A stretch of DNA of 32,000 nt from contig NZ_CP026606.1 in NCBI RefSeq assembly GCF_002945325.1, positions 420,001 to 452,000 on the forward strand, read 5' to 3'. The position numbers and the translations under genes were made by a program. Below the pieces are notes generated by a model. The model worked only from the letters and a program-made list of their open reading frames with translations, ran no database searches and had not been told where the DNA came from. Source of the stretch: Methanococcus maripaludis. GTDB lineage: Archaea; AGJL01; Methanococci; Methanococcales; Methanococcaceae. Positions 1-32,000 of this stretch are shown here, piece after piece (the first letter of the stretch is position 1; each line of letters starts with the position of its first letter).

Positions 1-249
1 CGCACCATTCATTACAGGAATTTTTTCTGCAAATTTATAAAGTTTTTCAACAGGAATTCCTTTTAATAGTTTTACCCGTCTTCTTAATGATTCTTCAAAA
101 TTTATATTGCCTTTCATTGCTTCGTTAGTTATTTTTTTAATTTCCGATTCGACACCTGCAAATTTTGCAATTTCATCAATTACCTCGCAGTCCGCAAGTG
201 TACTATCTAAATCAAATAAAATAAGTTTTTTTACTAAATTATCTGTCAT
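1..249 (-). CDS. serB: Phosphoserine phosphatase (HAD superfamily), N-terminal part; the gene runs off the window start
   Basis: Partial ORF, not in the supplied track. Reverse-strand translation from the ATG at 249-247 reads MTDNLVKKLILFDLDSTLADCEVIDEIAKFAGVESEIKKITNEAMKGNINFEESLRRRVKLLKGIPVEK. It has HAD motif I (DxDST) and closely resembles the archaeal PSP N-terminus as I recall it. Confidence 0.85.
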   Translation of the reverse strand, partial: MTDNLVKKLILFDLDSTLADCEVIDEIAKFAGVESEIKKITNEAMKGNINFEESLRRRVKLLKGIPVEKLYKFAEKIPVMNGA

Positions 250-285
250 TATTCCACCAATCGGTAAAAAGAAAAGTAAAAATAA

Positions 286-1026
286 TTATTTTAAGCATCC
301 GATTCTTTCAGCAACGATTTTGTATTTTTCTAAAACATCGCCTAAGTCTTTTCTAAATACATCCTTATCTAACACATCTTTTGTTTCTTTGTCCCAAAGT
401 CTCATTGTATCGGGGCTTATTTCATCAGCTACAACGATTTGTCCATCCGCGGTTTTTCCAACCTCGATTTTGAAATCAACTAACATTATTCCTTTTTCAT
501 CAAAAAATCCTTTTAAAACGTCGTTTACTTTTAACGCGAGTTTTTTAATTTCAACCAATTCTTCTTCTGTTGCAAGCCCAAGTTCAATTGCAATTTCATT
601 ATTTAACATTGGGTCCCCATAGTCGTCATTTTTGTAATCGTACTGTGTAACTGCCGTTTTTAATACCTGTCCTTGTTCGAATGGGTATTTTTTGCAGAGG
701 CTTCCTGCAGCAATGTTTCTTACAATTACTTCTAAAGGAATTATTTTAACATTTTTTGCAATCATTATGTTTGGTTCGATGTATTCTATCAAATGTGTTG
801 GAACGTTATTTTTTTCAAGCACGTTGAAAAGTTCTGTTGAAATTAACGTGTTTAAATATCCTTTTCCAGATTTTACGTCGTGTTTTGCACCGTTTCCAGC
901 AGTTATATCGTCCCTAAATTCCACCAGAACTTCTTTTTCATTTTCTTCAATTTTGTAAATTGATTTTGCCTTTCCAGCATAAATTGGTTCATTTGCGAGT
1001 ATTTTTGAAATATCATATTTTGACAT
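286..1026 (-). CDS. purC: Phosphoribosylaminoimidazole-succinocarboxamide (SAICAR) synthase
   Basis: 246-aa ORF with typical PurC blocks (GKAKSIY, EFRDDITAGNG, LEVIVRN.AAGS, LVDFK.E.G, ADEISPDT.RLWD). Confidence 0.95.
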   Translation of the reverse strand: MSKYDISKILANEPIYAGKAKSIYKIEENEKEVLVEFRDDITAGNGAKHDVKSGKGYLNTLISTELFNVLEKNNVPTHLIEYIEPNIMIAKNVKIIPLEVIVRNIAAGSLCKKYPFEQGQVLKTAVTQYDYKNDDYGDPMLNNEIAIELGLATEEELVEIKKLALKVNDVLKGFFDEKGIMLVDFKIEVGKTADGQIVVADEISPDTMRLWDKETKDVLDKDVFRKDLGDVLEKYKIVAERIGCLK

Positions 1027-1124
1027 GATTTCACCAGATCTTCAAATTATAATATAATAACAATTATTGTTATAAATTAGATAGTAAAAATAAAAAAATC
1101 GAGAAGTAATGTGTTATATTTAAG

Positions 1125-2117
1125 TTATACTCTTTTTGCAACTTCCTGACCCATTTCACTTGTTGAAAGAGTACCGCCTAAATCAGGTGTTGTTAAACCA
1201 AGGCTTAAAACTTCTTCAAGAGCTTTTTCGACTTTTTCAGCAGCTTCATTTTCTTTTAAATATCTTAACATCATTACTGCGGTTAATATTGTTGCAGTTG
1301 GATTTGCAAGTCCTTTTCCAGCGATATCTGGAGCTGAACCGTGGATTGGTTCAAAAAGACCGTATTTGTCACCAACATTTCCAGATGGTGCCATTCCAAG
1401 TCCGCCAACCATTCCAACAGCCCCGTCTGACAAAATGTCTCCAAATAAATTCGATGTAACAACTATGTCAAATGTTTCAGGTCTTGAAATTATAAACATG
1501 TTCATTGCATCGACATAAAAGTCTTCAGTTTGTATATCTTTGTAATCATTTGAAACTTCGTAGAATGTTTTCTTAAATAACCCATCAGTTATTTTTAAAA
1601 CGTTTGCTTTGTGTGCACATGTGACTTTTCCGGCAGTTCCTTGTTTTTTCCTGTCTTTTGCCATTTCAAATGCGTGTTTGAATATTCTTTCAGATGCATC
1701 TTTGGTAATAACCCTTGTTGCAACGGTAACTCCGTCTGCAATTTCAGCTTCAATGCCTTTATAGAGGCCTTCTGTGTTTTCCCTTACTATTATGTAGTCG
1801 ATACCTGTTTTTAGGCAGTTTATTCCATTGTATGATTTTACTGGCCGTATATTTGCATAAGTATCCAATATTTTTCTCAATTTTACAATAACATCAGCGG
1901 CAGTCTCTCCAGCAGCACCGAATAATATTGCATCAGCAGCTTTTGCAGCAACAATTGTTTCTTCTGGAAGTGCTACTCCTGTTTTTTCAAATACCTCGTC
2001 CCCTGCCAAGGCATGATTAAATTCAAATTCGACACCTGTAGCTTTTAAAACTTCTACGGCAGCAGGAACCACTTCTTTTCCAATCCCATCGCCTTCGATT
2101 ACGCAAATCTTATGCAT
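1125..2117 (-). CDS. Isopropylmalate / homoisocitrate dehydrogenase family protein (LeuB or AksF type)
   Basis: Beta-decarboxylating dehydrogenase hallmarks (IEGDGIGKEV, NLFGDILSD, GSAPDIAGKG.ANP). The track ORF starts at a TTG (2141). I prefer the ATG at 2117, which is preceded by AGGTGAT about 6 nt upstream (reverse complement of 2124-2130). LeuB and AksF cannot be told apart by eye. Confidence 0.9.
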   Translation of the reverse strand: MHKICVIEGDGIGKEVVPAAVEVLKATGVEFEFNHALAGDEVFEKTGVALPEETIVAAKAADAILFGAAGETAADVIVKLRKILDTYANIRPVKSYNGINCLKTGIDYIIVRENTEGLYKGIEAEIADGVTVATRVITKDASERIFKHAFEMAKDRKKQGTAGKVTCAHKANVLKITDGLFKKTFYEVSNDYKDIQTEDFYVDAMNMFIISRPETFDIVVTSNLFGDILSDGAVGMVGGLGMAPSGNVGDKYGLFEPIHGSAPDIAGKGLANPTATILTAVMMLRYLKENEAAEKVEKALEEVLSLGLTTPDLGGTLSTSEMGQEVAKRV

Positions 2118-2297
2118 TGTAAAATCACCTTTAAGGGCCAAACCCAGTTTTTACGTTGACTTTTGGAATTATATTGATTATCGATATATTAAAATCTAAC
2201 GCCGGTACCAACTTTGGGCTTGAAAATAAAAATAATATGAATATTAAAAAATAATAAAAATAACGAATAATCAAACAAGTATTTACGAAAAATAGCA

Positions 2298-2588
2298 TTA
2301 TTTACGGTTATTTCGAATATATTCTTTTAGATCTTCTTCTGTTTTAATATTGGGCGATTTTTTGTAGTAATATATCCTAAATTTATCGATATCCCCAATT
2401 AAATCTAAATTATATTTGTTTTTCAAAGTATCAAGCATTTTAGTCGTGCATTTTTGATTTTTTAACTTAATGCTCGCATATATAAGTCCGAGAAGATTTT
2501 TGAATTCATCATCTGAACTACGGCCTGTAACTATTATATGCTTGATATTTTTCTGGATTTTTGAATATTCTTTATCAGAATACGGCAA
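2298..2588 (-). CDS. Hypothetical small basic protein (96 aa)
   Basis: ORF only, with a TTG start and no recognisable motif. It sits in an otherwise empty 700-nt gap. Confidence 0.35.
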   Translation of the reverse strand: MPYSDKEYSKIQKNIKHIIVTGRSSDDEFKNLLGLIYASIKLKNQKCTTKMLDTLKNKYNLDLIGDIDKFRIYYYKKSPNIKTEEDLKEYIRNNRK

Positions 2589-2842
2589 GATATCCCATTT
2601 AAAACGGATTATGGTAAATACAAAATATAATGATATTCAAGTTTGAAATTCAATGTATATATAATAAATACAAATGAATCCGACCAAAACATAAATATTA
2701 TCAAAATAAAAAAAATCGAGTCTTATAATGAACTAAATATGCTTAAACAAGTTTATATTTGCTATTTAACTTTTTAAACCAGAATTTAACCTAAATTTAT
2801 TAAAAAATCGGAAAATAAGGGTTAATTAAATAAAAAATTAAG

Positions 2843-3454
2843 CTAATCTTTTTCTTTTACAAAAATCAGCGGAAATATAATATCGCTTGTACAACAAGGA
2901 ATCCAGACTGCAATGAACAGGAATACAAATATTTCAAAGTACATTAAAAAATTCAATCCTGTCCCAAGAGCCATTATTATGTGAAAAAGCGATGCTGCAG
3001 TACTTAAAAATACGTGTCCCGAATGAGGTATTTTTGTAAATGGTTTAAAATATGCTAAAACTATTCCAAAGATCGCTAACAAATTTACAAGCCAAAATTC
3101 TTCAATAAATCCAATATGGGCTCCACGATTTGGCAAATCTAAAATAATTTCCCCGATATATGGGATCAAAGAGTCACTAATCGTTGCAATAAATAAAGAG
3201 CCAACATATCCTATTAAAAATAATGTAAGAAAACCTTTGTAACCATTGATACTGCTTTTCTTGTGCAAAAGATACATCGAAGTTGTAGTAAATGCACTTA
3301 AAAATACATGTATAGGGTGAAGTGTATAAAATATAGAATAAGATTCACTAAACGAAATTCCATTAAAAATAATCAATAATACCATACCAAAAATGGCCCC
3401 GAGTGCCGTAAATGGCATATGTTCCCCAAGTTCTTTAATAATAAGATTAAACAT
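2843..3454 (-). CDS. Integral membrane protein (about 6 TM), His-containing motifs, function unknown
   Basis: 203-aa ORF with strongly hydrophobic segments throughout and repeated HxxH/HPIH-like motifs. No family assigned with confidence. Confidence 0.7.
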   Translation of the reverse strand: MFNLIIKELGEHMPFTALGAIFGMVLLIIFNGISFSESYSIFYTLHPIHVFLSAFTTTSMYLLHKKSSINGYKGFLTLFLIGYVGSLFIATISDSLIPYIGEIILDLPNRGAHIGFIEEFWLVNLLAIFGIVLAYFKPFTKIPHSGHVFLSTAASLFHIIMALGTGLNFLMYFEIFVFLFIAVWIPCCTSDIIFPLIFVKEKD

Positions 3455-3541
3455 GAAAAAACCCCATTTTCAGTAAATTTGCTAATTTAAAGTTTCTGAA
3501 ATAATAGTATTATAAAAATAATATATAAAACAACTGACAGG

Positions 3542-4618
3542 ATGATTATGAACGATTTTGACAACAACTTTATTAAATTTTTAGATATCCTGGACGAAAA
3601 ATTAAAAAAAGATGCCGTAGTTGACAAAATATCTAAAAATTCAAATGAAAATGAGCGGGCATTTAAAATACTGATTTCTACAGTGATAAGCGCGCGCACA
3701 AAAGACGAAACTACCGCAAAAGTCTCAAAAGAATTGTTTAAAAAAGTAAAAAACCCAAAAGACCTTGTTAAAATCTCTATTGACGAACTTGAGACGTTAG
3801 TGCACCCTGCAGGATTTTACAAAACAAAGGCTAAAAATCTGAAAAAATTAGGAGAAATTTTAATTGAAAAATATAATTCAAATGTTCCAAATTCGATTGA
3901 AGAGCTGGTAACACTTCCGGGAGTCGGTAGAAAAACTGCAAATCTAGTAATGACTCTTGCATTTGACGATTATGCAATCTGTGTTGACACTCACGTTCAT
4001 AGGATTACAAATCGATGGAATTATGTAGATACTGAGTCCCCAGAAAACACAGAAATGGAACTTAGAAAAAAACTTCCTAAAAACTACTGGAAAAAAATAA
4101 ACAATTTACTCGTAGTATTTGGGCAGGAAACATGCAGTCCGATTCCAAAATGCGACAAATGCTTTTCTGAAATTAGAAAAATCTGCCCCCATTACAATTC
4201 ATTAAATGAAATCGAAAAAATTTACGCGGATTTTAAATTTAAAAAGACCCCGAAAACTAAAATCCCGAAGGATAAAGGTACTTATGTCTTGAGAATAAAA
4301 ATGAACTCTCCAAAAACCATTCTCGTTGGAAAAAGGGAAATTAAATTTAAAAAAGGAGATTATTTCTACATCGGTTCTGCAATGGGGAATAGTATGAACC
4401 TTTATAATAGAATAAGCCGGCATTTATCGGACAACAAGAAAAAAAGATGGCATATTGATTATTTACTTGAATTTTCAAATGTAAAAGAAGTAAACGTAAC
4501 ACTTGGACGTTTTGAATGCGATGTTTCACAGCGGTTTAATTTAGTTTTAGATTCGATAGAGTCTTTCGGATGTTCGGATTGCAAGTGTAAAAGTCATTTA
4601 TACTACATTAAACCCTGA
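3542..4618 (+). CDS. nth: Endonuclease III (HhH-GPD DNA glycosylase/lyase) fused to a C-terminal DUF123 (GIY-YIG-like) domain
   Basis: The N-terminal ~215 aa carry the HhH motif [12 protein letters not shown] (catalytic Lys), [10 protein letters not shown] (catalytic Asp region) and a four-Cys cluster [18 protein letters not shown]. The C-terminal ~130 aa carry GTYVL, YIGSA, RHL, WHIDYL and GCSDCKC.SHLYY, which match the DUF123 pattern as I recall it. Confidence 0.9.
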
Positions 4619-4642
4619 TTAAAGGTAAATAGAGGAAAAAAC

Positions 4643-5056
4643 ATGAAAACAAAATATGTAGTTATAATCCAGTGCGATATGGCTAAAAACCGGTGCAGTG
4701 GAATGAGATGCACGAATGCTTTTTATGAAAAAACTGATGCATTTAAAAATTACGATAATGATACGAAATATATTTCGTTTACCTGTGGTGGCTGTTCTGG
4801 TAAATTGGTAAGTTCTAAACTTGCAAATTTTTCAAATTGGCTTAAAAAATATGAGGATATTGAAAAAGATGAAGTTAAAATACATCTTTCATCCTGTATG
4901 TCCACAGATAACTCCCATTACGACAGGTGCCCGAATATTGACTATATAAAACAGATAATAAACAAAAAGGGGTACAAAAATATACTGGAAGGCAGTATTT
5001 TTAGTAAAAAATCTGAAAAACTGCGAGAAGAAGGAATTTATAAAAAATACCAATAA
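4643..5056 (+). CDS. CGGC-domain protein
   Basis: 137-aa ORF with the Cys pattern C..C..C, the eponymous TCGGCSGK motif and a later SSC...RCP. Confidence 0.75.
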   Translation: MKTKYVVIIQCDMAKNRCSGMRCTNAFYEKTDAFKNYDNDTKYISFTCGGCSGKLVSSKLANFSNWLKKYEDIEKDEVKIHLSSCMSTDNSHYDRCPNIDYIKQIINKKGYKNILEGSIFSKKSEKLREEGIYKKYQ

Positions 5057-5062
5057 TTAAAT

Positions 5063-5069
5063 TTTTTTA
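5063..5069 (+). terminator. Oligo-T (T7) archaeal-type terminator candidate after the CGGC gene
   Basis: A run of 7 T lies 7 nt after the stop codon. Archaeal termination at oligo-T is established, but use of this instance is untested. Confidence 0.3.
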
Positions 5070-5206
5070 TTCCGCGAAATTTTAGATTAACGAGACATAC
5101 TTGGGTTAAATAATAAAATTCAACCTTTTTTAAAAAAATCTATCAAATAGGGCCTATTTTTTTAAAAAGATAAAAATATAAATCTTTTGAAAACATATAT
5201 AATATT

Positions 5207-5845
5207 ATGTTTGGATATCGGCCATTAATCCCGGAAAAATTTCAAATTGAAAATCAGGAAATTGAAATTGAAGAAAAAGATGGATTATTAAAATACACTA
5301 GAGGAAACACCTCAAAACTAATAAAAAAATCGTCTTATTCTTTAAAAATTGTCCCACGTCCTGCATTTGGTTATGGGGTCCATTATTTAACAATTAATTT
5401 TAAAGAACCAGTTATAGTCCCCCCAAAAGACACATTTAGGGGGTACGTGGAATCCCCTTGTGATATCGAACTAAAATTAGGAGATATGGAGTTAGATGTA
5501 ATCAAACTTGGAAAAGAGAAATATACAATTTATGGAACTGTCGATATAGGCGATATTTCAAGATACCATTTAAGCGAAGTATATACTAAAGAACCTGATT
5601 CACCTTGTGTTACCAAATTCATTCTTAGCAATGGTTCAAATTACTGGAAAACATTTGAAAAATTGGTTTTTCCAATCTGGGAAACCATAATGTACTATTC
5701 AGAAGATAAAGCATATTACCCGACAATTATTAATATTACAAAAAACGGAACCGTAGAATTATTAAATACTGCAAAAACGCCTAAAAATGGGCTAATCGGA
5801 ACTAAAAATGTAACCCCTGTATCAAATTTCCTGAGGAGAATATAA
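5207..5845 (+). CDS. Conserved-looking hypothetical protein (212 aa), soluble
   Basis: Clean ORF with an ATG start. Its TAA stop is immediately followed by the ATG of the MscS gene at 5846, which implies co-transcription. Possibly an archaeal DUF family, but I cannot name it reliably. Confidence 0.65.
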   Translation: MFGYRPLIPEKFQIENQEIEIEEKDGLLKYTRGNTSKLIKKSSYSLKIVPRPAFGYGVHYLTINFKEPVIVPPKDTFRGYVESPCDIELKLGDMELDVIKLGKEKYTIYGTVDIGDISRYHLSEVYTKEPDSPCVTKFILSNGSNYWKTFEKLVFPIWETIMYYSEDKAYYPTIINITKNGTVELLNTAKTPKNGLIGTKNVTPVSNFLRRI

Positions 5846-6928
5846 ATGATACCAGAACTGCTCGAATATTTACAGAACAGCTTTTTTTATGGTTTATCTT
5901 ATTATTCAGGATTAAAATTAATTTTAGTAGTAGTTATCGGATTATTCGTTTCATATTTTATTGAAAAACGGGTTAAAAAAATATCTGAAACTACAAAACA
6001 GACGTGGATATTAAACGAGGAAACTGCAGGGTTAATTTCAACATTTGTACTTGCAATATTTGTAGTTCTTGCATTAAATGTTATAGAAAGTTTTGTAACA
6101 TACCAACTATTTGGTTTTGACTTAAAAATTTTGACTTATTCACTGCTGATCATTTATTTCACATATCGAATTTCTAACCGTTCTAAGAGGTACCTGTTAT
6201 TAAAAGGATCACAGGAAGGGAAATTTGCAGAATATAGGTTAAAAGCAACCGTATTTCATTATTCAGCGATGATTATCGCGTTTGGAATAGTTTTTCAGAT
6301 GCTTGGACTTACTAGCAAGCTTGGAACGCTTCTTGTTGCAGGAGGAATTACGGGTATAATCTTAGGTTTTGCATCCCAAACCGTTGTTGCAAACTTTATA
6401 TCAGGAATATTCCTTTATTTTGATAAACCGCTAAAAATTGGAGATTCCGTACAAATTGGAACGAATTCGGGAATTGTAAATGATATTAAAATGATGTCAA
6501 CAAGGATTAGAACATGGGATGGAGTATTGGTCAGAATACCTAATGAAAAAGTCTTTAATTCCGAGATTGTGAACAACAAAAAATATCCTGCAAGACGTGT
6601 TGATATTGTAGTTGGAATTGCCTATAAAGAGGATGCACAGCGCGCAATGGACATTATATCAAAGATACTTGAAAATATGACTTATGTATTGGTTGAACCG
6701 GAGTTTCAGATTTTTGTAAATGATCTTGGAAACAGCAGTGTCGATATATCAGTAAAAGCTTGGACTCCGAGCGAAAAATGGTACGAAGTAAAAATGGAAC
6801 TTGTAAAAAACATTAAAAAAGAATTCGATAAGGAAAAAGTAGAAATTCCATTCCCTCAAAGGACAGTCTGGTTCCCCCAGGATCTTAAAATTAAAATTGA
6901 AAAAGAAACCGGGGAAAAAAGTGAATAA
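5846..6928 (+). CDS. Small-conductance mechanosensitive channel (MscS family)
   Basis: N-terminal TM helices are followed by the MscS pore/beta-domain signature GGITGIILGFASQ....NFISGIFLYFDKP.KIGD.V......G.V.DI....T.IRT.DG..V.IPN. Confidence 0.9.
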   Translation: MIPELLEYLQNSFFYGLSYYSGLKLILVVVIGLFVSYFIEKRVKKISETTKQTWILNEETAGLISTFVLAIFVVLALNVIESFVTYQLFGFDLKILTYSLLIIYFTYRISNRSKRYLLLKGSQEGKFAEYRLKATVFHYSAMIIAFGIVFQMLGLTSKLGTLLVAGGITGIILGFASQTVVANFISGIFLYFDKPLKIGDSVQIGTNSGIVNDIKMMSTRIRTWDGVLVRIPNEKVFNSEIVNNKKYPARRVDIVVGIAYKEDAQRAMDIISKILENMTYVLVEPEFQIFVNDLGNSSVDISVKAWTPSEKWYEVKMELVKNIKKEFDKEKVEIPFPQRTVWFPQDLKIKIEKETGEKSE

Positions 6929-6932
6929 ATTA

Positions 6933-7163
6933 TTAAAAATCTTTTGAATATTCTTTTAATGACTTATTTATTGACCAAATTAATCCCCATGCAGTAATTA
7001 TTGATAGAATTACCATCAATATTACAAAAATGGCTGCAATATCATTAATCCCGTAAGAAATGTAGTTAGTCAGAAATGAAAGTAGTTCTGGATTTAAACC
7101 GACAGAGTAAGCGAGTACTATCCAAAGAATTAGTAAAAGAATGATATTTATTTCTTTTTTCAT
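6933..7163 (-). CDS. Small membrane protein (76 aa, 2 TM)
   Basis: Two clear hydrophobic helices. It starts 5 nt downstream of the preceding same-strand gene. Confidence 0.55.
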   Translation of the reverse strand: MKKEINIILLLILWIVLAYSVGLNPELLSFLTNYISYGINDIAAIFVILMVILSIITAWGLIWSINKSLKEYSKDF

Positions 7164-7168
7164 AGTTC

Positions 7169-7747
7169 CTACTCTTCTTCAGATTCTTTATTTTCCGTTT
7201 TTTCAAACTTTTTTGTAATTTCTGCGGCTTTTCTTTCAATATCTTCTGAAAAAATATTTCCTACACGAATTACTACAAATATTGCCCAGATTATAAGTAG
7301 TACTAAAACGATTCCTGCAAGTGCTGCAAATATCCCTGCAAGAAGCGGCAGGAAAAACATGTATGCAATTATTGCAAGTAATACGTATCCTAATCCCCTG
7401 AATCCAGATCGGTAGTGCTGCAATTTTTCTTCATTTAAGTCGTCTTTCATGAATTTAACCGCAACCATATCCGAAATGCCGTCTGTTAGCATCAATATGT
7501 TTTTAAGAATCTTTAAAAGAATTATTACAAGTGCAATTATAACTACTCCAGAAATTATGGCTTTCATCCCAATTAAACCGAATATAAACGGATTTCCTAA
7601 GAAATCACCAAGTGGTTGGAATACTAAAATTGCAAGGAGCCATATTACAAAAGCAACTGCCAAGTTTACAATTATTTTTGGAAAACTTTCATGAATTTTT
7701 CTTTGAGAATCTGCATAGATTCTATCTTTCTCCCACATACTTTTCAC
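7169..7747 (-). CDS. Membrane protein (192 aa, about 4 TM) with an acidic C-terminal tail
   Basis: Hydrophobic segments are separated by short loops, and the C-terminus is KKFEKTENKESEEE. No family recognised. Confidence 0.65.
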   Translation of the reverse strand: MKSMWEKDRIYADSQRKIHESFPKIIVNLAVAFVIWLLAILVFQPLGDFLGNPFIFGLIGMKAIISGVVIIALVIILLKILKNILMLTDGISDMVAVKFMKDDLNEEKLQHYRSGFRGLGYVLLAIIAYMFFLPLLAGIFAALAGIVLVLLIIWAIFVVIRVGNIFSEDIERKAAEITKKFEKTENKESEEE

Positions 7748-7858
7748 CCCATTTATAAATTATATCATAATGGGTATAAAAAAGTAAATTTAGCTAAATC
7801 ATCGTGATTTAAAGGAAAAAAGAGAATTTTTTGAAGATTAACTTAAAAATAACTCAAA

Positions 7859-9328
7859 TTAACCCCATATTGCAATTTTTACCAGGACTATAAATGCTGC
7901 AAGAAGATCTAATACCAAAAGTGCCCCAAAAAGTATTAATCCAATTTTTAATGGTTTTTCAAGACCTGAAAAACTATCAATAAGTCCTCGAATGGGCTCA
8001 ATTGTAGTTTTTACTTCTGAAATTGTTAATTTCGTTTCATCAAGCGTGTCATTTAGTGAATCGAGAAGTTTATCTATTCTGGGCTGTTCTTCTTCTTTTA
8101 CGCCTTTTAATATTTCATAAACTTCATCCAGAGTTTTTGGAATTACTCCGGGTTCATTTTCTGTTTTTATATTATTTAATTCAACAATTCTATCCAACCT
8201 ATACATTTCTCGCTCAAAATAATCTTTTTGTGATTTTAAGAGATTTTTGGCTCTTTGAATTGTTTCTTCTTTTGATCTTGTGCAAGATTTTACCCTTGAA
8301 ACGTCTGAATTTGTTTTAAATGAGTTTGAATCAATTGAAAATTTCTTTCCAAGATTTACAACGTTTTCGTAAGTTGAAGCTGAAATAACTTTTGGAACAT
8401 TTTGTGTTGCCACATTAGTTTTTGAAGTCTTTTGAACGTTAATATTTTCTAATAGCTCAGTTTTTTCAATAGCTTTTTCATTTAAGTTGATTGAATCTTC
8501 TTTTTGAACATCTGTTTTTAAAATTACATCAGGCGGATTTACAACCTCAATGTCTATTTCAAAGTTTGGTTTTAACCGTTCCTCAAATTTTTGAATCTGT
8601 AATTCTTTTTTTCCAAAACGTTCTGAAAAGTATTCTTTATCACTTTTTAGCTTTTCTATTTTGTAATTATACCAGGGAAGTTTTAACTTAAGTTCTTCTT
8701 CTTTTTTATTTACTACAAACAATTTTTTTACTTCTTCAAGTAATTCTTCAGTTTTTAAAAGATTTTCGTCAACAGAATCCATTATATTTTCGATTTTGGG
8801 CTGTTCTAATGTGTTAAATCGTTCTATGCTTTCATTTATGTTGTATATACTTTCAGAAATAATTCCTGGTTCAGTATATAATATTTCATAAATTTCTTTT
8901 TTCAGCCGATATCTTCGCAATACAAGATCCATTATTTCATGAATTCGGTCAAAATTAAAGAAATCAGAAAAATTAGAACCAAAATTGTAGTCTGAAGAAT
9001 CAACGCCTAAATTTTGCATTTTTTCTTCTATTTCTGAAAGTTCTGCCTGAAGTTCTTCGAGCCGTTCTTTTTCTTCATCCCATAAATCGTCAGTTTCTCT
9101 TGGAATCAGTCTTTTTATTACAATTAACTTTTCTGTTTCGTGAAGCAGTGATTCTAACTGTTCACCAACTTCCTGAACAGTAATCCCGATTGATGCAAGT
9201 GCTATTGCAGCTTCTGCAGCGGCTTCCTCCGCAGTACTTGCCGCATTCCCAATCTTTTTACCAAGGCCATATAATCCAACGGTTGCAATATTTAATGACG
9301 TATCCTTTATTTTACTCCATAACCCCAT
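7859..9328 (-). CDS. Large coiled-coil protein with a C-terminal transmembrane anchor (489 aa)
   Basis: Long E/K/L-rich heptad-like stretches and a C-terminal TM (LKIGLILFGALLVLDLLAAFIVLVKIAIWG). No catalytic motif seen. Confidence 0.7.
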   Translation of the reverse strand: MGLWSKIKDTSLNIATVGLYGLGKKIGNAASTAEEAAAEAAIALASIGITVQEVGEQLESLLHETEKLIVIKRLIPRETDDLWDEEKERLEELQAELSEIEEKMQNLGVDSSDYNFGSNFSDFFNFDRIHEIMDLVLRRYRLKKEIYEILYTEPGIISESIYNINESIERFNTLEQPKIENIMDSVDENLLKTEELLEEVKKLFVVNKKEEELKLKLPWYNYKIEKLKSDKEYFSERFGKKELQIQKFEERLKPNFEIDIEVVNPPDVILKTDVQKEDSINLNEKAIEKTELLENINVQKTSKTNVATQNVPKVISASTYENVVNLGKKFSIDSNSFKTNSDVSRVKSCTRSKEETIQRAKNLLKSQKDYFEREMYRLDRIVELNNIKTENEPGVIPKTLDEVYEILKGVKEEEQPRIDKLLDSLNDTLDETKLTISEVKTTIEPIRGLIDSFSGLEKPLKIGLILFGALLVLDLLAAFIVLVKIAIWG

Positions 9329-9485
9329 TTAAACCACCAAAACAGATTAAATCAAATATAACATTAAATGTCTAAAATAATTAATTGGTATATAAACAAC
9401 AAATATATTTATAAAAAAGAATATAAAAAGTTATACTGATTTAAAAAACGATAGAATATTAAAATTTGAAAAATTAATGATTAAA

Positions 9486-9995
9486 TTAGTCTTCAATAAT
9501 GTCTTCAACTTTATTTACAAAATCAATTGATTTTTTCTGAAGTTCTAAAACTTTTGACTCATTAAACATCGCATCAGTCGAATAACTCGCTTTTTGACGT
9601 TCTGATTTTAAATCTGTGTAAAATGTTGCATCTTTTTTAGTTATTGCAAGGTCATCGATCAACTGCAGTTCTTCATCTCTGAATTCGTTTGTATAATTTT
9701 TTATCAGAAAAATCATTGTGGCATTGTGACTTCTTGAAATAAAACCTTTTTTAGCGACAAGTGCCAGTGCTGCATGGTAAACTGCATAATAAAGCCCAAC
9801 AATACTCCAATCCTGAAAATTGCCACTTTTAATATTTTGATTTACAAATGCAAGATTATGTTTTGCTTTATCAAGATGTGCGTACACTAAAGACTTTGCA
9901 TGGCGTTCTTTTTCGAGATTTTTCTTGTAGGTGTGAAAATCATAAGCACCTTCAAGTTTTTCCTTATTTTTAAAATATTCTTCAACGTTTAACAT
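9486..9995 (-). CDS. HEPN-domain protein (putative toxin partner of the upstream nucleotidyltransferase)
   Basis: 169 aa with a HEPN-like helical pattern (AKHNLAF...GLYYAVYHAALALVAKKG...SHNATM). It overlaps the upstream MNT gene by 14 nt. Confidence 0.8.
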   Translation of the reverse strand: MLNVEEYFKNKEKLEGAYDFHTYKKNLEKERHAKSLVYAHLDKAKHNLAFVNQNIKSGNFQDWSIVGLYYAVYHAALALVAKKGFISRSHNATMIFLIKNYTNEFRDEELQLIDDLAITKKDATFYTDLKSERQKASYSTDAMFNESKVLELQKKSIDFVNKVEDIIED

Positions 9996-10599
9996 TTAAA
10001 ATTACCTCGTGGTAATTCTGGTGTCCAAAAACTGGAAATCCGGTTAATTTAGCCTGTTCTACCATATGGTCATTGGAGTTTAAAAAATAGTCGATTTCAA
10101 CTGCGACTATACTTAATGGATATATCGACCTGCATTCCGCTTTTGCCTTTGCGTATTCGAGTTTCTGGTTTATTTCTTCTCGATATCTTTTTTGTAAGTC
10201 GGGATCTTCAAATGAATGAATTACAACCATCAAATCAATGTCACTGCCTTCTGTTTCTTTTTTTCTTGAAGCGGAACCAAAAAGAATCATAAAATCGATT
10301 TCTTTTGGGAAATTTTCTAAAAAATCCAATATCGGGGCTCTCACATTTCTATGTAACTTCCAAAATCGCTCATCATCGATTTCTGAAAATTTAAAAACTG
10401 TTTTTTTAGTATTTTTCAAAATGTAATATGCGTTTGATTTTTCTTTTAACTTTAAAATCTGCTTTTCAGATTCTAATTTTTTCAAAGCATTTTGAAGTGA
10501 ACTGTTTGAAAGTCCAGTGAGTTCTTTTAATTCGCTAAAATATAATTTATTTTCACTTTTTGTGTAGTATGCCCGGTATAATTTGTCTAAAGCATTCAT
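9982..10599 (-). CDS. Minimal nucleotidyltransferase (MNT) with an N-terminal winged-HTH
   Basis: Has the Pol-beta-type NTase motif LFGSASRKKETEGSDIDLMVV. The N-terminal ~60 aa look like a wHTH (FSELKELTGLSNSSLQNALKKLE). Confidence 0.85.
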   Translation of the reverse strand: MNALDKLYRAYYTKSENKLYFSELKELTGLSNSSLQNALKKLESEKQILKLKEKSNAYYILKNTKKTVFKFSEIDDERFWKLHRNVRAPILDFLENFPKEIDFMILFGSASRKKETEGSDIDLMVVIHSFEDPDLQKRYREEINQKLEYAKAKAECRSIYPLSIVAVEIDYFLNSNDHMVEQAKLTGFPVFGHQNYHEVILNVKR

Positions 10600-10633
10600 A
10601 ACTTTTGATTATATTTTTAAGTATATATAATTT

Positions 10634-10668
10634 ACCAATTTTTGGCAACATGTCACCAATTTTTGGCA
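10634..10668. promoter_or_regulatory. Two copies of ACCAATTTTTGGCA (each CCAA-N3-TTGG) spaced 21 nt; candidate operator in the MNT/SulP divergent intergenic region
   Basis: Exact 14-nt copies at 10634-10647 and 10655-10668. A TATATATA element lies at 10622-10629. Confidence 0.3.
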
Positions 10669-10830
10669 TAACACTGTCATACGGTGTAAAATTAGATATA
10701 CGATAAATTAGTCCCCCAATTAAAAATTTCGATATATTTATATACTGAAATTGCAATGCGTTATAATCTAAAAAAATAAACTTCGTATTTAATGTAAAAC
10801 GATGCGTAACTTCTGGGAGGGCACCATTAT

Positions 10831-12489
10831 ATGAAAATTAATAATAATTTAAATTATGAAAACCTGAAAAACGACTTATTTGCAGGGTTTACCATTGCAA
10901 TAGTTGCACTGCCTCTTGCAATGGCTTTTGCAATAGCTTCAGGAGTTTCACCTGAAAAAGGTTTATTTACAGCAATAATCGCAGGTCTTCTAATTTCTGT
11001 TTTCGGGGGAAGTAAATATCAAATAGGGGGGCCTACGGGAGCTTTTGTAGTAATACTTTATGGAATCATAGCTACATACGGCTATGAAGGTCTTGTAATC
11101 GCTACATTAATGGCAGGCGTTATTTTAATCGTCATGGGATTGTTAAAACTTGGAAACATTATAAAATTTATTCCATATCCTGTAACAATGGGATTTACAT
11201 CAGGAATTGCGTTAATAATTTTTTCTACGCAAGTGAAAGATTTTTTTGGACTCTCAATAACAAACGTTCCTGCAACATTTCTAGGCCAGTGGATTACGTA
11301 TGCTACAAATATTCAGTTATTAAATCCATACGCACTGTTCATTTCAATATTATCGTTAGTTATTCTTACAAAATCAAAAAAAGTATTTTCGAAAATCCCT
11401 TCTCCAATAATCGCAATAATTGTTGGAATTGTTTTAGTTTATACATTTAATTTACCTGTTGAAACGATTGAATCTAAATTTGGACAGATTCCAAACAGCA
11501 TTCCACTTCCAAGTCTTCCTGAACTGAACTTTCAAAAAATGGAACTTTTATTTCCAAGTGCACTTTCTATCGCATTTTTAGGAGCAATAGAATCATTAAT
11601 GTGCGCTGTTGTTGCAGACGGTATGACCGGATATAAACACAATTCAAATAAAGAATTGGTTGGACAAGGAATTGCAAATATTGGGTCAGTATTGTTTGGA
11701 GGAATTCCTGCAACAGGAGCACTTGCACGTACTGCAACAAATATTAAAGCTGGAGCTACATCAAGATTATCTGGAATAATCCATTCAATAATGTTATTTT
11801 TATTTATGCTTTTGTTATCACCATTAATTTTAAAAATCCCCCTTGCTACACTTTCTGCAATACTTGTAGTTGTAGCATGGAACATGGCTGAAGTAAAACA
11901 CTTTAAATCGATACTATTTAAATCCCCAAAAAGAGATAGAATCGTTTTACTCGTTACATTTCTGCTCACAATCTTCGTAAATTTAAATACGGCAATACAG
12001 ATTGGAATGCTTCTTGCAGTGATTGTATTCATGCAGCGATTAATTGAAGTTAGCGAAATTTCTAACTTAAAAACCGTTCCACAGGAAGAAGATCCATATT
12101 CAATAACTTTAAAAGATGTTCCACCATGTATTGAAGTTTACGAAATAAACGGACCGTTTTTCTTCGGAATTGCGGATAAATTTAAAAGTACATTGAACGT
12201 CGTTGCCAAAAGAAAACCTTCTGCAATAATTCTTCGTATGCGAAATGTCCCAATAATTGATTCGACGGGAATAAAAAATCTCGAAGAATTCATCGAATCG
12301 TCTAAAATTCAAAATATATCGCTGATTATTTCTGGTGCAGACTATAAATTAAGAACTAAATTTGAAAAATACGGCCTTACTGATAAAATTGGTAATGAAA
12401 ATATCTGCGAAAATATCGATTTAGCACTTGTTCGTGCAAGAGAAATAATAAAGATAAAACACCCTGAAACTGGTTTATGTCCAAAATAA
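10831..12489 (+). CDS. SulP-family anion (sulfate/bicarbonate) permease with a C-terminal STAS domain
   Basis: 552 aa with about 10-12 TM. SulP signatures are present (AGLLISVFGGSKYQIGGPTGAF, GIANIGS.LFGG.PATGA.ARTA.N) and the C-terminal ~120 aa are STAS-like. GGGAGGG lies upstream of the ATG. Confidence 0.9.
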   Translation: MKINNNLNYENLKNDLFAGFTIAIVALPLAMAFAIASGVSPEKGLFTAIIAGLLISVFGGSKYQIGGPTGAFVVILYGIIATYGYEGLVIATLMAGVILIVMGLLKLGNIIKFIPYPVTMGFTSGIALIIFSTQVKDFFGLSITNVPATFLGQWITYATNIQLLNPYALFISILSLVILTKSKKVFSKIPSPIIAIIVGIVLVYTFNLPVETIESKFGQIPNSIPLPSLPELNFQKMELLFPSALSIAFLGAIESLMCAVVADGMTGYKHNSNKELVGQGIANIGSVLFGGIPATGALARTATNIKAGATSRLSGIIHSIMLFLFMLLLSPLILKIPLATLSAILVVVAWNMAEVKHFKSILFKSPKRDRIVLLVTFLLTIFVNLNTAIQIGMLLAVIVFMQRLIEVSEISNLKTVPQEEDPYSITLKDVPPCIEVYEINGPFFFGIADKFKSTLNVVAKRKPSAIILRMRNVPIIDSTGIKNLEEFIESSKIQNISLIISGADYKLRTKFEKYGLTDKIGNENICENIDLALVRAREIIKIKHPETGLCPK

Positions 12490-12912
12490 TTCGTTTTGGA
12501 AATATAAAAAAGAAATAAAAAGTATGCCTACCGTTTAAAAAACAGTCAATGGTGCACGGCATACTTCGTGTTTCGACCGAAAAACTGGTTATGGATCTGT
12601 GACGTTTTAGGCCAATATTTATTTAAAGAACTAATGTTCCCTTAAACTCCCCAATATACCCCAGAAAAATTAATTCTGGGATAATATAAATTTTCTATGA
12701 TGTAATATATATTATTTTGGGGATTAAAGTTAATAAAAACGGAATAAAATGGATATATTTTAAAAAAATCAATAAATAGCGTTTTAATTTAAATATATTC
12801 TAAATTTGTTTAGAAGTAATGTCTCTTGAAAAACAATTAGACATATATACCTCCTAAAAAATAGAATTAAGTAAGCTATTCTGATTAAAACAAGTATTTT
12901 TTGGGGGAAGTT

Positions 12913-13134
12913 ATGTTTAAAAAATTATATTCAAAAAAAGGACAAGTTTCAATGGAAATGGGAATCTTGGTTGCGTCTGCAGTTGCAGTTGCAGCAATTG
13001 CAAGCTATTTTTATGCAGTAAATGTTAAATATTCGGATACACATGCTGGCAAAACTGCAAAAAATACAAGTGATGCCCTTATAAACGTTACAGAAAATGT
13101 TTGTGGCAACATTTCTGAAATAACTATTCCATAA
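12913..13134 (+). CDS. Class III signal peptide (archaeal type IV pilin-like) protein
   Basis: N-terminus MFKKLYSKKG/QVSMEMGIL has the KG-Q cleavage context and the QxSxExxxL motif, followed by a hydrophobic helix. I prefer the ATG at 12913 over the track TTG at 12901. Confidence 0.8.
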   Translation: MFKKLYSKKGQVSMEMGILVASAVAVAAIASYFYAVNVKYSDTHAGKTAKNTSDALINVTENVCGNISEITIP

Positions 13135-13135
13135 A

Positions 13136-13771
13136 TTATAATTTATTTAATTTTACTTTTTTACTTATTCCATGTTCATACCTTAAAACTATTCCCCTAA
13201 CTTCTAAATCACTTAAAGTTCTTGAAAGGGTTGATTTTGGAATTTTTGTTCTTTCAAACAGTTCACTCTGCGTCATTTCCCCGTGATCCATTAATATTTT
13301 TACAATTGTTTTTTCGTTTCCTTTTAAAATTTTAATAAAATTTTCCATTCTTAATTTTTCTTCGTTTTCGGTTGTTTTTAAGTCATTTCCCACTTCAAAA
13401 TTAGCGTTTGAAATTTCGTCAGTATTTCCATTAATTTTATCGTCTACCTTTGAAGACACTATTTTTCCAATATGCTCGTTTAAATCACTTAAATCTATTT
13501 TATTAACATTATTTTTCTCTGAAAGCTCTAAATCGCGAACTGTAAAGTAAATTAAAGTTGTACTTAAACATAAAGAAAATGATGCTAAAACCATTAACAT
13601 GCAATCGTAGAGAGTGTACACGTTAGGAACTTCTTGAACATACGTGGTGTCCCCTTGAACTATTACCTGAACTGTTGGCGGATATAGAAATTTAGAGGTT
13701 AATACTATCACTGAAACGATAAATATCAGCACATATATGGCTATTTTAACTTTTGAACTCATAAATTTCAC
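13136..13771 (-). CDS. Membrane-anchored winged-HTH (MarR/ArsR-like) transcriptional regulator
   Basis: Two N-terminal TM helices are followed by a C-terminal wHTH (EKTIVKILMDHGEMTQSELFERTKIPKSTLSRTLSDLEVRGIV). Confidence 0.7.
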   Translation of the reverse strand: MKFMSSKVKIAIYVLIFIVSVIVLTSKFLYPPTVQVIVQGDTTYVQEVPNVYTLYDCMLMVLASFSLCLSTTLIYFTVRDLELSEKNNVNKIDLSDLNEHIGKIVSSKVDDKINGNTDEISNANFEVGNDLKTTENEEKLRMENFIKILKGNEKTIVKILMDHGEMTQSELFERTKIPKSTLSRTLSDLEVRGIVLRYEHGISKKVKLNKL

Positions 13772-13775
13772 ACAA

Positions 13776-14501
13776 TTAGTTTACGGGCCTGCCCATTTTG
13801 AAAACTTTCCTTTCGGTAATATCCACCATTACCACGTATTTAGAACCATCTTCAATATCCAGTAGAACCATTGCATATGTTGCATTCTGGATATTTTTAT
13901 TGCTTAAATAAACCATGTCTTGAATAGTTATATTGTAATTCTTATTTTTTATAATTTGAGCTGTTTTTTGGTCATTGGATAATATTTCTCGAACTGTTTT
14001 TACATCATTATCTGTAAATCCAGTAGCTTTAATTTCTGAATATTCACCATTTTGTTCAACAACCATTGTTTTGGCCTTAAATTCAAACGTTGTGTAATTT
14101 TGTATCATATTAACTTTATTTTCTTTGACATCTACAATTACATATATTAACGTCTCATTTTTAGCTAAAAGAACTCCCTTAAAATTTTCACCATATTCTT
14201 CAAAATCTTCTTTTAATAACATGGTGCCTGGTGCAAGCCAGTAGCCCTCGGACAAATAACCTGAAACCGTTTCATTTGATACAGCAATTTCAATCGCGCG
14301 GTTTTGGTCATCACTTAAAGCAGGATTTCCTTGAGGATAAGGGTTAAATTCAGTAGTATTTGGTTTATCTTCAAAACCATGTGCAATAAATATATCATCT
14401 TCGACAAGCACTGAGTCAAACGGCTTCATTACTCCTATTGCAATCCCGATAATTGTCAGTACTAAAAATATAATTAAAATTCGTTTCATGATACCAACCA
14501 T
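13776..14501 (-). CDS. Signal-anchored extracellular protein (241 aa), function unknown
   Basis: N-terminal hydrophobic anchor (ILIIFLVLTIIGIAIGV). It ends 4 nt upstream of the regulator gene and probably shares an operon with it. Confidence 0.65.
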   Translation of the reverse strand: MVGIMKRILIIFLVLTIIGIAIGVMKPFDSVLVEDDIFIAHGFEDKPNTTEFNPYPQGNPALSDDQNRAIEIAVSNETVSGYLSEGYWLAPGTMLLKEDFEEYGENFKGVLLAKNETLIYVIVDVKENKVNMIQNYTTFEFKAKTMVVEQNGEYSEIKATGFTDNDVKTVREILSNDQKTAQIIKNKNYNITIQDMVYLSNKNIQNATYAMVLLDIEDGSKYVVMVDITERKVFKMGRPVN

Positions 14502-14841
14502 TCTTTAAGTTATCTAACAATTGTATTGTCCAAACAGTATAATTATTTGATGTGGAACGCCTGTTCCAAATAATGGAATAGTTCATTTTAATAGTATAGT
14601 ATATAAATGCCCGTTCATGATCCTTTCAAAATTTGGGAAATTTTTTTTGAAAAATTTTGAAATTATATTTTATAATTAAACATTATTAGTTTTTTTTAAT
14701 TTAAAAAGTTTAAACAATTTTTTAATTACTTTAAAGGATAATATAATACTATTTTTAAAAAATAATTCTTCAAAAGCTTTAGAATACCGTTTCATAATCT
14801 GGAATTGCTGTTTCAAAATACGTTCTTATGCTGTTCCCGAG

Positions 14842-14989
14842 TTAGGTTAGTTGAAAGTAATTGTGAGAACACTTACTTTCAAACCTAATTGTTTGGGGAT
14901 TCAATTAGGTTTATGGAATTATTAGATCCCAATAATTCCTAACTTAAAATTTACCCGAAATATAGTTTCCAAATAGTGCCCTTTGGAAA
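14842..14989 (+). promoter_or_regulatory. Structured leader: four consecutive hairpins with one mutually exclusive pairing, upstream of the 15005 gene
   Basis: H1 14851-14860/14873-14882 (10 bp). H2 14882-14890/14903-14911 (9 bp). H3 14915-14923/14931-14939 (9 bp). H4 14966-14973/14982-14989 (8 bp). ACCTAA (14883-14888) can also pair with TTAGGT (14842-14847), which extends H1 and excludes H2. Confidence 0.3.
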
Positions 14990-15004
14990 TTAAATAGGGA
15001 AAAC

Positions 15005-15463
15005 ATGAACAATGATCTGAAAAAAGTTACTGGAGCCATTCTTATGGTTATCACACTTGTCCCTTATTGTATGGCTATGGACGAACAAACTTCTGAAAAC
15101 TCCAGTGGTATATTTAATAACATATTATCATGGTTGAAGTCAGCACTTGGAACTAATAATCATCTTGAACTTGAAAAAGTTGAACTTGAAAATACGTCCA
15201 AAAATCTGTCAATGATGCCTGAACCAAATAATTCTAAAATGAATAATAGTACGCCTGAAATTATTAACAATACACCTGAAAACATAACGAATAAAACACG
15301 AAATACCCCAAATAATATGCCTGAAAATTTCAATGAATACGTGCCAGAACAGAGAAATATGTCAGGTATGCCTGAAAACGTTAATAACACGAAATACCCA
15401 CCCCAAATTCCTGAAAATTTTGAAAATAACACCCCGATTGAAATAATGCCAAATAACGAATAA
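15005..15463 (+). CDS. Secreted Asn/Pro/Glu-rich protein with degenerate xPExxNN repeats and about 12 N-glycosylation sequons
   Basis: Signal peptide (GAILMVITLVPYCMA). The mature part is low complexity (MPEPNNS, TPENITN, MPENFNE, MPENVNN, IPENFEN). Confidence 0.65.
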   Translation: MNNDLKKVTGAILMVITLVPYCMAMDEQTSENSSGIFNNILSWLKSALGTNNHLELEKVELENTSKNLSMMPEPNNSKMNNSTPEIINNTPENITNKTRNTPNNMPENFNEYVPEQRNMSGMPENVNNTKYPPQIPENFENNTPIEIMPNNE

Positions 15464-15493
15464 AAACCTTAAAAATCATGAAAGAAGTATAAG

Positions 15494-16078
15494 GTGCAGA
15501 TTGTGAGAAAAATCATACTTGGAATATTAATGGTTCTTGGACTTGTTTCAGTATCCTTTGCCGCATCAGAATTTATGGATATGGGAAAACAAGGACCCAG
15601 TATACTGTGTCCAATCGACTTCCAGAACATGACGACTGAAGAGATTCAGGATGCTCTTGAAGAACAGCTTGCTGATCTTGAAGATGAATATGCTTCTTGT
15701 GAAGACGAACAATTAAGGACTAGAATTCAGGAAAGAATCGAGATGACTCAAGGTTTGATTGATGATCCTGAAAAACTCGAAGAAATGATAACTAATATGC
15801 CTGAAGGAATGCCTGAAAGAAAAGAAAATGGTTTTAAAATCGACTTCCAGAACATGACGACTGAAGAGATTCAGGATGCTCTTGAAGAACAGCTTGCTGA
15901 TCTTGAAGATGAATATGCTTCTTGTGAAGACGAACAATTAAGGACTAGAATTCAGGAAAGAATCGAGATGACTCAAGGTTTGATTGATGATCCTGAAAAA
16001 CTCGAAGAAATGATAACTAATATGCCTGAAGGAATGCCTGAAAGAAAAGGAGAATGCCAAAAAGCTAACTTTGAATAA
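15494..16078 (+). CDS. Secreted acidic protein made of two identical 70-aa repeats
   Basis: Signal peptide (ILGILMVLGLVSVSFA). The start is either GTG 15494 or GTG 15503; the latter has GGTG 6 nt upstream. The body contains an exact internal duplication. Confidence 0.7.
   Translation: MQIVRKIILGILMVLGLVSVSFAASEFMDMGKQGPSILCPIDFQNMTTEEIQDALEEQLADLEDEYASCEDEQLRTRIQERIEMTQGLIDDPEKLEEMITNMPEGMPERKENGFKIDFQNMTTEEIQDALEEQLADLEDEYASCEDEQLRTRIQERIEMTQGLIDDPEKLEEMITNMPEGMPERKGECQKANFE
15613..16049 (+). repeat. Exact 212-nt direct repeat (15613-15824 and 15838-16049, period 225 nt) inside the CDS
   Basis: The two copies read identically base for base and are separated by 13 nt. The duplication is in frame (75 codons). 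Confidence 0.95.
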
Positions 16079-16145
16079 CTAACACCCCCAAAACGAAACT
16101 AAAATAATATCCATATCTTTTAATTTTTTAAAAAGCGTGATAAAA

Positions 16146-16268
16146 ATGATTAGATTACTGCTCCCCCTGATAATGGTATTCTTAATCATATTTGGAATGA
16201 TTTCATTAGTCAATTTAAAAAAAGAATCTAAAAATATGATTAGTCGTATGGAAAAAATTTCCAAGTGA
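16146..16268 (+). CDS. Possible 40-aa single-TM micro-protein upstream of the ABC ATPase
   Basis: ATG 16146 to TGA 16266-16268 encodes MIRLLLPLIMVFLIIFGMISLVNLKKESKNMISRMEKISK. It is below the ORF-track cutoff, on the same strand as its neighbours, and stops 4 nt before the next ATG. Confidence 0.3.
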   Translation: MIRLLLPLIMVFLIIFGMISLVNLKKESKNMISRMEKISK

Positions 16269-16272
16269 AAAT

Positions 16273-16977
16273 ATGTACAAAATTATAAGCCTTGAAGATG
16301 TTTGGAAAATCTACCAGATGGGCGAAGTTGAGGTTCAGGCCCTGAAAGGAGTTTCTCTTGATGTAAATAAAGGTGATTTCGTCGCAATTGTTGGATCATC
16401 AGGTTCTGGAAAATCGACCATGATGAATATGATAGGATGCCTTGATGTGCCAACAAAAGGCGACGTTTACCTTAAATCTAAAAATATTTCGAATATGACT
16501 GAATCTGAACTATCTGAACTTCGTGGAAAAACCATTGGGTTTGTATTTCAGCAGTATAATTTAATTCCAAACATGACAGCACTTGAAAATGTGCTTTTAC
16601 CATTACAAATACAGGAAGTAAATGATTCTACTGCAGAAAGATCTGCAGAACGAGCATTAAAACAGGTTGGCCTTGAAGACAGGATGAACAACAAACCATC
16701 ACAGCTTTCAGGAGGTCAGCAACAGCGAGTATCAATTGCAAGAGCGTTAGCATGTGACCCTGAAATAATTCTTGCAGATGAACCTACAGGAGCGCTCGAC
16801 AGTGCGACAGGTAAAGAAATTATAAATTTATTCACTGCCCTCTGGGAAAGTGGAAAAACAATTATTATGATTACACACGATCAAAAACTTGCAAAATACG
16901 CAAAAACGATTGTTGAATTAAAAGACGGAAAAATTATAAATATAATTGATAACAAGCCGAATGCGGTTCATGAGTGA
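16273..16977 (+). CDS. ABC transporter ATP-binding protein (MacB/LolD/FtsE-like subfamily)
   Basis: Walker A GSSGSGKST, Q-loop, signature LSGGQQQRVSIARAL, Walker B ILADEPTGALD and H-loop ITHD. Confidence 0.9.
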   Translation: MYKIISLEDVWKIYQMGEVEVQALKGVSLDVNKGDFVAIVGSSGSGKSTMMNMIGCLDVPTKGDVYLKSKNISNMTESELSELRGKTIGFVFQQYNLIPNMTALENVLLPLQIQEVNDSTAERSAERALKQVGLEDRMNNKPSQLSGGQQQRVSIARALACDPEIILADEPTGALDSATGKEIINLFTALWESGKTIIMITHDQKLAKYAKTIVELKDGKIINIIDNKPNAVHE

Positions 16978-16978
16978 T

Positions 16979-17710
16979 ATGATGTATAAAAAGTCCTTAA
17001 AAATAGGATCCGTAATGTTAATAATGTTATTCTCAATTATGGGAAATTATGCATACACATTTTACGAAGATGTCGATGATTATGTTATTGATATATTGCT
17101 CGATTCTGCAGCAATGGGTTGGAATACGATTGAAAGAGAGGGAATTTCCTTTAAACACCCTTCAAGATTTGTGCTAATTGGAAGTATGAATCCAGAAGAA
17201 GGTGAGTTAAGACCCCAGTTACTTGATAGATTCGGACTTTACGTGGAAATAGAATCCCTCTTTGAAGCAGATGACAGGCTTGAGGTTTTAAAAAGAGTCG
17301 AAAAATTCCAAAAAGACCCATTTTCATTTTATGAAACGTATGCGTCAATCGAAGAAAATTTAACAGAATCGATAAAACTTGCGAAAAAAATTCTGAATGA
17401 TGTAACAATTTCAGAAGAACTATTAAAAATGTTAATTGATTCCATAATTCATTTAGGGATAAAAACGCATCGTGCAGAAATAACCACGATAAAAACTGCG
17501 AAAACCATTGCAGCACTTGATGGACGTATGGAAGTTAGTTTGGAGGATTTAAAAACAGCAATGGATCTTGCACTCATCCACAGATTATCTAATCCAAACA
17601 GTAATCCGCCATCACAGTCCATGGAAAATGAAAATAACGAAGAAATGGAAGACGAATCTAAAAAAAAACGGAAACAGATCCGCCAACTAGTCCCCCATCA
17701 CCACCATTAG
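16979..17710 (+). pseudogene. Chimeric ORF: a ~28-aa signal-anchor-like N-terminus joined to the C-terminal two-thirds of a ChlI/ChlD-type AAA+ module (no Walker A); likely a gene remnant
   Basis: MMYKKSLKIGSVMLIMLFSIMGNYAYTF is followed by YEDVDDYVIDILLDSAAMGWNTIEREGISFKHPSRFVLIGSMNPEEGELRPQLLDRFGL and ...ALIHR. These match the post-Walker-B, arginine-finger and sensor-II regions of Mg-chelatase ChlI/BchI-like ATPases. The ORF ends out of frame in LVPHHHH. Confidence 0.6.
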
Positions 17711-17829
17711 ATGAAAAAGATAACAATGATGGAAATAAAACGGATTTCGAAGAAAAAAACCACAACTTTAAAGAATTAAATTTCAAAACTGAAAATTTTG
17801 ATAAAAAAATAATTTCCAAAAATTCTGAA

Positions 17830-18564
17830 ATGGAAAAAAAATGTTTTGAAAATCATGGTGGATCTAAAAAAGTAAGGGTATCTGAAATAGGCTCCAAAAG
17901 GGGGTACCCAATATCTTATACAGCAGTATCAAAACCCGAACACTACGAAGATATAGATATAATTTCCACAATAAACAGCGCAATTCTAAATCAGAAACCA
18001 TACAAACTTTTACAAAGTGATTTCAAGGTAAAAATTCGAAAAAACAGGATTCCTAAACTTTCAGTAATCCTTCTTGATTCGAGCGGGAGTATGGGAATCT
18101 CCAAAAGAATCGGGATTGCCAAGGGAATCGTGGACCGTTACGCTGATGATTCCTACGTAAAAAGAGAATATATCTCAGTGATATCTTTTAGGGGGCGTGA
18201 AGCTATAGTATTGTCCCCATTTACAAGAAAATATAATTTAATTAAGGCTCAGTTGGACTCCATAAAAACAGGAGGTAAAACTCCACTTTCTTCAGCACTT
18301 AAAGCTGCATTAAACATTTCAAAACAGTTTAGGAATAAAAACAAAAAATCTTCAGTTGAATTTATACTGATAAGTGATGGAAAAGCGAATGTTCCCATTA
18401 AAAAAGACATAAAATACGAAATCGAAGAACTTTCAAAAACCATTCAAAAAAGGAAAATTTCATTTAAAATATATGATATCCGGAATAAAGGGGTAATCGA
18501 TCCATCTATATCCTATTTGGACAAGATATCAGAAATTACGAATGCTGAAATGGAAAATATATAA
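17830..18564 (+). CDS. von Willebrand factor A (vWA) domain protein, ChlD/BchD C-terminal type; probably the 3' part of the same disrupted gene
   Basis: MIDAS motif LLDSSGSM (DxSxS), then GGKTPL and LISDGKANVP. Its reading frame is open upstream to 17662, inside the A9 run. Confidence 0.75.
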   Translation: MEKKCFENHGGSKKVRVSEIGSKRGYPISYTAVSKPEHYEDIDIISTINSAILNQKPYKLLQSDFKVKIRKNRIPKLSVILLDSSGSMGISKRIGIAKGIVDRYADDSYVKREYISVISFRGREAIVLSPFTRKYNLIKAQLDSIKTGGKTPLSSALKAALNISKQFRNKNKKSSVEFILISDGKANVPIKKDIKYEIEELSKTIQKRKISFKIYDIRNKGVIDPSISYLDKISEITNAEMENI

Positions 18565-18661
18565 TTAATACGGAATTTTTACTACTTTTTTAGAAAAATT
18601 ATAGTTTTTTTAGTATGATTGCAATTACCATATTTAAAAAATATTAAAATTAATTTTGGAA

Positions 18662-19618
18662 TCAGCCAAGCAATAAAAACGCCCCGATTATTAATATATC
18701 GATGGCAAATGTAATACTTGCATTTATCATGACGATTTTAGTTCCCAATTTCGGCCCGAATAATGAAACATGCAATGGAAGAGAGTGTTTTGCATATCTT
18801 GTTGAAAGTGATATAACATTTGCAAAGATTAATCCAATTATCACGTCTTTTGAACTCAAAACCCCTTTTTCCAAAAGCCCACTTCCCATTACCATTGCTG
18901 CCTGAACATTGATTAAATCTGTGAGAATTAAAATTCCAACACTCGGATCAAGATTCAAATATCCTGTAACGGGATTTATAATCAGTTTTATGACTTCAAA
19001 AACTCCTAAATTTGAGAAATAGATGACAATAAACATTGTGACAAACATTATGGGAAGGATTCGTTTTGAAACCCTTAAAGTACTCTCAAACGATTTTTTC
19101 ATGCTTTTTTTAATATTCTTTTGTTCTTCATTTTTTGGTTCATATTCTACCGTATTTTTCGAGACTAGCGCTAAATAACATAAACCAATAATTGTTTTTA
19201 CCATTGCAACCCCCGACCGGATTAAAATATATATAACGCCAGTCATTCCGAGTAGGGGTATTGCAATTGGTATAAAAAATGTAAATGTGTGTGAAAATAT
19301 TGAGGGAAATGAATTTGCAAGGGAGCTTCCAATGAGTTCTTTTTCGTTGACTTTTTTATCATTATATCCTTCAGCAAGTATTGAATAGCCCACAGTAGGG
19401 CTAAAAAAACATGAAAGTATTGAATATAATGAAAGCTGATTCATTTTTAGATGTTTTGTAAAAGGATATAAAAAATTACTTACTTTTTTCATTATTCCAG
19501 TATTTATCAGGCAGTTCATGATAAACATTGTAAGAAGAACCACTGATGATAGTTTTATTGTATACAGCGCCGCACTTAATAGAGAATTGCCCAATATTGA
19601 AAAATCAAAAATGTTCAC
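18662..19618 (-). CDS. Polytopic membrane protein, nucleoside-recognition (Gate) domain-like
   Basis: 318 aa with about 8 TM and resemblance to FeoB-C/SpmA-type Gate-domain proteins (by eye, moderate). GTG start with GGTGG 4 nt upstream. Confidence 0.65.
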   Translation of the reverse strand: MNIFDFSILGNSLLSAALYTIKLSSVVLLTMFIMNCLINTGIMKKVSNFLYPFTKHLKMNQLSLYSILSCFFSPTVGYSILAEGYNDKKVNEKELIGSSLANSFPSIFSHTFTFFIPIAIPLLGMTGVIYILIRSGVAMVKTIIGLCYLALVSKNTVEYEPKNEEQKNIKKSMKKSFESTLRVSKRILPIMFVTMFIVIYFSNLGVFEVIKLIINPVTGYLNLDPSVGILILTDLINVQAAMVMGSGLLEKGVLSSKDVIIGLIFANVISLSTRYAKHSLPLHVSLFGPKLGTKIVMINASITFAIDILIIGAFLLLG

Positions 19619-19713
19619 TGAACCACCATAGTTAATATAAAGTAATAAAAAATATAATATCTTATTATTTAAAGTCTTTTAAAAATAAAAATAATATTTT
19701 AAATCGTAAAAAT

Positions 19714-20889
19714 TTGATTCGAATACCTAAAACAATAACTCGTTGTGATATATTGCTAAAAACAGAAAACTTAACTGTTGGATATAACGATTATGTGGTT
19801 GTTGAAAATGCAAATCTCGAAATAAAAGAGGGCGAAATATTATGCATAATCGGTCCAAACGGGGTTGGCAAATCAACACTTCTAAAAACTATTGCAACAT
19901 ATTTAAAGCCAAAAACAGGCGTAGTTTATTTAAACGCTGAAAAAATTCATGAATTAAAGCCAAAAGAACTTGCAAAAGAAATGGCAGTTGTATTAACTGA
20001 TCGGGTTAATCCTGGAAATATGACTGGTTTTGATATAATTGCAATTGGAAGGCATCCATATACTGATCTTTTTGGCAGATTATCTGATGAAGATAAATTA
20101 ATTGTTACAAATGCTGCAATATCAGTAAATGCTGAACATCTTCTTTCAAAAAATTTCTTTGAGATGAGTGATGGTGAAAAACAAAAAATTATGATTGCAA
20201 GAGCAATTGCACAAGAGCCAAATGTACTGATACTGGATGAACCGACCAGTTTTTTGGATGCAAAACATAAAATTGAGTTAACTCTTCTTTTAAGAAAACT
20301 GGCCACTGAAAAAAATCTTGCGATAATTGTAACTTTGCACGATATAGAATTGGGTTTAAGAATAGCGGATAAAATGGCACTCATTAAAGACCATAATATA
20401 ATCGCTTATGGGTACCCTGAAGAGATAATGGATAAAAAAACAGTCAATTCGCTTTATGATTTGAAAAACGCCAATTATAGTAATTTAATTGGATATTTTG
20501 AGTTAAAAAATGAATTTAACGATAAAAAAAATGGAAATAAAAAAGTATTTGTAAACTGCGGGGGAGGAAGTGGTTCTGGAGTATTAAGATATTTGGTAAA
20601 AAATGGGTATGACATTACTGTTGGAATCTTGCAAAAAAACGACATTGACTATGCAGTAGCAGAATCTATGGAATTAGATATTATTTGCGAAGAAGCATTC
20701 TGTAAAATTTCAAATGAAAAATTGGATGAAGCATTTAAGGAACTAGAATCCGCAGATGTATTTATAAACACGAACTACCCTGTTGGCGACATGAATATTT
20801 TAAATTTAAATCTCGTGGAACAAGCTCAAAAATTGGGTAAAACAGTCATCAACTATGATGGAAATATTCAATGTTTAAAAGACATTTAG
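19714..20889 (+). CDS. ABC transporter ATP-binding protein (FecE/FepC/BtuD-like) with an extra ~130-aa C-terminal domain
   Basis: L.TENLTVGY, Walker A GPNGVGKST, signature MSDGEKQKIMIARA and Walker B LILDEPTSFLD. The C-terminal domain has CGGGSGSG (Rossmann-like loop). The true start may be the TTG at 19753 (MLKTENL). Confidence 0.85.
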   Translation: MIRIPKTITRCDILLKTENLTVGYNDYVVVENANLEIKEGEILCIIGPNGVGKSTLLKTIATYLKPKTGVVYLNAEKIHELKPKELAKEMAVVLTDRVNPGNMTGFDIIAIGRHPYTDLFGRLSDEDKLIVTNAAISVNAEHLLSKNFFEMSDGEKQKIMIARAIAQEPNVLILDEPTSFLDAKHKIELTLLLRKLATEKNLAIIVTLHDIELGLRIADKMALIKDHNIIAYGYPEEIMDKKTVNSLYDLKNANYSNLIGYFELKNEFNDKKNGNKKVFVNCGGGSGSGVLRYLVKNGYDITVGILQKNDIDYAVAESMELDIICEEAFCKISNEKLDEAFKELESADVFINTNYPVGDMNILNLNLVEQAQKLGKTVINYDGNIQCLKDI

Positions 20890-20952
20890 AACCATATTAA
20901 CAAAGAATTATTTTTTTCATTTATTAATTTTTATACCATTTTTTAATCGTAC

Positions 20953-20970
20953 TTATCTTTATAAAGATAA
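20953..20970. promoter_or_regulatory. Perfect 18-bp palindrome TTATCTTTATAAAGATAA containing a TATA-like core; candidate operator/promoter of the binding-protein gene
   Basis: The sequence is self-complementary across 20953-20970 and lies about 80 nt upstream of the 21052 start. Confidence 0.3.
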
Positions 20971-21051
20971 CTTGACAACTTTTAAATAGTACTTGATTAC
21001 TCATACTATTTGATACTATATTTTTAATATTATTATTACGAAGGTGGTAAT

Positions 21052-22323
21052 TTGAAAAAAATAATGGCGCTATTAATGCTTGCTATGATTGCATTTATGC
21101 CGTCAATCTCCGCCCAAGCTATTGGAGACGTTAACGGAGACGACAGCATCAGTATTGCAGACGTAGTTTATCTTTTTAAACACAGAAATGTCGGATTAGA
21201 TGTCGGGGATTTAAACTGTGACAATTCCGTAAACGTTGTTGATGTAGTTTATTTGTTTAAAAATTACGATACTTTTAGGGATCCAGTCGTATTTGCAGAA
21301 ACTTTTGAAATGGACCCTAACTGGGATAATGGTTACTGTTATGTCAAAGATTCAGTAGGTAATGAATTTGTTTTATTAAAAGAAGGAGCAACCGATCCTC
21401 AAATTGAAGGAGCAACTGTGATAACTGCCCCCATAAACAGTCTTGCATGTACCCAATATTCACCAGTGCTTTCAACTGCAGATGTTTTGAATAATGCTGA
21501 CGTATATGACACGATTGATGGAATTGGAAACTGGGATACAACGAATTCGGAAGAAATCTATTCACGCTATTTAAATAATGAAACAATTACTGTGGGCGGC
21601 ATAACGGATATAGATTACGATAAAATCGCTATTTTAAATCCTGATGTGGTATTTTTAGGTAGCTGGGATGATCATGATGTTGCAGAAAATAAATTGGAAA
21701 CTGAACTTGGAATAGATGTAGCCCGATTTTATACTTACGATGAAAAAACATACCTTGGAAGAATCGAATGGGCTAAATTCGTTGCTGCATTCTGGGGCGA
21801 TTCAAATTCAGATGCAATTGAACAGTATTTCCAAGATGCGTGGCATAAAAGAAATGAATTAATTAGGACTGCATCTACGGCAGATGACTATCCAACAGTG
21901 GTATATGTTATGCCTGTAGATTACGGAGGATTAACTTACTACCTTTACGGTTCTCAAAACTATAACAATAAAATGATTACCGAATTTGGTGGAGAAAATA
22001 TATTTAACGACATTCCTGGATCTAGCAGTCTTATTATTGATGCAGAAACATTCTACGAAAGAGCTGCAAGTGCAGACGTTGTTATTTATATGGGAATGGA
22101 ATATTACGGAATAGAATCTAGAGATGATTTATTGCAGTACGATCCAAATCTTGCAAGTTTTGAATCACTTTCTAACGGAAAATTATACATTCCTGTTACA
22201 TCTTATTATCTAGATGAAGCAAAAGATCCGGCAAATTACATGGAAGACTTTGCAAGAATGATCCATCCTGAATTATATTCCGGAGGAGATTCTAGCTTAA
22301 CTTATTTCAATAAAATCGAATAA
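21052..22323 (+). CDS. Secreted dockerin-repeat protein fused to a class III (FecB/BtuF-like) ABC substrate-binding domain
   Basis: Signal peptide, then two dockerin type I Ca-binding repeats (GDVNGDDSISIADVVYLFK and GDLNCDNSVNVVDVVYLFK), then a Peripla_BP_2-like body (DYDKIAILNPDVVFL). AGGTGG lies 4 nt before the TTG start. Confidence 0.75.
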   Translation: MKKIMALLMLAMIAFMPSISAQAIGDVNGDDSISIADVVYLFKHRNVGLDVGDLNCDNSVNVVDVVYLFKNYDTFRDPVVFAETFEMDPNWDNGYCYVKDSVGNEFVLLKEGATDPQIEGATVITAPINSLACTQYSPVLSTADVLNNADVYDTIDGIGNWDTTNSEEIYSRYLNNETITVGGITDIDYDKIAILNPDVVFLGSWDDHDVAENKLETELGIDVARFYTYDEKTYLGRIEWAKFVAAFWGDSNSDAIEQYFQDAWHKRNELIRTASTADDYPTVVYVMPVDYGGLTYYLYGSQNYNNKMITEFGGENIFNDIPGSSSLIIDAETFYERAASADVVIYMGMEYYGIESRDDLLQYDPNLASFESLSNGKLYIPVTSYYLDEAKDPANYMEDFARMIHPELYSGGDSSLTYFNKIE

Positions 22324-22327
22324 TTAA

Positions 22328-22348
22328 TTTTTTAATATACTCTTTTTT
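22328..22348 (+). terminator. Two T6 runs after the binding-protein gene (oligo-T terminator candidate)
   Basis: T6 at 22328-22333 and T6 at 22343-22348, within 25 nt of the stop. Confidence 0.3.
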
Positions 22349-22589
22349 ATGTTGAATAAAATTTTATATTTCTAAAAATTAAACTCTCAAAAATTTTCAA
22401 CATCAAGCTGCCTTTTGTATTTAACTTTTTTAAAAAAGACTAAAATTTTTTAATATTTTTAATCAGTTTAATTATTTTATATTCTGTTTTTTAAAATTTA
22501 AAAAAAGAGAAAAAGAATTTCAAAAATTAATATTTAAGTCGGATTAATTTGGAAGTTTGATTCAAGTTTGAACTGGCGAAAAAGAAAAA

Positions 22590-23138
22590 TTAATCATTTG
22601 TTTTTCTCTGCATTACTGTAGACTGAATCTTTTCCATCCAATCAGGAATTTTAACTCCCTCCGCAGGATAAAACTCCCCAACATGCGGTTTGATATCGAG
22701 GACTGGGCTGCCGTCGATGGCATCGAGACCTGTGACATGTAATGTTGTGCCTTCCTTTCCAACTAGGCGGACAACAGTTGTGAGAATCGGATTCGGACGA
22801 GCAGGACTGCAGGTGGAGAAGAGTCCCACTAGCGGGTATTCGGGATTTCCCATCGGGTGGACTTTTTTGATATCACGGGCTTTTCGAGGGACATCATGGG
22901 CCCAGTAGATGATCTTGATATGGGAATATTCCTCTATTCCTTCGAGATGTTCTGCGAGGTCCCTGTTAAGGACGACATCAGAAATCGTCTTTTCGGTTTT
23001 TCGAACCTCATCAATAGTCGGAGCGATGTCGTCTCGCATCTTGATGCCTGTTTCATCGGCAATAAGAAAAGGCTGCTTAGTAATACTGCGGACCACACCA
23101 ATCGGGTGCAAGGTGATATCATTAAATTGTGTATCCAT
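22590..23138 (-). CDS. TsaA/YaeB (TrmO-like, UPF0066) family protein
   Basis: PIGVVRS, FSTCSPARPNPI..TVVRL and L.V.GLDAIDGSPVLDIKP are hallmark TsaA-like blocks. A strong AAGGAGG lies 7 nt upstream of the ATG. G+C is much higher than in neighbouring sequence. Confidence 0.85.
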   Translation of the reverse strand: MDTQFNDITLHPIGVVRSITKQPFLIADETGIKMRDDIAPTIDEVRKTEKTISDVVLNRDLAEHLEGIEEYSHIKIIYWAHDVPRKARDIKKVHPMGNPEYPLVGLFSTCSPARPNPILTTVVRLVGKEGTTLHVTGLDAIDGSPVLDIKPHVGEFYPAEGVKIPDWMEKIQSTVMQRKTND

Positions 23139-23371
23139 AATTAGCCTCCTTTTCCCATAAATTTGATAATAAATACTTTATTTTTGTTTTTAGCAGGTAT
23201 TTATTGCTTATTTAACATAATTATCGGCGGAGAATTATATATGTTTTTTGATTTGTTTCAACATTTTCAACCAAGAATATCGATTTTAATCATTTTCAGT
23301 ATGTTTTTTAGTTGGAAGAAACGTCCTGTTAGGCCATATTTCGGAGTGGTAATTAAATTAGCAATTTCCAT

Positions 23372-23416
23372 ATTTTGTCAGATTAACTGCGTTAGATTAA
23401 TTATTTGGAAAAGAAG
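23372..23416 (+). repeat. Direct repeat copy A (45 nt; 25-nt exact core TTAGATTAATTATTTGGAAAAGAAG)
   Basis: Position-by-position comparison with 27604-27648 gives 40/45 identity. The last 25 nt are identical. Confidence 0.85.
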
Positions 23417-23429
23417 AAGTTAAGAACAG

Positions 23430-23453
23430 TTGATTGATTGAATATTCAAAAAT
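23430..23453 (+). repeat. Palindrome-centred motif copy 1: TTGATTGATTGAATATTCAAAAAT (contains the 12-nt perfect palindrome TTGAATATTCAA)
   Basis: 22/24 identical to 26373-26396. Confidence 0.75.
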
Positions 23454-23487
23454 GGGGGTAAGTATATATTTATTTTTCACGAAAAAA

Positions 23488-24759
23488 CTATATATCTAAA
23501 TCAATAAACTTCCAGAAAGGAACGGCTTTAACCAGTATACCATCTTCGGTTATTTCTTTCTCTAAATCAAATGTTATCAGATATAATTCATTGCATTTTA
23601 TTTTCTTCCCGATTTTAACGAGTTTTTTAATTTCCCTATCGTAATTTTCAAAATTCAAACTGTAACAGACGTTTATTAATTTTGAAACATGTTCATTTTG
23701 TTTAACTAAAAAGTCAACTTCACCGATGTCGTCTTCATAGTAAAAGAGTTCTTGATTTTCAACTAATCCTCTTCTTCTTAATTCAATAAAAACTGCATTT
23801 TCAAGGTATTTTCCAATATCGCTTGAATTTTTAAAGTCGTACATTTTTATAAAGCCATTATCGATCACGTATGACTTCATCAAACTTAAACTGCTTTCTT
23901 TTAAACTGTAAGCGTATTTTTTTAACGGAAATATCACGTAAGAATCATTTAAATGGCTCAAATATTCGTATAGGGTGTTTTTACTTACACTAACGCCCAT
24001 AGATTTAAAGTGATTTGCAAGTTTATTGATAGAAACTTTTTTCGTGTTTGAATTGATTAAAAATTTTAAAAATAACCTCAATGAATCGGTATTTTTCACA
24101 TTGTACCTTTCAATAATGTCTTTATAAACTACCATATCAAGATAGTTTTTCAAAATATCTTCACGATTTTCTTCTTCGAGTACAATTTCTGGAAATCCGC
24201 CATAATTTAAGTAATTTTCCAGGTTATTTAATAAATTAGCATGTTCTTGTTCAGTTAAAATATCTGTTAACGTTATATTCTTAAAATCAAGGTATTCTTT
24301 GAAAGATAAGGGAAATACTTCAACACTTAAACTTCTTCCTCGAAGTTGTGTTGCAATCTCTTTTGAAAGTAATTTTGAAGATGATCCGGTCAAATAAACT
24401 TTATAATCTTCTTTTTCAACCAATCTCTTTATAACAAGTTCAAAGTTTTCAATTTCCTGAATTTCGTCAAAAAAGAACGTTATTTTTTTATCAGGGTAAA
24501 TTTCTTTTGAAACTTTTACAATTTCCCGCAATGTGTCGAGAGTTACTGGAAATACCCTATCATCATCAAGTGGAAAGAATATTGCATTTTCAGTTTCTTT
24601 GAATAATTTCATCAATATGGATGTTTTTCCAGATCTCCTTATTCCTACAACTGCAAGAGCTTTGTTTGTTTCAGGTAGGATTACACTTCTTTCATTTAAT
24701 GATATTTCTCTTTGTTCATATTCTTTAATTATTGATTTTATGATATCTCGAAGTTCCAT
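23488..24759 (-). CDS. AAA+ ATPase (AAA_14 plus DUF4143-type architecture)
   Basis: Walker A GIRRSGKTS, Walker B FFFDEIQ, and a C-terminal region typical of the widespread archaeal/bacterial DUF4143 ATPases (GGFPE..., EVDFL). Confidence 0.85.
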   Translation of the reverse strand: MELRDIIKSIIKEYEQREISLNERSVILPETNKALAVVGIRRSGKTSILMKLFKETENAIFFPLDDDRVFPVTLDTLREIVKVSKEIYPDKKITFFFDEIQEIENFELVIKRLVEKEDYKVYLTGSSSKLLSKEIATQLRGRSLSVEVFPLSFKEYLDFKNITLTDILTEQEHANLLNNLENYLNYGGFPEIVLEEENREDILKNYLDMVVYKDIIERYNVKNTDSLRLFLKFLINSNTKKVSINKLANHFKSMGVSVSKNTLYEYLSHLNDSYVIFPLKKYAYSLKESSLSLMKSYVIDNGFIKMYDFKNSSDIGKYLENAVFIELRRRGLVENQELFYYEDDIGEVDFLVKQNEHVSKLINVCYSLNFENYDREIKKLVKIGKKIKCNELYLITFDLEKEITEDGILVKAVPFWKFIDLDI

Positions 24760-24967
24760 ATTTTCTCACCCAAATATTTACCTAATCATGAGTAAATAAA
24801 ATACAATTATTTACTTATCTATAGGTAAAGGTATTTAAATGTTTTAGAAATTGGCGATATTTGAACTATCAATACACTAAAAACAAAGTTTTTTGTGTTA
24901 ATAAATCTTTGATTTATATAATCTATCAAAATGTAATGAATTGATAGAAAATGATAGTTGATAATTT

Positions 24968-26257
24968 ATGAAACTTCCAGAAATTCCAAAATATTCAAAA
25001 GAAAACATTGATATTGCAATTAAATACGTACCAAATCGGGAAATAATTGATATTGTCCAAAAATACAATGAAAAGTATCTTCATTTTAATGAATTAAAAC
25101 ATAAAACACTTCCGATAGATCCAGTTATTATCTGGACAATAATGAAAATGTTTAGAATGAATAATTTAAAATCAATACATTTTGGAAAATGGACATTTAA
25201 TTATTCTTTAATCGATGAATTCATTGAAAAGCTGCATACCCTCGATAAATCGGCATCTGGAAACCTTTCAACTGCACTCGAATCTATTCCAAGTGAAAAA
25301 GAACGATATATTATAGACTCATTGATGGAAGAAGCAATTGCTTCAAGCCAGATTGAAGGGGCAGTAACTACGAGAAAAGTAGCGAAGGAAATGCTAAAAA
25401 AAGGCCAAAAACCAAAAAATAAAGATCAAAAAATGATCCTTAATAATTACAATACGATGAAATACATCCTTGAAATAAAAAATAAAGAATTTTCTATTTC
25501 TGAAATATTAAAAATTCATAAAATTATCACTGATGGAACGCTTGAAGATCCCGAATTTGTTGGAAAATTTAGAAAAAACAATGAAATTGCAGTTTATTCT
25601 ACTGATGGAACACTGCTTCACGAACCTCCAAAATACGAGCTGGTTGAATCATTAATGAATAATTTATGTGAATTTTCAAATTCAAAAGACAAATTCATCC
25701 ATCCAATAATAAAGGGAATCATAATCCACTTTTTAATTGGCTATATTCACCCATTCAACGATGGAAACGGCATAACTGCAAGATCCCTATTTTACTGGTA
25801 CCTTTTAAAGAACGATTACTGGTTATTTGAATATATGGCAATTTCAAGAGTAATTAATGGATCAAAAGGACAGTATCGGGACGCTTATTTAAAAACGGAA
25901 TCAGATACTTTTTATAAAGACGATAAAGGAGATTTAACATATTTTATAAAATACAACCTGGAATGCATCTGCAGATCCCTTGATGAAATATTGGATTATT
26001 TAAGTAAAAAACAGGTTGAACAAAAAGAAGTTCTAAATCTTATAAATAAATCAGAAGATCTTAATTTGCGTCAGGCCGAGATTTTAAAAGAGATTTTAAA
26101 GACTCCTGAAAACATAATTACAATTAAAGAAATCGTTACAACATATAACGTAGCTTACGCAACCGGAAGGGCAGATTTAAACCATCTTGTGGAATTAGGA
26201 TATCTGGAAAAGAAAAAAGCTGGAAAAGAATTTGTGTATGTTTTGAATAAAAAGTGA
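24968..26257 (+). CDS. Fic-domain protein (class II, intrinsic inhibitory helix) with a C-terminal winged-helix
   Basis: The Fic motif is HPFNDGNGITAR, against the canonical HxFx(D/E)GNGRxxR. An upstream SSQIEG matches the (S/T)xxxE(G/N) inhibitory motif. The C-terminus is wHTH-like (YNVAYATGRADLNHLVELGYLEKKK). Confidence 0.9.
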   Translation: MKLPEIPKYSKENIDIAIKYVPNREIIDIVQKYNEKYLHFNELKHKTLPIDPVIIWTIMKMFRMNNLKSIHFGKWTFNYSLIDEFIEKLHTLDKSASGNLSTALESIPSEKERYIIDSLMEEAIASSQIEGAVTTRKVAKEMLKKGQKPKNKDQKMILNNYNTMKYILEIKNKEFSISEILKIHKIITDGTLEDPEFVGKFRKNNEIAVYSTDGTLLHEPPKYELVESLMNNLCEFSNSKDKFIHPIIKGIIIHFLIGYIHPFNDGNGITARSLFYWYLLKNDYWLFEYMAISRVINGSKGQYRDAYLKTESDTFYKDDKGDLTYFIKYNLECICRSLDEILDYLSKKQVEQKEVLNLINKSEDLNLRQAEILKEILKTPENIITIKEIVTTYNVAYATGRADLNHLVELGYLEKKKAGKEFVYVLNKK

Positions 26258-26372
26258 ATTTTACTAGTTGATATTAAATTTTGAAAAGGTTTGGGATTAG
26301 ATATTTACCTGCCAGCAGGCAAATTAAATGGTTCTATCAGGGAATATTTTAAAAATTAGAAATTAAAGACTT

Positions 26373-26396
26373 TTGATTAATCGAATATTCAAAAAT
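26373..26396 (+). repeat. Palindrome-centred motif copy 2: TTGATTAATCGAATATTCAAAAAT
   Basis: 22/24 identical to 23430-23453. It shares an exact 14-mer TCGAATATTCAAAA with 31673-31686. Confidence 0.75.
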
Positions 26397-26619
26397 TGAT
26401 TAAAAATAGTTTGATTTTCCCCCAAATTTGATTGGATACCGTGTGTTTTGAAAACAGTTTTTAATAGTTTAAAAATAAACCAGACGTTAACTTTATAAAT
26501 TAAGTATTTTCAAGATATGCTGGTAAGAAGATGTCAAATTTTGTTTGATACATATAGACACGCCTTGTGTTAAACTTTCTTGCAAATGAATTCAATTTTA
26601 AAAAACACAGGGTGAGCAT

Positions 26620-27096
26620 ATGATCCACAATAAAACCGAAAATTTAATTCATACCTTTTTTTACGTTTGTTTTATGGCATTTGTAATGACCACATATAAT
26701 TTGGTATTACACCAAGGCTTTTCTGCAGAAGTTCTCAAAGTGAGCTGGTTAAGTTTCCCACTTACGTTCATAGTTGCATTTACGCTTGAATATTATGTTG
26801 TTGGAAGACATGGTATGAAATTAGTGTTTAAATTACACAAAGATCATCACACAGCGTTTCAAAAAAGAGCGATAGCTGCGTTAGTTATTGTTTCAGGAAT
26901 GGCTTCTTTGATGTCATTGTATGGATCCATTTTAACAGTTGGATTTTCAAACGAGTTACCGCTAACATGGGGCCATAACTTGGTTATTAACTTTTTATTT
27001 GCTTATCCTTTAATCGTATTCGTTGCAGGGCCGCTTGTGGGCTTTGTTTTTAGAAAAATTTTTCCAGAAGGATGTATTATCGATGTTGCAAAATAA
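26620..27096 (+). CDS. Four-TM membrane protein, DUF2798-like
   Basis: 158 aa with two similar halves, each of 2 TM. The N-terminal pattern (F..CFMAFVMT.YN..L..GFS) resembles DUF2798 as I recall it. Confidence 0.55.
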   Translation: MIHNKTENLIHTFFYVCFMAFVMTTYNLVLHQGFSAEVLKVSWLSFPLTFIVAFTLEYYVVGRHGMKLVFKLHKDHHTAFQKRAIAALVIVSGMASLMSLYGSILTVGFSNELPLTWGHNLVINFLFAYPLIVFVAGPLVGFVFRKIFPEGCIIDVAK

Positions 27097-27410
27097 ATAT
27101 ACTTTTTTAAAAGAAATTAATCATTTAATTTCTTTTCAAACCAGTTTTCTGCTAAAAATGAGAATAAAAACTTTTCCTAATGTCATTATATGAGCGTTAT
27201 TAGATTTTTCAAAAAATACTCCGATTACTTGATTTTTAGATCATTCCGTATCAGAAAATTTAATTAGAAAAATAAAATATTTTTGTTTCGGGGAGTCCAA
27301 TAAATCTTTTTGATATGTTGCAGACTAATAAAATTGTGATCGTTTTGTATACATAGATCTAATTCAATCAATCTGAATGTTTAAGTAATGCTATTTTCAA
27401 AAATTATATT

Positions 27411-27530
27411 TGCCTGAAGGGGTGAAAATAATGGGATTGGGGAGTTAATCCTACACGGTATCAGGCATTAAGAACAGTTCAATTTCTGAGGGGGTTGTTG
27501 AATTGTTCCAGATCTCTTTTTAATCTTTTT
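27411..27530 (+). ncRNA. Candidate small structured RNA (two hairpins followed by T-runs) in a 590-nt gene-free gap
   Basis: Outer stem TGCCTGA/TCAGGCA (27411-27417/27461-27467) encloses GGGATT/AATCCT (27433-27438/27447-27452). A second 11-bp stem lies at 27472-27482/27498-27508 (one G-U pair). CTTTTT occurs twice at 27516-27530. The patch is locally G+C-rich. Confidence 0.2.
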
Positions 27531-27603
27531 AAATAAATTTTATAAACGACACAACAGGGCTATTTTTAAAATTTTAAACAAACACATCACCAACATTTTC
27601 GTA

Positions 27604-27648
27604 ATTTTGTTAGATCAACGGTTTTAGATTAATTATTTGGAAAAGAAG
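27604..27648 (+). repeat. Direct repeat copy B (45 nt), same orientation as copy A
   Basis: 40/45 identity with 23372-23416, with the exact core at 27624-27648. It ends 43 nt upstream of the 27692 start codon. Confidence 0.85.
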
Positions 27649-27691
27649 TAAGAAAGATGAATCTTGTGAATTCATAATATCATTAGGACTC

Positions 27692-28192
27692 ATGACTAGA
27701 AAAGGGAATTTCTTGGCATTGAAAATCAAAAAAGTAAAATCCGTTCCAGAATTCTGGATAATTTCTGCACATGAATCTGAACTTCAATTTGAGATCCCTG
27801 AAAACGAATGGGACGATGAATATTCTGAATTCTATATTGATATTGAACCATGGTTAGAAAATGACTTTGATCCAGATAAACTAACGATTGGAAAACATAG
27901 GGCCGTCCAATTTTTAAAAATGGAAAATGAAAATGACGGATTTCGTAAATTGGAAAATTACTTGGATGAATATGGAGATATGATCCTAAATTTAGATATT
28001 CCTGCATTTAACGGAATTTTAGCTTTGAAAATAACAAAAAACGATTCTGAAGACCTCTACAAAATAACAATTCCTGATCGGGATGAATTCATTGAAAATA
28101 TGAATATTGAATGGGACGATGGAAAAGTTTATGGGTTAAATCAAAATCTAAAAAGATTATTTAAAAACGTATTCTCTTCATCCAAAGAATAG
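27692..28192 (+). CDS. Acidic hypothetical protein (166 aa)
   Basis: Clean ORF and the first gene of a tightly packed same-strand series. About 35 Asp+Glu by my count. No known motif. Confidence 0.65.
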   Translation: MTRKGNFLALKIKKVKSVPEFWIISAHESELQFEIPENEWDDEYSEFYIDIEPWLENDFDPDKLTIGKHRAVQFLKMENENDGFRKLENYLDEYGDMILNLDIPAFNGILALKITKNDSEDLYKITIPDRDEFIENMNIEWDDGKVYGLNQNLKRLFKNVFSSSKE

Positions 28193-28218
28193 TTTTCGAA
28201 ATCCCCTTAGGTGGGATC

Positions 28219-28464
28219 ATGACACAACAACAATTCTATTTAGTAAAAGATGTTGATTCAAGAGCTTTAAGGTATTACCTTCACAAACTCGAAAATTTAA
28301 CATCTATAAATCCTGAAAGATTAAAAAATCTTGTTGAATCAAAAAAGAATTACAAAAGAACCATTAAACTATCAAAACAAGAGCAAAATATCACTGATAA
28401 ATTTGGAAAAGCCACAAACATTCTTGTAAATTATTTAATTATCGAGGCAGAGCAGAATGAATGA
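28219..28464 (+). CDS. Small hypothetical protein (81 aa), possibly ribbon-helix-helix-like at the C-terminus
   Basis: Strong SD AGGTGGGATC lies directly upstream. The C-terminal KRTIKLSKQEQNITDKFGKATNILVNYLIIEAE has a strand-helix-helix look (weak inference). The stop codon is the first TGA of the repeat tract. Confidence 0.6.
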   Translation: MTQQQFYLVKDVDSRALRYYLHKLENLTSINPERLKNLVESKKNYKRTIKLSKQEQNITDKFGKATNILVNYLIIEAEQNE

Positions 28465-28652
28465 ATGAATGAATGAATGAATGAATGAATGAATGAATGA
28501 ATGAATGAATGAATGAATGAATGAATGAATGAATGAATGAATGAATGAATGAATGAATGAATGAATGAATGAATGAATGAATGAATGAATGAATGAATGA
28601 ATGAATGAATGAATGAATGAATGAATGAATGAATGAATGAATGAATGAATGA
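28455..28652. repeat. Perfect tetranucleotide microsatellite (GAAT)n = (ATGA)49, 198 nt
   Basis: Read directly: uninterrupted 4-nt periodicity from 28455 to 28652 with no variant unit. Confidence 0.99.
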
Positions 28653-29469
28653 TTTTAAAAATAAACTGCTCCTAAAACCTAAAAAAGAAACTCAAAAAGA
28701 ACCTCCTGAAGTTAAAAAGTGGCTTAACAAATTCAGGGAAGAACGGGAGTTTGATGGAATTAAATCTTCAACGATTGGAAATGACATTACTAGATTGAAA
28801 GTATTTTACCAACTCATGAGGCTTGACAATTTTAAAGATTTTAAGGATGAAAGCCAAGAGCGTAAAAGATTTTCAGGTTTTGAAATAAAGCACTATGACG
28901 CAATATCTTCAGACCTTTTAAACGACATTATGAACGTAATTATTGAAAGTAAAAGCAGAACAAAAATTAGGGATGCAACAATTATCCGGTTTTTGTGGGA
29001 TTCAGAATGCAGAATTTCTGAGGCATTGAACTTAACTTATGGGGACTCAGACCTTGAAGAAGGAACCTTTGTTTTAAGAAATACAAAAGGTAAAGCAGAA
29101 AGAACCGTTGTATGCTCAACAGACACGTTAGAAGTTCTAAACTATTATGTCCAATACAATATCAAAAAAGGATCTAAAGATAGAGTCTTTCAAAATTCTA
29201 ATGGCGAACCTATCGGAAGGGGATGGATAGGGGAAATATTTAGAAAAGCTGTCGATAAATTAAAAAAAGATGGCAAAATTCCTGCAAATAGAAAAATCGT
29301 TGTGCATTCTTTAAGACATGGACGAGCTGTTGATTTACTTGAAAAAGGTCAGCCAATAGATATTGTAAAAGAATATTTAGGGCATAAATCACTTGATACA
29401 ACCCTATTCTATTCTCATTCAAAGGAAAGGAAGGAAAAAATGATTAAAAACATTCAAAAAATACTATGA
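28645..29469 (+). CDS. Tyrosine recombinase / integrase (phage integrase family)
   Basis: N-terminal SAM-like core-binding region. The catalytic residues are present: R in ECRISEAL, H-x-x-R in LRHGRAV, LGH, and Y in TTLFYSH. The ATG lies inside the microsatellite and there is no SD upstream. Confidence 0.9.
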   Translation: MNDFKNKLLLKPKKETQKEPPEVKKWLNKFREEREFDGIKSSTIGNDITRLKVFYQLMRLDNFKDFKDESQERKRFSGFEIKHYDAISSDLLNDIMNVIIESKSRTKIRDATIIRFLWDSECRISEALNLTYGDSDLEEGTFVLRNTKGKAERTVVCSTDTLEVLNYYVQYNIKKGSKDRVFQNSNGEPIGRGWIGEIFRKAVDKLKKDGKIPANRKIVVHSLRHGRAVDLLEKGQPIDIVKEYLGHKSLDTTLFYSHSKERKEKMIKNIQKIL

Positions 29470-29478
29470 GGGGAAAAT

Positions 29479-30147
29479 ATGAAAGAAATGAAGTTTATAG
29501 ACTCAAATACCCATCCTTTTTTACAGGAAGGTACAAAATACTACGAAGTGAATTATGAATACATTATATTTTCGGGTATCAAACTTTCAGACATGGACAT
29601 TCTTTTAGATGGTAAAAAATTAGAAGAACAAGGTTTTATCCTTAAAGATATGAACAAATACGATTTACCAGTTATGTATGTCGATAATATCGAGGAAATT
29701 ATGGCCAAATTTGACGAAAAATACCACTATGCATTTTACGGAAAAGAGTTATCCCATATACTTACATTGGAAAATTTAAAAGATATGGCCGTTGAAATTA
29801 GTATGGATCCGCCATTTTGTGATAAAATGGTTCCAATAAAAGTTTCAGAACTGATAGAAAAAAACCAAAAACTTGAAGATATCTTGGAAATTGGAATAAG
29901 TGGAAAAGATTTAAACACTTTAAATCTTACAGTATGGGATCTTGATCATGCACTTGTAGACGGCATTGGATTTAAAGATCTGGATCATTTTGGAGTAAAA
30001 ATGGCCGATGTATGGTTGAGATTAAATGTTAACCTATTTAACGATATAAATAGGAAAGTCGAGGGTTTAAAAAGCGTTTATGTCCCAGATGAAGATTTAA
30101 ATATGGACCTTTTAGAAAGGATTAATACTTCTCAAGATTCAAATTAA
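29479..30147 (+). CDS. Hypothetical protein (222 aa)
   Basis: Clean ORF with GAGGGG as SD, starting 9 nt after the integrase stop. No motif recognised. Confidence 0.65.
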   Translation: MKEMKFIDSNTHPFLQEGTKYYEVNYEYIIFSGIKLSDMDILLDGKKLEEQGFILKDMNKYDLPVMYVDNIEEIMAKFDEKYHYAFYGKELSHILTLENLKDMAVEISMDPPFCDKMVPIKVSELIEKNQKLEDILEIGISGKDLNTLNLTVWDLDHALVDGIGFKDLDHFGVKMADVWLRLNVNLFNDINRKVEGLKSVYVPDEDLNMDLLERINTSQDSN

Positions 30148-30158
30148 TATCATAATTA

Positions 30159-31604
30159 TTAATTTAATCTATTTTCCAATATTTTCAACATATATTTACA
30201 GGCTTCAGCTTCATTTTCTTCAAATCTATGAATATGTAATGGATTAACTAAAGAAAACATTCTTGGATTGAAAGTTAGTTCTGATCGTATAACTTTTTCA
30301 ATATATTGTTCTTCGACACGGTTAATCATTTCAATTTCTTCGTTGTTGAAATAATATCGTGCTAAACGCCTACATAATGCTGAAGAAATACGTTTAAATC
30401 CCCCGAAGGTAACTTCTTCATGATCTTTCATTGCATGAAGTAATTCTTCAAATTCTTCATAGTGTCGGATATCCCTTGGTTCAAAACAGTTTTTAATATT
30501 TAACCGATTAATGTCCTCAGTTAAAGGTATTACTTCGTCAACGTATTCGTTTAAAGATTTTAGAGATAATTTATCAATATTTCTTAATTCGCCTAGTTTT
30601 TCCGTTAATTTTTTTATATTACTTTGGTATGAATATGGGAGATCTTTATGATCCAAAATTTTTAAAACGTTCTTCAATAAGTGTTTATCCAAAAATTCAT
30701 CTAAATCCTTAATATTTTTTCTAAATAATTGGGTATAGCGTATATCTTCAATTTTTGAAAGATCTGAAATTATATTGGCTTCGCAATAACCTCTTATGAG
30801 TTCACTGAAATTTGGAACATTTAATCTTGGATAAAATTCTAATTTTGATAAAATCATAAGATTATCGATACATCGTTTTAAATAAGGGTGATTATCAACA
30901 ATTAGTTCAATATTTGACTTTTCGTAAGATATTCCCGGATCAGCATACTGTTTTAGATAATAAATTGTAGAATAAACAGTTATGGCCACATTATATTCAA
31001 ATAAGTGGGCGATTCGTTGCATTTGTTCAGTTGAAACTTTTTTTGATAACAATTCAATATTTTTCATTATGTTTACAGATATATTGGATATTTCAGAAAT
31101 TACCCTATTTTTTTGAATTTCTGAAAACTTTGATATTGCATCATAACTCGAATTTAAAATTTGATAATTCGAAACTATCAGTAAATCCAAATTTAAATAA
31201 AGATAAGAAAGTTCCGCTATTTGTTTTAGCGTTGAAATATATAATTTTTCAAGGTCAGTTTTCATTCCAGGATGATTAATAAGATCTTCCCTTAAATATA
31301 TATAAAATATTCCGGATTTAATGTTAGACATAGTCAATATGACATTAATTACTATTTTTTCTGAAAACTTCGTATTTGTAAGCAGATATACTACATCTGT
31401 TAAAAAATCCCCAATATACTCAATAATATCAATTAATCCCCAACTACGATAATATTGAAGCAATAAAGAAGTGCATAATGTTCCAATAAATGAAAATATA
31501 CTTTTAAATGCCATAGAATATCCAGATAAGCTTAAAATAGATATTATTTTTAAAATTCCTGATTTATACTCGTTTGAAAACTTCAATTTACACTTATCAT
31601 CCAA
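30159..31604 (-). CDS. Large orphan protein (481 aa) with a hydrophobic N-terminal region
   Basis: Long uninterrupted ORF. The start is TTG 31604 or ATG 31514. The N-terminal ~110 aa contain TM-like segments and the rest is helical and I/L/K/E/N-rich. No known motif. Confidence 0.7.
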   Translation of the reverse strand: MDDKCKLKFSNEYKSGILKIISILSLSGYSMAFKSIFSFIGTLCTSLLLQYYRSWGLIDIIEYIGDFLTDVVYLLTNTKFSEKIVINVILTMSNIKSGIFYIYLREDLINHPGMKTDLEKLYISTLKQIAELSYLYLNLDLLIVSNYQILNSSYDAISKFSEIQKNRVISEISNISVNIMKNIELLSKKVSTEQMQRIAHLFEYNVAITVYSTIYYLKQYADPGISYEKSNIELIVDNHPYLKRCIDNLMILSKLEFYPRLNVPNFSELIRGYCEANIISDLSKIEDIRYTQLFRKNIKDLDEFLDKHLLKNVLKILDHKDLPYSYQSNIKKLTEKLGELRNIDKLSLKSLNEYVDEVIPLTEDINRLNIKNCFEPRDIRHYEEFEELLHAMKDHEEVTFGGFKRISSALCRRLARYYFNNEEIEMINRVEEQYIEKVIRSELTFNPRMFSLVNPLHIHRFEENEAEACKYMLKILENRLN

Positions 31605-31622
31605 TAAATACCATTCTGATGA

Positions 31623-32000
31623 TTAAATGGACTTCAGGTATTCAAGATAATTAGGGTCTTGATTTTTAATTCTCGAATATTCAAAATTTAATAGATCCTG
31701 TAGGGATTCCAAAATATCCTTACAAAGTTCTCTCCGGTTTTCTTCAGGATTTGGCCCCATAAATAATGATATTTTCTTTTTTAACATAGTTAATAATTCA
31801 TTAAAGACCCATTTTGACGTTAACTTTTCGGTTACACCCGATATATAATCAATTAAAGTAAATATTGAAAAAATTAAAAGGGAAATTAAGATATAAATTC
31901 CAAATAAACCTCCCTCAGTTTCTGTTAAAAATCCTGCATTATTATGCTAAAGACTATTGACGCGGAAAAAACTGAAAAAAGCATCCAAAATTTATTATCT
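31623..32000 (-). pseudogene. Membrane-protein reading frame interrupted by an in-frame TAG (31947-31949); continues beyond the window
   Basis: The reverse frame reads ...KFWMLFSVFSAVNSL*HNNAGFLTETEGGLFGIYILISLLIFSIFTLIDYISG...EYLKSI*. The first ATG after the TAG leaves only a 54-aa ORF (31623-31787). Confidence 0.3.

What the first reader, a model, noticed from the sequence alone, without database searches (positions are those of the whole stretch)
23372..27648. 45-nt direct repeats 4.2 kb apart bracket a three-gene cassette immediately left of the integrase module
23372-23416 and 27604-27648 are in the same orientation and match at 40/45 positions, with an exact 25-nt core (TTAGATTAATTATTTGGAAAAGAAG). 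Between them lie an AAA+ DUF4143-type ATPase, a Fic protein, a DUF2798-like membrane protein and about 0.6 kb of non-coding DNA. The integrase gene starts 1 kb to the right of copy B. This geometry is what att-site duplication by site-specific integration produces. It suggests two elements accreted in tandem at one site, or an integrase-less satellite beside an integrase-bearing element. A weaker, gapped resemblance (GATTAATT..TGGAA..TTGATT) at about 22541-22567 would also put the GC-rich TsaA-like gene in its own cassette, giving an integron-like accretion pattern. That third copy is uncertain.
Basis: partly seen in the sequence, partly recalled or inferred. Interest (0 to 1): 0.7.

Follow-up and report, generated by a model that had tools for sequence, protein, structure and literature searches.

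The report
Junction repeats in an archaeal gene island
The two 45-base repeats are real, but they are two of four copies of a longer non-coding "junction" sequence that separates independently acquired gene blocks in a strain-specific 10-kb island of Methanococcus maripaludis, so they are not the two ends of one three-gene cassette.

Summary
In detail: 23372-23416 and 27604-27648 match 40/45 with an exact 25-nt core, and chance expects none.

A profile search shows that the 45-mer is the central block of a module of about 150-200 nt. Its parts, in order, are N-tail, ATTTTGT, mid, TATTTrrAAAAnnAG and P'. The window holds four direct copies:
- J0, about 22452-22550, degenerate.
- A, 23318-23513, full.
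- C, 26344-26456, right half only.
- B, 27559-27648, left half only.

Comparison with ten other M. maripaludis assemblies shows that window 22451 to 588 nt past the window end is a strain-specific island. It lies between a conserved binding-protein gene and a tRNA-Ser fragment. Strain KA1 has one module there. Six assemblies (X1, OS7 and four drafts) have a ParE toxin-antitoxin pair flanked by two modules, with a reciprocal crossover inside ATTTTGT. A sister strain diverges from the window at 26366, inside copy C, so the A-B interval is at least two units.

The neighbouring integrase belongs to a Xer-related family. Two relatives examined sit about 200 nt from tRNA-Ser fragments. The window's copy has a 48-aa internal deletion.

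Best reading: the repeats are scars of serial insertion at a landing pad, with the recombinase acting in trans (inferred). This is not an integron.

The parts
22451..22451 (.). Left boundary of the strain-specific island. All other strains share the flank up to 22450, which is 127 nt past the stop of the Peripla_BP_2 gene (21052-22323).
   Evidence: blastn of the window against L015 and L018-L023. In KA1 and X1 the flank ends at the ATTTTGT of their module.
22452..22560 (+). J0: a degenerate module copy at the island's left edge.
   Evidence: Local alignment to the L015 module scores 30 against a shuffle mean of 18.8 (z=3.8; 2 of 300 shuffles reach it). The gapped pattern is found. nhmmer did not detect this copy.
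22590..23138 (-). Segment S1 cargo: a TrmO/TsaA-like gene with 46.4% GC, in a window of 30.8% GC.
   Evidence: Pfam TrmO_N 1.9e-24. NCBIfam TsaA 90.6 bits against a cutoff of 93.25. GC values.
23318..23513 (+). Module copy A, full length: N-tail, ATTTTGT, mid, TATTTGGAAAAGAAG, then a P' arm containing the TTGAATATTCAA palindrome.
   Evidence: nhmmer E=1.4e-34, profile positions 5-201; note that A was one of the sequences used to build the profile. Alignment.
23488..24759 (-). Segment S2 cargo 1: AAA_14 + DUF4143 ATPase, a candidate defence gene (PADLOC PDC-S01).
   Evidence: Pfam. PADLOC PDC-S01 E=2.4e-103. The gene alone recurs at 86-94% nt identity at other positions in X1 and L023.
24968..26257 (+). 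Segment S2 cargo 2: Fic protein with a C-terminal HTH; matches the SoFic defence model.
   Evidence: Pfam Fic 3.1e-19 and HTH_DeoR. PADLOC SoFic 1.3e-48.
26344..26456 (+). Module copy C, right half only (TATTTTAAAAATTAG + P' arm). Homology with strain GCA_013761225 ends at 26366, inside this copy.
   Evidence: nhmmer E=5.4e-11, profile positions 92-198. Break at 26366. The Fic-side flank is 95% identical to L015 (105/110), whereas the P' arm is only 71% identical (84/119).
26620..27096 (+). Segment S3 cargo: DUF2798 membrane protein.
   Evidence: Pfam 6e-14. Absent from L015/L004, which carry an MFS_1 gene at this position.
27373..27603 (+). N element: a dispersed non-coding element of about 240-270 nt that forms the left arm of copy B. 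It has a TATA-like AAAAATTATATTTGCC, an 11-bp hairpin at 27472-27508 and T runs. It ends at ATTTTGT.
   Evidence: 69-73% identical copies in L036-L041, L038 (two copies) and L058. The hairpin is kept in all five aligned copies, with three wobble-compatible one-sided changes. Pattern counts. No Rfam match.
27559..27648 (+). Module copy B, left half only (N-tail, ATTTTGT, mid, TATTTGGAAAAGAAG). Homology to the family stops after GAAG.
   Evidence: nhmmer E=3.7e-10, profile positions 20-107. Its left flank matches the right end of the ParE cassette of X1 at 75-79%.
27692..28464 (+). Start of segment S4: a 166-aa ORF of unknown function, then DUF2540 (28219-28464).
   Evidence: Pfam DUF2540 8e-27. 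A relative's element has the order 166aa-64aa-MCM-DUF2540-integrase (L058), but the two 166-aa proteins are not detectably similar.
28455..28652 (.). (GAAT)49.5 perfect microsatellite between the DUF2540 stop and the integrase start.
   Evidence: TRF. It is 92 nt shorter in GCA_014207315.
28645..29469 (+). Xer-related tyrosine integrase, 274 aa, with an in-frame 48-aa internal deletion in the N-terminal SAM-like domain.
   Evidence: Pfam Phage_integrase 2.9e-29. NCBIfam XerA_Arch 114 bits against a cutoff of 220. Homologs are about 322 aa and carry PF13495. Alignment A1.
29479..31604 (.). Rest of S4 inside the window: a 222-aa ORF (+) and a 481-aa ORF (-), both without family matches. The island continues to a tRNA-Ser(GCT) 3' fragment 588 nt beyond the window end.
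   Evidence: No hits in Pfam, NCBIfam, PHROGs or PADLOC. tRNA fragment and homology restart.

Best explanation
The 45-nt repeats are the best-conserved central block of a non-coding junction module of about 150-200 nt. Its parts, in order, are: an N-tail ending ..AACATTTTCGTA; O1 = ATTTTGT; a mid block YRGATYAAC..TTAGATTAATT; O2 = TATTTrrAAAAnnAG; and a P' arm ..TTGATTnATnGAATATTCRAAAAT...

The window holds four direct copies (J0, A, C, B). They divide a strain-specific 10.1-kb island into four segments:
- S1: a GC-rich TrmO-like gene.
- S2: two candidate defence genes, a PDC-S01-type ATPase and a SoFic-like Fic.
- S3: DUF2798 plus the N element.
- S4: the decayed remnant of an integrative element, with a crippled integrase.

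The island sits where other strains have a single module (KA1) or a module-flanked ParE toxin-antitoxin pair (X1, OS7 and others). This spot lies between a conserved Peripla_BP_2 gene and the tRNA-Ser fragment that marks the end of a pT26-2-family plasmid.

The most likely mechanism is serial site-specific insertion. Small circular DNAs lacking an integrase each carry a module and recombine with the resident module, so a hybrid module is left at each junction. The resident module acts as a landing pad.

Shown: the family of copies; their position at polymorphism boundaries; one reciprocal crossover confined to the 7-bp ATTTTGT; and recurrent ends of homology at O1 and O2.

Inferred: that the events are enzymatic rather than homologous or microhomology-driven; that the recombinase acts in trans (a Xer-family paralog is the obvious candidate); and the order of acquisition.
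For: 1. The repeat is real and non-random.
2. The nhmmer profile finds copies only at junctions: A, C and B in the window; one copy in KA1; two flanking the ParE pair in X1, OS7, L020, L022 and L023 (L060 has the same gene layout); two in L015; two around a flavodoxin gene in L038 (sequences).
3. The reciprocal crossover is clear. X1 site 1 against KA1 is 100% identical on the left and in O1, then 72% and 67% on the right. X1 site 2 against KA1 is 60% on the left and 100% on the right.
4. O1 is also the point where every strain leaves the common flank. It is the right end of the N element in unrelated loci.
5. O2 is where B and L038a lose homology, where C gains it, and where the window and L015 part.
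6. Strain comparison splits the A-B interval at 26366.
7. The motif is absent from species-representative genomes, metagenome contigs, viral contigs, plasmids and phages, apart from chance hits.
8. The cargo is typical of flexible islands: ParE TA, PDC-S01, SoFic, transporters.
9. S1, next to the flank, has foreign GC content. This fits insertion at the flank-proximal site.
Against: - Only one event (the ParE pair) gives a cleanly mapped reciprocal crossover.
- There are two recurrent break positions 38 nt apart (O1 and O2). A single tyrosine-recombinase core site would not give that.
- No conserved dyad of recombinase-binding arms flanks either position.
- No active recombinase is tied to the module. 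The local integrase is internally deleted, and its relatives are associated with tRNA-Ser sites.
- Blocks smaller than a segment also move. The ATPase gene alone recurs elsewhere, with ends that are not module ends. General mosaic recombination therefore operates in the same region.
- J0 is weak: it is not found by nhmmer.
- Whole genomes of these strains could not be scanned, so copies at ordinary intergenic sites cannot be excluded.
Confidence: 0.5

Rival explanations
1. Portable homology. The module and the N element are a dispersed non-coding repeat family. They may be regulatory or terminator/sRNA-like sequences carried by Methanococcus mobile elements. Segments between copies are swapped, inserted or lost by homologous or microhomology-mediated recombination, for example after natural transformation. 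No dedicated site-specific recombinase is involved.
For: - The N element recurs at 69-73% identity in unrelated loci and has features of a transcription unit: a TATA-like box, a conserved hairpin and T runs.
- There are two different break positions, O1 and O2.
- There is no conserved recombinase-binding dyad.
- Gene-sized blocks such as the ATPase move with other boundaries.
- The window/L015 break lies in a 13-16-nt AT-rich identity, ATTTTAAAAATTA.
Against: - The ParE-pair crossover fell in a 7-nt identity, although a 12-nt identity (GTTAAAACTTAA) lies 11 nt away in the same pair of sites.
- The two partner sites are only 60-72% identical, which is poor substrate for homologous recombination.
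- The same 7-mer is the boundary in three separate contexts.
Confidence: 0.28
2. A and B are attL and attR of one 4.2-kb element (ATPase, Fic, DUF2798), integrated by or alongside the neighbouring integrase element.
For: The repeats are direct, 40/45 identical, with an exact 25-nt core. An integrase gene lies 1 kb to the right.
Against: - A sister strain has A + ATPase + Fic without DUF2798 or B, and the break is at 26366.
- A half-module (C) lies inside the interval.
- No strain lacks exactly the A-B interval.
- Relatives of the integrase are associated with tRNA-Ser 3' ends (PMC6972569), and this copy has lost 48 aa of its N-domain.
Confidence: 0.06
3. Duplicated regulatory DNA. The 25-nt core (TTAGATTAATTATTTGG...) is a TATA-like promoter element copied upstream of different genes, and its position at junctions is incidental.
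For: In B the AT-rich TTAATTATTT lies 52-61 nt upstream of the ATG of the 166-aa ORF, a plausible distance for an archaeal promoter. The mid block is TATA-like in all family members.
Against: - Downstream of A lies the 3' end of a convergent gene, not a start.
- Genes next to the copies have no consistent orientation.
- The conserved unit is 150-200 nt long and coincides with indel boundaries.
Confidence: 0.08

Closest known systems
Tandem accretion of integrative elements at one attachment site. Examples: archaeal integrated plasmids and viruses in tandem at tRNA genes, including pT26-2-family elements at tRNA-Ser in Methanococcus (PMC6972569, PMC8371274); Prochlorococcus tycheposon islands (bioRxiv 10.1101/2020.12.28.424599).
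   Same: Direct repeats of a site separate independently acquired segments. The island lies beside a tRNA-Ser integration hot spot. Some units lack an integrase. The cargo is accessory or defence genes. A decayed integrase-bearing element is part of the array.
   Different: The repeated site is not a tRNA fragment. It is an AT-rich non-coding module of 150-200 nt. The only tRNA-Ser fragment is single-copy and lies at the far right end. The units are very small, one or two genes of 0.8-3 kb.
Integrons (IntI, attI, attC-bounded cassettes), including the archaeal integrons of PMC9668308.
   Same: Small cassettes, mostly single-gene and without an integrase, are separated by a repeated site. New DNA appears to enter at the end next to a fixed flank. 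TA genes are among the cargo.
   Different: There is no attC-like folded single strand (z between -1.8 and +1.6). Conservation is in sequence rather than structure. The integrase is Xer-like and scores 57 bits on the integron-integrase model against a cutoff of 265. It is not adjacent to the insertion point. Cassette genes lie in both orientations.
Xer-dependent modules: Acinetobacter pdif modules and IMEX elements at dif (named from general knowledge; not tested against their sequences).
   Same: Modules without an integrase are bounded by short recombination sites and would be moved by a host Xer-type recombinase in trans. Methanococcus genomes encode several Xer-related paralogs.
   Different: No 11-6-11 dif-like dyad is conserved in the module. 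The copies are direct, not alternating in orientation. Nothing shows that this locus is the chromosomal dif.
Replacement or additive flexible genomic islands maintained by homologous recombination between conserved flanks.
   Same: One locus carries different content in nearly every strain, between a conserved left flank and a conserved right anchor.
   Different: Internal junctions carry a specific repeated module, and one insertion shows a reciprocal crossover within 7 bp. Flank-driven replacement does not predict this.

Membership tests
Integron (cassette array with attC sites and IntI) | attC sites: imperfect palindromes that fold as single-stranded hairpins, with structure rather than sequence conserved | tested here: not met
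   ssDNA folding of A, B, the KA1 site and X1 site 1, on both strands for A and B. MFE ranges from -3.8 to -12.9 kcal/mol and z from -1.77 to +1.62 against shuffles, with no common hairpin. The copies are alignable by sequence.
Integron (cassette array with attC sites and IntI) | An IntI integrase (with the IntI-specific additional domain) adjacent to attI and the first cassette | tested here: not met
   TIGR02249 integron integrase scores 56.9 bits against a cutoff of 265, and only the C-terminal 70 aa match. The best model is archaeal XerA. The gene lies 6 kb from the flank-proximal junction. The additional domain itself was not examined separately.
   GCA_013761225 and SRR12395637 share A to 26366 at 99% and then differ. 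No genome lacks exactly the A-B interval.
   40/45 identity with an exact 25-mer, in the same orientation.
tRNA-targeting integrative element of Methanococcales (type II, Xer-related integrase; pT26-2-family style) | Element flanked by a tRNA gene and a 50-60-nt copy of its 3' end | tested here: inconclusive
   One tRNA-Ser(GCT) 3' fragment abuts the right end of the island, 588 nt beyond the window. No second copy exists in the window or in the 7.5 kb to the right. No full tRNA is found in the loci.
tRNA-targeting integrative element of Methanococcales (type II, Xer-related integrase; pT26-2-family style) | Intact Xer-related integrase near the att site | tested here: inconclusive
   The family assignment is met: 46-75% identity (BLASTP) to Methanococcales integrases. 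Relatives P0053 and P0095 lie about 200 nt from tRNA-Ser fragments. This copy, however, has a 48-aa in-frame deletion and lies 3.1 kb from the fragment.
Xer/dif-type site (dif, pdif, IMEX attachment) | Two arms of about 11 bp in inverted orientation around a spacer of about 6 bp, conserved between copies | tested here: not met
   A scan for 11-nt inverted arms with 4-10-nt spacers in eight copies found no dyad at a shared position.
Known RNA family / tRNA | Match to a curated covariance model or a tRNA fold | tested here: not met
   Rfam gave no match at gathering threshold for the whole window or at E<=1 for 22300-28700. ARAGORN found no tRNA.

The most novel reading that the evidence does not exclude
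Methanococcus maripaludis has a previously undescribed cassette-capture system. Small circular DNAs without an integrase (toxin-antitoxin pairs, defence genes, transporters) each carry a module of about 200 nt. A Xer-family tyrosine recombinase supplied in trans inserts them, at a 7-bp ATTTTGT crossover, into a landing pad of the same sequence family. The result is arrays in chromosomes and in the cargo regions of integrated plasmids. This would be a functional analogue of integrons or pdif modules that relies on sequence-specific sites rather than folded ones.
Probability: 0.2. Interest if true: 0.75.

Novelty: new variant of a known kind. Interest (0 to 1): 0.5.

Why it matters
M. maripaludis is a genetic model methanogen. 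Its strain-to-strain variation has so far been attributed mainly to large plasmid and virus insertions at tRNA genes.

A defined non-coding junction module marks where one- and two-gene blocks (defence genes, toxin-antitoxin pairs, transporters) are stitched into a hot spot. That would give a testable handle on how small accessory genes move in archaea that lack classical integrons. It could also provide a natural docking site for strain engineering.

If the events prove to be ordinary recombination between dispersed repeats, the finding reduces to a well-mapped flexible island.

Tried and rejected
- Chance or low-complexity repeat: rejected.
- tRNA or known RNA at the sites: none found.
- Protein-coding explanation: ORF 23163-23423 overlaps A, but the same frame has a stop in B (read).
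- Second copy of the tRNA-Ser fragment that would make the island a classical tRNA-bounded element: none.
- Genome-wide dispersal: a degenerate 24-26-nt pattern gave only chance hits in unrelated bacteria among species-representative genomes, metagenome contigs and viral contigs. There was no similarity in plasmid or phage collections.
- N-element patterns are absent from viral contigs.
- Close integrase relatives in viral contigs: none, only 26-27% identity.
- dif-like dyad: not found.
- attC-like folding: not found.
- Simple deletion of the MFS gene as the cause of copy C: rejected. The P' arm of C is only 71% identical to the sister strain's, whereas the Fic-side flank is 95% identical.
- Other contexts for the DUF2798 protein: none beyond the same layout.
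- P0002 turned out to be a paralog at another locus and was not informative.
- The look-up of P0044 (L060) only repeated the ParE-type layout.

Full report
**Observation.** Reading the sequence confirms the two 45-mers at 23372-23416 (A) and 27604-27648 (B). They are direct, 40/45 identical, and share the exact 25-mer TTAGATTAATTATTTGGAAAAGAAG. With up to three mismatches the 25-mer occurs only at these two places, whereas dinucleotide shuffles gave none. The repeat finder extends the pair to 64 nt at 80% identity. It also reports a weaker relative of A's right side at 26345-26396. A Phage_integrase gene starts 997 nt after B. There are no tRNAs and no Rfam families in the window.

**Organism and comparative frame.** The flanking Peripla_BP_2 protein identifies Methanococcus maripaludis. 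Exact-protein look-ups returned the same locus from ten other assemblies:
- GCA_014207315 has the window's layout at 99.3% identity.
- GCA_013761225 (L002/L015), with a Logan assembly, shares window 17073-26366 at 99.3% and then diverges.
- X1, OS7, KA1 and five draft strains share the left flank only up to window 22450, which is 127 nt past the Peripla_BP_2 stop. Homology resumes 583 nt beyond the window's right end.

The resumption point is a 56-nt 3' fragment of tRNA-Ser(GCT) on the minus strand. No complete tRNA is nearby. In KA1 the fragment maps within 2 nt of the published end of the pT26-2-family plasmid MmaKA1_IP1, coordinate 491,741 (PMC6972569). Window 22451 onward is therefore a strain-specific island of about 10.1 kb. 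It lies between a conserved gene and a known tRNA-Ser integration hot spot.

**What other strains have there.** KA1 has about 550 nt of non-coding DNA. It begins, exactly where the common flank ends, with ACATTTTGT|TGGATTAACCGTTAAAACTTAAATTTTTAATC.... This aligns with A and B. X1, OS7, L020, L022 and L023 carry a ParE toxin-antitoxin pair flanked by two such sites (L060 shows the same gene layout).

Segment-wise identities show a clean reciprocal exchange:

| Comparison | Left of ATTTTGT | ATTTTGT | Right of ATTTTGT |
|---|---|---|---|
| X1 site 1 vs KA1 | 100% | 100% | 72% and 67% |
| X1 site 2 vs KA1 | 60% | 100% | 100% |

The crossover is therefore confined to the 7-bp ATTTTGT. A longer identity (GTTAAAACTTAA) lies nearby in the same sites but was not used.

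**The module.** A profile was built from six full copies: the window's A, KA1, X1 sites 1 and 2, L023 site 2 and the L015 copy. Searching all fetched DNA with it finds three copies in the window:
- A as a full copy, 23318-23513 (E=1e-34; A was part of the profile).
- C as a right half, 26344-26456 (profile 92-198, E=5e-11).
- B as a left half, 27559-27648 (profile 20-107, E=4e-10).

It also finds two copies in L015. One is A. The other is a full copy just after the MFS gene that replaces DUF2798 there. Two more copies lie in L038, a MAG contig from a different tRNA-Ser(TGA) locus, where they flank a flavodoxin gene.

A degenerate fourth window copy, J0, lies at about 22452-22550 at the island's left edge. 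nhmmer misses it, but it aligns to the L015 copy with z=3.8.

The module anatomy is N-tail | O1 = ATTTTGT | mid | O2 = TATTTrrAAAAnnAG | P' arm.

**Recurrent boundaries.** O1 marks three things:
- the flank/variable boundary in all strains;
- the ParE-pair crossover;
- the right end of a dispersed non-coding 'N element' of about 240-270 nt, which forms B's left arm (window 27373-27603).

The N element recurs at 69-73% identity in L036-L041, L038 and L058. It has a TATA-like box and an 11-bp hairpin (27472-27508), followed by T runs. The hairpin is kept in all five aligned copies, with wobble-compatible changes.

O2 is where B and L038a lose family homology and where C gains it. It is also where the window and L015 part company. 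Left of 26366 the two are 95-99% identical. Right of it, the P' arm of C is only 71% identical to L015's, so copy C is not a simple deletion product.

The A-B interval is not one cassette. It comprises at least two segments. One runs from A to C and carries the ATPase plus Fic. PADLOC scores these as PDC-S01 (E=2e-103) and SoFic (E=1e-48). The other runs from C to B and carries DUF2798 plus the N element. L015 has the first segment without the second. The TrmO-like gene lies between J0 and A and has 46% GC in a 31% GC window. This is consistent with a separate and probably recent acquisition.

**The integrase.** It is Xer-related. All Methanococcales relatives tested, including MJ0367, score 136-161 bits on the archaeal XerA model, below its cutoff of 220. 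The window's protein scores 114 bits. Homologs are about 322 aa long and have a SAM-like N-domain. The window's protein has an in-frame 48-aa deletion between two LKVF motifs.

Two relatives show where the family's sites lie:
- P0053 lies 190 nt from a tRNA-Ser fragment, beyond which each strain differs.
- P0095 closes a DUF2080-166aa-64aa-MCM-DUF2540-integrase element, 200 nt from a tRNA-Ser(TGA) fragment.

This agrees with published type II, Xer-related integrases of Methanococcales plasmids that target tRNA-Ser/Leu (PMC6972569). Segment S4, from B to the tRNA fragment, therefore looks like a decayed, MCM-less remnant of such an element. Its integrase is an unlikely agent for the module junctions.

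**Is the module a generic motif?** A degenerate pattern covering all family types found the following:
- nine chance hits in unrelated bacteria among 185,579 species-representative genomes, and no Methanococcus;
- eleven chance hits in metagenome contigs, none extending to the profile;
- one chance hit in viral contigs.

Plasmid and phage collections show no similarity. Within the fetched loci the 16-mer occurs with 0 mismatches only at the junctions listed above. Whole genomes of the relevant strains could not be scanned. This remains the main gap.

**Mechanism.** The best-supported reading (confidence about 0.5) is serial site-specific insertion. Small module-bearing circles enter a resident module next to the fixed flank and leave hybrid modules at each junction. 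The recombinase acts in trans.

Against a simple version of this stand several points. There are two break positions 38 nt apart. No conserved binding dyad is present. Only one crossover is cleanly mapped. The ATPase gene alone has moved with other boundaries.

The main rival (about 0.28) is that the module and N element are dispersed repeats that provide portable homology for ordinary recombination.

Integron membership fails on attC folding and on the integrase model score. Archaeal integrons described so far have canonical IntI and attC and were not reported from Methanococcus (PMC9668308).

**Verdict.** The finding is a well-delimited flexible island with a specific junction module. It is a new variant of att-scar accretion beside a tRNA hot spot, of moderate interest. 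The cassette-capture reading remains possible (probability about 0.2) and is directly testable.

Noticed in passing
window 28455-28652: A perfect (GAAT)49.5 microsatellite fills the gap between the DUF2540 stop and the integrase ATG, with stop codons in all three forward frames. It is 92 nt (23 units) shorter in GCA_014207315, and short-read assemblies break at it. It could modulate integrase expression by length variation.
   Followed up: partly
window 28645-29469: The integrase carries an in-frame 48-aa deletion between two LKVF motifs. This removes most of the SAM-like core-binding domain. The catalytic R-K-HxxR-H-Y residues are retained.
   Followed up: yes
window 27373-27603 (hairpin 27472-27508); L036-L041 about 6360-6610; L038 15535-15810; L058 19006-19258 (reverse strand): A dispersed non-coding element of about 240-270 nt. 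It has a TATA-like box, two hairpins (one of 11 bp kept in all copies with wobble-compatible changes) and T runs. It always lies downstream of a plus-strand gene and ends at ATTTTGT. It has no Rfam match. It may be an sRNA or a terminator unit.
   Followed up: partly
window 23488-26257: The ATPase matches PADLOC candidate defence family PDC-S01 (E=2e-103) and the Fic protein matches the SoFic defence model (E=1e-48). Other strains carry a ParE toxin-antitoxin pair at the same chromosomal spot, so the locus behaves like a defence/TA hot spot.
   Followed up: partly
window 16273-17710 (break at 17073): All other strains align with the window only from 17073 rightwards. The break falls inside a Mg-chelatase-like ATPase gene, of which only the AAA_lid_2 part remains. 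An ABC_tran ORF precedes it where the other strains have CobN. This is a second strain-specific rearrangement.
   Followed up: partly
window 15613-16049: A perfect tandem duplication of 212 nt (period 225, 100% identity) lies inside ORF 15494-16078.
   Followed up: no
588 nt right of the window end (L009 13940-14000): A 56-nt tRNA-Ser(GCT) 3' fragment without a complete tRNA. It is the attachment-site copy that bounds the pT26-2-family integrated plasmid. In KA1 it maps within 2 nt of the published MmaKA1_IP1 end, coordinate 491,741.
   Followed up: yes
L036-L041 10001-11153; L058 10001-11237: Paralogous Xer-related integrases sit about 200 nt from tRNA-Ser(TGA) fragments. Beyond those fragments every strain carries different DNA (helicase, HepT/MNT, restriction-modification, radical SAM). 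This is a second tRNA-linked hypervariable hot spot in the species.
   Followed up: partly

Follow-up and report, generated by a model that had tools for sequence, protein, structure and literature searches.

Long perfect tetranucleotide repeats form the basis of established contingency loci in Haemophilus influenzae and Neisseria, with the phase-variable lic, mod and hgp genes as examples (reviewed in PMC11868660). Coupling of neighbouring genes by termination-reinitiation was analyzed in Haloferax volcanii and Escherichia coli, where its efficiency was found to be 40-60% lower at a spacing of 13-14 nt and close to zero at 22-23 nt (PMC10666635). With respect to the genus Methanococcus, the intergenic regions of M. 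voltae and M. aeolicus were shown to be enriched in AT-rich short tandem repeats, which were attributed to local replication errors (PMC4060949, PMC6749651); a tendency of Methanococcus to form such arrays is thus already known. Additionally, a gene encoding a DUF2540 protein and an adjacent integrase gene represent the first two genes in the genome of MFTV1, a temperate head-tailed virus of Methanocaldococcus fervens. At the locus described here, a DUF2540 gene and an integrase gene of a Methanococcus strain are separated by a long tetranucleotide tract.

The window analyzed in this study comprises 32,000 nt of the chromosome of Methanococcus maripaludis (NZ_CP026606.1, positions 420001-452000). 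By means of exact look-ups, the proteins encoded in the window were identified as M. maripaludis AVB75872-AVB75894. The respective sequence, CP026606, belongs to the type strain JJ (DSM 2067) and was assembled with Unicycler from MinION R9.5 and MiSeq v3 reads (PMC5887029). The relevant features are listed below, with coordinates counted from the first nucleotide of the window; the loci used for comparison are L013 and L014 (M. maripaludis GCA_014207325.1), L015 (M. vannielii SB) and L009 (a metagenome contig).

27692-28192, plus strand: ORF of 166 aa, the 5'-truncated remnant of a 233-aa gene of the element, with 96% identity to residues 68-233 of the L013 protein
28219-28464, plus strand: DUF2540 gene of 81 aa (PF10802, E-value 8e-27; 2efv_A, E-value 3e-17), the conserved upstream partner of the integrase gene
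28444-28447, plus strand: SD-like motif GAGG, located by comparing the junctions of L009, L013, L014 and L015 with the window; putative Shine-Dalgarno function
28455-28652, no strand assigned: perfect (GAAT)49.5 microsatellite, exceeding by 47 units (188 nt) the ancestral GAATGAATGA that is seen in L013/L014, L015 and L009
28462-28464, plus strand: TGA stop codon of the DUF2540 gene, identical in sequence and position with the second TGA of the tract
28465-28644, plus strand: 180-nt spacer that can be read as 15 consecutive ATG-AAT-GAA-TGA mini-ORFs in frame; each of the two remaining frames contains an equivalent ladder
28645-29469, plus strand: tyrosine recombinase/integrase gene, 274 aa (AVB75893.1; PF00589, E-value 2.9e-29), with an internally deleted core-binding domain
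28798-28807, plus strand: deletion scar, a single AAAGTATTTT where the DNA alignment places two copies 144 nt apart in L013; 48 codons lost
29005-29007, plus strand: codon GAA for E121, two residues before the catalytic R123; GGA in L013 and glycine in at least 90% of the family
29479-30147, plus strand: gene of 222 aa downstream of the integrase gene, with its own GAGGGG motif and 50% identity to the L013 counterpart

Tandem Repeats Finder described the tract as a repeat of period 4 with 49.5 copies, 100% matches and no indels, and a regular-expression search resolved it into (GAAT)49 at positions 28455-28650 followed by GA. A 20-mer of the GAAT unit yielded 46 matches, compared with 0.00 matches expected from 100 dinucleotide-preserving shuffles, and no further microsatellite of at least 14 nt was detected in the 32-kb window. 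The DUF2540 ORF ends within the tract with the codons CAG AAT GAA TGA, and the integrase gene starts with ATG AAT GAT, directly adjoining an in-frame TGA. The ATG at position 28645 is regarded as the true start codon, because the homologous integrases begin with MND(F/L)KNKLLLKP in the alignment. The distance between both genes (28645-28465 = 180) equals 15 x 12 nt. Since an ATG and a TGA are present in every unit of the tract, the DUF2540 and integrase ORFs are both intact at any number of units. The 25 nt preceding the integrase ATG are pure repeat and contain no SD-like motif. In all these respects the sequence-only reading proved to be accurate: it had pointed to the perfect 198-nt tract that supplies the stop codon of the 81-aa ORF and the start codon of the integrase gene, to the 15 in-frame mini-ORFs between them, to an integrase gene devoid of a Shine-Dalgarno motif that is followed by a gene with a GAGGGG motif of its own, and to the survival of both ORFs upon gain or loss of a unit. 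The archaeal host that it had assumed turned out to be M. maripaludis JJ.

The tract itself provided no indication of a structured RNA, as no significant folding was predicted (z-score of 0.37 versus shuffles). The pure repeat contains no T run either. When the window was scanned for tRNAs and Rfam families, neither a tRNA target nor a known RNA was detected nearby. A minus-strand ORF running through the tract was considered as well and rejected, as this strand contains no start codon and no ORF of at least 40 aa at that position. The (ATTC)n sequence of the minus strand specifies Ile-His-Ser-Phe repeats that are stop-free in all frames and also lack ATG, GTG and TTG.

The exact number of 49.5 units depends on one hybrid MinION and MiSeq assembly generated with Unicycler, in which R9.5 nanopore reads bridge the short-read graph. 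An artefact of assembly or library, with a true tract that is chimeric or much shorter, could also be read into the independent JGI draft GCA_014207315.1, which left the tract unresolved. This draft matches the window with 100% identity along 2.8 kb of the left flank and 3.4 kb of the right flank, and it contains 91 Ns within the tract, followed by an odd ATAA at the edge of the gap and by 25.5 pure units to the right of it. These 25.5 unbroken units on one side of the gap nevertheless argue against an artefact, as does the occurrence of an expanded repeat at exactly the same junction in the data of two sequencing centres and of at least five further read sets. Moreover, the Logan short-read contigs (k=31; DRR680971-4 and SRR12395639) all terminate within the repeat, after about 30 nt, whichever side they enter from, which would not be caused by a 10-nt ancestral junction, whereas the L014 contig from the strain without the expansion assembles uninterrupted across it. 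An expansion at this junction is therefore genuine and supported by several read sets. The doubt about an assembly artefact that accompanied the sequence-only reading can thus be confined to the exact unit count, and an artefactual tract retains next to no probability. In the JGI scaffold (L001, positions 2807-3008) the tract measures 202 nt, with an estimated size of the N gap, compared with 198 nt in the window; this difference and the stray ATAA could reflect the gap-size estimate along with a contig-end error, or a real heterogeneity in length or sequence.

The nearest alleles of the locus, present in L013/L014, L015 and L009, encode an 81-aa DUF2540 protein by a gene whose last 8 nt are shared with the integrase gene (...gagcagaATGAATGAttt/cct...). 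The overlap string in these alleles is cagAATGAATGAttt, and the junction GAATGAATGA corresponds to 2.5 repeat units. The flanks of the junction in L013 are identical to those in strain JJ, which differs by the 47 additional units. The overlap comprises 14 nt in Methanothermococcus Ax23, 17 nt in S2-like M. maripaludis and 20 nt in both M. jannaschii (MJ0366/MJ0367) and the virus MFTV1. Accordingly, a stop/start overlap of 8-20 nt was found in all eight relatives examined that possess an upstream DUF2540 gene, and strain JJ is the sole case with a gap (+180 nt), so that its two genes lack the adjoining stop and start codons of a coupled pair. With regard to the number of units, two states were seen, namely 2.5 (L009 and L013-L015) and about 49.5 (JJ), and no intermediate or expanded allele was revealed when metagenome and viral contigs were searched for three or more units adjoining one of the flanks. 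A profile search of the genome contigs with the integrase alignment returned two loci only, and exact-protein look-ups proved to be more productive. The gene coordinates of overlapping DUF2540/integrase pairs among the relatives are 1242-1520/1501-2493 in L040, 1245-1517/1501-2487 in L041 and 281-550/531-1523 in L042 (MFTV1). Stretches of at least 12 GAAT units were detected in viral contigs of IMG/VR (L021-L039; 19 stretches on 18 contigs, including several giant-virus MAGs) and are unrelated to the DUF2540/integrase locus. By comparison of the available alleles, the tract of strain JJ is a derived expansion of the overlap string, which among the alleles compared was seen only in this strain.

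The unexpanded alleles contain the GAGG motif within the DUF2540 gene, 9 nt before the integrase ATG. In strain JJ, this motif is followed at a distance of 9 nt by the ATG that opens the tract (position 28457), and the integrase ATG lies 197 nt downstream of it.

The DUF2540 protein of strain JJ represents a full-length member of its family, with the PF10802 match covering residues 6-77 of 81, and it is homologous to M. jannaschii MJ0366, a protein of solved structure (PDB 2EFV). Its gene differs from that of L013 by 3 nt, resulting in one conservative amino-acid change. The tight linkage of both genes suggests that the DUF2540 protein may act as a partner of the integrase, for instance as a directionality or DNA-binding factor; a literature search for a link between MJ0366 and an integrase yielded no report. 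An MCM helicase gene precedes the DUF2540 gene in the loci of two relatives. Integrases of the same family with about 55% identity are encoded in L010 (M. maripaludis GCA_013761135.1) and L011 (a second copy in M. vannielii SB), where the genes located upstream are small ORFs (49-135 aa) without a DUF2540 call, at a gap of 33-122 nt. This integrase family thus also includes members that lack a DUF2540 partner. In view of its homology to the first two genes of MFTV1, the DUF2540-integrase pair represents the module for integration used by a family of viruses and integrated elements of the Methanococcales.

The integrase of strain JJ has kept its catalytic domain with all six catalytic residues (R123, K148, H221, R224, H247 and Y256), and its best NCBIfam match is archaeal XerA, below the cut-off. 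The core-binding domain is not intact, as no PF13495 match was obtained for the JJ protein. Among 58 homologues (E-value of at most 1e-20), 57 are 301-340 aa in length and contain PF13495, the exception being a 215-aa fragment from a 2-kb contig. The shorter length of the JJ integrase is due to an in-frame deletion of 144 nt between the 10-nt direct repeats AAAGTATTTT, visible as a 48-aa gap in the protein alignment, and a deletion between direct repeats is most readily interpreted as a slippage-type event. The deletion eliminates roughly one half of the core-binding domain; in the model of the intact protein, the 48 missing residues include half of the helix 41-61, all of the helix 71-84 and most of the helix 89-105. 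AlphaFold models of the intact and the JJ integrase, computed with the same 54 homologues, showed a five-helix N-domain at residues 21-121 with pLDDT values of 90-96 for the intact allele and an N-region with values of 45-72 for the JJ protein; in both models, the greater part of the catalytic domain reached at least 90. Apart from indels, the integrase genes of JJ and L013 differ by three substitutions in 825 aligned nucleotides, leading to Q56R, which adjoins the deletion, to one synonymous change and to G121E, which falls into the box of the catalytic Arg-I. A chimeric integrase gene, considered in view of BLAST identities of 100% before and 83.5% after the deletion, was rejected since only 3 of 825 nt differ and the low identity stems from the downstream gene. 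The divergence of about 0.4% between JJ and L013 implies a recent origin, on the JJ branch, of the expansion as well as of the deletion and G121E. Some tyrosine recombinases function without a large N-domain, and the JJ integrase, with its open ORF and six catalytic residues, might possibly retain residual activity. No expression data were found for the integrase gene, and nothing on it was present in the supplementary material of the transcriptome/proteome study on selenium in strain JJ.

Signs of loss are also apparent in the remainder of the element. DNA homology to L013 begins only at position 27641 of the window, and the genes encoding a KAP-NTPase and proteins of 163 aa and 410 aa, which are located upstream in L013 as well as in L015, are absent from JJ. 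The JJ element is thus truncated on its left side. No family match was obtained for the neighbouring ORFs of the island.

Several repeats were observed in the surroundings. A 64-nt direct repeat with 80% identity (23362-23425 and 27594-27657) flanks a 4.2-kb segment with the gene order AAA_14/DUF4143 ATPase - Fic - DUF2798. Its second copy coincides with the onset of homology to L013 at position 27641, inside the truncated 233-aa gene, and the repeat may mark the site of a recombination or insertion event by which the element lost its left part. A 29-nt direct repeat with one mismatch, atctatcaaaatgtaa(t/a)gaattgataga, is present at 24920-24948 of the window, upstream of the Fic gene, at 16028-16056 of L016 and at 10059-10087 of L013. 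The L016 copy lies about 1 kb past the right end of the window, to the right of the JJ island, and the L013 copy is likewise located to the right of the island; the repeat is a candidate att-like or hot-spot sequence. In L017, a locus of a third M. maripaludis strain (GCA_013761225.1), the region is shared through the identical Fic protein, with 99.3% DNA identity over 9.4 kb, and from position 9290 onwards (position 26257 of the window) genes for an MFS transporter, a DUF2202 protein, a hydrolase and a TetR protein replace the DUF2798/DUF2540/integrase island. The region is thus a variable hot spot of the chromosome. Elsewhere in the window, a tandem duplication with 100% identity (positions 15613-16049; 225-nt unit, 1.9 copies) was noticed within the ORF 15494-16078, which encodes 194 aa and, apart from a marginal ATP-cone match, has no Pfam match above the curated cut-off. 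This duplication is either another recent duplication or slippage event in JJ or an assembly duplication.

With a probability of roughly 0.7, we consider the tract to be the result of a recent slippage expansion that was seeded by the 8-nt overlap within a decaying integration module of the prophage type, and hence a mutational by-product and not an evolved switch. The ancestral start codon of the integrase gene would have been the ATG inside the terminal string of the DUF2540 gene (cagaATGAATGAttt), 9 nt after the GAGG motif, which is the arrangement expected for coupling by termination-reinitiation. The 8-base stop/start overlap ATGAATGA would already have represented two ATGA units, to which replication slippage would have added 47 units in strain JJ. 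Since each unit carries its own stop and its own start codon, a gain or loss of units cannot be counteracted by selection acting on the two proteins. As a consequence of the expansion, initiation at the integrase ATG would have to occur 180 nt from the DUF2540 stop codon and 197 nt from the former SD motif, behind 47 decoy ATGs that each open a Met-Asn-Glu-stop mini-ORF. Translation of the integrase would be uncoupled in this way and probably cut to a trickle, with the tract serving as a translational insulator. The deletion, G121E and the missing left part suggest that the module came under relaxed selection either before or after the expansion. The length of the tract is expected to be unstable. 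As 2.5 units are below the usual thresholds for slippage, an increase from 2.5 to 49.5 perfect units without intermediates would be extreme for a neutral process in a prokaryote, and a contribution of some drive or selection is possible.

The main competing explanation had been put forward by the sequence-only reading, which interpreted the tract as a contingency locus where slippage shifts the register on the ladder of mini-ORFs and thereby switches or tunes integrase translation and the mobility of the element. A long and perfect tract of identical, slippable units should indeed be hypermutable, the spacing of 15 x 12 nt places the present allele in register, and the ancestral overlap corresponds to a coupling arrangement that makes linked translation plausible. 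In Haloferax, moreover, an SD motif is not indispensable for termination-reinitiation (PMC6728339). The underlying idea that the tract acts on stop/start coupling is sound as far as an interference is concerned, given the overlaps of 8-20 nt in the relatives, but its extension to an evolved slippage switch or rheostat found no support. The tract is confined to one strain, and close as well as distant relatives possess overlaps and no tract; contingency loci retain tracts of varying unit number across strains, and for the present locus two states are known (2.5 and about 49.5 units), with no intermediate alleles in public metagenome and viral contigs. A functional gene behind a maintained tract is not what the locus presents either, as the integrase carries the 48-aa deletion in its core-binding domain together with G121E and belongs to a truncated element. 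A change in unit number leaves both ORFs as they are and alters no reading frame or promoter geometry, so that the register of reinitiation would be the sole route to an effect. Furthermore, cells of M. maripaludis contain up to about 55 genome copies (PMC9430280), so that a slip in one copy would not switch the cell and any single-copy switch would be blurred.

The proposed switch also relied on the rule that one in three repeat-number classes is in register, which is possible in principle on a ladder of abutting mini-ORFs but is not the sole outcome. Each TGA of the tract overlaps one ATG in the form ATGA, which is the commonest coupling overlap, and abuts another, with the result that restarts advance by either two or three units. 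In a toy Markov model of serial reinitiation across the tract, the 1-in-3 rule was obtained only when restarts took place exclusively at the abutting ATG. Exclusive ATGA restarts resulted in a 1-in-2 rule, under which the present allele is in register too, and mixed restarts eliminated any phase dependence and left attenuation only. The 15-23 serial restarts required to cross the tract would reduce the flow of ribosomes in the model: with an efficiency of 50% per step, a fraction of 1e-5 to 1e-7 of the input remains, and with 90% a fraction of about 0.05-0.2. On balance, a contingency locus is quite improbable. The graded version, in which the length of the tract tunes the ribosome flow from the DUF2540 gene to the integrase start via serial reinitiation and thereby acts as a rheostat on a partly active recombinase, is very improbable. 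If true, SSR-based phase or rheostat control would thereby be described for the first time in Archaea, and its operation via a stop/start ladder instead of frame or promoter spacing would likewise be without precedent. An adaptive, essentially one-way off-mutation was considered as well, by which the shut-off of the integrase would have been selected for keeping a useful island stably in the chromosome of strain JJ. The loss of the SD motif and of coupling next to an untouched DUF2540 gene (one amino-acid change versus L013) and the accumulation of three independent disabling changes of the integrase within about 0.4% divergence are consistent with such a silencing or domestication, but the deletion or G121E alone would have been enough, making 47 units superfluous. 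The build-up of lesions is equally predicted by neutral decay, and the cargo of the island, whose ORFs lack family matches, has no known benefit. Silencing by selection is thus rather unlikely, and an accidental expansion in a decaying module remains our preferred interpretation.

As a regulatory device the tract is probably unimportant, since the evidence points to decay and not to design. It provides, however, a clean natural example of how a self-repeating stop/start overlap such as ATGAATGA can seed a microsatellite that is unseen by purifying selection on the ORFs. Being located in the type strain of a tractable methanogen, it offers a ready reporter for microsatellite instability, for gene conversion among about 55 genome copies and for the repair of 4-nt loops in archaea. 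It is also a natural test bed for termination-reinitiation in 15 to 23 steps, as chains of mini-ORFs were left open by the work on Haloferax and E. coli; to our knowledge, a chain of three-codon mini-ORFs has nowhere been tested experimentally. With respect to genome annotation, AVB75893.1 should be treated as a deleted integrase, and it should be considered that draft assemblies of JJ break at the tract.

Like the contingency loci of Haemophilus and Neisseria, the JJ locus has a long perfect array of 4-nt units where a gene begins, and the same slippage and hypermutability are expected. The tracts of these bacteria are located inside an ORF or within the promoter spacing, where the number of units sets the frame or the strength of expression, whereas the tract of strain JJ is intergenic and contains stop codons in three frames. 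Likewise, the bacterial tracts are polymorphic across strains, occur at many loci per genome and control functional genes, whereas the JJ tract is present in one strain of a highly polyploid archaeon, with 2.5 units in its neighbours, and the gene that follows it is damaged. The ancestral 8-nt overlap with the intragenic GAGG motif fits the described coupling by termination-reinitiation (Huber et al. 2019, PMC6728339; 2023, PMC10666635), and each repeat unit in JJ recreates the ATGA and TGA-ATG junctions. In the latter study, however, coupling vanished at about 20 nt, and the partners in JJ are 180 nt apart. The repeats of M. voltae and M. aeolicus (PMC4060949; PMC6749651) resemble the JJ tract as AT-rich, short-unit, non-coding arrays of the same genus, but the surveys reported units of 6-11 nt or satellites derived from (ATT)n and neither a 4-nt tract of 49 units nor an array originating from a stop/start overlap. 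Comparable with regard to gene content are MFTV1 (MT711370.1; genes 281-550 and 531-1523) and the MJ0366/MJ0367 pair, which comprise the same two families in the same order as in JJ, and the intact L013 integrase (P0060) is 59% identical to that of MFTV1. In these relatives the two genes overlap by 20 nt and the integrases are about 330 aa in length, whereas strain JJ combines a 180-nt repeat spacer with an integrase of 274 aa that carries an internal deletion.
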